Assembly (NCBI GenBank): GCA_964016885.1
Contig: OZ024741.1
Coordinates: 356,996,001 to 357,060,000, forward strand
Direction: 5' to 3'
DNA from: Eledone cirrhosa
Lineage: Eukaryota
Length of the DNA: 64,000 nt
Under the pieces are notes generated by a model that was given only the letters and a program-made list of their open reading frames with translations, did no database searches and was not told where the DNA came from. Below, piece after piece: positions 1 through 64,000 of the stretch. Position 1 is the first letter of the stretch; each line of letters starts with the position of its first letter. Both the position numbers and the translations under genes were made by a program.

Positions 1-3000
1 TCCTACTGTTACACAGTCTTCACCACTGCCATCAAGACTCCTACTTTTACACAGTCTTCACCACTGCCATCAAGACTCCTACTGTTACACAGTCTTCACC
101 ACTACCATCAAGAACCCTACTGTTACACAGTCTTCACCACTACCATCAAGACCCCTACTGTTACAAAGTCTTCACCACTACCATCAAGACTCATACTGTT
201 ACACAGTCTTCACCACTGCCATCAAGACCCCTACTGTTACACACTCTTCACCACTACCATCAAGACCCCTACTGTTACACAGTCTTCACCACTGCCATCA
301 AGACCCCTACTGTTAGACAGTCTTCACCACTACCATCAAGACTCCTACTGTTACACAGTCTTCACCATTACTATCAAGACTCCTACTATTACACAGTCTT
401 CACCACTACCATCAAGACCCCTACTGTTACACAGTCTTCACCATTACCATCAAGACCCCTACTGTTACACAGTCTTCACCATTACCATCAAGACCCCTAC
501 TGTTCCACAGTCTTCACCACTGCCATCAAGACCCCTACTGTTACACAGTCTTCACCACTACTATCAAGACCCCTACTGTTACACAGTCTTCACCACTGCC
601 ATCAATACCCCTACTGTTACACAGTCTTCACCACTACCATCAAGACCCCTACTGTTACACAGTCTTCACCACTACCATCAAGACCCCTACTGTTACACAG
701 TCTTCACCATTACCATCAAGACCCCTACTGTTACACAGTCTTCACCACTACCATCAATACCCCTACTGTTACACAGTCTTCACCACTGCCATCAAGACCC
801 CTACTGTTACACAGTCTTCACCACTGCCATCAAGACCCCTACTGTTACACAGTCTTCACCACTACCATCAAGACCCCTACTGTTACACAGTCTTCACCTC
901 TACCATCAAGACCCCTACTGTTACACAGTCTTCACCACTACCATCAAGACTCCTACTGTTACACACTCTTCACCACTACTATCAAGACCCCTACTGTTAC
1001 ACAGTCTTCACCACTGCCATCAAGACCCCTACTGTTACACAGTCTTCACCACTACCATCAAGACCCCTACTGTTACACAGTCTTGACCACTGCCATCAAG
1101 ACCCCTACTGTTACACAGTCTTCACCACTGCCATCAAGACCCTTACTGTTACAGTCTTCACCACTGCCATCAAGACCCCTACTGTTACAGTCTTCACCAC
1201 TACCATCAAGACTCCTACTGTTACACAGTCTTCACCATTACCATCAAGACCCCTACTGTTACACAGTCTTCACCACTACCATCAAGACCCCTACTGTTAC
1301 ACAGTCTTCACCACTGCCATCAAGACTCCTACTGTTACACAGTCTTCACCACTACCATCAAGACTGCTACTGTTACACAGTCTTCACCACTACCATCAAG
1401 ACTCCTACTGTTACACAGTCTTCACCACTACCATCAAGACCCCTACTGTTACACAGTCTTCACCATTACCATCAAGACCCCTACTGTTACACAGTCTTCA
1501 CCATTACCATCAAGACCCCTACTGTTACACAGTCTTCACCACTACCTTCAGGACCCCTACTGTTACACAGTCTTCACCACTACCATCAAGACCCCTACTG
1601 TTACACAGTCTTCACCACTACCATCAAGACTCCTACTGTTACACAGTCTTCACCACTACCATCAAGACCCCTACTGTTACACAGTCTTCACCACTACCAT
1701 CAAGACCCCTACTGTTACACAGTCTTCACCACTACCATCAAGACCCCTACTGTTACACAGTCTTCACCACTACCATCAAGACTCCTACTGTTACACAGTC
1801 TTCACCACTACCATCAAGACCCCTACTGTTACACAGTCTTCACCACTACCATCAAGACCCCTACTGTTACACAGTCTTCACCACTACCATCAAGACCCCT
1901 ACTGTTACACAGTCTTCACCACTACCATCAAGACTCCTACTGTTACACAGTCTTCACCACTGCCATCAAGACTCCTACTTTTACACAGTCTTCACCACTG
2001 CCATCAAGACTCCTACTGTTACACAGTCTTCACCACTACCATCAAGAACCCTACTGTTACACAGTCTTCACCACTACCATCAAGACCCCTACTGTTACAC
2101 AGTCTTCACCACTACCATCAAGACTCATACTGTTACACAGTCTTCACCACTGCCATCAAGACCCCTACTGTTACACACTCTTCACCACTACCATCAAGAC
2201 CCCTACTGTTACACAGTCTTCACCACTGCCATCAAGACCCCTACTGTTACACAGTCTTCACCACTACCATCAAGACCCCTACTGTTACACAGTCTTCACC
2301 ATTACCATCAAGACCCCTACTGTTACACAGTCTTCACCATTACCATCAAGACCCCTACTGTTACACAGTCTTCACCACTACCATCAGGACCCCTACTGTT
2401 ACACAGTCTTCACCACTACCATCAAGACCCCTACTGTTACACAGTCTTCAGAACTACCATCAAGACCCCTACTGTTACACAGTCTTCACCACTACCATCA
2501 AGACTCCTACTGTTACACAGTCTTCACCACTGCCATCAAGACTCCTACTTTTACACAGTCTTCACCACTGCCATCAAGACTCCTACTGTTACACAGTCTT
2601 CACCACTACCATCAAGAACCCTACTGTTACACAGTCTTCACCACTACCATCAAGACCCCTACTGTTACAAAGTCTTCACCACTACCATCAAGACTCATAC
2701 TGTTACACAGTCTTCACCACTGCCATCAAGACCCCTACTGTTACACACTCTTCACCACTACCATCAAGACCCCTACTGTTACAGTCTTCACCACTGCCAT
2801 CAAGACCCCTACTGTTAGACAGTCTTCACCACTACCATCAAGACTCCTACTGTTACACAGTCTTCACCATTACTATCAAGACTCCTACTATTACACAGTC
2901 TTCACCACTACCATCAAGACCCCTACTGTTACACAGTCTTCACCATTACCATCAAGACCCCTACTGTTACACAGTCTTCACCATTACCATCAAGACCCCT

Positions 3001-6000
3001 ACTGTTCCACAGTCTTCACCACTGCCATCAAGACCCCTACTGTTACACAGTCTTCACCACTGCCATCAAGACCCCTACTGTTACACAGTCTTCACCACTA
3101 CCATCAAGACCCCTACTGTTACAAAGTCTTCACCACTACCATCAAGACTCATACTGTTACACAGTCTTGACCACTGCCATCAAGACCCCTACTGTTACAC
3201 AGTCTTCACCACTGCCATCAAGACCCTTACTGTTACAGTCTTCACCACTGCCATCAAGACCCCTACTGTTACAGTCTTCACCACTACCATCAAGACTCCT
3301 ACTGTTACACAGTCTTCACCATTACCATCAAGACCCCTACTGTTACACAGTCTTCACCACTACCATCAAGACCCCTACTGTTACACAGTCTTCACCACTG
3401 CCATCAAGACTCCTACTGTTACACAGTCTTCACCACTACCATCAAGACTGCTACTGTTACACAGTCTTCACCACTACCATCAAGACTCCTACTGTTACAC
3501 AGTCTTCACCACTACCATCAAGACCCCTACTGTTACACAGTCTTCACCATTACCATCAAGACCCCTACTGTTACACAGTCTTCACCATTACCATCAAGAC
3601 CCCTACTGTTACACAGTCTTCACCACTACCTTCAGGACCCCTACTGTTACACAGTCTTCACCACTACCATCAAGACCCCTACTGTTACACAGTCTTCACC
3701 ACTACCATCAAGACTCCTACTGTTACACAGTCTTCACCACTACCATCAAGACCCCTACTGTTACACAGTCTTCACCACTACCATCAAGACCCCTACTGTT
3801 ACACAGTCTTCACCACTACCATCAAGACCCCTACTGTTACACAGTCTTCACCACTACCATCAAGACTCCTACTGTTACACAGTCTTCACCACTACCATCA
3901 AGACCCCTACTGTTACACAGTCTTCACCACTACCATCAAGACCCCTACTGTTACACAGTCTTCACCACTACCATCAAGACCCCTACTGTTACACAGTCTT
4001 CACCACTACCATCAAGACTCCTACTGTTACACAGTCTTCACCACTGCCATCAAGACTCCTACTTTTACACAGTCTTCACCACTGCCATCAAGACTCCTAC
4101 TGTTACACAGTCTTCACCACTACCATCAAGAACCCTACTGTTACACAGTCTTCACCACTACCATCAAGACCCCTACTGTTACACAGTCTTCACCACTACC
4201 ATCAAGACTCATACTGTTACACAGTCTTCACCACTGCCATCAAGACCCCTACTGTTACACACTCTTCACCACTACCATCAAGACCCCTACTGTTACACAG
4301 TCTTCACCACTGCCATCAAGACCCCTACTGTTACACAGTCTTCACCACTACCATCAAGACCCCTACTGTTACACAGTCTTCACCATTACCATCAAGACCC
4401 CTACTGTTACACAGTCTTCACCACTACCATCAGGACCCCTACTGTTACACAGTCTTCACCACTACCATCAAGACCCCTACTGTTACACAGTCTTCAGAAC
4501 TACCATCAAGACCCCTACTGTTACACAGTCTTCACCACTACCATCAAGACTCCTACTGTTACACAGTCTTCACCACTGCCATCAAGACTCCTACTTTTAC
4601 ACAGTCTTCACCACTGCCATCAAGACTCCTACTGTTACACAGTCTTCACCACTACCATCAAGAACCCTACTGTTACACAGTCTTCACCACTACCATCAAG
4701 ACCCCTACTGTTACAAAGTCTTCACCACTACCATCAAGACTCATACTGTTACACAGTCTTCACCACTGCCATCAAGACCCCTACTGTTACACACTCTTCA
4801 CCACTACCATCAAGACCCCTACTTTTACAGTCTTCACCACTGCCATCAAGACCCCTACTGTTAGACAGTCTTCACCACTACCATCAAGACTCCTACTGTT
4901 ACACAGTCTTCACCATTACTATCAAGACTCCTACTATTACACAGTCTTCACCACTACCATCAAGACCCCTACTGTTACACAGTCTTCACCATTACCATCA
5001 AGACCCCTACTGTTACACAGTCTTCACCATTACCATCAAGACCCCTACTGTTCCACAGTCTTCACCACTGCCATCAAGACCCCTACTGTTACACAGTCTT
5101 CACCACTGCCATCAAGACCCCTACTGTTACACAGTCTTCACCACTACCATCAAGACCCCTACTGTTACACAGTCTTCACCACTGCCATCAAGACCCCTAC
5201 TGTTACACAGTCTTCACCACTGCCATCAAGACCCCTACTGTTACACAGTCTTCACCACTGCCATCAAGACCCCTACTGTTACACAGTCTTCACCACTGCC
5301 ATCAAGACCCCTACTGTTACACAGTCTTCACCACTACCATCAAGACCCCTACTGTTACACAGTCTTCACCACTGCCATCAATACCCCTACTGTTACACAG
5401 TCTTCACCACTACCATCAAGACCCCTACTGTTACACAGTCTTCACCACTACCATCAAGACCCCTACTGTTACACAGTCTTCACCATTACCATCAAGACCC
5501 CTACTGTTACACAGTCTTCACCACTACCATCAATACCCCTACTGTTACACAGTCTTCACCACTGCCATCAAGACCCCTACTGTTACACAGTCTTCACCAC
5601 TGCCATCAAGACCCCTACTGTTACACAGTCTTCACCACTACCATCAAGACCCCTACTGTTACACAGTCTTCACCTCTACCATCAAGACCCCTACTGTTAC
5701 ACAGTCTTCACCACTACCATCAAGACTCCTACTGTTACACAGTCTTCACCACTACCATCAAGACTCCTACTGTTACACACTCTTCACCACTACTATCAAG
5801 ACCCCTACTGTTACACAGTCTTCACCACTGCCATCAAGACCCCTACTGTTACACAGTCTTCACCACTACCATCAAGACCCCTACTGTTACACAGTCTTGA
5901 CCACTGCCATCAAGACCCCTACTGTTACACAGTCTTCACCACTGCCATCAAGACCCTTACTGTTACAGTCTTCACCACTGCCATCAAGACCCCTACTGTT

Positions 6001-9000
6001 ACAGTCTTCACCACTACCATCAAGACTCCTACTGTTACACAGTCTTCACCATTACCATCAAGACCCCTACTGTTACACAGTCTTCACCACTACCATCAAG
6101 ACCCCTACTGTTACACAGTCTTCACCACTACCATCAAGACCCCTACTGTTACACAGTCTTGACCACTGCCATCAAGACCCCTACTGTTACACAGTCTTCA
6201 CCACTGCCATCAAGACCCTTACTGTTACAGTCTTCACCACTGCCATCAAGACCCCTACTGTTACAGTCTTCACCACTACCATCAAGACTCCTACTGTTAC
6301 ACAGTCTTCACCATTACCATCAAGACCCCTACTGTTACACAGTCTTCACCACTACCATCAGGACCCCTACTGTTACACAGTCTTCACCACTGCCATCAAG
6401 ACTCCTACTGTTACACAGTCTTCACCACTACCATCAAGACTGCTACTGTTACACAGTCTTCACCACTACCATCAAGACTCCTACTGTTACACAGTCTTCA
6501 CCACTACCATCAAGACCCCTACTGTTACACAGTCTTCACCACTACCATCAAGACCCCTACTGTTACCCAGTCTTCACCACTACCATCAAGACCCCTACTG
6601 TTACCCAGTCTTCACCACTACCATCAAGACCCCTACTTTTACACAGTTTTCACCACTACCATCAAGACTCCTACTGTTACACAGTCTTCACCACTACCAT
6701 CAAGACCCCTACTGTTACACAGTCTTCACCACTACCATCAAGACTCCTACTGTTACACAGTCTTCACCACTGCCATCAAGACTCCTACTGTTACACAGTC
6801 TTCACCACTACCATCAAGACTCCTACTGTTACACAGTCTTCACCACTACCATCAAGACCCCTACTGTTACACAGTCTTCCCCACTACCATCAAGACCCCT
6901 ACTGTTACACAGTCTTCACCACTACCATCAAGACTGCTACTGTTACACAGTCTTCACCATTACCATCAAGACTCCTACTGTTACACAGTCTTCACCACTA
7001 CCATCAAGACCCCTACTGTTACACAGTCTTCACCACTGCCATCAAGACTCCTACTGTTACACAGTCTTCACCACTACCATCAAGACCCCTACTGTTACAC
7101 AGTCTTCACCACTACCATCAAGACCCCTACTGTTACACAGTCTTCACCATTACCATCAAGACCCCTACTGTTACACAGTCTTCACCACTGCCATCAAGAC
7201 TCCTACTGTTACACAGTCTTCACCACTACCATCAAGACCCCTACTGTTACACAGTCTTCACCACTACCATCAAGACCCCTACTGTTACACAGTCTTCACC
7301 ATTACCATCAAGACCCCTACTGTTACACAGTCTTCACCACTACCATCAAGACCCCTACTGTTACACAGTCTTCACCATTACCATCAAGACTCCTACTGTT
7401 ACACAGTCTTCACCACTAACATCAAGACCCCTACTGTTACACAGTCTTCACCACTGCCATCAAGACTCCTACTGTTACACAGTCTTCACCTCTACCATCA
7501 AGACCCCTACTGTTACACAGTCTTCACCACTACCATCAAGACTCCTACTGTTACACAGTCTTCACCACTACCATCATGACTCCTACTGTTACACAGTCTT
7601 CACCACTACCATCAAGACCCCTACTGTTACACAGTCTTCACCACTACCATCAAGACCCCTACTGTTACACAGTCTTCACCATTACCATCAAGACTCCTAC
7701 TGTTACACAGTCTTCACCATTACCATCAAGACCCCTACTGTTACACATTCTTCACCACTGCCATCAAGACCCCTACTGTTACACAGTCTTCACCACTACC
7801 ATCAAGACTCCTACTGTTACACAGTCTTCACCGCTACCATCAAGACTCCTACTGTTACACAGTCTTCACCGCTACCATCAAGACTCCTACTGTTACACAG
7901 TCTTCACCACTACCATCAAGACTCCTACTGTTACACAGTCTTCACCACTACCATCAAGACTCCTACTGTTACACAGTCTTCACCCCTAACATCAAGACTC
8001 CTACTGTTCCACAGTCTTCACCACTGCCATCAAGACTCCTACTGTTACACAGTCTTCACCACTACCATCAAGACTCCTACTGTTACACAGTCTTCACCAC
8101 TACCATCAAGACTCCTACTGTTACACAGTCTTCACCATTACCATCAAGACTCCTACTATTACACAGTCTTCACCACTACCATCAAGACCCCTACTGTTAC
8201 ACAGTCTTCACCACTACCATCAAGACTCCTACTGTTACACAGTCTTCGCCACTACCATCAAGACCCCTACTGTTACACAGTCTTCACCATTACCATCAAG
8301 ACCCCTACTGTTCCACAGTCTTCACCACTGCCATCAAGACCCCTACTGTTACACAGTCTTCACCACTACTATCAAGACCCCTACTGTTACACAGTCTTCA
8401 CCACTGCCATCAATACCCCTACTGTTACACAGTCTTCACCACTGCCATCAAGACCCCTACTGTTACACAGTCTTCACCACTGCCATCAAGACCCCTACTG
8501 TTACACAGTCTTCACCACTACCATCAAGACCCCTACTGTTACACAGTCTTCACCACTACCATCAAGACTCCTACTGTTACACACTCTTCACCACTACCAT
8601 CAAGACCCCTACTGTTACACAGTCTTCACCACTGCCATCAAGACCCCTACTGTTACACAGTCTTCACCACTACCGTCAAGACCCCTACTGTTACACAGTC
8701 TTCACCACTGCCATCAAGACCCCTACTGTTACACAGTCTTCACCACTGCCATCAAGACCCTTACTGTTACAGTCTTCACCACTACCATCAAGACCCCTAC
8801 TGTTCCACAGTCTTCACCACTGCACTGCCATCAAGACCCTTACTGTAACAGTCTTCACCACTGCCATCAAGATCCCTACTGTTACACAGTCTTCACCACT
8901 ACCATCAAGACCCCTACTGTTCCACAGTCTTCACCACTGCACTGCTATCAAGACCCTTACTGTAACAGTCTTCACCACTGCCATCAAGACCCCTACTGTT

Positions 9001-10048
9001 ACACAGTCTTCACCACTACCATCAAGACCCCTACTGTTACACAGTCTTCACCATTACCATCAAGACCCCTACTGTTACACAGTCTTTACCACTACCATCA
9101 AGACCCCTATTGTTCCACAGTCTTCACCACTGCTATCAAGACTGCTACTGTTACACAGTCTTCACCACTGCCATCAAGACCCCTACTGTTACACAGTCTT
9201 CACCACTACCATCAAGACCCCTACTGTTACATAGTCTTCACCACTGCCATCAAGACTCCTACTGTTACACAGTCTTCACCACTACCATCAAGACCCCTAC
9301 TGTTACACAGTCTTTACCACTACCATCAAGACCCCTATTGTTCCACAGTCTTCACCACTGCTATCAAGACTGCTACTGTTACACAGTCTTCACCACTACC
9401 ATCAAGACCCCTACTGTTACACAGTCTTTACCACTACCATCAAGACCCCTACTGTTACACAGTCTTCACCACTGCCATCAAGACTCCTACTGTTACACAG
9501 TCTTCACCACTACTGTTACAGTCTTCACAACTACCATCAAGACCCCTACTGTTACACAGTCTTCACCACTGCCATCAAGACCCCTACTGTTACACAGTCT
9601 TCACCATTACCATCAAGACTCCTACTGTTACACAGTCTTTACCACTACCATCAAGACCCCTACTGTTCCACAGTCTTCACCATTACCATCAAGACCCCTA
9701 CTGTTACACAGTCTTCACCACTGCCATCAAGACTCCTACTGTTACACAGTCTTCACCACTGCCATCAAGACCCCTACTGTTACACAGTCGTCTCCACTAC
9801 CATCAAGACCCCTACTGTTCCACAGTCTTCACCACTGCCATCAAGACCCCTACTGTTACACAGTCTTCACCACTACCATCAAGACCCCTACTGTTACACA
9901 GTCTTCACCACTACCATCAAGACCCCTACTGTTACACAGTCTTCACCACTGCCATCAAGACCCCTACTGTTACACAGTCTTCACCACTGCCATCAAGACC
10001 CCTACTGTTACACAGTCTTCACCACTACCATCAAGACCCCTACTGTTA
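1..10048 (+). repeat. 38-bp tandem satellite array, forward arm (continues beyond window start)
   Basis: Monomer ACACAGTCTTCACCACTACCATCAAGACCCCTACTGTT repeated head-to-tail with point variants and occasional 2-bp (AC) deletions. Confidence 0.98.
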
Positions 10049-11877
10049 CACAGTAAGGGTCTTCATGGCAGTTGTGAAGACTGTATAACCGTAGGGGTCT
10101 TGATGGCAGTGGTGAAGACTGTGTAACAGTAGGGGTCTTGATGGCAGTGGTGAAGACTGTGTAACAGTAGGGGTCTTGATGGTAGTGGTGAAGACTGTAA
10201 CAGTAAGGGTCTCGATGGTAGTGGTGAAGACTGTAACAGTAAGGGTCTCGATGGTAGTGGTGAAGACTGTAACAGTAAGGGTCTTGATGGCAGTGGTGAA
10301 GACTGTGTAACAGTAGGGGTCTTGATGGCAGTGGTGAAGACTGTGTAACAGTAGGTGTCTTGATGGCAGTGGTGAAGACTGTGTAACAGTAGGGGTCTTG
10401 ATGGTAGTGGTGAAGACTGTAACAGTAAGGGTCTCGATGGTAGTGGTGAAGACTGTAACAGTAAGGGTCTCGATGGTAGTGGTGAAGACTGTAACAGTAA
10501 CGGTCTTGATGGCAGTGGTGAAGACTGTGTAACAGTAGGGGTCTTGATGGTAGTGGTGAAGACTGTGTAACAGTAAGGGTCTCGATGGTAGTGGGAAAGA
10601 CTGTAACAGTAAGGGTCTTGATGGCAGTGGTGAAGACTGTGTAACAGTAGGGGTCTTGATGGTAGTGGTGAAGACTGTAACAGTAAGGGTCTTGATGGTA
10701 GTGGTGAAGACTGTGTAACAGTAGGGGTCTTGATGGTAGTGGTGAAGACTGTGGAACAGTAGGGGTCTTGATGGCAGTGGTGAAGACTGTGGAACAGTAG
10801 GGGTCTTGATGGTAGTGGTGAAGACTGTGGAACAGTAGGGGTCTTGATGGTAGTGGTGAAGACTGTGGAACAGTAGGGGTCTCGATGGTAGTGGTGAAGA
10901 CTGTGTAACAGTAGGAGTCTTGATGGTAGTGGTGAAGACTGTGTAAAAGTAGGAGTCTTGATGGCAGTGGTGAAGACTGTGTAACAGTAGGGGTCTTGAT
11001 GGCAGTGGTGAAGACTGTGTAACAGTAGCAGTCTTGATAGCAGTGGTGAAGACTGTGGAACAATAGGGGTCTTGATGGTAGTGGTAAAGACTGTGTAACA
11101 GTAGGGGTCTTGATGGTAGTGGTGAAGACTGTGTAACAGTAGGGATCTTGATGGCAGTGGTGAAGACTGTTACAGTAAGGGTCTTGATGGCAGTGCAGTG
11201 GTGAAGACTGTTACAGTAAGGGTCTTGATGGCAGTGCAGTGGTGAAGACTGTGGAACAGTAGGGGTCTTGATGGTAGTGGTGAAGACTGTAACAGTAAGG
11301 GTCTTGATGGCAGTGGTGAAGACTGTGTAACAGTAGGGGTCTTGATGGTAGTGGTGAAGACTGTGTAACAGTAGGGGTCTTGATGGCAGTGGTGAAGACT
11401 GTGTAACAGTAGGGGTCTTGATGGTAGTGGTGAAGACTGTGTAACAGTAGGGGTCTTGATGGTAGTGGAGACGACTGTGTAACAGTAGGGGTCTTGATGG
11501 TAGTGGTGAAGACTGTGTAACAGTAGGAGTCTTGATGGTAGTGGTGAAGACTGTGTAACAGTAGGGGTCTTGATGGTAGTGGTGAAGACTGTGTAACAGT
11601 AGGGGTCTTGATGGCAGTGGTGAAGCCTGTGTAACAGTAAGGGTCTCGATGGTAGTGGGAAAGACTGTAACAGTAAGGGTCTTGATGGCAGTGGTGAAGA
11701 CTGTGTAACAGTAGGGGTCTTGATGGTAGTGGTGAAGACTGTGGAACAGTAGGGGTCTCAATGGTAGTAGTGAAGACTGTGTAACAGTAGGGGTCTTGAT
11801 GGTAGTGGTGAAGACTGTGTAACAGTAGGGGTCTTGATGGCAGTGGTGAAGACTGTGTAACAGTAGGGGTCTTGATA
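10049..11877 (-). repeat. 38-bp satellite array, inverted arm
   Basis: Reverse complement of the same monomer (AACAGTAGGGGTCTTGATGGTAGTGGTGAAGACTGTGT) from the junction at 10041-10055 to about 11877. Confidence 0.97.
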
Positions 11878-12130
11878 CTATAGGCATGTGGTTAGAATGT
11901 CTCAGGAAAGAATCACTGGACAGATTTTACAGGCAAAACCAAATGGCAAGAGACCCAGGGGTAGACCCCAAGCAGAATGTTTGGATAACATCCCTGAACT
12001 TGGCTGGTCTTGCTTGAGGATCCAGCCAGATCAGTTAGAGACAGTTGCTTCTGACATGACCTGCTGGGAAGAGTGTTTGAGGACTCTGCCCCATGACCCT
12101 CTCAGGAATAAGTGGGTGAAGAAGAAAAAG
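11878..12130 (+). mobile_element. RTE-clade LINE 3' fragment
   Basis: Translates to HVVRMSQERITGQILQAKPNGKRPRGRP, a typical RTE ORF C-terminus, followed by a GAA-rich tail; related copy at 45760-45945. Confidence 0.75.
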
Positions 12131-13134
12131 AAGTTTTTCTATTATTTCATAGTTTCTTTACAAAGCAGATAGTATGTTTCTCAACTTACAAAACATTCGG
12201 TTCAATCATTTGTATATTGTTTGTCATGTCATTATATATTTCAATGTGTTATTTCTCTCTCTCTCTCTCTCTTTCTTTTACAGATATATCCTATATCTTG
12301 ACAACTTGTTATGATCAACTGACAGATTTTCTTGTCTTCTATTCTTAAAGTCTTCATTGATGAAAAATTTTTAATTATTTTTCTCAACACTTCTGGGTAA
12401 TTTTTATTATAGCCTGTTAGCCTAACTTCTAAAATTGATTATTAAATTGAACTCACTAAGCACTTTAGATTTTAATTCTTCTCTCTAATTATTTTAATTC
12501 TGCAGATACTACTTTTATTTTTATTTACTTTATATCAGAATTGGTGAACAATAAATTGTGTTGTTGGTTACAGCTTACTAACAAGCTAATGATTAGGTCA
12601 ATGCATTGCTGATGGTAAGAGTGACAAGATAGTGTCTGTAAGTCTGCACAGAACAAATATCGCAAGGGACTCCATTTATAGTGCACCGGATTTTCATTGC
12701 CTTCAATGATGTTAACATCTTTCACTGATGCTTACATATCCTTTAATGATGTTCATCACCAAAAGATATACACACATGTATATATGTTTATTTTTGAGTG
12801 ATGATGTTATAGCTGTATATATATAATAAGGTTAAATCTATACATATATAATGTATATCAATTAAGTTACTCAACAAAGGAAGTTCCATGAACATATAGA
12901 ACAGAGCATTATTTATACAAATTCAAATGATAGTCTATCTTGAATTGACTCTTTCTATGAGTGAGTACATTTGTTATTATTATATATATGTACATGATAC
13001 TAGTTGTTTCTCAACTAGATATACGAAAGAGACTTTTTTGTATATTGTTTGAAGTTGTGTGTGTGTGTATATATATATATATACACACACATACACATGC
13101 ATACATACCGACACATTCACACACATACACGATG

Positions 13135-13265
13135 GAATTCTGTACAGTTGCCATCTATCAAATTCCACTCACAAGATATTAGTGAACGACTTGAGACTAC
13201 TTGCCAAAAGTGCTGTACAGTGGGTTGTGGAGCAAACTCCTTAATCATATAGCCATGCATGCACT
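13135..13265 (-). mobile_element. degenerate tRNA-derived SINE
   Basis: Reverse-complement similarity to the copies at 38335-38480 and 45090-45230. Confidence 0.5.
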
Positions 13266-13509
13266 TATACTTCCCCTCAATAATTAAATTTCAGATTTTC
13301 ATTTAAGCCTGTCTCACTGAGTTCTCGCTCTCTATTTTGAAATCTCATTCAAATTTCATTTCATTTCTTCATAGATCTTAATCTTTTCATTACCATATTT
13401 CTAGTGAAAGACACTGCCTATGATTTTCAAATAATATTGAAAACAATTCAGAATTTGCAGGGATTTAGTAATATAACTAACTTTCTTATTATTAAACTGG
13501 TGTAGGACA

Positions 13510-13710
13510 TTGTATTGACAGAATCGTTAGTATTGTGGATTGTAGTATTTAATTATGACCTTTTATGTTCTGGCTTCAAATCATGCTGTGGTCAATTTTG
13601 CATTTTAGCCTTCTGCAGTCAATAAAATAAAAGTACTTGGGTCAATATAATTAACTTTCCCTTCCTCTCAAATTTGCTGGCCTTGTGCCAAAATGAGAAA
13701 CCATTATTAA
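13510..13710 (+). mobile_element. SINE family A, degenerate copy
   Basis: Shares TTCAAATC...AATAAAATAAAAGTAC...TTGCTGGCCTTGTGCCAAAA with the copies at 28427 and 39301. Confidence 0.6.
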
Positions 13711-16700
13711 GCTGGTGTTTGGAGAATGATTTAAGAAAGGTTCTTACATACAATTATGATGGAAGGTTTTTAAATTTTGGTATAAAATTTTCATTGAAGC
13801 CAGTCTCACAGAGGTCTTTGCATTCCACCTTTAATTTTCTGTCTATTTTCATTTCATCTCTCTGTAGATAATAACCTTATTTTATTTCCATTAAAACATT
13901 CTTCTATTTTGCTACTTGCTTGCTGTTGTTGACATTTTTTTCTTGTTAATTTTTAGGTTATTTATTTATTTTGTGAGACTTAGTCACCAATGCTGAATGC
14001 TTGAGATAATTTCTAATAATATATTCAACTTCTAATCTTTCTTTCTCTACCCCTCCTCCCTCATACAGTCTCACTCATTCCCTCCACTCTTAAAAGACAA
14101 AATGTCAATTTTGATATGTGATAATCTATGCAAATCATATTACACTCATTTTGCATATCTAATATTACTGATGATTTCACCTAGTTTCCCCCCTCGCCTC
14201 CTTCTCTTACCCCCATATATTTCTACTAATGGTTCTATTTATATTACAACTGTATTAAATTCTATATTACAATTATGTCACTGTGTTCAATAGACAAATA
14301 TCTTCATTGTTTTTCTTGTTAAAAAATAAGGACATACAGTTAAATATTCATTATATGAATTCATTTGGGCTGAGAAGCATCGGCTTCTTATAGCTATCAA
14401 TTAGGTCATTATTTTGTTGTTATTTTTTTCTGTTAATCCTTAAAAATGATAGAAACCATTCCTAGTTCTACAATACAAAATTGCTTATTGTAAAATGTTT
14501 ATATTTATCTAAAACCTTCTATCATAATTTTGTAAGAAACTGTTAAATTATGTTTGAAATATCAGCTTAATCTTTAGCACACTAGTAATTTTTATGAGTT
14601 GCATCCCCTGATACTGCATTATCTATTCAGGGGAGATTACTCTATGGTGCATTTTGTCACCTAGTGCTCTAAGGTTAAAAAATGAGAACCCCTCCAAATT
14701 GTTTTTTTGTTAATATTTTCAAAGTTATTTGAAAATTTTAAGCAGTGTATTTCATTAGAAATGTGGTTACAAAAAAGTTAGTTACAAATATTTTCGGTTG
14801 TTTTTTATCGTCATCTAACTGATATTGTTTTCTTTTCCTTGTTTCTTTAGGTATTATATCTCTTTCTTATATAACTCATTAAGTATTGCTATACCATTTA
14901 GGGTTCTATTATAGAACCATTGTTGAATAATTTGGAGAAAATAGTTTTGGGGCTTCAATACTTTACCTGCTGTGACAATTATTTTTAATTAATTAATTAT
15001 TACAGATATAAAATCTTAATAATCTAAAAATGAATAAAAAAAAAAGAATGTTGAACTCTGCTAATAAAATACCGGTGTTACTTAAAGCAAATCTGCTTAA
15101 GAATGTAAAATATAATAAACAGTAATAAATTAACTGATTTTTTTTTTGTTTTATTGATTGCTTGAATTTGATTTTTTTCTTTCTTGACTGTTATTAAAGA
15201 AGTCACTTATCTTCTGTATATTAAATACTGTGTTTTTGTTTTTTGTCTGCTTAGTCACATGAGAAAGGCCATTGCCCATCTTTTTAGAAGACCTTAAGGC
15301 TACTAGGGAGTGGAGAGGAAGATATCCTCCAAGGGTGAGCTAATGGTGTTAAACTGAGCAATACTCTCGAGTCCCAAATAATAGGGTTGGAAATTCTAGG
15401 TTGTCTTGGTTGATTTTTTTTTCTTTAAAAAACAAAAATTAGTTGTTTAGTTTACATATTTATTTTATAACGTATGAGATTTCTTGTAATGTTCTTTTTT
15501 TTTTTTTGTCATATATAATGTTTTTTAATGTCTAAAGAAAATTAATTGTCATAGGAATGCTACCACTTTAAATAAAATTTCACTGGAGATAGATTGGCAA
15601 ATTTTAGTGGCGGGGTGTTCGAGACCTGAAGGTAGATTAAGTTTACCACCCAAGTAGGTCACAATAGAATTTGAACTCAGAATGCACAGAGCTGGAAAAA
15701 ATACTGCAAAGCATCTTGTCCAAAATTCTCACAATTCTGGCAACCATGACAAGTATTTCATTTTATCAGCTAAGACAGGATATGAATGGCAGGATTTGAA
15801 CACAGAGTTGGAACAAATAGCATAAAACATACTTTCTGATAATTTAATGACTTTGTTTGAAAGCAAATCATAGGTAGTAAATTGGAATTATTGGTATAGA
15901 AGGCAAGGAATAAACAGTAAAATAGATTAGATAATCATCATTTAACATCCAATTTTCCATGTTAGTATCAGTTAGAGAGGTCATCACAGAGCAAGTCAGT
16001 ACTTAATAAAAGATACTGACCTCTCAGACAGGTCAGGGTCCCACCTCTTGCACATTTTACATAGTGTAGTATACTGGTAATAGGAAGGTTGTCATGTCCA
16101 TCTCAACCCTTTATTTGACAAGGTATCTATAGCTTGATGTCCTTCCTAACTCCAGCCAGTCTAGAGAGTGTTCCAGGTCCATTTCATTTTGGCACATTCA
16201 CTAGTAGGAAGAAGTGGCTTTTGTTTGGCAATTTTTCACAGCTGGATGTGCTTCTTAATACCAATCACTTTACAGGGTTGTACTAGGTGTATTTTTCGTG
16301 GCAGCAGCACTAGTTATTCAATGTTAATTTACAAGAGAAGTTGAGTGTAGGATCAGGTTTGTGTATGATGAAAGGTTGATCAGTATGGGACATGCTATGC
16401 AAATGGATGTGACAAATGCTGAAAATTTATGAAGAATATATGCAATTGAGGTAGAAGACATGAGAAGAAAGCAATTTGAATTAACCCAAGCATATTAGTC
16501 CTAACTGAAAATAAAACCAGGAGAAATACTGTATTGTAGAATAATTCAACTGGTACCAGTATGGAAAAAATATTACAACAATGGAGATAATAATGATGAA
16601 ATATTTGCAATCCAAGATGTAATTAATAGATGTTGAAATTGATTGTGTAGCATCTTCAAGTTATTTTTTATTCTGTGTGGTAAAAAAACAATTGGAGAGC

Positions 16701-17369
16701 ATCCCAATAAACTTATATTGATTGTGTTTATTATTATCTCTGATTTTCATAGAAATAGCATTTAAATATGAGTTGTCTCTTTGACATAAAGGGTAAAAAT
16801 GAGGTTGATATACGGGAGCTAAAAATAGAAAAGAGAGGGAGAAAGCATAGAAGCCCTATTAAAATAGAAAGGAAGAAAGAAAGAAAGACAAAAGCTATCA
16901 TAAAATGATGGCAACTGAAAGATTAGATGAACCAAGAAAGAAAGAAAGAAAATTATCTAAATCAATGAAGATTATAATGAGCCATGATAGAAAGAAAATG
17001 TGAAGAAAGAATTACATCATTGATAAGAATGTAAAAAGATGCTTGGTGCTATAATTGATTTGCTGTCTGCAGCAGCTAGCAATGAACTGAAGAGTGCAGG
17101 AGTGCATGGCACAAGATGATTTAGTAAATGTAAAATAAGTTAATGATGTGCACAAGGAACAGAAAGTTTATTTTGAAAGGTTTTTTTTCTTTGGCTACTA
17201 ATAGAAATATTGATTTGGACTAAGGTTTGGCTGACCACTGAAGATATTGTGTGCTGGTTAAGTTGCTGACGAAAAGCAATATTGCAAAAGTCAATTGACA
17301 GTTTATGTGTGTGACAACTAATTTTCATCCATGTATGGCTGCACCAGTTTTTAAGACTTACCAATATTT

Positions 17370-17386
17370 GTTGGGTCTCGAATAAT

Positions 17387-17421
<35 letters not shown>

Positions 17422-17715
17422 CTTATTAAATTTTCGGATTTTTTTCCACCATCCACCCTTCACCGCCCACTTATTAAATTTTGCTAATCTAACTCTGGCG
17501 AAGTTTTGTTTTAAGTGGTACCGTTCCTTTAGACATTAAAAAAGTACATTACTAAAAATCTCAAATGTTATAAAATGAATAGGATGGGTTGGAATCTCAA
17601 ACGACTAATTCTGGTTTTTAAAAAAATCAACGGAGACAACTTTAAAAAATTACCGATCTTCCAACTTCCCGCTTATTCCAACCCCCAACCCCCTATTATT
17701 TGGGACCTGAGAGTA
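17370..17715. mobile_element. MITE, probably Tc1/mariner-type
   Basis: Imperfect TIRs (GGGTCTCGAATAAT ... ATTATTTGGGACCTGAGAGTA); homologous copy at 45951-46306, internally deleted copy at 20411-20505, end fragment near 15363. Confidence 0.6.
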
Positions 17716-18121
17716 CACTTTTAGACTTTAAAAGCAATATGTACAATAATAGCTTTCATTTTTAGACTTAGCTCTTCTGCAGGAATTTTCTACTGAGAAT
17801 GAACTTTGTTTTGTTTTATTTTTTTTATTTTTTGATACCTAACCACACTTGGTTCTACAATTTGAACTCAGAGCTCAGAGCCATGACAAATATGAAGCAT
17901 TTAATCTGATACATCTGTCTACTGTAGCAGCCATGGAAGAATTTTGATTCTTCATTGTCAGCTAAGGAAATACTTCTCCAATATGAAACAATGCTCTTAC
18001 TGCTTATAACTGACTGTTATTAATACATGGCTCCTGTTTACAGCTAGGTGAACTATGTAATATTTAGAGCTGAGTGCCTTGGTCATATACATTGCAAACC
18101 TGCTGACCCCACGGCTGTAGT

Positions 18122-18338
18122 TTAACATTTACATTACTCTATATTTACTATTGTATTTTCATGGTAAAGTCTTTACTTCACATAATTATCTCGCATAATA
18201 TTGAACCTATGAGATTTTGATATTATTTATTTTGAGAACAATACCTTAACGTCAGTATGAGCGGCCGATTATAGCCAGTTTGAATAGAAAGTGAGAGAAT
18301 TCTGGCTGGATATAGCCAGTTTAAATGTTAAGGGTTAA
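18122..18338 (+). mobile_element. piggyBac-like MITE
   Basis: Ends AAGGGTTAA; homologous inverted copies at 20760-20975 and 48377-48592 (TTAACCCTTTA...TAAAGGGTTTA) and a partial copy at 32265-32385. Confidence 0.6.
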
Positions 18339-18999
18339 AGACACAAACTCAAAACATAGAGCAACACATACAATAATGTTCATATCAGCACATACATACA
18401 TTATTACCTAGTTGATGTCTAAATTCCAACGAAAGAGTCTTGTTAGAAACCATCTCTCTCTCAGGGATTAAAAAAATGAAATAAAATCATACATAAAAAA
18501 GCTTTGCTCTTTTGTTCTACTGTTACTTATTATCTGCCCACCCCACTCACACACACACATATATACACTCAGAAAAAAATATAAATTATAATATATAAAA
18601 ATATGAAGTTTGAAAGCCACGACAATGCAAAATAAATGAACAAGAAAATAAGACGAAGCAAAGTGTTATGTGTTATGTTATTTATTAATCTGTCCTAATA
18701 TTTCGAGATAAAATCTCTTCTTCAGAGGGAAATAGCAAGGGACAAGTTCAGATTTGGTGAATAATTTCTGAAATAGTAGGCATGAAAATGTAGAGTTGCA
18801 AAAATTGAGAAAGTGTAGAAATTTTAGTCGCTTTAACTGATGCATGATTGCTTTTGTTATCAACTAAACAGTGTTTCATGTGGACATTTTATGAAGAATA
18901 TTTAAGCAATGAAAGAAAGTGTTCTATGAACAGAACAACCTACTCACTAAATTAACATGTAAATAGCTAAGTATTTCACAGACATGTACCCTTAACTTA

Positions 19000-19305
19000 A
19001 TTCTCAGAAAGATTGTCACGGCAAAAAGCATACAGTCTACACTGTAAAGTGGTTGTGTAGGTGTCACAACAAAAAGGACCCAGCACACACTGTAAAATGG
19101 TCTTGTAGGTGCCATGACAAAAAGCACCCAGTACTCACTGTAAAGGAGGTTGGTGATAGGAAGGGCATCCAGCTATAGAAACCAAGCCAGAAATCGGTTC
19201 TGTATGAGCAGGACATGGTCACCTGACCTAGCATTGCTCATAACAGGATAACTCGTCTAACCCATGCCAGCGTGGAAAAATGGACGTAAAACAATGATGA
19301 TGATT
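19000..19305 (+). mobile_element. short retroelement carrying the RTE 3' UTR and (GAT)n tail
   Basis: GGTTGGTGATAGGAAGGGCATCCAGC...CCCATGCCAGCGTGGAAAAATGGACG...GATGATGAT matches the 3' UTR at 42190-42355. Confidence 0.7.
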
Positions 19306-19740
19306 CAGTGTGTGACAAGGCTGGCTCTCTGAATTACAGGTACAGTCCATCCAACAAACTTGTAAATAGTTTCTGTTTACCTAATTTCACTCAGAAAGCA
19401 TAAGTCAACCCAAGGCTATGGTAAATGCTTAATTGTGATAGCGGCCATCTTGTGAGATCAAATCTGGATCTAATGATTGCAAAGTAAACATCTTACACAT
19501 TCAGTCATGCAATTGGAATGAAGTTGTTCCTATATGGACTCAATATCAGCTTGTGGATTCAGTTCTACTTAATTAGTTCCGGAACAATGATTGCTACTAC
19601 ATGAATCTATACAAACATTTAAATGATATTAGAGATTATAAACGTCAATTTCAAATAGTCTCTGAACCATACATCTATTGGTTGCCTAGTGACTGCATTA
19701 CCGATTACATTACAACATGCCTGCCATTCTCTCTTCTCAA

Positions 19741-19879
19741 ATTATATATATTGTGTGTGTGTGTGTTAATGTATATATATATATGTGTGTATTGTGCATA
19801 TGTATATAAATGTATGTATATATATATGTGTATAAATATATATATATGTATGGATATATATATATGTATGTATAAATGG

Positions 19880-19910
<31 letters not shown>

Positions 19911-20086
19911 CATGTGTATATATATATATATGTATGGATATATATATATATATATATGTGTATGGATATATATATATATGTGTATGTATTTATATATGTG
20001 TATATATATACATGTATGTGTATATATATATGTATGGATATATATATATATGTGTGTATATATATATATGTGTATGTGTGTGTGTA
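19741..20086. repeat. (TA)n/(TG)n compound microsatellite
   Basis: Direct inspection. Confidence 0.95.
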
Positions 20087-20759
20087 GATTTCAGGGTATT
20101 TGTTGTCTTTTGTATGAGATTCACATGTCTTTGCCATCTCTTCACAACCCCTTCAAAATCGAATAATTCACATCTTCAACAGGATAGCCAAAGAAAAGTT
20201 TGTTTGAAATAAATTCCTGTATATATTGCTGGAAAGAGAGAAAGGGTGCACAGCACTTGGTTGATCATTTCTTTATCTCAAAAGGATGAAAAGCACAGTG
20301 GAGCTCAATGAAAATTGAACATACTGACTAGCAATATGCCCTAACGCATGACATGCTCACCTGATGTCTTTCTTGAGATCACAAGAAATAGTCTGTTTGA
20401 CAATGATAGTTACTTTTGGGTCCCAAATAATAGGGAGTGTTGGAATAAGCAGGGGGGGGGTCAATTTAGTGGAGTGGGGTGGCAATTATTCACGACCCAA
20501 GAGTAGTACATTAGCTCTTTTGATAGCAACCCATCCAAAACCTGCTCTGGTTCTATGAAACAAATCAACCCATTTTAAAGGATTGCTATTTAAATTATAA
20601 TCTTTCAATGTAATTTGGTATAATAACCATTTGTTAAGTTATGCTACAAATACCATCTTAATAATTAATAGATTTAGTAAGTTCTATATTAATAAATTAA
20701 AATACTGTGTATTTCAGAGAAACATTTGTAATAGCTATTTTTAACATTTTATGAATGTT

Positions 20760-20975
20760 TTAACACTTTAGCATTTAAACCGGCCATATCCAGCCAGAAT
20801 TCTCACACCTCTTTCTGTCCAAACCAGACGTAACTGGCTGCTCATACTGATGTTAGGGTATTGTTCTCAAAATAAATAATATCAAAATCTCATAGATTCG
20901 ATATTATGTAATGTAAAGCCTTTACCACAAAAATACAATAGTAAATATAGAGTAATGTAAATACTAAAGTGTTCA
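20760..20975 (-). mobile_element. piggyBac-like MITE copy
   Basis: Reverse complement of 18122-18338. Confidence 0.6.
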
Positions 20976-21569
20976 GTCTTTTAACCTTCATTTACCATAT
21001 AAGTGCCTGTAGTATTTGACACAAAATCACATTTAGAACTATATAAGTAGGTGTCTACTGTAAGTTAAAATAATCACCGAGTTCAAAAACAGTTAAAGTT
21101 ACAACATAAATATCTTGCAATTTATAGTTTTAATGATACTACATATCATTATGATTTAACAGCCATTTTCACGCTTGCATGGGTTATCCTGTATAAATCA
21201 ATCCACCCCTAGTATTTTTACAATTGCACTCATATTACCAACCAATCTCAAATCAATGAAAAGTAAAGTTGATGCTGGATTCATTTGAACTCGAAACAAA
21301 ATATATTTCACCTTTTTGATAACAAACTGCTTTTAGTTCTATAGAATAGAACACCCCCCCCCCCCCCCCCCATTTTCAAATGTTCCAGCATGTTATAAAT
21401 ACTTTATTAATAATTTTAAGTCCCAAAATATCAGGATGAAAGAAACAAAAGCAACAAAAACAAAACAAAGATTACCAGGTAACTAAATTTTTCATTACCT
21501 CCATCTTATCGTCCATTTTGCATTGTTTAGCTTTATATCACTTTCCACATTATATAATATATTAATAAT

Positions 21570-21785
21570 GGTTTCTGATTTAGACACAATGCCAACAATT
21601 TTGGGGGATGGGAAGTTGATTAAATCAACCTCAGTGCGTTACTGGTACTTTATTTTATCAACCCTGTAAGGATCAAGGCAAAGCTAACCTCAGCGGGATT
21701 AGAACTCAGAACAAAGAGCCATAACTATATGCTGCAAGGCATGTTGTCTGATGCTCTACCGATACTGCCAAACCACTGCCCTTAA
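21570..21785 (-). mobile_element. SINE family A
   Basis: ACTGGTACTTTATTTTATC...AGGCAAAG...GAACTCAGA...CTACCGATACTGCCA is the reverse complement of the family A consensus. Confidence 0.7.
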
Positions 21786-22664
21786 ATACTATATTGATAA
21801 TGAAATAATTTTATGGAATCCTTCAAACTTTTCATTAATTCAAAAATATGGTGTATTTTATTAGAAAGATGGTAAGGAAAGGGTTAAACCTTTAAACACC
21901 AAACAGGGTTCAAACTACTCCAATTTCTATAATAATATAATATTATGAAAATTATTGTGTACAGTACTCAGGTGCACTACAGCTCATCAAAGGTGCATGT
22001 ATAGTACATAGAATAATGTACAAATGTCAGGAAAGGGAAAAGTCTATGAGTCATGAAACAGAGATACATGCGTGTGTTTGTATGGAGGGGGAATATCAGG
22101 TGTAGTGTTATACAGAACGTTGCTTATAATTATCTTAGAAACCTTCTATCATAATTCTATGTTAAGTTATGTTCCAATTACCATTAAATAATGAGAAAAT
22201 TAGTTATATTACTAAACCCCACAGATTCTTTTCAAAATTATTTGAAAATCATTAGCAGTGTTTTTCATTAGAAATATGGTAATGAAAGTGGTAAAGTTGA
22301 TAAGCTGGCTGCAGATTAAAAATCCCCAATGCCCCTTTCCCAAACAAAATGAAGAATATTGATAACATACACCCACTGCTGTTTGAAATATCCATGTCTC
22401 TCATCATAACAAAAGCTGCTCCCAAGATAACATTTATTCTTTCTTGGTGATTTTTTCCTTTTTTTTTCTTGACTTTTTTGCTTGCTTTGTTAGTAAACAT
22501 ACATTTCTTTCATCGTTTTTATTTGTTTAAAATTAAGAAGAGTATTTATAAATACACAGATACACATGGTTGATTTATGAAACAATGGAAAAATTTGAAA
22601 TGCGTACATCCGAATGCAAATTACCATCATAGTAATTGATAAACAGCAAGGAAAAGGAAATTTC

Positions 22665-22890
22665 AGTATTTTGGTCATGTCATCAGGGCTCAAAATTTGA
22701 CTATCCACATCCTTGAGGGACAAATACAGAGGATAGCAGAAAAGGAAATGGACAGATGATATTAAGGAATGGACAGGAAGGATTTTGGCAGAATGTAGAG
22801 CAATGGCTAGAAACAGGAAAAGATGGAGGGTGCTGGTCCATATGTCCATGACCCCCAACCTTCAGATATGAGGATGAGAAAGAAGGAAGT
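22665..22890 (+). mobile_element. RTE-clade LINE 3' fragment, degenerate
   Basis: Translates to YFGHVIRAQNLTIHILEG and, after a frameshift, RKWTDDIKEWTG. Confidence 0.6.
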
Positions 22891-23684
22891 TAAGAAAATT
22901 GAGTAAAATACTCCTGTCCAAAAAAATGGACAGATACCTGTGAGGAATTGAATCAGCATCTCTCAGAGATTTTGCTTTCATCAGGTCTATAATAGAGTTG
23001 ATTCTTCCTCTCTCTATCTCACTTTCTCTCTTGCACTCTTCTGAAAGAAATTCACTGTGTTCAAATTTGAAAAGGGATGGACTCTACCAGGTTCAAATAT
23101 GGTAGCATGTGTACAACTCCATCAGGAGTTAAGGCTCCATAGATGGATTGATTTCCTTCAGTCGACAGGCCTATTAGAATTTGGTGAGAAGAAGGAGTCT
23201 GAGGTCACATGCTATTGATGTAAATTCACATAGTTTTTATTTTTGTTTTGTTTTTTAATAATTCTGCTGTGTATGTACACATTTGTGGAAACAAGAAATG
23301 TAGATTAGTAAACTAAAAATTATCAAATATTAATAGCAGAGGGAAGTTATGAGATTGAAATATCATCTAGAATGGACAAGTAATACATTTTTTCCCTTAC
23401 ACTAATCTGGGGATTTTTAATCTCCTACTTAATATTATCTTGATGTTGCAGTGCATGGGATCAGATTATTAAAGCAGCTTTTAACAGATTAACAATGATA
23501 CATATGACTGACAGAATTTCTCTTTGGAAAAAAATGGCAGATGCAATTAGCTCTTCTTTTGAGAAATGACCTAGCTTTAAACTCAGAACATAAAGAACCA
23601 GAAAAATTACTGAGAAGCATTTATCCAATCCTCAAACAACTCTGCCAATCAACCACCTTGACTTCCAATATAATAATAGTTCAA

Positions 23685-23880
23685 ATAATTGTTTCTACTT
23701 TTGGCACAAGGCCAGCAATTACCCAGTGCGTTACTGGTACTTTATTTTATCGACCCCGTAAGGATGAATGGCAAAGTTAACCTCGGCAGGACTAAAACTC
23801 AGACCATAAAGGGCCGTAACTCTATGATGGAAAGCATGGCATCTGACACTCTACTGATACTGCCAATCCACTGCCCTTAT
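23685..23880 (-). mobile_element. SINE family A
   Basis: High identity to the reverse complement of 39301-39482. Confidence 0.8.
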
Positions 23881-24279
23881 AGTTCAAATAATACTTGTGT
23901 GTATTTCAATACTCCCAGAATAGTATCAATATCTCTAGATTAGTACCGAACATTTATCTCAGATAACTTTGTTTTAACATCATGTAAAGTTGTTTCTGCC
24001 CCCAACAGAGTAGTTTAGACCTCTAATAATACCTCTGTTTACTGAAAGTAATATGATCTAATCTACATGAAGATTTCTTTGTATTTTGAGTTGAGACATT
24101 TATAAAAAAAAAATAAATAAATACCTGAATGTACCTGAAATAGCATTGTGTATTATTCAAGATAGTGTTTTTATTTCAAGTAGAATATAGCATTTGAATA
24201 AATTGTTTTAAAATAATATAATTGACAAAAGAAATGCAAATTAAGATCTGCCGAGTAAATATAAACTTCTACAGATGGT

Positions 24280-24280
<1 letters not shown>

Positions 24281-24316
<36 letters not shown>

Positions 24317-24332
24317 CATTATTATTATTATT
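24281..24332. repeat. (TTA)n microsatellite
   Basis: Direct inspection. Confidence 0.95.
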
Positions 24333-24470
24333 GGGGAATTCTGTTGATATTTACCTGTTTTTCTTTCTTTTTTTTTCTTTGTAAATCATTTTTATGTAAA
24401 TCCCCCATTGTCCTTGTTATTTGTAGTCTTTAATATTTTCAAGACCCCAGTGACCAATAAAGAAATCATC
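24333..24470 (+). mobile_element. 3' UTR-only copy of the Tx1-like element
   Basis: GGGGAATT...TGTAAATCCCCCATTGTCC...CCAATAAAGAAATCAT aligns by eye to 62872-63036. Confidence 0.65.
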
Positions 24471-24942
24471 ACCCACCACCACCACCACCACTGATACTAT
24501 TACTACTACCACCACCATTACCACAGCTACTACTACTAGTGTGGATAAAAAAACAAAACAAAAAAAAACACAGCTATGTTATGAAAGAAATCTGAAATTA
24601 AAGATATCTAAAAATATTAATATGAAAATGTATATAAAACAAAATATGAAGAAAAATGCATTGATTTTGGTATTCTTTTTGAAACTGTTTGAGAAGTTGG
24701 CAGCAGCCTCTGAAAATAGACAGAAATTACAAATATTGCTCAAGGGATACAAATACTTAGTATATTCCCCTGGCTTTACAGATCAATGATTGTAATACCA
24801 ATGGAAGCATGCTTCTCTGTAAGAGCAATTCACAGAAATAAATGGCTGCTGTCAGATAGAATTGTATTATAAATAAAATAAAATTCACATCTTATTATCA
24901 CAGTTTTCTTTCAGCAAACTATTTCAGTAAAAAGAACTCATG

Positions 24943-25094
24943 ACCATCATCATCATCACCATCATTTTCGTCGTCATCATCATCATCATCACCATCATCT
25001 TCGTCACCATCATCATCATCATCATCATTATTTTCATCATTATCATCATCATCACCATCACCATCATCGTCATCACCGTCATCATCATCATCAT
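24943..25094. repeat. (CAT)n microsatellite
   Basis: Direct inspection. Confidence 0.95.
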
Positions 25095-25374
25095 AATTTT
25101 AATATCAAATTTTGTAGGCTAGCATGGACTGGACGAGATTTGTGAGGCAATGTTTCTCAGAATAATGCCTTTCCTGCCCTCTATCCTTTTAGTCATTTCT
25201 TTTGACATGCAGGGATATGGCATACCTGTTCTAAACCAGATATACATGGCCCAGTTACACAATTATTTATTCAATTGTTAGTCAAAAGATTAACAATTTG
25301 CCGAAAATTAATCAGAGAAGAAAAAAAGAAAGAAAATAACAAGCAGAGAAAATGGGAGAGGACATGCACACTGG

Positions 25375-25550
25375 AGTTTCTACTTTTGGCACAAGTCCAG
25401 CAATTACCCTAGTGCATTATTGGTGCTTTATTTTATCAAGCCTGTAAAAATGAAAGGCAAGTTAACCTTGGCAGGATTTGAACTCAGATCGTAAAGAGCC
25501 ATAACTCTATGCTGCAAAGCATGGTGTCTGACATTCTACCAATACTGCCA
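25375..25550 (-). mobile_element. SINE family A
   Basis: Reverse complement of the family A consensus. Confidence 0.75.
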
Positions 25551-26599
25551 TAATGTTTGAAGCAAGCCAACATATTCACTTCAATGCCATATGTGATAGT
25601 GAAGCTATGGCACACCTGATATGTTACCAGCAATGACACAAACTTCATTGTCTGCAACCTAGCTCTCCAAAATATCTCGAACACCACAGGTTTAAAAAAT
25701 AGTTTGCTGATAATTCTTAGTATTTTACAATTTTATTTAATTTGGCAACAGATGCAGTGACCCTCACCTTTGCTGCAATATGTAAGATGTGGGAAGGAGT
25801 GAAAGAGTCTCTTACTGTGACATCCTATATAAGGCATCTATCTCATATACAAGAGCAAAGGGCCTTTTCTCATCTACTCTGGACAATACAGCTGATGTGG
25901 AAATAATGGACATTTACATACTCAAATACATAAATCTTTATTTGGTTGTGTATGTTTGCATATATAGCAGGTATGTGTGTATTTACATGTACACATGTGT
26001 ACAGATAGCTTTATATATATGTACACGTGTGTTTGTGTGCACCTGGATTAGAGTCTGTTGTGTAATTGTACATGTACTCGCATGTTTTGCCCATGAGCGT
26101 GTATCTGAGTGTGAATCTGTATATATTTACTTTTATATACAACACAAGTGAGCACGCGTGTGTATGCTTGTACTAGAATATAGCTGTACATGTTTAACTG
26201 TGCTTGCTTGTTTTTATATGTGTGCATACATTTCCAATATGTGTATATATATATATATTTAGGGTTGTAGGGAAATCATTGAGGCAAATCTGTTAATATT
26301 TGTTACTTCATTTATTAATTATTGGTGATGCTAATGTATGTTTCAATACATTATGTAATAACATTTATTGAATAATAGGCCCATGAAATCTGGATTGTTA
26401 GATAATCAATTACACCATACTGCCAGGGATTATTGTACAGGCATCTCTTCATAGGCATCTTATTAATTAAATGTTATTACGTAATGCATTGCAACGCATG
26501 CTAGAATCACCAATAACTAATTAAAAATTATAATAATTCCGCAGAGTTAAAAATATTCAGGATTGTAGAAAAATCCCTGTTGATGTTTGTTACTTCCTA

Positions 26600-27050
26600 T
26601 TACAGTAACTAGAGTAAGAACTGGCTGGAGTAAGTTCTAGGAACTATTACCTCAGCTGGCTACAAAGGGTTTCATTCTCACAGTGAAAGGTAAATTGCAT
26701 GATGCTTGTCTGTGAATTGCAATGCTGCATAAAAGTGTGACTTTGGCCTTGTGTGCAGAGGATTTATGGAGATTGGAAAGAAATGAGGTGAGCATGCTCC
26801 AAAGGATGTTTAATAGTAGTATACCTGAATGACAATGCATTAATGAGCTGAGAGAAAAACTGGCCATAAAATGTGAAAGAAAAAATGCAATAGTATGGAC
26901 ATGTGAGGCATATAAATGATAACAGCTGCATAAAGAAATGAGAACATTTGAAATCATTGAAACCTACAGAAGAAGACTTAGGAAAACATGGGAGGATGTG
27001 GTAATGACTGACTTCACAAAGCAGAGAACACAAGATCGAGTTGACTGGCA
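26600..27050 (+). mobile_element. degenerate RTE LINE fragment related to 40697-41962
   Basis: RVRTGWSKF*ELLPQLATKGF...LHKSVTLALCAEDLWRLERNEVSML matches the C-terminal part of the RTE ORF. Confidence 0.75.
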
Positions 27051-27499
27051 ATTTTCCATACAACAAAAGATTCCCCCCGCTGCAAGCAGGATGGAGCTAT
27101 GGAGTGGATGGTAGTGTTGAGGTTGAGAGGAAAATCAATATTAAGGTTCCTCCACATGCCAATATGGTTTTTCCTCCTGACACCCGTCCACCCCAGTCTG
27201 TCTTCACTCACCTTAGTTTGTCTCCCTGTCACATCATTGGTTTTTCCATTCACTCACCCTTCCCTTCCTTGCTATCTGAATTATCTTCTCCAACCCTTTC
27301 TCATAATCCCTACCCATATAATTGGGGGAGGGGGGTAGCTTTCTCTTAACACCCACCACCCGTTTTCACTCACCCTAGTCTTCCTCCCCTCACATCATTA
27401 ACTCTCCTCCCACTCCTCCACACATTCCCTCCTTCTTTACTATCAAAATCCTCCCTATCACTTTCCGTTTCCCATACTCATTGCTCATAAAACTGGGGG

Positions 27500-28340
27500 A
27501 AAGATTCCCACACATAAAGCAAGGCATCTCATCCCCGTATATATTTGTGGCATATATTAATGACACAGATGCCAACTTAAAGAATGCCACAGTACTGAAA
27601 TATGCAGATGACATCAAGCTGTACCTTGAGATAAAAAGGACAGATCCTGAACACTATAGATCTTGCCTGCAATCTGACCTGGACACAATGCAACAATGGA
27701 TCACAGACTGGCAACTCAAGCTAGATGTGGACAAGTGTACCACCATGCATTTTGGGAGTAAAAACCCAGCGTCCACAGATGTGCTTCGTACAACGCAAAT
27801 TGCGTTGGATGAAGCACATCTCTAAAATTGTCAAGAAGGCCGAGGGTGTCTTATCATCACACAGCAAGACCTTTGTCAGCCGCTCTCCATCTATCTATTT
27901 AAAGATGTATATAGATATGGTGTGGCCACACTTAGAATTTGCATCACCAGTCTGGAACCCCTATCTTGCTCAGAACATTGACTGCCTGGAAACTGATCAG
28001 AGACGTGCAACCAAGCGAATACTCTCCATCAGGCATCTACCATACTCTGAACGCCTTGCTTCCCTGGGCATAGATACATTGAAGCTCTGACGTCTGGCAA
28101 CTGATTTGGTAAACACCCACAAAATTATTAACCATCTTGCTAACAACAACCCTGAGTAACACACTTGGGCATATCCACAAAGTCAGAAAACAGCACAGTT
28201 CCCATGACTTTCGGAAGCATTTTTTCACGCTCAGAGTTGCTGAAGCATGGAACAAACTACCTACATCAGTTATTAGCTGTCGAGACACTGCATCCTTTAA
28301 AATCTCCATGCTTCCTGAGATTCGCCAACACTGCAAGAAG
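27500..28340 (+). mobile_element. CR1-type LINE, 3' RT fragment (disrupted)
   Basis: YINDTD..LKYADDIKLY, WQLKLDVDKC, PHLEFASPVWNPY, QRRATK and FFTLRVAEAWNKLP motifs; frameshifts and stops. Confidence 0.85.
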
Positions 28341-28426
28341 TCCCCCCCCCCTGCATACACACGCACACATGCATTTTATGACTCATACACTGTTCATTTT
28401 CCTGACCTTTGAACATTATTGTGGAT

Positions 28427-28610
28427 TGGCAGTATCGGTAGAGGGTCGGACGCCATGCTTTCCAGCATAGTTACGTCCCTTTACGATCTGAGTTCAAATC
28501 CCGCCGAGGTTGACTTTGCCTTTCATCCTCCTTACGGGGTCGATAAAATAAAGTACCAGTAATGCACTGGGTAGTTGCTGGCCTTGTGCCTAAAGTAGAA
28601 ACAATTATTC
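28427..28610 (+). mobile_element. SINE family A (tRNA-like head)
   Basis: A-box-like TGGCAGTATCGG, B-box-like GAGTTCAAATCC, body GACTTTGCCTTTCATCC...GGGGTCGATAAAATAAAGTACCAG; about ten copies in the window. Confidence 0.85.
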
Positions 28611-29371
28611 TATGTACTATACATACACCTTTGATGAGCACTGTACACAATAATTTCACCTGAGCACTGTACACAATAATTTCATTATTATTATTTATAT
28701 TCACCTTATGAACCTCTCCCAACACTCCACCATAAACTACTAAGCACTTTCCCTCTCTTCAAGGCCACTTCCATGGCTCAAACCCCTGCTCTCCCTCTCT
28801 GCTTCTCCCTTGACAAGCATAATGTAGTGACTATTACTACCCATCAAAGAATGTCACTTTTGCCATGTTCTCACCTCTTCCCCTGTTCAATCCCATTACT
28901 GCCTGGCTAATGAGACAATAATTACCCTAGTTTGGCACCACATTAAAATGCACCTAGCCCTGTCTGTACAGTGGTAATGTGGATGCCATGATTAAATGCA
29001 CCCAGTACATGGTGTAACCTAGTTGACATTAGAAAGGGCATCCAACCAGAGAAACCATGCCAAAATGAAATGTATGAGCAGGATGTGGCAACCCATCCAA
29101 CATGTAAAGCAGTAAAGCAGTGGTAATGATAGTAATTATAACATACAAGCATACACACGTATATATACATACATATATATATATATATATCGTTCGGTAG
29201 AGTAAAACTTTAGGCGGTATCTGGCTGCTCTTTCTAGCAGCCAGCCTACCTGCCACCTGGCCACCATTCACAACCTTCTACTTTGACCACTAGCCATGTG
29301 ATGATTCTTAGCCATTTTTTAATTCATTTCTAGCGGTGATCACTGTAGAAATTTTAGTCCAAACCTGAGGG

Positions 29372-29457
29372 GTCTCTTGATAAGCTCTAAGCCTCATGGA
29401 TAATACCAAAATAGGACATATCCACAAAGTACGAGCGAAACTATCGATAGTCGGGAC
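29372..29457 (+). ncRNA. type I hammerhead ribozyme motif (intact core, U3-A8 variant)
   Basis: Stem I GTCTC/GGGAC; core TTGATAA; stem II GCTC/GAGC with a long insert containing TGGATA/TATCCA; GAAA; palindromic stem III ACTATCGATAGT; GTC cleavage triplet at 29450-29452. Confidence 0.8.
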
Positions 29458-29767
29458 TAGAGGAATTTTGGTAAAGTTTATATGCATTTTTTCTTCTAAC
29501 TTATATTTTAGACTTAGCTCCGTTTAATTGATTATTTGTCTAGTTAATTTCTACGGGCTAAAAGGAAAGACTAGATAAATTTTATCTGACTGTTCCTTGC
29601 GGAAAATAGTCTGTATCGTTTGTCTATTATTTCTTCATAGTTACATTTTAAACTTATAGCCCCGTTTAAAGGATTATTTATCTAGTTGATTTCTATGGAC
29701 TAGATTGAGGAAAGACTGGATATATTTTATCTAATAATTCATCAAACTTGCAATTTTATATATATAT

Positions 29768-29900
29768 ATCATCATCATCATCATCATTTTACGTCCGCTT
29801 TTCCCTGCTTGCAAGGGTGGGACGGGAACTGATTCTGGCTTTATTTCTACAGCTGGATGCCCTTCCTAACACCAACCTCATTTACAGTGAGTGCTGTGTG
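29768..29900 (-). mobile_element. RTE-tail short element
   Basis: (CAT)n, then ACGTCCGCTTTTCC...GCTGGATGCCCTTCCTAACACCAACC. Confidence 0.65.
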
Positions 29901-29964
29901 CTTTTTTGCCGTGGCACCTCCACGACCACTTTACAGTGGAATGATAAGGACCCCAGTCCCTATC

Positions 29965-30092
29965 ATCTCATTTCTACAGCTGAGTAAACTGGAGCAATGT
30001 GAAATAAAGTATCTTTCTCAAGGAAACAACACATCACCCAGTCCAAGAATTGAACTCAAGGCCAATGCTCTAACCACTAAGCCATGTGCCTC
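29965..30092 (-). mobile_element. tRNA-derived SINE family B
   Basis: Reverse-complement similarity to 34950-35100. Confidence 0.65.
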
Positions 30093-30095
30093 TTT

Positions 30096-30157
<62 letters not shown>

Positions 30158-30284
30158 AAAAGAGTCAGGACCCCGATGACTGAGCTCCATCCATTTCGAC
30201 AGCTAGATCCGAACTACTACCCTAAGTATTGAGTACTCTGGTACGTTATGGTCCACCTGGTATTTTATCACACCCTCTTTGTTA

Positions 30285-32992
30285 TCTACTTATAACCAGC
30301 AATTTCTCTGTCTGTCTGTCCGACAGTGGAAACATGTGCGTAGAGAGAGAGTGAGAGTGAAAGAAAGAGACAGACTACGAGAGGGGGATAGCGGGAGGGA
30401 GAGAGAGAGAGTGAATAGACGCTAAAACACGTGCTACAGAAATATTACCTTCCCCTCTCCCCTGACTTTGGTCACTGAGGCCGAGGGAATCGCTGGTTGC
30501 TATAGAGACACCTTGCACAAGCCAGAAGAAACCAGTTCGAGGTGGTTCTGACTTGACACCATGCGAAGAAGGTTGCCATTGAATTTGTGGTTTGAAGAAG
30601 GTTGCCATTGAATTTGTGGTTGTTGCTGCTGATAATAAGGACCATTTGAAGAAGGTTGCTGCTGATGAGGTAATTTATTAATCAGATTGCGCAGTTCCAT
30701 AGCCTACGTTTGATTTGTTCAATTTTTTTCTTCAATTTTTTATGTTTTTTTTTTTTATTTCTTATTGAAAAAATATAAATAATAAAATAAGGTTAGAAAT
30801 TTAAATACAATTAAATACGATTTAATTTCCATTTCCAGCAGCCAATGTCCAGTGTTCAATTTCATGAAAAAATTGGAAATAATTCAAAAAATTGAAGTTT
30901 AACTTTTGAACATTTGTTTTGACAATAAAAAAATATTTCCTTATTCACACCTAATGGTATGATTACAATCTCATAGGAATATTTTTTTCTAACCGCCAGT
31001 TATTTATTTTCTCCTTTTTCGTTTTAACATATATTTATTTCAAAGATTTCACCGTATAGATAACATATATTTATACATGCATAAAAGACACACCGAGAGA
31101 CGGTGAACATGTGGTGCCGAAAACATTTCTCATCCAAATCTCAACAATATCAGTATATACACTAGATTTGCTAGCAGAAAACCGCCCACCGGGTGGTTTT
31201 CTGCTAGTCTCCTTATAATATATAACCAGCAATTTCTCTGTCTGTCTGTCTGACGCGTAGAGAGAGAGTGAGAGTGAAAGAAAGAGACAAACTACAAGAG
31301 GGGGATAGCGGGAGGGAGAGAGAGAGACGCTGGAAGAGGGGAAGGAAAGCTATGTCTTGCTGTCTGCATTACGATACATATATATACACACACACACACT
31401 GAGCGCGTCATAATGACATAATGCAGACAGCCAGACATACAGACAGATATTATAAGGGCACAACGTTATATCTATGTATCTATCTAAAAAGAAAAACTAA
31501 GAATTATATAGAGAGAACGCTAAATCGCCTAATGCGGTCCCTAGGGCATTGAAAATTTGAAATAATTTTTGCTCAAAACACTCACAGGACCTTAAGTATT
31601 ACATATCTAAAGTTTGAAAACAATCGGTTGGATGGTTCTCAAGTTTTAGTGAGCTGACAGACAGACAGACATTCTCTGTTTTAGATATATAGACTAGCAG
31701 AAAACCGTCTGTCGTGTGGTTTTCTGCTAGTCTATATATATAAAACAGAGGATGTCTGTGTGTCTGTTTCCCTAAAACTCGAGAAGTACCAAACCGTTTT
31801 TTTTTCAAACTTTACACATGTAACCCGTATGGCCCCGGAAGTGTTTTGAGCAAAAATAAATTTAAAATTATTCTGACCTAGGGATCGAATTAGTGAAGTG
31901 GCCAATGTCAGTACATAACGAGGGAGTGAGAGGGGAGAGAAAAGAATGGAGAGGCGAAGTGAAGAAGTGGCTCGCTACTCCTCCTCCTCCTTCTCCCCAT
32001 TCGTCACAGCGTTTTTCGATAGAGGGGAGAAATGTGAACGAGTTACAGAGAGAAAGAGTGAGAGTGAAAGAAACAGACAGACTAAAAGAGGGGGATAGCG
32101 GGAGAGAGAGAGAGAGAGAGAGTGACAGACGCCGTCTTTTGGGAGTTGTATGCGTCAAAGATACATGACAGTGGAATAACTATTGCGTGTGTGTGTGAGT
32201 TTGTGTGCGTGACTGTGTATGTGTGCGTGAGTGATTATAAACTCTCTCACATGGTCTGATGGAATTAACCCTTTAGCATTTACATTACTCTATATAAACT
32301 ATATTATTTTCATGGTAAAGGCTTTATCTCACATCATATAAAAATCTCATAGATTTAATATTATTTATTTTGAGAACAATACCTTAACCCTTTAGTATTA
32401 ATGTGAGTGAGTTATAAAGAGAAAGAGTGAAAGAAACAGACAGACTAAAAGAGGGGGGTAGCGGGAGAGAGAGAGAGACGCTGGAAGAGGGGAAGGAAAG
32501 CTATATGCCTTGCTGTCTGCATTACTATACATATATATACACACACACACTGATCGTGTCATAATGACGTAATGCAGACAGCCAGACATACAGACAGATA
32601 TTATAAGGGCGCAACGTTATATTTATGTATTTATCTAAAAAGAAAGACTAAGAATTATAGAGAGAGATCGCTAAATCGACTAATGCGGTCCCTAGGGCAT
32701 TGAAAATTTGCTCAAAACACTCACAGGACCATAAGTATTATATGTGTAAAGTTTGAAAACAATCGGTTGGGTGGTTCTCAAGTTTTAGCGAGCTGACAGA
32801 CAGACAGACATTCTCTGTTTTAGATATATAGATATATATATAATTATATATTCGTGTACAGATATTTTTGCATACACAATAACAAAATATAAATAAAGGT
32901 ATTTATTTCACGAGGCTCAATAAGGATAAATATATATCAAATATATAAGAACCCTAGAGCAAATCCCGAGTAACACCGGGCCATTCTGCTAG
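30285..32992. mobile_element. cluster of non-autonomous Helitron-like units, nested or tandem
   Basis: 5' ends TC..TATA followed by (TCTG)n; 3' ends GC-rich hairpin plus CTGCTAGT at 31171-31208, 31718-31731 and about 32965-32993; internal duplication 31265-31692 vs 32420-32832. Confidence 0.6.
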
Positions 32993-33968
32993 TATATATA
33001 TAAATCCAAAGTAGAAGAATATAATCAAATTTCAAAGGAGAGTAGAGACAGATATATAAGATGCAATTGTCAACCACAGAAAGTAGCAATTGCTCAATAT
33101 TTATTTCATGCAAAACAAGCGTTAAGAGAGAAGCTAAGTTAGAGCTTAAAAAGAGTTAATGATGCATATGCAAAACAATCAGAGCATGTATATTCAAAAT
33201 TAATTGGAGGAAAATCAACCAGCATTCATTAAAACTGTTTATTCATTTACAAATGTTCTGGCACAGAGAGATCTTGAGTGTGTATTCAAAAGTAAATAGC
33301 AAATTTAATTTGTCCGTTAATAAAAATTGCAAACTCACAAATTTCCTCACCATCTTCAAAATAAGAAAACATATTTCAATTAAAGTCATTAAAAAATAAT
33401 TCATTTCAAGCTGAATATATCAACAAATTCACAAAAAGGTTTGTGAAAGCAGAAAAATATCCTAAATAAAACAGTAAAATATTTTATTTTAGGAGATTTT
33501 TCTAATTTAACAAACTGGTGTCCACCAACCTGGTATACTAGGTACCCATGCGGAACTTTCCATGTCCAAGGAGGCAAACTCCCACTGACAATATGGTTTC
33601 TGCCAAATTATGTAATATATACTAACATTATCTAATTTCTGCACATCATGGTTCCATTCAGACCACTGCCAGCAGATCAAAATCACAGAAACTGATGTAT
33701 TGGTCCAGGTAATTCACATTTCCTACCCACACAAAGTTGTCTTCCTCACTGATTAACGATTAAGTGTACACTTTAATTGTTGGGTTTGAATTTTAATAAT
33801 TCTGAGTTAATTAAATTATTGAGTAAGTAAGGAAACAACCAAAGCTGTGCCCAGTCTATTTGACAAGCTTCGTTCCACAACATACACACACATATATATA
33901 TATATGTTAAGTATTTCCATGGAAAAGGTAAAGGAAGAAGAGTGCTTTATGTATGGTACAGAGCTATC

Positions 33969-34130
33969 TAATTATGTAATAAACAACATAATATAATTAT
34001 TCCATTACCTAAGGTTTCACGAAGTCAGACAATTCTAACAGAGGCATCTAATGAATGGCTTCAGACGCCTCTGACTTCGTGAAACTTTAGGTAATGGAAT
34101 AATTATATTGTGTTGTTTATTACATAATTA
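33969..34130. repeat. fold-back inverted repeat with a degenerate hammerhead-like motif
   Basis: About 60-bp arms TAATTATGTAATAAACAAC...GAAGTCAGA / TCTGACTTC...GTTGTTTATTACATAATTA; CTAATGA-stem-GAAACTTTA at 34048-34089. Confidence 0.8.
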
Positions 34131-34156
34131 AATATATATGAAAAGATTATATATAG

Positions 34157-34214
34157 ATAGAGATATGTAAAATCCCGACTACGGCACCAGAGTCACGATT
34201 TTACATATCTCTAT
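34157..34214. repeat. 18-bp perfect hairpin
   Basis: ATAGAGATATGTAAAATC / GATTTTACATATCTCTAT with an inner GACT/AGTC stem. Confidence 0.8.
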
Positions 34215-34949
34215 ATCTCTATACCCACTCTGCATTTCACCATGCATTGAGTACTCCCATGATTAGTGGTCTTCTCAGTCTCAGCACTGCAGACTCAATA
34301 CATATATATATATAAGTTCAGGCAAAGTGAGACTTAAGCTCAATTCAAGTTGATAATCAGTAGATACAAAGGGTTAAGAATATCTAGGGTTAATCCAATG
34401 TTTACGGTCCACTCACTGCATGGTTATGTTACTCATACATACATTACATGCAACTTTGTTAAACTGTATCTTCTCTCTACCATGTAACATGTTGCTATAG
34501 TGATAATTGTTGTTTTTTGAAATGTTGCATCATGTTGTTTATATTTGACATGAAAACTAAAACATCATCATAGCTGTTACATACTGGCAACTGAGTGAGA
34601 AAAAGCTACAATATACTGAAATGCCAAACACAAGACATTTTCTGATATAGTTTCATTCATTTTACTTCAGTAGTTTATTTTAAAGAAAAGGAGAATGTGG
34701 ATGGCCTAATGAAATGTGTAACTGACAGTTAGGCCAGCAGCTAGTCAAAATGTCAGTGGTTTATATTTGTCACCAGCATTTGTGTTGTGTCTATAGTCAA
34801 GACACTTAACTTTCAATGTCCACTTAACATTATCCAAGTAACGTGGGTGGTATTATTTCTCCATTTGAAGAGTGGTGGGTTGATAGAATTGTTAGTGCAT
34901 CATATGAAATGCATTGCAGTATTTCGTTATGGCACTCTATATTCTATGT

Positions 34950-35105
34950 GGAGGCACGTAGCCGAGTGGTAAGGGTGTTGGACTTATGATCATAATATCG
35001 TGGGTTCGATTCCTGGGCAAGGTTGCGTGTTGTGTTCTTGAGCAAAGCACTTCATTTCACGTTGTTCCAGTATACTCAGCTGAAAATGAGTACCAGCAAT
35101 AGCTG
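34950..35105 (+). mobile_element. tRNA-derived SINE family B
   Basis: Pol III A box TAGCCGAGTGG, B box GGTTCGATTCC, then TTGTGTTCTTGAGCAAAGCACTT body. Confidence 0.85.
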
Positions 35106-35214
35106 GGAGTTTAACCATGCAATGGACTGGCGTCATGTCCAGGCTGGAGTCTTGTGCTTTCAGAGGTTTCACAATATGACACCCAGAATAAGCACCAACC
35201 TAACAAGCCTTCTG

Positions 35215-35690
35215 GCTTAAGACAGACTTTAGATCTCCACATTCTGGTTTTGAATCCCATTAAGGTCAACTTTGTCTTTCGTCCTTCTGGGGTCGATAAA
35301 ATAAAGTACCAGTCAAGTACTAGGGTCAATGTAATCAACTTTTCCCCATCCTCAAATTACTGGCCTTGTGCCAAAATTAGAAACAATTTAAAGATGGTGG
35401 CTTGACAAAATTGTTAAAGTATGAGATAAAATGCTTTGCAGTGTTTAATTCCAGCTCTTTACATTCTGAATACAAATCTAGCTATGCCTTTCGTCAATCT
35501 GAGGTCAATAAAATAAAGTACCAGTCAAGTACTGGATTCACTATAATCGACTTTCCTTCTCCCCAAATTGCTAGCCTTCTACCTAAATTAGAAACCATTA
35601 TAATACATCCTTACGGGTCGATAAAATAAAGTACCAGTAATGCACTGGGTAATTACTGGCCTTGTGCCTAAAGTAGAAACAATTATAATA
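35215..35690 (+). mobile_element. three adjacent SINE family A copies or fragments
   Basis: GTC(G/A)ATAAAATAAAGTACCAG occurs three times (about 35292, 35503, 35617). Confidence 0.75.
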
Positions 35691-37779
35691 AAGAATTTTA
35701 GAAATCAATATATATGACTTTCCTGTCTCAAAAATTGTTGGTCTTATGCTAAAATTAAAAAACATTATTTTTCCATAAGAAATATTTGCCAGCTTGCAAT
35801 GCTATTCAATCTTCCTACAAGAACACCTGCCTGTACTCTATCCAGGGAAATAGTAATTTTTTTTTTTTTTTTTTTTGTAGGGGAGGGATTGTCTGTTAAA
35901 TCATCATCATCATCACCATCTATTTTCCATGCTTGCAGAGTTAGAGAGGTTGCTATGTTTTGAGGTTAGACTGGTCAGGTAACCATATCTTGCTCGTAAG
36001 TTCCATTTTGGGCTTTGTTTCTTCCTAACACCAACCATTTTACAGCATATATTGGGAACATTTTATCATGACCCCATCACTACCACCTGGGTGCTTTTCT
36101 TTGTGGCACCAACACTACCACTTTTCAGAATAGGCTGGGTGCATTCCTTTAGCGACACCATCACTGGGTAGGCATAGACAACAGTGGCAGGAAGTCCTAC
36201 TGTCATAAGAGAAGAAGTGCCTGGTCATGGGAGTGAACATGGAGAAAGTAAGTTGCATCTGGCAGTATATTGGGAAGCATGCCTGGCTTTCCATGCTAGT
36301 ATGGGTTGGTCAAGGGAGTGAATCAGGTATGTGGATGGGATTAGGGGTGATACATCTTTCTTCCATGCTGGCATGGGTTGGGCAGGGAAAGAAATAGAAG
36401 ATGAGGTAAGGTAGGAACACTTCTTTTTCTTTCTGTGTTAACATGGGTTAGATGAGGGAAGTGGGAAGAGTAAAGTATGTGAGTATTTAGGGAGTGGATG
36501 GAAAAAGGAACTGTCAGGCCTGTCTATCTCATTCTTTCTTGTATTTCACCCAGTTTGTGTGGGAAAACATGTCTTCTGCAGTATGACGTATTGCCAGTTG
36601 ACTCCATCCTGAGTTATCTCCTTCATGAGGTTCGTCTTCACAAGGGTAGCTTTGGATAGAGAAAATAGTGATAAGCACTGATACAGTGGGTAGCAAAGAT
36701 CCACTGTGTGTATGTATGAACCTGTAACACCTGAAACAGTCTTAGAGACACCATCTTGGGTACTTTAAACCTGGTGGAACCCATCCCTCTCCAGGTCTGA
36801 ACACAGCCAATTTCTTCTGGAGAAGGAGAGAGAAAGGGTGATAGAAAGGAAGCGAAAAGGAGATATAGAGGAAGAATTGATCCCAGTATTGGACTAGTTC
36901 ATTTTTTTATATCAATCAACCTCAAAACGATGAAAGACAAAATTGACCTTGGCAGGATTTGAACTCCGAGAGTCAAAAGTTTCCCTAATAAGGAATAAAT
37001 ATAAACACTTTAAAATAAACAGCTTAGTATAATAGAATCAGGAGCAGTTTCAGGAAGTTTGGTATCGAAAAAGTTAAGAGATATTTTTTGTGGGAGTCAA
37101 TAGAAATTATTGTAACATACATCTTTACAATATTTCATTTATTTACCAGAATTATGCATCAATGTAACTTCTATGAAAACATGATATACTGGTTTGGAGA
37201 AGAAATTTTGGTTGAAATATTTATCTGTTTATATCTACTATTTCTAGTTGTTATATAAGCAATAACCATCTATTCACCCAGTAAGGTGACTTTGTAGCTT
37301 TCAATAGCATGTGTGAGTACATACGTGTGTGTTTACACAAATGTGTGTGTATGTGCATATATATATATATATGTGTGTGTGTTAAAGTGTGCACATATAT
37401 GTATATGTACATATACGTGTGTGTACATGTATGTGTGCACATATATTTATATGTATAAAATGCGTGTGTGTGTGTGCATATGTGTAAATATATATATGTG
37501 AATATGTCTGTATATGTAAGTGTGTATGTGGTTAAGCAATGACTCAAAGCATATTGACTGAAGTACATTTTCTACTGGTCGAGGGCATGTGTAGGTGCAG
37601 CTAGTATTTTAGTTATTTTAATGCATTAGCTAATGAGGGAGCCTCTATGTGGTTGTTCACCCTGTTAGAAATAGCAGCCAATCCTATCCTCCTAACCTCG
37701 ATCACCCAGCGGGGAGCCCCACTGATTCCACACTTCCCTTCCATTTTCCACTGTCATTCATGAAGGTCTTGATCCCCTC

Positions 37780-38220
37780 TATTATCTCCATCTCTGTCTT
37801 CTAGCAGAGTGTTAACATAGGTGATTTTTCTCCTTCCTCTACAGGTTCTTTCCTCAGTAGGTTGTCAGAGCATTAACTTGTTTGCCTCCATATCATTGTG
37901 TGATGCAGTGGCCTGTGAGTCACATCCTTCTTTTTTGAACTTTTAATAAAACTTTTGGAAGATCATCATAAAATTCTGCATTTGTTACATGGTTTCTTCA
38001 TAACACATTGAGTGCTTGGGTAATTGCTGGCCTTGTGCCAATAGTAGAAACAATTATAAGTATTCTAGTGTAGCATCCATCTAATTGTTTCCTTAAGGCT
38101 TTTATAAGTATCTATGTTTCTGCTCCATAAAGCAAAACAGATTCTACTGTAACCATGAACAATCCCTTCAACAGCCAGATCTTTCTTAAATCACACTACT
38201 ATTTTTAAAATAGTACACAT
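37780..38220 (-). mobile_element. RTE LINE 3' fragment interrupted by a SINE piece
   Basis: Minus strand reads LFMVTVESVLLYGAET*..LRKQLDGCYTRIL and RGRRKITYVNTLLED; SINE A tail at about 38010-38058. Confidence 0.65.
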
Positions 38221-38334
38221 TGGATAATGTAGTTCTTATTCCATTCTATTTTACTATATTAAATGCTTTCTCCCTTAATTGTACATACATCCATATCTAC
38301 ATGATCCATTCATTATATATGGATGTGGACACAG

Positions 38335-38480
38335 GAATGGCTGAGTGGCTAGTAAATCCTATTTGCAATTATAAGGACCAGAATTTGATCCCACTGTGTG
38401 AATCTTGGACGAGTGTCTTTCAACCATAGCCTCAGGTTAACCCATGCCTTGTGAGTGAAATTAGGTAGACAAAAACTGTT
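38335..38480 (+). mobile_element. degenerate tRNA-derived SINE
   Basis: TGGCTGAGTGG A box and a degenerate B box; related copies at 13135, 19370 and 45090. Confidence 0.55.
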
Positions 38481-38499
38481 TAGAAGCCAATCAGATGAC

Positions 38500-38730
38500 T
38501 TATATCTTCAATACCTAGATTTATCTAGTAATTATTTTTTCCAGCCTGTGGCATTTGAAACGTTTGGTGGAGTTGGGCCGCTGACAGTGAAGTTCTTATC
38601 ATCGCTGGTGGCTCGCTTTACTGGGGTGTCAGGTGATGCCCATGAGAGTGCTCGGTTGTTTCAGTGCCTTAGCCTCAGCATCACCTGTGGCAATGCTGCG
38701 AGGATATTGGCTTGCCTCAAAGTATTTAGT
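38500..38730 (+). mobile_element. CRE-like (restriction-like endonuclease) non-LTR retrotransposon 3' fragment
   Basis: YLDLSSNYFFQPVAFETFGGVG...GDAHESARLFQCLSLSITCGNAARI resembles the F-P-A-ET-G...QRGNA C-terminal motif of CRE-clade ORFs. Confidence 0.7.
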
Positions 38731-39300
38731 TACCCTTATGATGTGATGTGCGGCCAATTGTCGCACTTGGTGGTGAATTGATGGTCGTTTTTGTCTTTGC
38801 CCCCTTCTTCTTTTTTTTTTCTCTCCCTTATGCATCTCTTATGTGTTTATACTTGTGTTTATCAATATTATATTTGTAATGTTCTTCTGAACAAACTATG
38901 AACAATTTATAATGTTATTTACACATTTATAATGTTATTTGTAATGTTATTTATGTATCTATTTAAAACATTTGTAATGCTATTTATACAATTGTGAATA
39001 AAGAAAATTCAAAAGTCCAATGTCATATGCTATGTCACACTGGTTCTGCCTGAGAACTATGTTAATGGTACAGGTGTCTGTAAAATTCTCACTGACTTGG
39101 ATTTTAATTTTGCTGATCCAACAACTTAATTTTTATCATTTAAATTGATGAAGCATTTGTTATATAAAGTAACAAAGTTGACCAGATTTCTCTATTGCTG
39201 TGTGTGTACAATGGTGATGAGGGGTCTCAATGAGTAGTGAGTTGGTGAGACCCATCTAAACCATGCCAGTATAGAAAAACAAATGCAAAATAAAGAATAT

Positions 39301-39663
39301 TGGCAGTATCGGTAGAGGGTCGGATGCCATGCTTTGACGCACAGAGTTACGGTCCTTGCCATTCTGAGTTCAAATCCCGCCGAGGTTTACTTTGCCTTTC
39401 ATCCTTACGGGGTCGATAAAATAAAGTACCAGTAATGCACTGGGTAATTGCTGGCCTTATGCCAAAAGTAGAAACAATTATTAAAGTATCGGTAGAGTGT
39501 CGGACGCCATGCTTTGCAGCAAAGAGTTACGGCCTTTTATGGTCTGAGTTCAAATCCCGCCAGGGTTAACTTTGCCTTTCATCCTTACGGGGTCGATAAA
39601 ATAAAGTACCAGTAATGCAGTGGGGTAATTGCTGGCCTTGTGCCAAAAGTAGAAATAATTATT
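39301..39663 (+). mobile_element. head-to-tail dimer of SINE family A
   Basis: Two nearly identical ~180-bp units, 39301-39482 and 39485-39663. Confidence 0.9.
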
Positions 39664-39820
39664 AACAACACAACAACAAGCATTTTAAGGCTATTTGCTG
39701 GTTTCATTCTCATCACGTGGCCTTTTTGAGGCAATACTTCAGAACAGAAATAACAAAGCAAACAACACAGTACAGTGAAGAAATATATTAGTTTAACGCT
39801 TAAAATAACAGGAAAATAGT

Positions 39821-39855
39821 CTTAACGTTTTGGATACTAGTCCTTCATCAGCAGA
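39821..39855 (-). ncRNA. degenerate hammerhead ribozyme motif
   Basis: Minus strand TCTG-CTGATGA-A-GGA CTAGTA TCC-AAAA-CG-TT-AAGA; G12 replaced by A. Confidence 0.5.
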
Positions 39856-40360
39856 TAGAATGAGAAATAAAAGATGAAATAGAAAGATAAAGAGCAAAAA
39901 GAGGGAGGAAGGAAAAAATTAAAAAAACTGAGAAAAAAAAGCATGCGTATTCAGATTCTTTGCTGAACCAATATTTTCTTATTTACACATTTATTAGTAT
40001 AAACCTACACTTTGCCATTTCAGCAATGTTATAAGTAAAATGTGATTAGATAAACACTGTGTTTGTATAAATAAATAGGGTCTGTTGTTTGCCTGACTCT
40101 ATGTAACTATTGTTATTACTACTAAAAGACATATTGCAAATAAACATTATCAGATATGTAGGTGGAATGAATTGTAAACAATTTAGGTATTTCGCTAATA
40201 CAACCTACCTTTGCATTAGACACACACATATATGTGTGTGTGTGTATACTATATATAGGAACATAACCCCCGCAAATGCCGGGGGACAACTGTATATACA
40301 TACTTACTTATATATATACATGCATATATATATGTGTGTGTATGTGTATATATATATATA

Positions 40361-40676
40361 TTGTACCCCTGGCATTCATGGTCCTGCCATTTGCGGTCCC
40401 GGTATTCACAGAATTTTCCTTAAAGCCTAATTAATAACTGTTTGTGAAAACCACCGCATATTCGAGGAATCGTAAATATCCTCCATGATTTTTTTTAATG
40501 GCTTTTTTAAAGCTAAATTATTAATAACAATATACATTATTTGCTGGCCTATTGTATTTTTACATTATATTTTGATGTTTATAGGCATTTTTATGGACCA
40601 CGTCCAATATTCGCGGTTTTTCACTCTTTGTGAGTGTCCTAGGAACGTAACCCCCACGAATACCGGGGGACAACTG
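40361..40676. mobile_element. pogo/Tigger-like MITE
   Basis: TIR-like ends TTGTACCCCTGGCATTC / GAATACCGGGGGACAACTG within TA/CA repeats; an extra end copy at 40255-40295. Confidence 0.55.
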
Positions 40677-40696
40677 TGTATATATATACACACACA

Positions 40697-42355
40697 CAGC
40701 TAGAAGTACCTAGCTAAAAGTAAACCCCTATACTTAGCTTTTGTTGACTTGGAGAAAGCCTTTGACAGAGTCCCCCGCTCCATTATCTGGTGGTCTCTTA
40801 GAAAACTAAGTGTTGATGAATGGCTTGTGTGAGCTATACAAGCCATGTATAAAGAAACAGTCAGCAAGGTTAGAATTAACAACGAATATAGTGAAGAGTT
40901 TAGCGTAAAAGTTGGTGTTCATCAGGGCTCTGTTCTTAGCCCCCTACTATTTATTATTGCCCTTCAGGCTATAACAGAGGAGTTCAAGACTGGCTGCCCA
41001 TGGGAATTCCTATATGCAGATGATCTAACGCTCATAGCTGAATCAATGGCTGAACTAGAGAAGAAATTCCAAACATGAAAGCATGGCCTAGAATCAAAAG
41101 GCCTTAAAGTTAACTTGTCTAAGACTAAAGTTCTAGTTTGTAGGAAGGAAAATAGGGCACCGGTCCCATCTGGGAAATGGCCATGCTCAGTGTGTAGGAA
41201 AGGAGTAGGCAGAAACTCCATTTTATGTCCCAAATGCAAAGTATGGGTGCATAAAAGATGTAGTGGGATCACAGGTAAGCTAACTAAGAATAGAGATTTT
41301 ATATGTGGCCGGTGCTCTGGTGCAAGAAGTAGCAGCAAGTGCCCACAGAATACTAACTCATTCCATTGCACAGATGGTTCTATAGAAATAGTGGACACTT
41401 TCCGTTACCTGGGTGACAAAATCAGCAGTGGGGGAGGGTGCTCTGAAAGTACAGTAGCTAGAGTTAGAACGGGATGGAAAAAGTTCAGAGAGCTTATACC
41501 ACTATTGGCCGCTAAAGGGTTCTCTCTAAAAATGAAAGGCAGGCTGTATGATGCCTGCATACGAACAGCAATGTTACATGGCAGTGAGACATGGGCATTG
41601 TGTGCAGAGGATATACGCAGACTGGAGAGAAACGAAGCTTGCATGCTTTGCTGGATGTGTAATAGTACGTGAACAGCAAAGCATAAACGAACTAAGGGAG
41701 AAATTAGAAATAAGAGGATCAGATGTTGTTTACTCGAGAGAAGACTACGTTGGTACGGTCACGTGATGCGCATGAAAGATGACAGCTGTATAAAAAAGTG
41801 CAGGGCGATAAAAATAGACGGTAGCCACAGAGTAGGCAGACCCAGAAAAACCTGGGACGACTTGATAAATTCCGACCTCACACACATACACCTCTCCAAG
41901 ACAATGTCACTGGACCGAGATCTTTGGCGCTACACAGTAATAGAGAAAATCCGCTTTACCTAAGTACAAAGTGAAACCTACAGTCAGTAGGCACCTCTAA
42001 CATAAATACACTCCGTCCCACTACCCCCACCCCATCCACACCACCCCCTTAAATGTGAAGTTATGTTGGTACCACAACATCCAGTCCGAAACAAATGAGG
42101 TTGTGTAGGTGTCACGACAAAAAAACACACAGTCCACGCTGTAATGTGACCGTGTAGGTAACACGGTAAAAACCTCCCAGTCCACACTGTAAACGTGGTT
42201 GGTGTTAGGAAGGGCATCCAGCCATAGAAAACCCGCCAGACAGTCCTATACGAGCAGGACAACCAATCTTGCCTCAAGTGGGAAAACTCCCGTCCAAACC
42301 CATGCAAGCGTGGAAGATGGACGTTAAACAATGATGATGATGATGATGATGATGA
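40697..42355 (+). mobile_element. 5'-truncated RTE-clade LINE (RT, PHD-type finger, 3' UTR, (GAT)n tail), disrupted
   Basis: AFVDLEKAFDRVP, GVHQGSVLSP, LYADD and GRPRKTW motifs; stop at 41076 and frameshifts; high identity to 53750-55847. Confidence 0.95.
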
Positions 42356-42730
42356 CAGCTGTGTTTGATAAGTAGTGTACTCAATGTAAAATATGAAAAT
42401 ATGACTACACAAGAAATGTACTTGGATTGCAAACAGGCTAACAGAGAAGGTAGATTTTGAATGTGGCAAATGCAAAGGGATGGTTAGTAGTAAGAGTACC
42501 AGTGAAATATACTATTTTTAATCAAGGGATAGTTGATAGCTTCTGTTACCTAGTTGACATAATTAGCAGTGGAAAACACTGAAAGTGTAGTATATAATAG
42601 AAAAAGTGAGAGGCAAAAATTCTGGGTGCTACTGCCTAGTTGGCAGCAAAAGGATTCCCTTTCCAAACAAAGAGTAAATTGTATGATGCCTAATATGTAA
42701 TGCAGAGCTTCATAATAGTGATACATAGAC
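42356..42730 (+). mobile_element. older degenerate fragment of a related RTE family
   Basis: HKKCT..DFECGKC..VDSFCYL remnants. Confidence 0.55.
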
Positions 42731-45662
42731 ATTAAATGTAAGTCTTAAAATCTATTTCAATTTTTTTCCTTTTATCAGAAATAGAACAAGTCCCTAACAC
42801 AGTTATAAGGTTCCCAGGTTTGATATTTTAGCAATATGAGTAGCATTTTTTGTGTTAAGTGGTTGGAGATAGCAAGGGCATCCAGTCATAGAAAACTTGC
42901 ATAATAAAGTGTCAGGATGACTTTTTAGACCTGTCAAAAACATGAAAATCTCCCTTGTATTGCTGCATTCAGTATAGTGCAGGAATATGTGTAAGCAGGA
43001 TGCAGGACCCCAGCCCATCTAAGAGGGTACCATTATAAAATACACCCAATATACTTGGTAGAGTGTGGGAATATGTGTAAGTAAGATGCAGACTACCAGC
43101 TGGTCTGAGAAGGTGCCCCGATAAAAAAAACACCCAGGGTACTTGCTAGAATGTGGAGATGTATGTGAGATCTGAGATTCCAGCCTGACTGGAAAGTCAG
43201 TGCCAATTAAGTACTGACTTGGTTTGTGATAACATGTCCAACTCTTGCTAGCAGGGAAAGCAGATGTTATTCATATATGATGATCATAATGATGATGATG
43301 TGTAACTATTAGCTTCAATGATATTCTTGCAGACAAAGTAAAGGATTTTTAAGTTAGTTAAATTACTAAACCTCTGCAAATTCTTGAATATTCTCAAAAT
43401 AATTTTTAAATCATTGTCAATGTCTTTCACTAGAAATATAGTAATGAAAGGGTTAAGTTGTTGAGATAGATCAGTAAAGATACTTAATGAACTGCTGCTT
43501 ATAAGGTGTTTGTTTGTAGCATTTCTTAAATAACTTTAATAAAGAATATTAGCAACAGCCTAAATATGAATGAGCTGTCTGATGGCTATCCAAGATTAGC
43601 TGATAAAGTGTGTTCATTCATCAAGTATTCTTCATTAATGGCAAATTGCTTTAAGTAGGAGTGTTGAGTTCTTGTTTCCTTCCCTCCTTCAAATTCTTTC
43701 CGGAGGAAGGCAACAAAAAAACCACTCAAGTGCACACCTCAAAAACATGATGTGATATCAAGACAAACCACAACTAAATCAGATACTCTACTAAGGCAAA
43801 CATTAAGAACACCAGATTTTATATATTTTCATCTATTTTTATGTACATTATTATGTGTAAATATATGAAAATGGAAGATGTCCATTAGAGCATATTGTCA
43901 AGTATCTTCTATGATAGCCTTGAGCTGAACAAAGCTTCAAGAGTAAAACAGAGAGAAACATAGTAGAAGCTGTTGCATGGCTACTCCTGTTCTCAAGTGA
44001 TAGACTTAATCTGGTGCCTGGTTAACTTTTTCATTACTATATTTCTAATAAAAGATATTGTCTCTGATTTTCAGATCCTTTTGAAAACAATCAAGAATAT
44101 AATTAAGTTTCTAAGATAAAATTATAATAGAATGTTTTTAGATAAATATAAACACTTTAAAACCAACAATTTTGTATCATTGAGCTTGAGGCAGTCTCAG
44201 ATGGTTTGTTACAAACCACCATCTGGCTCTTTGTACCTTTAACAGAGTACACACTATTTTAAGCATTTGAGCCAGGTTGCCAGCCCGAGGAGATTACTTT
44301 CTTCTATTTAAGTGACCTTGAAAGGGTCATGGAAGTACTCTTCCTCTGATTAGATAAGAAAAAATATCAATTTTCTGAAGACATAACAATTCTTAGAACA
44401 TTGACTAAAACATATCTTGTTACTATTTTGAAATTCAATGTCTGACTGTGTGTCTTTCTACTAGAATGTCTCTGTATTAATCCATAATGTATCAAGTCTA
44501 TTTTTACATTGACATTCATTTCAGAACAAAATCATTAATATTATTTCCATCTGTAATATCTAAAGAAATTCTTCAGAGAATGGTTTGTTGCAGATTTAGT
44601 GTGAGAATCAATAAATATTTAGAGCAGATGTTCAAAACTTACTTAAATTATCTTCCAGTTAACCTTCATCCTAAATTAGATTAGACAACTAAATAGTCTG
44701 GGATATAGATGGATTAGTTACAACTAGAATGACTTTAACCTTTTTATTACCATGAAAGACACTGCCTATGATTTTCAAGTAGTTTTGAAAATAATCAAGA
44801 ATTTGGAGAGATATAGTTATTTGACTAACTTTCTAATAATTATTAAGCTGGTGTTTGAAACATAACTTAAGGTTTCTTATATAAAATTATGAAGGAAGGT
44901 TTTTAGATAAATTCTAACATTTTAAATTAAACAATATGTTTACATCATAGAATCAGTGTTGGTTTCAGATCAAGAGTTAAATCATAGTTTTGCTTGGTCT
45001 AGGTTTATGTGGCAGCATCCATAATATAGTATTTTTGTTTGATTCAAAAATATTTCACATTTAACAGTAATCAAAATATCTTCACCATCTGGCTAAATGG
45101 TTAAGAACTTCACTTTTCAATCATAAGGTCCCAGATACAATCCTACTGCAAGGAATCTTAGGCAAGAATCATTTTCCCAAAGGCTAACTCAAGCCTTCTG
45201 AAGGAAACTGAGCAGATGGAAACTGTTTTGAAATTTTTTGGATGGACTCTACTCTAATTCAAAAGTCCAGCTGTTGTCACACACTGCTATGCTGAATTTT
45301 CCTTATAGTACAGATGTCTGTGGAATGTTCAGCCACTTGCACATTAATTTCTCAAGCAGACAAACATATTGATCAAACAACTGGATCACTCATCATCAAA
45401 ACTAATGGAGGTTAATTCTTTTCTACCCAACCAGCCTTGAATATTAAATCAGATGATAATAGCTCTGATCAGTTGTCTTGGATTTACAAATTTATAACAA
45501 TAAAAAAAACTGTGCGTATCCAGTTTAGAATAGATACACCATATTTCTGTGTGTCATAAGAAGTGACTAAAAGAGTTGGTGTCTGGAAGAGCTGCTGGCT
45601 ATACAAATTTGCTTCAAAAAGTCTCATCCAATCCATATCAGCATGGAAAAAATCAATGAAAA

Positions 45663-45698
<36 letters not shown>

Positions 45699-45759
45699 CC
45701 CCAAATCAGCGTCATTCAACTTAGACTAATTAATTAGTAAATCTCTGTTTGTATTAAGG

Positions 45760-45945
45760 GATTTTATGGGCAAAACCAACTGACAGGAAGCCCAAGGGTA
45801 GACCCTGAGTGAGATAGGTGGATAACATCCATGAACTTAGCTGGTTGTGCTTGAGGATCCAGTCAAATCAATTGGGGACATTAGTTTCTGACAGGACCAG
45901 CTGGAGGAGGAGGAGTAGGAGGAGGAGAAGAAGAAGAAGAAGACA
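45760..45945 (+). mobile_element. RTE 3' fragment, same family as 11878-12130
   Basis: GGCAAAACCAA...GGGTAGACCC...GGATAACATCC..GAACTT..CTTGAGGATCCAG shared. Confidence 0.7.
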
Positions 45946-45950
45946 TCTCT

Positions 45951-46306
45951 TACACTTGGATCTCGAATAATCGTGTGTGTGTCAAATTTTTTCCCCACTT
46001 ATTAAATTTTGCTAATCTATCTCCGGCAAAATTTTATTTTAAGTGGTAGCATCCCTGTGATAATTTATTTTCTTTATACATTAAAAAAACTTTAAACATG
46101 ACAAAAAAGTACATTACTAAAAATCCCATATGTTATAAAATAAACAGGATGGGTTGGGGCTTCAATATGCAAACTAAACGACTAATTCTGGTTTTTAAAA
46201 AAATCATCAAACTAAAAAAAATTACCGATTCCCCCTGCCCCGCTTATTCTCCCTCTCATCGCTTATTTCAACCCCCCACCCCACCAATTATTTGGGACCT
46301 AAAATA
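45951..46306. mobile_element. MITE copy, same family as 17370-17715
   Basis: Colinear homology over about 300 bp. Confidence 0.65.
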
Positions 46307-47718
46307 CTTCAGAATTAGTTAATTCAACATTTCACTAATCAATGGATCAAGTATCAATTGAGGTCATACTGAAATCAATCATAGCCTGGAACTTAGTTTA
46401 ATCAATATTAGAATAATGTCCTCCAGCTAATTTTGAAATGCTTAATTAATTAATGAAGACAGTAAAGCCATAGGACATTTTCAAGATACTTGAGATATAA
46501 AAAAATAAGTCAGTGATTGGTTGCTGAGAGCCAATGAGTAATGGAGTTATAGAGAGAGAGTTTGGTTTTTCTTATTAAGGATATATTGAAAAGTTCAAGA
46601 CCTCATTTTATCAAGGATAAGAATACTTAAAATATGGTTGTAATTATCCTAGTGCCAACAGGAAATTTATTGAACATTAGTGTGTGTGTATGTGTGGGGG
46701 GTATCATCATCATCATCACCATTTAACGTCTATTTCTATGCTTGCATGTGTTAGACAAGCTGTCATGTACTAAAGCTAGACTTGTCAGGTGACCAAGACT
46801 TACGTTTATGCTCCGTTTTGGGGTGTGTTTGTACTGTTGGATACCGTTCCTAACCCTAACCACTTTACAGTGTCTACAAGAAGAATTTTATTGCAAGTTC
46901 AGCCTGAGCAGAATGGACTAGTGGTTTTTTATTGTGATGCCAACACTATTATTTTACGGAGTGAGCTGGGTGCATTTTATCTTGGCACTAGCACTACCTC
47001 ATTACGACACTAGGGTGCTCATTGTGTTCCTGGCAAGACTGCAGTGGCATAGATGAGAGTAGGGGAGGAAGAACATGCAGGAGGTGACAGGTTTTCTCTA
47101 TATATATATGTATGTATGTATATATATGTATATATGTATATATGTATATATATGTATATATGTATATATGTAAATATATATATATCTTCCTACGGAATCA
47201 CCTTTATAACTCACCCACACACACACCCCAAAAAAATTTTTTCCCACACGCCACCTACACCCACAACACGCTTAAACCCCACACACACGTGCTTTCCACC
47301 ACATATTTACACCTTCAGCCTCCGGATTCCTCTCTACCCACCCCTCTATCCACACACGCACACACACTCCGACCTACACCCCACCTCACACACACATCTT
47401 CCTGAACATGCAACCCCCGTTCCTCCCCCAACCTTTGCTTTCACATACACACACACACACATGTACACCTACACACACACACCACCTTCAGCCCTCCCCG
47501 CTCGGACACCCCGTCTCCCTCTCCCCACTCCACCCGCCACCACCCCTACACACCCCACACCCTTCCACCACCTGTTTTACCCCTTTTTAATTTTATTTTA
47601 TTTTGATCATGCTTTTATTTTTAATTTCATTCGCACCGTTTCCTCCCACCCCCTTTTTGCTATATGTCTCTCCACCACTTCCCTACACACCCTTTGAACT
47701 CTCTTCCCACACACTTTT

Positions 47719-47752
47719 CACCTGAAGAAGGGCTTATGCCCGAAACGTCGTT
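47719..47752 (+). ncRNA. minimal hammerhead ribozyme motif (Penelope-like element type)
   Basis: CTGAAGA-A-GGGC TTAT GCCC-GAAA-CG-TC; palindromic ACGT stem III; weak stem I; AATAAA about 40 nt downstream. Confidence 0.7.
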
Positions 47753-47840
47753 CCCCACCACCACCCCACTCTCCAGAGCGTGAAATTAATAAACATTCGT
47801 TGTACTGCCTCTCTGTTTTGTTCCTGTTCAAATTTTCCAT

Positions 47841-47871
<31 letters not shown>

Positions 47872-48002
47872 ATGTATAATTATGTACACACACATATATA
47901 TATATTTTAATATAGATGAGATTCTACAGGACTAGAACTGTTTCATTCTTTAGAAATCATCAGGAATCTGGCTTTCTAAAAATAAATGTGGTATTTATAT
48001 CT

Positions 48003-48345
48003 TTTCAGGTGGTAGGAGAGGGTGGGGAGTGGGATGGGTGGAGGTCATTGGTTGAAAGAAAAGGGAATTCATTAAAAGCTAATTCTTTAAGGCTATAATT
48101 TATATTTAGAGTGACAAAGGCAGAAAGAATTCTATAAACAAGTTCAGAATGGAGTGCCACTCCTTATTTTTAAGTTTCTCTTAAGCTAACAATGCCTATA
48201 TTTCAGGTGTCTATAAGATGGTTGGGGGTCAGTCATGGTTGATGGATTTAAAGAAAAGGGAAATTCTTTAAAAGCTAATTCTTTAAAGCTCTACTTAGAG
48301 TGACAAAAGCCAAGAGACTTCTATAAACCAGTTCAAAATATTGAG
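48003..48345 (+). repeat. diverged tandem duplication, period about 198 bp
   Basis: TTTCAGGTG...AAAGAAAAGGGAA...AAAAGCTAATTCTTTAA...TTAGAGTGACAAA...TTCTATAAAC present twice. Confidence 0.75.
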
Positions 48346-48376
48346 TGCCTATCATATCATTATTGTCATATTTCTC

Positions 48377-48592
48377 TTAACCCTTTAATGTTCAAACCAG
48401 CCAGAATTCTCTACCTCTTTCTGTTGAAACTGGCTGTAACTGGTCGCTCAAACTGATGTTAAGGTATTGTTCTCAAAATAAATACTTTCAAAATTTCATA
48501 GATTCAATATTATGTAAGATATTATGTGAGGTAAAGCCTTTACCATGAAAATACAACAGTATATATAGAATAATGTGAATGCTAAAGGGTTT
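48377..48592 (-). mobile_element. piggyBac-like MITE copy
   Basis: TTAACCCTTTA ... TAAAGGGTTTA ends; homologous to 18122-18338. Confidence 0.65.
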
Positions 48593-48669
48593 AGCTATAT
48601 TCCAGGTGTCAACAGACACATTAACATACACACACACACATATATATATATATATACACATATACAGAC

Positions 48670-48738
<69 letters not shown>

Positions 48739-48895
48739 TTGGAGCTCTGAAATAGCAATATATATATATGGATGTATATATAATGTATTTTGCAATACAC
48801 TTTATGCTTAATTAAAAGCATTTTGAAGACCGTAAGCTATTGTTTTAAAGTAGTGACAAATTCACTCACTTTGATCTCAGCAAACAGGGGAGATA

Positions 48896-48939
48896 AGCCG
48901 ACAAGTCTTGTTTCGCTTTGGTTGAAGCTTATCAAGGCC
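48896..48939 (-). ncRNA. type I hammerhead ribozyme motif (inverted copy)
   Basis: Exact reverse complement of 49032-49075. Confidence 0.78.
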
Positions 48940-49031
48940 AACTACCCCACCTGCATAATCAGCTCCTGATTATTTACTAGATTTCTATAAGAATATAACA
49001 TCAATGATCTCAGTAAACAGGTGGGGTAGTT

Positions 49032-49075
49032 GGCCTTGATAAGCTTCAACCAAAGCGAAACAAGACTTGTCGGCT
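49032..49075 (+). ncRNA. type I hammerhead ribozyme motif (U3-A8 variant)
   Basis: Stem I GGCC/GGCT; TTGATAA; stem II GCTT-CAACCA-AAGC; GAAA; stem III ACAAG-A-CTTGT; GTC triplet at 49069-49071. Confidence 0.8.
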
Positions 49076-49599
49076 TATCTCCCCTGTTTGCTGAGATCAA
49101 AGTGAGTGAATTTGTCACTACTTTAAAACAATAGCTTACGGTCTTCAAAATGCTTTTAATTAAGCATAAAGTGTATTGCAAAATACATTATATATACATC
49201 CATATATATATTGCTATTTCAGAGCTCCAATTCTAATTTTTAATTTCTGCCTGACCAACAACCGCTCTGCATAATCAGCTCCTGATTAATTACTAGATTT
49301 CTATAAGAATATAACATCAATGATCTCAGTAAACAGGTGGGGTAGTTGGCCTTGATAAGCTTCAACCTGTATGAGCAAGGCATGGTCAACCGACCAGACA
49401 CTGCCCACAACAGGACGACCCGTCTAACCCATGCTAGCATGGAAGAACGGACATAAACGGTGATGATGGTGATACACACACATATACACATATATACACA
49501 CACACATATATATATATATAAACTATAAACATATACAAACACATCTACAGAAATACACATATATACAAAATACATAAACACATACACATATATATATAT

Positions 49600-50406
49600 A
49601 TATATAAATGAAAGGTATAAAAATTGTTTTAGCGAAAAGCTAACAGTATTCCATAACATATATGCGACTATGTCGTCAAGATGCGAAAAATAGTTAACGT
49701 AAGACGTAGGAAAAATAATTCAAAACTCATCTCAAAAGAGAATCAGGATACAAATTCATCCACAGAATTTAGTGAAATCCAGGAAAAAATCAATAGACCC
49801 TTAACTCATGATAAAATAAAGTCTAAAATACTTATCCTTCAATTTGGAAAAACATCAAATGCTCTGTATAGTCTTAAAGACTATTTCATGAAAACTTTCA
49901 GTGGAGATGGTCACGGTTGGATTTCAATCGTCAGCAGAGCTCAACAGATAACCAGGGCTCCCACAGAATTATAGGCCAAAAAGGGAATTCTAAAACTGGC
50001 TAGTTCACCATCATGCGTGATTATGAAAAACGCACATGAGGAAAAACAGGGCTAGTGACGTCAGGATGAAAATGAATGTTTGTTTACAAGAAATAACAGT
50101 CAAATACATTCCGAAAAAAAAACTCTACAAAAGGAGTTCAGCAAACAGCAATATTATCGCAGTTTTTATTAAATAAAACCAGGATTAGTCACAGATAATT
50201 TAAGCACTCAAGGAAAAAAATCCGAGTATAAATATAAATGAAAGGTATAGAAATTGTTTTAGCGAGAAGCTAACAGTATTCCATAACATATATGCGATTA
50301 TGTCATCAAGATGGGAAAAATAGTTAACGTAAGATGTAGGAAAAATAATTCAAACTCATCTCAAAAGAGAATCAGGATACAAATTCATCCACAGAATTTA
50401 GTGAAA
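49600..50406. repeat. unclassified element with ~175-bp terminal direct repeats, flanked by (TA)n
   Basis: 49601-49777 matches 50233-50406; the internal part 49905-50160 is homologous in inverted orientation to 56643-56897. Confidence 0.7.
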
Positions 50407-50412
50407 TATATA

Positions 50413-50495
<83 letters not shown>

Positions 50496-50556
50496 AAATA
50501 TACATATATATACATATATACATGCATAAACATATACATATATACATATATATATA

Positions 50557-51110
50557 TGGTGGCTGCCAACTCGTTTTCGAGTACGGCCACTACTTTATAT
50601 CCCTGTAGGAGAACCCCTACCGATGCGCTGAACGAGTGTGACTTTTTAGTCCAGCCAGCGACTTGAAAACTCTGGTACAAACACTACACTTGTGACAATT
50701 ATTAACACAGTGCTGGGCCCATGGTACCATGTGACGACAAGTGCAGAGAGATCTCCAGATATAAAGCAATGCCTGTGCCGTGAAGCTTTTATAGTGAGCA
50801 AAGGCACTGCACAAAGCCAGTCCCACTCTCTTAACCAAGATGATATTTACCAAAAAGAAGAACAAGTCAACATCATTGGATACCATCAGGGTTGCAGGTG
50901 CTATATCAGAGTTTTCCTTCTCCTAGAATTCTGCCTTGACAAAGGCTAAGAGGTCATCTCTCCCGGTGATTTTGGATGGCCATTGACTCTTAAGAGCTCC
51001 TTTGCTCTTTGACAGGTTTTGTTTTTAGTCCTGCAGGATGTCCAAAGTCACCCTCCTCACCAAGAAACCTTGGTGGGGTTGCCAGTTTAGTTGTCAACGA
51101 CCCGACCATG
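50557..51110 (-). mobile_element. short RTE-derived element, probably internally deleted (5' UTR-like part plus C2H2 3' end)
   Basis: The 3' part encodes [24 protein letters not shown] and is an inverted copy of 52435-52617; bounded by (TA)n on both sides. Confidence 0.55.
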
Positions 51111-51163
51111 TATATATATATATATACATACATATATACACACACATATATATATATATATAT

Positions 51164-51657
51164 AGGCAGACCCAGAAAAACCTGGGACGATTTGATAAAA
51201 TCAGACCTCACACACTTACACCTCTCCAAGACAATGTTACTGGACCGAGATCTTTGGCGTTACGTAGTAATCCAGAAGACCCGCCTTGCCTAACTACAGT
51301 CAGTAGGCACCTCTTAACCAAAATACACCCCCGTCCCACTAACCCTACCCCCACCGCCATCTACACCACCCCTTTTAATGTAAAGCTATGTTGGTAGCAC
51401 AACATCCAGTCCTAAATAAATGAGTTCGTGTAGGTGTCAACAAAAAACACACAGTCCACGCTGTAATGTGGCCATGTAGGTAACACGGTAAAAACCTCCC
51501 AGTCCACACTGTAAACGTGGTTGGTGTTAGGAAGGGCATCCAGCCGTAGAAAACCCACCAGACAGTCCTGAGCAAGACAACCAATCTTGCTTCAAGTGGG
51601 ACAATTCCCATCCAGACCCATGCTAGCATGGAAAATGGACGTTAAATGATGATGATG
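51164..51657 (+). mobile_element. 3'-end copy of the PHD-RTE family
   Basis: GRPRKTWDDLIKSDLTH, 3' UTR and (GAT)n, matching 41833-42355. Confidence 0.9.
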
Positions 51658-52617
51658 TATATCTTGGAAGCACTCTGAGTATGTCCTGCAATCTTGATGA
51701 GGAAATATCAAACAGGATACAGAAAGCCAGTGATACTTCTGGAAAACTGAACAAGCGTCTCTGGTCTCAACACGGAATTTCGGTAAAGACAAAGCTCAAA
51801 GTGTATCATGCGTGTGTGCTCGCGGCACTTCTTTATGCTTGTGACACGTGGGTGGTCTACCGTAGACAGATGAAGCGACTTGAGAGGTTCTACCAGTACT
51901 GCTTATGTCAGATCCTCGGCATAACCTGGCAAATGTTTGTCAGTGACGTCGAGGTTCTGGACAGAAGTGGCTGTGATAGTGTCGAGTCCTTGATTTAGAA
52001 ACAGCAGCTGCGCTGGACAGGCCATCTTGTAAGGATGAATGACAAGCGAATGCCGAAGCAGCTGCTTTATGGCGAGCTCCAAATGGGAAAAAGGAACGCG
52101 AGCAAACGCAAGATACGTTTTAATGACTGCGTCAAGGGGGCACTCAAGAAAAGTAACATGTGCTAGCAACCGATCGCATTGGAGGAAAGCAGTGACTAGT
52201 GGCAAGAGTCTATTTGAGGAAACAAGAAGAAGGCACGCGACACTAAAAAGAGATGTCCGGAAAGGAATCCATGTTGGCCTTCCCGAAGGCACTGACAGAC
52301 GGCCTGACCTGACATGTGAGACCTGTAATAGGGTTTGTCTGAGCATGGCAGGTCTAAAGAGTCACTTGAGAGTGCACAAGAACAGGGAAGCAGGCACCTG
52401 TGGAGCTATAAGTGTTCATCACACGACACTTTGGGTCACATGGTTCCATGGGCCCAGCACTAGGTGTCAATAATTGTCACAAGTGTAGTGTTTGTACCAG
52501 AGTTTTCAAGTCGCTGGCTGGACTAAAAAGCCACACTCGTTCAGCGCATCGGTAGGGGTTCTCTTACATGGATATAAAGTAGTGGCCGTACTCGAAAACG
52601 AGTTGGCAGCCACCATG
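51658..52617 (+). mobile_element. RTE (BovB-like) LINE 3' fragment with two C2H2 fingers, disrupted
   Basis: YLGSTLS..LDEEISNRIQKAS..TKLKVYHACVLAALLYACDTW, QLRWTGHLVRM..RMPKQLLYGEL, CETCNRVCLSMAGLKSHLRVH and [17 protein letters not shown]. Confidence 0.85.
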
Positions 52618-52638
52618 TGTATGTGTATGTATGTATAC

Positions 52639-52659
<21 letters not shown>

Positions 52660-52669
<10 letters not shown>

Positions 52670-53262
52670 GAGAAGAAAGAAGAATGCTGCGTGGTTTGCA
52701 CATGGGTTACATATGATAAAAATAGTCCTTCGTCAGTGATTTTCCAACCATCATTGGTATTTCATCGCATTAAAAATCAGATACCTCAGTTATTGGGACC
52801 AGAATTCGTGTAAGGCGAGGGGGACAAGTAAACAACATAGAAGGATAAAAGCAAACCGAAGATAGGAAAATAAACAAGCAACATGGTTGTCCGGTCAGCA
52901 TAAACTGGGTGGATTTCATGAGCGAGAGAGGTACAGGCCATGTTGATGTGTGTGAGATGTGAGCAAGAAGAGACCCACACAAGCCAAACGGGAGGAAGTG
53001 AGAAGGGGAGAAACAGAGAGTGAGTGAGTGGAAGTGTGAGGAAGCGGTCAGTCGAGAGAAAGTGTAACTGACAGAGGGGGCGAAAGAAAGCGAGAGAAAC
53101 AGAGAGAGCGGGGAAGCAGTAAGAGAGAAACAGACAAACGCAGCCGAAGTAAATATATATATAAAACATGAGAAGAAAGAAGAATACTGCGTGGCTGCAC
53201 ATGGGTTACATATGATAAAAATAGTCCTTCGTCAGTGATTTTCCAACCATCATTGGTATTTA
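52660..53262. repeat. element with ~100-bp terminal direct repeats between (TA)n tracts
   Basis: AAAACATGAGAAGAAAGAAGAAT...CCATCATTGGTATTT at 52663-52762 and 53163-53261; purine-rich interior. Confidence 0.8.
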
Positions 53263-53371
53263 ATATATATATATATATATGAAGATATTTTTGCGAGCAA
53301 TGAATCTTGATGTAGATTTAACCCCCCAAAACTCTTTCCGAACTATATATGGAACACTTGTGATTATTTAT

Positions 53372-53410
53372 GCCCTTGAGAAGCCCAACTGGGCGAAACG
53401 TACGTAGGTG
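53372..53410 (+). ncRNA. minimal hammerhead ribozyme motif (U3-A8 variant)
   Basis: CC-TTGAGAA-GCCC AACT GGGC-GAAA-CGTACG-TA-GG; palindromic stem III ACGTACGT; AATAAA about 10 nt downstream; ~185-bp unit between (TA)n tracts. Confidence 0.72.
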
Positions 53411-53465
53411 ATATTTTAAATAAACATGTTTTAACGGTCTATTCTCCGATTTTTACTTTCCCACG

Positions 53466-53748
<283 letters not shown>

Positions 53749-55842
53749 ATCATCATCATCATCATCATCATCAACGTTTAACGTCCGTGTTCCACGCTTG
53801 CATGGGTTTGGACGGGGGTAGTCCCACTTGAGGCAAGAGTGATTGTCTTGCTCGCATAGGACTGTCTGGCAGGTTTTCTACAGTTGGATGCCCTTCCTAA
53901 CACCAACCACATTTACAGTGTGGGTCTGGGAGGTTTTTACCGTGTTGCCTACACGGCCACATTACAGCATGGACTGTGTGTTTTTTTGTCGTGACACCTA
54001 CACGATCTCATTTGTTTCGGCCTCGATGGCGCGGCACCAACATAACTTTACATAGAACGGGGTGGTGTGGATGGGGTGGGGGTGGTGGTGGTGGGACGGG
54101 GTGTATTTTGTTAGAGATGCCTACTGGCTGGAGTAGGTTTTACTATATATTTAGGTAAGGCGGGTCTTCTCTGTTACTGAGTACCGCCAAAGGTCTCGGT
54201 CCAGTGACATTGTCTTGGAGAGGTGTAAGTATGTGATGTCGGAGTTTATCAGCTCGTCCCAGGTTTTTCTAGGTCTGCCTATTCCGTGACTACCGTCTAT
54301 CTTTATTGCCCTGCACTTTGTTATACAGCTATCGACTTTCATGCGCATCACGTGTCCATACCAACGTAGCCTTCTCTCAAGTAAACAACATCTGATCCCT
54401 CTTATCTCTAATTTTTTCCTTAGTTCGTTTATGCTTTGCCGTTCACGTATATTACTGTTACACATCCAGCGGAGCATGCAAGCTTCGTTCCTCTCTAGTC
54501 TGCATATATCCTCTGCACACAATGCCCAGGTCTCACTGCCATGCAGCATTGCTGTTCGTATGCAGGCATCGTACAACCTGCCTTTCATTTTTAGGGAGAA
54601 CCCTTTAGCAGCTAATAGTGGTATAAGCTCTCTGAACTTTTTCCAACCAGTTCTGACTCTAGCTACAGTACTTTCAGAGCACCCTCCCCCACTGCTGATT
54701 TTATCGCCCAGGTAACGGAAGCTGTCCACTATTTCTATAGAACCCTCTGCGCAATTGAAAGAGCTAGTATTTTGTGGGCACTTGCTGCTACTTATTGCAC
54801 CAGAGCACCGGCCACATGTAAAATCTATGTTCTTAGTTAGCTTACCTGTGATCCCACTACATCTTTTATGCACCCATACTTTGCATTTAGGACATAAAAT
54901 GGAGTTTCTACCTACGCCTTTCCTACACACCGAGCACGACCATTTCCCAGAAGGGACCGCCGCCTTGTTTTCTTTCCTACAAACTAGTACTTTGGTCTTA
55001 GCCAGGTTAATTTTAAGTCCTTTTGACTCTAGGCCGTGCTTCCATGTTTGGAATTTCTTCTCTAGCTCGGCCATTGATTCCGCTATGAGTGTCAGGTCGT
55101 CTGCGTATAGGAGTTCCCATGGGCAGCCTGTCTTGAACTCCTCTGTTATAGCCTGAAGGGCAATAATAAATAGTAGTGGGCTGAGAACAGAGTCCTGATG
55201 GACGCCAACTTTTACGCTAAACTCTTCACTATATTCGTTGTTAATTCTAACCTTGCTGACTGTTTCTTTATACATGGCTTGTATAGCCCTCACAAGCCAT
55301 TCGTCAACGCCTAGTTTTCTAAGAGCCCACCAGATAATGGAGCGGGGGACTCTGTCGAAGGCTTTCTCCAAGTCGACAAAAGCTAAGTAGAGGGGTTTAC
55401 CTTTAGCTAGGTACTTCTCCTGTAGTTGTCGTACTATGAAAAGAGCGTCTGTGGTACTTTTGCCTGACACAAACCCGAACTGCATTTCATCTAGGTCAAT
55501 TCTTTCTCTGATTAGTTGCGCTATTACTTTTTCCGTGACCTTCATGACCTGGTCGATTAATTTAATGCCTCTATAGTTACTCCTATCTAGGGCATCTCCT
55601 TTACCCTTATAACAGTTAATGATGATGCTGCTATGCCAGTCCTTCGGAACAACCCCATTCTGTACGACTTGGTTAACTATGCGGGTGACCATGGTGTGTC
55701 CCACCGTGCCAGATGCCTTCAGCATCTCAGCAACTATTTCCGAAGGCCCAGCCGCCTTACCCGTCTTCATATCCTTGATTGCCTTACTTATTATACTCCC
55801 CTCGACTAACACTGCTGGTCCCTCTATTGGGTCGATATGGGG

Positions 55843-55847
<5 letters not shown>
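53749..55847 (-). mobile_element. 5'-truncated RTE-clade LINE with an uninterrupted RT reading frame
   Basis: GKAAGP, NYRGIKL, QFGF, DLEKAFD, LYADD, C4HC3 finger and GRPRKTW motifs; 3' UTR and (GAT)n tail. Confidence 0.95.
54151..55847 (-). CDS. RTE reverse transcriptase, 5'-truncated, no native start
   Basis: Open frame of about 565 codons containing the RT motifs; the first ~21 aa of the track ORF come from a (TA)n tract and the adjacent element. Confidence 0.7.
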
Positions 55848-55882
<35 letters not shown>

Positions 55883-55884
<2 letters not shown>

Positions 55885-56135
55885 AAGGCGGGTAAAATTC
55901 CCGAGATCCATGGACGAGTTCTCTCCAGCGGTCTCTGTCCCTCATTATCGCTGCCATATCCTGCCTCTCCAACAGACCAGTGTCTGTCCTTAGGGCATCA
56001 ACATATGTTAACCTTGGTCTTCCTCTTCTAGTGTGTCCATGTAGGGGCTCCCAAAGGAGCACTGAGTGCAATGTCAACTCTGGATGTCGGTGAGCATGTC
56101 CAGCCAACCTCAGTCTTCTCTGTGTCACTTTTGAC
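55883..56135 (-). mobile_element. RTE LINE 3' fragment
   Basis: RRLRLAGHAHRHPE..VLLWEP.HG..RRGRPRLTYVDAL..DTGL. Confidence 0.8.
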
Positions 56136-56346
56136 ACTCTCTCTATATATATATATGTATATATATATATATAGAGAGAGAGAGAGATAAATATACACGG
56201 GTGTGTATAATTGTGTAGAGAAGATTATATTAATAAAAGGAATTCAAACTTTGTCTGATTTACTCGTTTTATTTACAATCATTTAAAATTTATAATGGTA
56301 TTAGAATGAAATAGTATGGTAGAATATTAAATGTTAAGCGTTAATT

Positions 56347-56383
56347 GAACAAGTACTTTCATGCTTTCGCAATCTTCAGGTTC
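56347..56383 (-). ncRNA. minimal type I hammerhead ribozyme motif
   Basis: Minus strand GAAC-CTGAAGA-TTGC GAAA GCAT-GAAA-GTAC-TT-GTTC: stem I GAAC/GTTC, GNRA-capped stem II, palindromic AGTACT stem III. Confidence 0.72.
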
Positions 56384-56458
56384 ATAATGTGTGGTGACAG
56401 TCAAGTTTGCAATTTTCAACAGTTGAAAATTGCAAACTTGACTGTCACCACACATTAT

Positions 56459-56495
56459 GAACCTGAAGATTGCAAAAGCTTGAAAGTACTTGTTT
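56459..56495 (+). ncRNA. mirror hammerhead motif, slightly decayed
   Basis: GAAC-CTGAAGA-TTGCAAAAGCTT-GAAA-GTAC-TT-GTTT. Confidence 0.6.
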
Positions 56496-56642
56496 AATTA
56501 ACACTTAACATTTAATATTCTACCATATTATTTCATTCTAATACCATTATAAATTTTAAATGATTGTAAATAAAATGAGTAAATCAGACAAAGTTTGAAT
56601 TCCTTTTATTAATATATATATATATATATATATATAAAAACG

Positions 56643-56897
56643 CGATAATATTGCTATTTTGCTGAACTCTTTACATTTTGTAGAGTTATTTCGGAATGTT
56701 TTTGACTGCTGTTCCTTGTAAATAGACATTCATCTCATTCTGACGTCACCAGCCATGTCTCTCCATGTGTATTTATTTTCATAATTCCGCACGAGGTGAA
56801 CTAGCCTGCTTTTAAATTCCCTTTTTGGCATATTTTGGCAGTGGTAATTTAGGTTAGCGTGTTTGAGCTCTACTGAGGAACGATTCCAACCGTGACC
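56643..56897. repeat. dispersed repeat, inverted homolog of 49905-50160
   Basis: Shared blocks GCGATAATATTGCT, CTGACGTCAC, GGTGAACTAGCC, AATTCCCTTTTTGGC and TCCAACCGTGACCA. Confidence 0.7.
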
Positions 56898-57325
56898 AAT
56901 CCCACAGGAAACTGGGTTAACTCCGACATAAAACCTGCGGCTCAGTAGTTACCGATGATGTTGATCTTTTCTTCTTTTCGGGTTATAGCTACTGTCGCTC
57001 AGAAAGTGGGATTGGCTCAGTGCACAGTCTTTCCTCACTTTAAAAATATTCGTCACGCACAGGCATTGCACGAGTGCATTAATAATTAATAATAGTGTAC
57101 TATTATTATTATTATTATTGATCTAAGCAGACGTAGTTTGCTCGCTCACAGTAAGTCGATTTATTTGCCTATTTAAATTATTTGTTGCTAAATATTTCTT
57201 GTTGTATAAGGGATACAAAGCCGTTAGACTTTGTCCCGTGAAGGGGAAAGTATAATATTTGGGCCTTTTGGCCCAAATATTTGAACTTTTTTTTACATGT
57301 TAAAAAATTTACGAAAAAAAAAAAC

Positions 57326-59300
57326 ATGACTGAGCCCCCTCCCGCAGCGATATGTCGGCTGTCGTGCGACAACGACGTAGAAGTTGAGAGGAGCGCTACA
57401 GCGAAATTAACACACATTGATAACACAAACACCACCACAAACAAGGTAAACAAAGACACCAATGATACCAATAAGAACTCTAATTTTGAAAAAAATGACA
57501 GTAACAGCGACAACGAAAATACAGATAACAAAAAAAAAAAATAACAAATACAACAACAATATCAACACCACTAACATGAAAACAAATAGCGACAACACCA
57601 ACAGCAACAATACCAACTGCACCGAGAACAACGGTGGCAACAAAGACAACAATGATAACAGCGACAGTGCTAACAACAACACCAACAAGAACAACGTCAA
57701 CAACACCCCAACAAAAACAAGACCACTTTCGCTTCGGCAGCAGCAAAATAGAGGCCATGCTTCAACATGGACCTCTCAAACAAAGATGAAAAGTTGGCCC
57801 AGGCATGGGAGCTCATCAAGCAAGAGCAAACTTGGGCCAACTTAACTGTCCTGGTAGAAGTTATTGAGGCAGTGGAGCGCAAAACGGTGCATTATAGATG
57901 CATCTCAGCACAAACCAAAAGGGCAGCGTTAATTCCACAAGAAGATGTCGAAGTCGCACTGAGGTACATCAGAAAAGACACCCAGTACATAGAGAGGGGC
58001 AGACAGTACGGCACCATTTCGGTGTTGTTCCAGTCAGAAGCCCTCGCTATGAAACACGCTATGACTCCTTGCAAAACCAGCAAGGTCATAATGTACCCCT
58101 CCCTCATGGGAAAAAGAACGGCCCATCTCCGCATTCCCAGAATCCCACCAGGACTTGACATGTGGTGGCTTCTGGGATGTGTGATTGTGGAGGGGACGGA
58201 TACAGTCCCTATAGAAGTGACCAGAACGGCCAGAGAGGACTGGTCCGGGGTTGACCTGGAGATCCTTCTCCAGATTAGACCCAAGAATGTGAAGACAATC
58301 CCAGACCACATCCGCCTTCAGAATGGGACGGTCATTCACATTATGACCGAAGGCAAAAGGCCGCAGTGTTTTGTTTGTGGGGAAAAAACCCATTTGCGAG
58401 CCTTCTGCCCTCAACTGCTGAAAGAGGCAAGGGGTCGAAAGGCTCCACTGCTGCCGACGCCGGGGCGAGGACCACAACCAATACCTGCACCGGCAAAACC
58501 ACCAACAACAACACCAATAGAAAGACCACCACCAACATTGACCACCCAGGGGGGAAACGAGGAAAGCTGTCAAATTCCCCCTTCCCCCAAAATACACACA
58601 CCAATAAAACCTTAAACATACATACAGACATACTTACAGACACAGACCCCTCATCTACCAGTAGTGAAAATGAGGGAAATCCCAAATCCCCCAAAATACA
58701 AAAAAGGAAACACAAAAAGAAAAAAAAACTCAACAAAGCACAAAAGCACCCACAATAAAAAACGCAGACACCACCCACGCAAACATCTCTCCAATAGCAC
58801 CAACATCAACACCACCATCACCATCACCAGAATCCCCCAAACGCAAACAACCGAAACAGACGCAAGAACAAATATACAGACAAACATCTGAAACCACAGA
58901 CACCGCACTCACAACAAACACAGATACAACAGAAACAACACCACCAAAACCATCACCACCACAGCCACGCAAACAAATAAAATCACACCAACAAAACATA
59001 CAAAACTTCGTGCTCGTCAGGAGGGCCAACAAGGAACTGATGGCCCTCGTAGCACGAAGTGAAAATATACAAAAAGAGGGGGGAATTTTTAAATCGAGCA
59101 CATTTCGTGTGCCAGAAGATTTGGTTCTGGTGCGAATGTCGCTCGACATATTCAAAGAAATACGAGACAGCTTTCCTCAGGACGTGGGAACCCCGAACGT
59201 AAAACCCACTTTAAGACTTTTAAAGGGGTTCCCAAAAGAAACCCCACTAACTATGGAGGTCGAACAACCCGACCTTCACAAGAGCCCGGAAGGTAAGTAA
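57326..59300 (+). pseudogene. Tx1-like ORF1 (gag-like), disrupted
   Basis: Asn/Thr-rich N-terminus, FASAAAK motif, core 57767-58615 with CFVCGEKTHLRAFC, low-complexity linker and C-terminal segment 59010-59300; stops and frameshifts between the pieces. Confidence 0.7.
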
Positions 59301-59331
59301 ACCTTCCTCTCTCTCTGTTTAACCTGCCAAC

Positions 59332-62300
59332 ATGGCCATATTAAGAGTAAGATGTTTAAATGTTCGAGGCCTGGGATCGTCCTGGAAGCAGGGTCACCTG
59401 CTCAACGACCTCAGGTCTATAGAAATGGATGTAATTGCAGTCAGCGAGACCAGGATTTCTGACATGCGCACACTAGCCCCCATTTTCGACGACTATCAGA
59501 TCTTTGCATCTGTCTGTTAGCCGGCTGGGAATGGGAGGCGGGGTGGCAGTGCTGTTTAGGAAAGGCCTGGATCTCGAGGTAAGGTCGATCTTCCGGGACC
59601 CGGATGGTAAGTTGGTGGTCCTGGACGTGAACAATAATGAAGGTGGTGCCTTTAGACTGGTGGCCGTCTATGCTCCTACTGGGGAAGGACGGCCGGACTT
59701 CTTTAGATGCCTGGAAGCCTTTCTGGGTACGTCTCGCCCTTTACTGTTAGCGGGGGACTGGAATGGCATCTTAGACGCACACTGGGACTGTGTGGGAGTA
59801 TCCGATAGGAGCGGGGGGTGCAAAAGCCTCAAGAACCTGATCAGCCAGTTCCAACTGTCTGACAGGTACCGACTAGATTTCCCTAATGCGCCAGTGTGGA
59901 CCTGGGCTAACCGCATAGGGTCATCTAGATCGTATATAGACAGGATATTCATTAGGAAAATAGACAGAAATAGTGTAAGCTGTCCATGTTTTGAAACGGT
60001 CGCCTATTCAGATCACAAGTTTGTGATCTGTATGGTCGACCTAGATAAGACGCGTAGGTTAGGACCTGGTTACTGGAAGCTAAACATATCATTTCCGGCA
60101 CGTAAGGCTTACAGGGACCAGGTCAACAATTTAGTTAAGAAAAAGTTTACAGGGGAAGTCGTCAACAATAGATGGTGGGGGGCTCTCAAAAGAGAGATTA
60201 GAGTAATGTCGATAGAGTTTAGCAAAGAAGTAGCATTAGAGATAAATAGAAAGGAGGGGGAGTTGGTAGATAAGTTAGACGAGGCTATTGGTAGTGGCAT
60301 TGCAACTGATGTGCTAGCGGCGAGAATGGCATTAGACCATTTCTTCAATGCGAAACACGAAGGTTGCATTGTCAGAGCTAAGGCGCGTGCTCTGAGAAAC
60401 GAGGGAACCAAAGCTGTTCGATGGGCCCGCGTGGCAGAGGCGCAGCGTGGTAATAAAACCACGATTTGGTCTTTGACGGACCGAGACGGGCACGAGCTGA
60501 GCGATTCCAAGAAGATGTGTGAGGCCTTTCGCCAACATTTTGCTCGGTTGTTCAGGGGAAGTGGCGGGTCAGAGATGGTGGTGGACTTCAGTCCCTACCT
60601 CAATGGCTTGCCGCAACTCTCGACGGCTGGCGCTGGGCACTGCGAAAGGCCAATTACTTCAGCTGAGATTCAGGATGCCCTTGTCGGCTGCATGAGGCGC
60701 AAGTCACCCGGTTTGGATGGTCTGCCCTACGAGCTTTACGTAAATATGCCAGACTTGTTCTCCAATCTCCCCGAAGCCCTCTACTGCAACTGGCAGCAAA
60801 ACGGGAGTATTCCCAGTTCTGTGAGCCAGGGCGTAGTGACGTTGATAAGGAAAGACAAGAACAAGAGGGACACATTAGACAATTTCAGGCCCATAACTCT
60901 GCTCAACACAGAGTTTAAGATTTTGGCCAGGATGTTAGCGAAGAGGTTGGCGCTTGTCGTCGGGGATTTGGTTGGGGAGGTGCAAACTTGCGCAATCCCA
61001 ACCAGGTCCATACACGACAACCTCCACCTAATACGATACATCATAGAGAGGGTAGGGTGTAAACCTGGCTTCGGTGGGGCTCTGATCAATTTAGATCAAT
61101 CGAAAGCATTCGATAGGGTCGACCATCGGTACCTGGAGGCTGTCCTCAAGGCGGCTGGCTTCGGCCCCGTCTTCAGAAGCTGAATCGCTGCAATGCACAG
61201 CGGCACCTGCTCGATGGTCAAAATTAATGGCCACCTCTCGGAACCGTTTCAGGTCTCCCGATCGGTCCGTCAAGGGTGCCCTCTCTCCTCCCTTCTGTAC
61301 GCATTGACTCTCGAGCCTTTACTGCGGAAGCTGGAGCTGTTGCAGGGCATCCCGCTCGAATCGGGACGCGGAAAGGCCGTGTCGGCTTATGCGGACGACA
61401 TCACCGTGATGGTGTTGGACACCTCAGAAATCGAGGTGGTCGGCAACTTATTGGAGGAATATGAAAGGTTGACGGGAGCAAAACTTAACCCGGAAAAGTC
61501 AGTAGGCTTGCAACTCGGCACCTGGAGAGGCAAGTCCATGCCGTCCAACAGCATCGTTAGGCGCTGGACGGACGGACTGGTAAAGTTGCTAGGGGTTTGG
61601 TTCGGGCCAGACCTCCAGGTGGATAAGAATTGGGACGAGGTGACGGGCAGGGTAGTCAGTCTCACCCAGAAATGGGCTGGGATGAAGCTATCACTGAAAG
61701 GTCGGGCGGAGGTGGCGAACGCGTACATCGCGTCCGTCATCTACTACCGTCTGACTGTCGTCCCTTGCCCCCGTTCGCACCTCACCATCTTGGAGCGGCT
61801 CCTCTTCAAATTCTTGTGGAGGGGTCAGGTTCCGCTGGTGAGGCGGTCCATCTGCTGCCAGCACCCTCTACGTGGAGGGCTGGGCATGCCGTGACTAATG
61901 ATGCGCAGGCACGCGCTGAGGCTGCGGCATCTCCAGATATTCTGCCTAAACGGTGAACAGGTGTGGTCGCCGGTTGTCAGACGGGCTTTTCCGCAGCTCG
62001 TTTCTTTGACTGAGCTGCAGTCCTGGGTCAAGAAGAGACCGAGACTGGGTGACTGGCATCTGGAATGTTGCCAGGCACTCACTGCGCTCTACCAGGCGGG
62101 CAATGCGGTCAGTGGAACTTCCACTCTCGAGTTCTATAGAGGATTAGTGGTGGGCAAGTGCGGCGAGGCACTCGGAGAGGCTCTGGGAGTCAACGAAGTC
62201 GAACTAACCAGTCTGTACCGGAGGACTTTCGAGCCGGGGACGATGGATAATTTCCAAAAATCCCTCGCTTGGCATTGCTACCGGGGGGGCACTGCCGGTT

Positions 62301-62759
62301 CGAGATAAACTCTACAGGCACGGAAGTGCTGTCAGACGGACCTGCCCTATATGCGCGCAGAGCGACGAAACCGTTCTGCACGCACTCGTCCAGTGTCCGT
62401 GCATTACTGACTTGTGGAGTTTTGTTGAACAGCTGTTGTCGCGTGTAGAACGGATCTGGCTCTCGGCCGAGTCCATAGTGAAAATCGACCCGCCGCCTTC
62501 TTTTGGCCAGGAAGGGCAGGCAATTTTCCACTGTCTTATGGCAGTAGCGAAAGAGCTTGTATGGTGGACGAGGTTGAAAGGACTGAAGACAGACACTTTT
62601 CTCTTCGGCCAATCCCTCATCAACTTTTTCAAGTTTCACTTGGAAAGGAAGGTTAGGGTGGAGAGAGAAGTGCTGCCCCCCAGTACATTTGTTGAAAGGT
62701 GGGTGAATGTGGCGAGAATGGCCCGTGTGAGTGGGCCTACTCTGGTCATGCGGCTGTAG
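59332..62759 (+). pseudogene. Tx1-like ORF2 (APE endonuclease, reverse transcriptase, zinc knuckle), disrupted
   Basis: LNVRGL, AVYAP, GDWN, YIDRIF, SDH, KSPGLDG, NFRPITLLN, DQSKAFD, RQGCPLS, YADD and CPICAQSDETVLHALVQC; frameshifts near 59515 and 62285; TGA at 61181 and 61892. Confidence 0.92.
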
Positions 62760-63094
62760 GTAGGTAAATTTGAAGAGGAGAGGGGTACCCTTCCAAGGTG
62801 CTCTTGAAGCGTCGGGTCGTTCAGGACTGGTGGGGTACCTGAGCGAACCCTAAGTGGTCATCCCCCCTATTGGGGAATTTTTTCTTGTTGTAATTTTATT
62901 GTTACTTTATTGTTACTTTGTTATTGTTACTTTGTTTATTCATATTGTTTACTCAATTTTTCTGTAAAACCCCACTGTCCCAGTCTTTTGTATTGTCCCC
63001 TATATGTCGGCCCTTGTGGCCAATAAATGAAATCATTATTATTATTGTTACTATTATTATTACTTTTTTTTTTTTTTTTTTTTTTTTCAATTCA

Positions 63095-64000
63095 ATGATG
63101 TTCCAGAACAATATAAAAGAGATAATTGGCAATTTAGGTTCTGGAACAAAAAAGATAATTGGTAATAAGGGCAGGGGCCCCAGGTTATCACAGCCTAGGC
63201 CTGCTCGTCATCGTGCCATTGTAATAGAGCCAAACAAGGCATTTAGTCTTGGCTGCTGGAACGTACGGATGCTGCTTGACAGGGATTCCTTGGAGCGTCC
63301 TGAACGAAGGACCGCTCTTGTTGCAAAGGAGCTTCGACGTTACGATCTTGACATCGTGGCTTTATCTGAGACGAGGTTAGCTGGAGATGGTCATCTTACA
63401 GAATTTTGTGGAGAATATACATTCTTCTGGAAAAGAAGAGATGAAGGAACCAGAAGAGAGACTGGGGTAGGATTTGCTGTTAAGACTGTACTTGTGAATA
63501 AATTAGAAGAATTCCCAGTAGGGATTAGTGAGCGTCTTATGTCCATGAGAATTTTGCTGGACAAAGGAAGATATGCGACCCTGGTGAGTGTGTATGCTCC
63601 AACTATGAATTCTGTTGATGAAGAAAAAGTGTCCTTTTACCATGCCTTGAAAGGTATTTTAAGAAATATCCCTCAGGCAGACAAAGTCATCGTGCTTGGT
63701 GACTTTAATGCTAGAGTGGGTAGGGATTTTAACACATGGAATGTAATCGGAAGGCATGGAGTGCGAAAGTGTAACAACAATGGTATGCTCCTGCTGCAGA
63801 TGTGTGAGGAGCTGGATCTGTGTGTTACCAACACCATGTTCCAACAAAAGAATAAATTCAAGACCACATGGATGCATCCTGCATCTAAGGAATGGCATCT
63901 TTTGGACTACGTCTTAGTCAGGATACGTAACAGACAGGATGTGCAGTGTGTTCGTGCTCTTCATGGAGCTGAGTGCTGGACGGACCACCACCTGGTACGT
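63095..64000 (+). CDS. RTE (BovB-like) LINE ORF, APE endonuclease domain; open to the window end
   Basis: Manual translation from ATG 63095 has no stop: WNVRMLLD..RPERRTALVAKELRRYDLDIVALSETR..GVGFA..VYAPT..LGDFNARVG..TWMHP..LDYVLV..TDHHLV; absent from the ORF track because no stop falls in the window. Confidence 0.9.
   Translation, partial: MMFQNNIKEIIGNLGSGTKKIIGNKGRGPRLSQPRPARHRAIVIEPNKAFSLGCWNVRMLLDRDSLERPERRTALVAKELRRYDLDIVALSETRLAGDGHLTEFCGEYTFFWKRRDEGTRRETGVGFAVKTVLVNKLEEFPVGISERLMSMRILLDKGRYATLVSVYAPTMNSVDEEKVSFYHALKGILRNIPQADKVIVLGDFNARVGRDFNTWNVIGRHGVRKCNNNGMLLLQMCEELDLCVTNTMFQQKNKFKTTWMHPASKEWHLLDYVLVRIRNRQDVQCVRALHGAECWTDHHLVR

Follow-up and report, generated by a model that had tools for sequence, protein, structure and literature searches.

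How does a ribozyme motif come to lie in a short non-coding stretch of the Eledone cirrhosa genome, between TA-rich tracts, and did the motif serve whatever carried it there? The window considered here is a 64,000-nt stretch of contig OZ024741.1 (assembly GCA_964016885.1, forward-strand positions 356,996,001 to 357,060,000), and positions are counted from its first nucleotide. A first-pass annotation of the window, made from the letters alone, placed a hammerhead ribozyme within 29190–29757. The reading favored here, to which we assign a probability of roughly 70%, is that this stretch is a 5′-clipped copy of a 719-nt, protein-free hammerhead repeat, likely a retrozyme-like passenger that was copied from RNA into (TA)n by Penelope-type enzymes.

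The window is rich in other repeats. Positions 1–11876 are occupied by a 38-bp satellite with more than 300 copies and a strand inversion near 10040. A 596-aa reverse transcriptase (RT) frame lies on the minus strand at 54151–55941 and, from its motifs, we take it to be RTE-like; the plus strand at 57752–62759 presumably holds a broken L1/Tx1-like element, again judged by motifs. A second U3-A8 hammerhead family, with a unit of ~317 nt set in (TA)n, is found at 48735–49370. This copy consists of one inverted arm and ~1.4 direct units, with cores at 48935 (minus strand) and 49036 (plus strand), and its hammerheads have a short loop II and a long stem I.

A type I hammerhead with a variant core

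There is a type I hammerhead at 29371–29458. Every part named in the first-pass annotation (stem I, the TTGATAA core, stem II with the helix inside its insert, the palindrome and the GUC triplet) is found where it was placed (Table 1). The motif has the features that the hammerhead core rule describes: a Watson-Crick pair between positions 3 and 8, G12 A13 A14, an A15.1-U16.1 pair, and an NUH cleavage site. Its three helices, with stem I open, give a type I topology that is backed by covariation among families A–D, described below. When 40 block-wise dinucleotide shuffles of positions 12001–64000 (52 kb, both strands) were scanned with the descriptor, no equally good match was returned, and looser matches arose at a rate of 0.025 per shuffle. 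Rfam gave no match across the window at its gathering threshold, which is a library threshold rather than a defining property of hammerheads; the long stem II insert and the variant core are the likely cause. An outward extension of stem I is predicted for the window copy, whereas representatives of families B–D are predicted to adopt other folds.

The core is unusual in having U3 and A8. The first-pass annotation regarded C3U and G8A as compensatory changes, and this interpretation holds: U3-A8 has been published as a natural core variant that is active in vitro (Perreault et al. 2011, PMC3088659), and the two positions covary here, being T-A in some families and C-G in others. The variant has also been described in Schistosoma mansoni Penelope-like elements (Cervera and de la Pena 2014, PMC4209133). 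Given these two publications, U3-A8 is not new. Judging by its sequence, the hammerhead of the 719-nt repeat likely cuts its own RNA.

Table 1. Positions of the repeat copy, its hammerhead and its flanks in the window
Feature	Position	Strand	Remarks
Upstream TA-rich tract	29160..29190	.	Exact 5′ junction obscured by TA sequence similar to that of the missing spacer
5′-clipped monomer copy, family A	29192..29755	+	564 of 719 nt; 3′ end at the more frequent of the two fixed end sites
Stem I outward extension	29349..29479	+	Predicted 16 bp (29349–66 with 29461–79); prediction only
Type I hammerhead motif, U3-A8 variant	29371..29458	+	Descriptor scan, copy alignment
Stem I, 5′ strand	29371..29376	+	6 bp (two G-U); partner strand 29453–29458
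Core positions 3–9, TTGATAA	29377..29383	+	U3 = 29377, A8 = 29382
Stem II	29384..29436	+	4 bp, around 45-nt insert (29388–29432)
Inner helix of stem II insert	29397–402 / 29419–424	+	TGGATA / TATCCA; predicted fold
G12 A13 A14 A15.1 (GAAA)	29437..29440	+	
Stem III	29440..29451	+	Perfect 12-nt palindrome; predicted pairing between two copies
GUC triplet	29450..29452	+	Predicted cut 3′ of C29452, by established hammerhead chemistry
Subrepeat 1	29486..29587	+	11-bp hairpin 29534–44 / 29570–80
Subrepeat 2	29626..29732	+	Hairpin 29676–86 / 29715–25
Downstream (TA)n tract at insertion site	29756..29769	.	Followed by (CAT)n

A clipped copy of a 719-nt monomer

A search of the 3.0-Gb genome with the unit gave 3,156 dispersed candidates, the best 40 of which are 90%–96% identical over their full length. 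Thirty loci fetched from these best 40 represent family A. Because only the best 40 DNA candidates were scored in each search, the samples lean toward young, long copies. The flanks of the fetched copies reveal that the repeat is arranged head to tail with a period of 719 nt, with one type I hammerhead per unit and a GC content below 45%. Indeed, one locus (L010) contains a natural monomer, from cut site to cut site, of 719 nt and 33.8% GC. Its longest ATG frame is 59 aa and its longest stop-to-stop frame is 71 aa, making it protein-free. The copy in the window lacks the 155-nt spacer of the monomer and corresponds to the last 564 nt. Hence, what was first described as a ~565-bp non-coding unit between (TA)n tracts does lack an ORF and does have TA flanks, but it is a clipped piece of the monomer rather than a whole element. 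Having one ribozyme and 0.8 of a unit, this copy likely cannot make a full monomer again.

Other copies extend further, with 16 of 30 insertions being longer than one monomer. Among the best junction-spanning loci (the best 40 of 4,185 candidates were scored), arrays reach at most about 1.6 units, and none of 30 has a direct tandem in which both cores are intact; two ribozyme positions are covered in L234 and in L248, but these loci are decayed. Folded as a circle, the L010 monomer has a predicted energy of −171.4 kcal/mol, compared with −140.7 ± 7.2 in 40 shuffles (z −4.3), although its minus strand folds nearly as well (−169.4) and the internal repeat described below adds to the low energy. 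The family is present in three sequencing runs of unknown kind, seen as contigs and hence blind to transcript starts, strand and circles.

One contig carries three family A copies (L004, L011 and L017) whose core is broken by the same change at position 9, which implies at least one duplication of a defective variant. Upstream of the ribozyme, 29260–29305 contains CCAAT-like and CACGTG-like motifs that recur in the sister families and that we take to be a possible internal promoter. At 29297, C is found in 28 of 29 other copies and T in the window copy. A sigma-70 promoter scan, using a model inapplicable to an animal, was at chance level.

Selection on the ribozyme

Has the ribozyme been maintained for its activity? 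Sister families B–E were found by BLAST likeness to the unit and not by a ribozyme search, and mean identity between families is 45%–73%. In unanchored counts, the 3-8 pair is T-A in 29 of 30 family A copies and 23 of 25 family B copies, and C-G in all 20 copies of family C and all 20 of family D; both arms of the single family E locus are also C-G. A tree of 22 sequences (five from each of families A–D and two from E) places the U3-A8/C3-G8 switch on a single branch (support 100). Midpoint rooting puts the root on that very branch, giving the switch no direction. A C3/A8 intermediate subfamily was considered and rejected, C3 being private to one of the 25 family B copies.

Aligning genomic copies for stem covariation, a check proposed in the first-pass annotation, uncovered two-sided changes at 10 pair positions in families A–D: the 3-8 pair, three positions in stem I, two in stem II and four in the palindrome. 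Within the palindrome, A-T and G-C alternate even inside single families (18 and 7 in family A, 8 and 11 in family B). Three family-level positions are unpaired, with A-G and A-C in family C and U-U in family D, the last being a tolerated hammerhead variant (PMC3088659). The families have retained every catalytic position as well as the 3-8 pair. The excess of core identity over background is modest: 62.5% of columns are shared, which gives 0.015 for nine in nine.

Individual copies behave differently, with genomic decay being even (5.4% in the core versus 5.4%–6.2% in the flanks) and the full core retained in 18 of 30 family A copies. Since the fold is kept across families while copies decay at the flank rate, selection acted on the propagating source lineages. 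The earlier proposal of a ribozyme under selection for activity thus applies to those lineages, through their two-sided changes, and not to single copies; similarly, the expectation that copies would conserve the core is borne out between families, and within family A by only part of the copies. The window copy happens to be intact.

Folding alone and in pairs

The first-pass annotation allowed stem III to fold either as a monomer or as a dimer. For the single-stranded window copy, pairing of the core with the palindrome is predicted to be preferred over the hammerhead (−19.8 versus −18.4 kcal/mol, with an ensemble cost of 1.8). The core is paired to the palindrome with a probability of 0.82 (rank 10 of 256 palindromes), and the stem III hairpin has a probability of only ~0.1. 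Median hairpin probabilities in families A–D are 0.09, 0.29, 0.00 and 0.02 (14, 14, 19 and 12 intact-pattern copies, respectively). Two copies, by contrast, cofold as a double hammerhead with a minimum of −53.1 kcal/mol, compared with 2 × −19.8. The hammerhead is predicted to act as a dimer rather than as a monomer, so that the choice leans toward the dimeric option, the monomeric one not being the predicted lowest fold. This is a prediction because the folding models include neither tertiary contacts nor concentration, and because any palindrome favors the dimer. Sequestration of the core by the palindrome was also considered as a conserved monomer off-switch and was rejected because it is not general; its median probabilities are 0.29, 0.07, 0.44 and 0.75 in families A–D.

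A duplicated hairpin

The 3′ part of the unit contains an internal repeat, first described as ~130 bp long and imperfect (29506–29591 versus ~29648–29733). The repeat is present, but those coordinates capture it only in part: the two subrepeats in Table 1 are 80% identical over 107 columns and have a period of 140 nt. Each can form a hairpin, in which 90.9% of 383 cells are paired, versus 26%–46% in slid controls; the count covers 35 distinct rows from families A–D, whose relatedness inflates a shuffle test, with the structure drawn from the window copy. Nine of the 11 hairpin pairs vary on one side, mostly via G-U, and two vary on both sides. This pattern suggests that the hairpin is a conserved RNA structure of the plus strand. 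A role in RT binding would be a guess. Neither a SECIS element nor a second ribozyme was seen in the subrepeat by eye, and Rfam gave no match to it. A search for a motif common to the subrepeat or unit and the 317-nt family or three Penelope 3′ regions gave a best E of 0.17, which is not significant. In one family B copy (L113, G000:C9:39067584-39068375), the 140-nt subrepeat is expanded to ~5 tandem units.

Insertion ends and the nature of the template

How were the copies inserted? A script that removed repeats reduced 119 loci to 75 distinct insertions. Of these, 53 stop at monomer position 719, 12 stop near position 150 and 10 stop elsewhere. Each favored site is an AATT-TATATA-like motif inside the monomer; of the 65 insertions that end at one or the other, 56 run into (TA)4 or more. 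An inverted arm is present at the 5′ junction in 25 of the 75 insertions, and 18 of these arms end at the same two sites. The 5′ ends are scattered. They were assessed at 42 places chosen only by their 3′ part (from 59 loci, 16 being dropped as repeats and one as a second match within a single insertion): 35 copies cross the predicted cut site and seven start downstream of it, with none of the 42 5′ ends lying within 6 nt of it. Partial tandems, an inverted 5′-truncated arm and a microsatellite target, all found here, are the marks of Penelope mobilization.

The polarity of the ends, fixed at 3′, scattered at 5′ and directed to (TA)n, largely excludes a satellite-like or other DNA-level repeat that spread with no RNA step and carries a fossil hammerhead. 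Such a repeat would fit with copies decaying at the flank rate and with the lack of an editing scar (there is no A-to-G strand excess as expected of edited RNA, with 53 changes versus 77 T-to-C, p 0.54). It fits poorly with the lack of long arrays and with the G-U-tolerant pairing of the subrepeat hairpin, which is as expected of the plus strand as RNA. We consider this explanation very improbable.

If the repeat was copied from RNA, what was the template? A cut linear monomer primed at 719 would yield only 303 nt; hence, the template was a religated circle, an uncut multimer, or one that was crossed by template jumps, and the choice between these is one that we infer. As no 5′ end lies at the cut site, the genome offers no direct sign that cutting happens. 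Penelope machinery could in principle have used uncut linear tandem transcripts or template jumps and no circle, with the hammerhead trimming read-through RNA or promoting dimerization. Consistent with this, copies run through the cut site instead of starting at it, misfolding is predicted for the monomer ribozyme, 8 of 9 Xenopus retrozyme dimers were uncleaved in vitro (bioRxiv 10.64898/2026.07.22.740005), and a young Neptune-like family has spread with C at position 13 of its hammerhead-like motif in 30 of 30 copies. Nonetheless, a route with no circle seems unlikely, given that the catalytic positions and the 3-8 pair have been kept across families of 45%–73% identity, and that retrozymes of mussel, coral and axolotl cut and accumulate as circles (PMC7229834).

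Penelope-type elements as possible partners

Which enzymes might have done the copying? A search of the genome for GIY-YIG domains gave 10,597 candidates, of which the best 150 were scored. One of them, L051, has a 938-aa frame with both RT (28.0 bits, against a Pfam cut-off of 29.6; E 2e-6) and GIY-YIG domains. The element (2300–7600, minus strand) is apparently complete, its open frame being flanked by two identical U3-A8 hammerheads 4,979 nt apart, and it has relatives at 95%–98% protein identity. It carries a Cys linker of the CX2-5CxxC kind, which has been tied to Neptune elements and to microsatellite targeting (PMC8557442); we call it Neptune-like on the strength of this motif, not of a tree. 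The downstream copy of L051 stops at an internal TA motif followed by (TA)n. Four further ends, in L052, L060 and L062, stop likewise in (TA)n, and L056 does not. No sequence common to the 719-nt unit and the L051 or L071 family was detected.

Two other Penelope-type groups were observed. The 3′ region of the L071 Penelope family, sampled as L075–L104, marks a young Neptune-like family whose copies are 96%–98% identical; C replaces A13 of its hammerhead-like motif in each of the 30 copies and its stem I is T/A-only, so that, from sequence, the ribozyme is likely crippled in a family that still spread. The element at L061:3326-5574 (plus strand) is Penelope-like but belongs to another clade (26% to L051) and has two frames; a C3-G8 minimal hammerhead-like motif, identified by eye, lies downstream, and the element also ends in (TA)n. 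L061, L069 and L070 were each considered as partners of the 719-nt unit and rejected as separate neighbors in TA tracts.

The similarity to Penelope-like elements raises the possibility that the unit is simply the terminal pseudo-LTR of an autonomous one, and that the dispersed copies are its 5′-truncated leftovers. Its end style, inverted arms and hammerhead match those of autonomous Penelope-like elements both in this genome and in PMC8557442, and the share of the family examined is small (the best 40 of 3,156 candidates). However, what lies upstream in long copies is the preceding monomer and neither a 3′ UTR nor an ORF, and the unit has no RT and GIY-YIG frame between pseudo-LTRs, the arrangement by which an autonomous Penelope-like element is recognized. 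There is no consistent ORF neighbor, with Penelope protein matches within 1.5 kb of only 4 of 95 and 2 of 89 loci (overlapping sets), at differing positions and to two unrelated protein queries. The L071 locus, a candidate for a Penelope ORF joined to a homologous unit, proved to be a nested insertion: of 30 copies of its 3′ region, only the query itself adjoins the unit. An origin as a pseudo-LTR is therefore improbable.

A proposed route of spread

For the favored reading, a retrozyme-like passenger of Penelope-type enzymes, spread could proceed as follows. A source locus longer than one unit would be transcribed. The 12-nt palindromes of two hammerheads would pair, and cleavage after GUC would free a 719-nt monomer that would be ligated to a circle. 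A Neptune-like GIY-YIG endonuclease would open a (TA)n tract, and the freed TA end would pair with one of the internal TA motifs of the RNA. Finally, RT would read through the religated cut site, in some cases starting from each side of the break, leaving partial tandems and inverted arms. A model of circles and more-than-unit copying has been proposed previously (PMC4209133).

A more ambitious version is that these sequences represent a persistent lineage of circular RNAs of 720 nt whose hammerhead is dimer-gated. The circle would be protected by the core-palindrome fold, and the presence of two copies would switch cutting on; Neptune RTs would recognize the duplicated 140-nt hairpin and copy around the circle, starting from each side of a (TA)n break; and the five families would have rewired the 3-8 pair and all three stems while remaining functional. 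This version is speculative, and we consider it doubtful.

Relation to known elements and implications

Non-LTR retrozymes, their circles and their cleavage as dimers have been described (Cervera and de la Pena 2020, PMC7229834), and a Penelope origin of retrozymes has been argued (Li, Clavereau and Pollet 2026, bioRxiv 10.64898/2026.07.22.740005); the comparisons made here are with the main texts of the papers cited. The unit resembles metazoan non-LTR retrozymes in being a non-coding, head-to-tail repeat with GC below 45% and one type I hammerhead per unit, in having a palindromic stem III suited to dimer cleavage, and in co-occurring with Penelope-like elements. At 719 nt it is larger than the invertebrate retrozymes of PMC7229834 (170–400 nt), although it is inside the range of 51–972 nt given by Li et al. 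It differs from classic retrozyme arrays in that its copies are scattered as partial tandems, no longer than about 1.6 units, and can carry inverted arms. Its stem II has a structured 45-nt insert instead of a short loop, and its 12-nt palindrome gives a 4-bp stem instead of 1–2 bp. The internal 140-nt duplicated hairpin is likewise unlike retrozymes, and the unit is known here from genome sequence alone. Li et al. regard a retrozyme as active when there is a tandem of at least two units with complete hammerheads; as none of the 30 best junction-spanning loci here has two intact cores, and as circular RNA is a prediction, this repeat is classified as retrozyme-like.

There are similar points of likeness to and difference from Penelope-like elements. 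The hammerheads in the pseudo-LTRs of PMC4209133 are also type I, with a U3-A8 core and a palindromic stem III, and are mostly single dispersed motifs. In contrast to those minimal hammerheads, the one described here has a complete stem I of 6 bp and a long stem III and lacks an extra base after position 9, and the unit has no linked RT-endonuclease frame. Partial tandems, an inverted 5′ arm and microsatellite targeting are shared with Neptune-type EN+ Penelope-like elements (Craig et al. 2021, PMC8557442), which, unlike the 719-nt unit, encode protein. The compensatory pair is the same as in the variants of PMC3088659; here, the switch occurred inside one homologous lineage, with C3-G8 sister families as comparators.

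What does this repeat add? No published report of a retrozyme in this animal group, or of this family, was found in main texts drawn mostly from outside the subscription literature. Since concept, core variant and dimer mode were all in print already, the gain is incremental. First, the repeat adds a large, dispersed retrozyme-like lineage that bears the marks of Penelope insertion. Second, it lends genome-sequence support to the idea that animal retrozymes are linked to Penelope-like elements. Third, the matched U3-A8 and C3-G8 sister ribozymes, with palindromes of 8 and 12 nt, are natural pairs for cleavage-rate tests of the core variant and of dimer gating.

Follow-up and report, generated by a model that had tools for sequence, protein, structure and literature searches.

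Metazoan non-LTR retrozymes have been described from coral, mussel and axolotl (Cervera and de la Pena 2020, PMC7229834), where their spread by Penelope-like elements through circular RNA was proposed. A preprint derives vertebrate non-LTR retrozymes from Penelope terminal repeats (Li, Clavereau and Pollet 2026, bioRxiv 10.64898/2026.07.22.740005). For a copy to count as active there, it must carry two complete hammerheads in succession, and only one of the nine dimers tested cleaved in vitro, so that the activity of the family described here cannot be assumed. That Penelope enzymes move animal retrozymes, with circles as the template, is thus proposed in print and, on the accounts given in the available parts of both sources, unproven (PMC7229834; 10.64898/2026.07.22.740005). 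Penelope insertions form partial tandems that favour microsatellites, may carry a tail of 30-40 bp and in many cases lie next to a 5'-truncated copy in inverted orientation (PMC8557442, PMC3846280). Penelope hammerheads with U3-A8 cores and a palindromic helix III are known, and U3-A8 replaces C3-G8 as a covariation in Schistosoma Penelope elements (PMC4209133). Purified Penelope protein cuts AT-rich DNA and extends both strands, and starts on uncleaved RNA at two internal sites that bound the tail (PMC11167929). We found no description of a cephalopod retrozyme in the literature searched, the supplements of which could list cephalopod hammerheads; in the available part of the giant squid genome report, 235 hammerhead loci are listed without analysis (PMC6962438).

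The locus described here lies in a 64-kb stretch of Eledone cirrhosa DNA (hereafter, the window). It consists of two head-to-head arms of a repeat that has no ORF, keeps a fixed period in other data sets and has recurring TA-flanked ends. The explanation that we favour with reasonable confidence is that a non-coding, abundant family of 316-nt repeats, which resembles a non-LTR retrozyme and has a predicted type I hammerhead, left a single clipped insertion here, which was likely copied into a TA/CA microsatellite by a Penelope-like reverse transcriptase-endonuclease acting in trans. Elements of this kind are already known in animals, and this locus is a damaged copy.

Anatomy of the cassette and its hammerhead motifs

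With unit coordinates taken as the window position minus 48950, the cassette runs from a (TA)n repeat through an inverted arm (287-68), one full unit (1-316) and a partial unit (1-101) to a truncated short repeat of 108 nt and a CA/TA repeat. The left target flank is a (TA)n microsatellite (48640..48733; TRF period 2, 47 copies) that abuts the outer end of the inverted arm (48732..48953, minus strand), a 5'-truncated copy of unit positions 68-287 with its 3' end toward the TA repeat. All 220 of the 220 aligned bases are identical between 49018-49237 and the reverse complement of 48732-48953, and the arms differ by one 2-nt TA indel in an internal TA run. The head-to-head inversion junction (48951..48953) comprises 3 bases common to both arms. 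It is followed by one full period of the repeat (48951..49266, plus strand), as defined by its periodicity, with no long ORF, and then by the second, partial unit (49267..49367, plus strand), which has 100/101 bases the same as 48951-49051 at a period of 316. The partial unit is without the GAAA, helix III and the cleavage site, and its single mismatch (49289) is private to this copy when compared with the family contigs. On the right, a short repeat that lacks its 5' part and ends in a (GAT)n-type tail (49366..49473, plus strand), recognised from related ends in the window and from family contigs, leads to a CA/TA microsatellite (49478..49602, TRF), the right flank, where the unit does not resume. 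The 316-nt unit has 34% GC and a longest ATG frame of 28 aa across six frames and is thus non-coding, which places it within the range of retrozyme units (150-450 bp, GC below 45%, non-coding). BLAST revealed no further copy of the unit within the 64-kb window.

The full unit carries on its plus strand a type I hammerhead with a long helix I (49005..49099), as indicated by the descriptor, the fold, a sub-threshold match to Rfam Hammerhead_HH9 and family variants at 49063/49067, with the cut predicted after C49071. The core from U3 to A9 (49036-49042) reads UUGAUAA, a U3-A8 variant rather than CUGANGA. Helix II (49043-49056) has 4 bp, GAAA and GUC lie at 49057-49060 and 49069-49071, helix III (49060-49070) is an 11-nt palindrome with an unpaired centre, and helix I is extended into a long hairpin (49005-49099) with an internal loop near the core. 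All core positions (as U3-A8) and the three helices of a type I hammerhead are present. The same motif is found on the minus strand (48879..48949, core from 48935), with a complete core, a descriptor match, a sub-threshold HH9 match and a helix I shortened by the outer 13 bases of its 5' arm; the cut is predicted after the C at 48900, as placed via the arm alignment. A strict descriptor run on both strands of the 64 kb returned these 2 sites only, whereas 40 local shuffles gave 0.075 sites on average and never more than 1, and since the sites are copies of each other they count as one independent motif. The fold of 49003-49101 has a z of -7.55. Rfam gave no gathering-level match in the window; Hammerhead_HH9 matched below threshold on each strand (24 bits vs a cut-off of 52, E = 0.0024). 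Rfam matches to microRNA families and RUF21 over the cassette were rejected, being far under their cut-offs and due to the fold-back or the TA-repeat. A search for the exact hammerhead pattern in metagenome contigs gave 0 matches.

Two features of the original prediction are borne out by these data, namely the inverted 220-bp copy with a minus-strand hammerhead (by the 220/220 identity and the descriptor match, with helix I lacking the outer 13 bases of its 5' arm) and the full 316-bp unit with an intact plus-strand hammerhead at the GUC of 49069-49071, whose motif is complete with a U3-A8 core. A second hammerhead was said to be cut at stem II (49367); the truncation is there, but it falls in loop II, so that the 5' strand of helix II is still present. 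The description of 48951-49266 as hammerhead-delimited has to be dropped. Position 48951 is the inversion junction, and a self-cleaved monomer would start at 49072; unit position 1 is therefore a breakpoint rather than a natural start, because the arm junction falls there.

The 3 bases shared at the inversion junction sit in a 12/16-column similarity between the unit end and the antisense of positions 68-85, a score attained by 0.6% of 33,496 position pairs in a test chosen after the match was seen. At the right-hand join, 2 bases (49366-49367) are common to the unit and the short repeat, and contigs of the short-repeat family from three sequencing runs (X3, X6 and X9) match from 49366 on, with upstream sequence of their own. 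We take the short repeat (49366-49473) to be RTE-tail-like. Six related ends, representing more than one subfamily, are present in the window at 19200-19302, 36358-36379, 42289-42344, 46706-46756, 51616-51657 and 53761-53816. An RTE-tail element had been said to cut the unit off; a 5'-truncated short repeat does adjoin the unit, but the unit does not resume behind it, so that it may or may not have inserted later. For the same reason, a clean later insertion of a retrotransposon into the unit fits poorly. The short repeat or the cassette could be the earlier arrival, with a deletion. No target-site duplication is readable at the locus, where the left end is in a microsatellite and the right end is replaced.

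Several other features were noted in the window. About 12 kb at 2-11876 is a 38-bp satellite with a strong strand skew and an orientation switch at about 10042-10054, and the long open frames there are by-products of the satellite repeat. The microsatellite next to the cassette holds an 811-nt element (49597-50407) that is bounded by TA on either side and has direct terminal repeats of 182 nt, with a period of 630 and about 95% identity. This element resembles a partial-tandem insertion; it has no Rfam match and no convincing hammerhead, and an internal part of it (49908-50169) has a minus-strand counterpart at 56634-56898 with 77% similarity. Two inverted 200-nt copies (50509-50708 and 52464-52663), 91% complementary and 1.75 kb apart, are probably a dispersed repeat in opposite orientations. 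Protein-coding remnants include a reverse transcriptase frame with a C-terminal PHD finger (54151-55941, minus strand), for which an atlas of protein clusters has similar clusters of reverse transcriptase plus PHD, a separate PHD fragment (41079-41669, plus strand) and a LINE frame in two pieces with AP-endonuclease and reverse transcriptase (59477-61891, plus strand).

The repeat family in public sequencing runs

Part of the stretch occurs in 15 of the 24 listed sequencing runs, none of which is recorded as RNA, so they are silent on expression. Eight of the 24 were compared. Seven of these are contig runs, with X1, possibly the source sample, as the best match, and the eighth (X16) consists of raw reads, which gave 0 matches when about 1 in 100 was sampled. 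The head-to-tail border of the unit (49266/49267) is crossed by at least 31 letters per side in X1, X3, X5, X6 and X9, that is, in 5 of the 7 contig runs from 5 studies, or 4 studies without X1. Far from being single-copy, which would have told against the original prediction, the unit recurs, and the fixed head-to-tail arrangement of retrozymes is found at the family level. Shorter crossings were seen in X2 (side of 20, or 49 in a 312-nt variant) and X7 (side of 17). Periods of 316, 315 and 312 occur among the contigs listed. One X6 contig, with 3 differences over 284 nt, spans two borders (316/1 and 101/102), and one X9 contig (383 nt, depth 2.8) makes a whole turn, from position 145 round to 150, flanked by unrelated letters and in a different phase from this locus. 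The contigs are too short to show arrays of at least two complete units.

Diversity within the family is considerable. X2 has 1,716 contigs on the unit alone, a large part of which are 85-95% alike, whereas three X1 contigs (102, 104 and 122 nt) match the unit without a difference; 1 of 40 X1 contigs has a non-fitting part, itself a unit variant. These patterns indicate that the family is large and diverse, and that this copy belongs to a young branch of it. The insertion had been called recent, which is plausible given 0/220 and 1/101 substitutions between its parts and the difference-free X1 contigs of 102-122 nt, but copying from one template or gene conversion would look alike. Summed contig depth over 49130-49246 is many times that over the ribozyme in X2 and X3, a measure that does not amount to copy number, and may reflect short 3' stumps or a part common to another abundant element.

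Variation in the hammerhead was profiled per site and is unphased. In X2, the helix III partners 49063 (A>T) and 49067 (T>A) vary at the same depth (2208.9) and with the same contig count (3), the unpaired centre of helix III (49065) also varies, and longer self-complementary forms of helix III occur in family contigs. In X5, 49016 (A>G) and 49088 (T>G) vary at the same depth, which would break that outer helix I pair, here too unphased. Self-complementarity of helix III thus appears to be kept among family variants, with outer helix I apparently less well kept.

Ends of family copies were also recovered. In X2, 6 contigs run into TA at 49237 and 8 at 49211, with outer flanks that disagree (agreement 0.64-0.65), and 49237 is the exact end of the inverted arm at this locus. 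For comparison with the 30-40 nt between the alternative ends of Penelope insertions, these two TA-flanked ends, both from one run, are 26 nt apart as listed, or at most about 34 given the internal TA run; this locus no longer has its right end. A strand switch at 49171/49335, which corresponds to unit positions 221/69, was seen in one X3 contig; its second position agrees with the breakpoint at this locus, where the switch is at 1/68-70. In X5, a share of 0.4 of the matching sequence continues into unlike sequence, as in a 324-nt contig that leaves the unit after 49126; the loose ends seen are the best 13 of 112 and 14 of 128 rows, and a branch into a long element could lie among the rest.

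Among the contigs listed, none spans the inversion or the right-hand junction of this locus, which rests on the assembly. An assembly fold-back artefact is considered unlikely as the source of the cassette: the flanks show no mirror symmetry, a TA slip distinguishes the two arms, and a strand switch at the same breakpoint is present in another contig.

The proposed insertion mechanism and its competitors

The locus matches the footprint of a Penelope insertion in its layout and its target. A head-to-head inverted 5'-truncated copy stands beside a partial tandem, with a second strand-switch joint in the X3 contig, and the left end is in (TA)n, where the 6 X2 contigs end at the same base. The view that inverted plus partial-tandem repeats are typical of Penelope insertions agrees with PMC8557442 and PMC3846280. 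This is not an autonomous Penelope element, as the unit has no ORF and the window no credible GIY-YIG motif, the single six-frame match to that motif lying in a TATA repeat. A Pfam search of 12 of the window's 85 frames of at least 100 aa revealed no Penelope partner ORF.

In the mechanism that we propose, a Penelope-type enzyme would have cut the microsatellite, and either side of the break would have primed cDNA synthesis on an RNA template that was multimeric or circular. The left arm would have started at a preferred site near unit position 285-287, copied through an intact cleavage site and stopped at 68, and the right arm, with a length of at least 417 nt, would have gone more than once round the unit before ending at position 1. 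A short homology would have served to join the arms; the right outer end would have been lost, with the truncated short repeat now in its place. As the 417-nt arm exceeds one unit, the template would have been an uncleaved multimer or a circle, unless the enzyme jumped. The original prediction traced the tandem to a circular or multimeric RNA. This gains from the recurrence of a fixed unit head-to-tail and from the 417-nt arm, which needs such a template if copied in one pass, but the circular and multimeric forms are not separable.

The best surviving competitor, which we regard as unlikely, is that a long coding Penelope-like element left such copies as stumps of its pLTR, in the form of an inverted copy and a partial tandem with a truncated 5' end, with no independent 316-nt RNA. 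The layout is textbook for coding Penelope elements (PMC8557442, PMC3846280), from which U3-A8 hammerheads are also known (PMC4209133). Random 5' truncation should vary the period, yet 316, 315 and 312 recur across studies, and both single contigs and this locus go once round the unit without meeting an ORF; nor does the unit hold an ORF remnant. Among the loose ends listed, one X5 contig exits the unit after 49126 for about 266 letters, as a junction with such an element might, and the depth over about 49130-49246, far above that of the ribozyme, could mean a part common to a more abundant element.

It is quite improbable, in our judgement, that the cassette is a chimera made by an RTE-type enzyme, which would have started in the microsatellite on the tail of the short repeat, moved to the hammerhead RNA as template at position 101 and caused the inversion by twin priming. 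Other copies end at 49237 in TA, with the short repeat absent in the letters listed, the joint of unit and short repeat is in no contig listed, and head-to-head arms are routine in Penelope insertions (PMC8557442, PMC3846280). In favour of such a chimera, the 5' truncation of the short repeat coincides with the join and its 2 shared bases, the tail of the short repeat faces a microsatellite and the unit is not resumed behind it, and the geometry is compatible with the twin priming of L1 inversions. About as improbable is a DNA-level origin, in which a break in a fragile TA repeat was repaired by capture of a satellite unit, a template switch produced the fold-back and the hammerhead is a passenger: the 3 shared junction bases within a longer imperfect similarity, the identical arms and the finding that hammerhead cleavage is unnecessary for Penelope insertion in vitro (PMC11167929) would suit it, but repair would not end independent copies at the same base in TA repeats, and helix III symmetry is retained among the variants.

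Predicted folding and comparison with known systems

Returning to a retrozyme-like unit copied in trans by a Penelope-like enzyme, we modelled how its RNA might fold, using a nearest-neighbour model without tertiary contacts. The catalytic fold is predicted to lie 6.2-6.3 kcal/mol above the best fold for the lone motif, the minus-strand copy and the circular unit. In the predicted blocking fold, 49035-49038 pairs with 49061-49064 and C49071 is paired; for the lone motif, the predicted probability of the blocking pairs is 0.97 and that of helix III is 0.0001. Holding U3 unpaired reduces the gap from 6.2 to 3.9 kcal/mol. The idea that U3 alone causes the misfold was rejected, since 3.9 of the 6.2 kcal/mol persists and U3 contributes only part. 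A double hammerhead made of two copies reaches -22.5 kcal/mol, compared with -23.8 for two blocked monomers and -11.4 for two catalytic monomers, and the best unconstrained dimer reaches -26.0 kcal/mol. The lone monomer is thus predicted to be self-blocked and the dimer to be nearly competent, though not the predicted minimum. Within the family, the lone hammerhead would misfold and the double hammerhead of tandem transcripts would cleave better.

This copy itself is predicted to be inactive as a source of unit RNA. It has no two consecutive complete hammerheads, the second one ending in loop II at 49367, and with only one complete hammerhead per strand no 316-nt RNA can be released from the locus. 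The predicted fold of an RNA that reads through the entire cassette has -426 kcal/mol, and the plus hammerhead would form there at a cost of about 115 kcal/mol. Whichever flank it enters from, a read-through transcript contains the antisense arm ahead of the hammerhead, so that the plus hammerhead is predicted to be buried in a 220-bp duplex. The suggestion that transcripts would form long dsRNA with ribozymes on both strands is not sustained, as the ribozymes are predicted to be masked in the dsRNA at that same cost.

It is possible, if on balance doubtful, that the family persists as a small RNA circle copied round and round by a Penelope enzyme from fixed starts flanking the break, with the hammerhead as a copy-number switch. 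The core swap would help the core to pair with helix III and so leave the lone ribozyme uncut, and tandem transcripts would be cut as double hammerheads via the palindromic helix III. If true, this switch would explain at the level of the sequence why the circle of an animal retrozyme does not cut itself. The predicted monomer-off, dimer-on fold bears on a point that PMC7229834, in its available part, leaves open, namely what keeps the circles intact. Insertions such as this one, whose ends are fixed and in which one arm exceeds the unit in length, are, in turn, testable footprints of the proposed Penelope-driven spread.

The comparison with described systems can be drawn on three sides. Like the metazoan non-LTR retrozymes, the family has a type I hammerhead in a short, low-GC, non-coding tandem unit; unlike the metazoan elements reported there, it has a U3-A8 core, and this copy has fewer than two complete tandem ribozymes (PMC7229834). 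Its monomer is predicted to be self-blocked, whereas most of the metazoan retrozyme circles in that account, with the exception of some mussel ones, are predicted to fold the ribozyme freely (PMC7229834). The unit size range, the dispersed monomer and partial copies and the link to Penelope pLTRs are shared with the vertebrate non-LTR retrozymes, for which the preprint, as far as available, draws this link from co-occurrence and phylogeny (10.64898/2026.07.22.740005), and here it is drawn from the insertion shape. The layout, the microsatellite or AT-rich target, the palindromic helix III and the U3-A8 core are those of endonuclease-bearing Penelope-like insertions (PMC8557442, PMC3846280, PMC4209133, PMC11167929). 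In contrast to such insertions, this element is without a reverse transcriptase/GIY-YIG ORF and its whole repeat closes on itself at about 316 nt; minimal Penelope hammerheads, moreover, have a shorter helix I and a shorter helix III.
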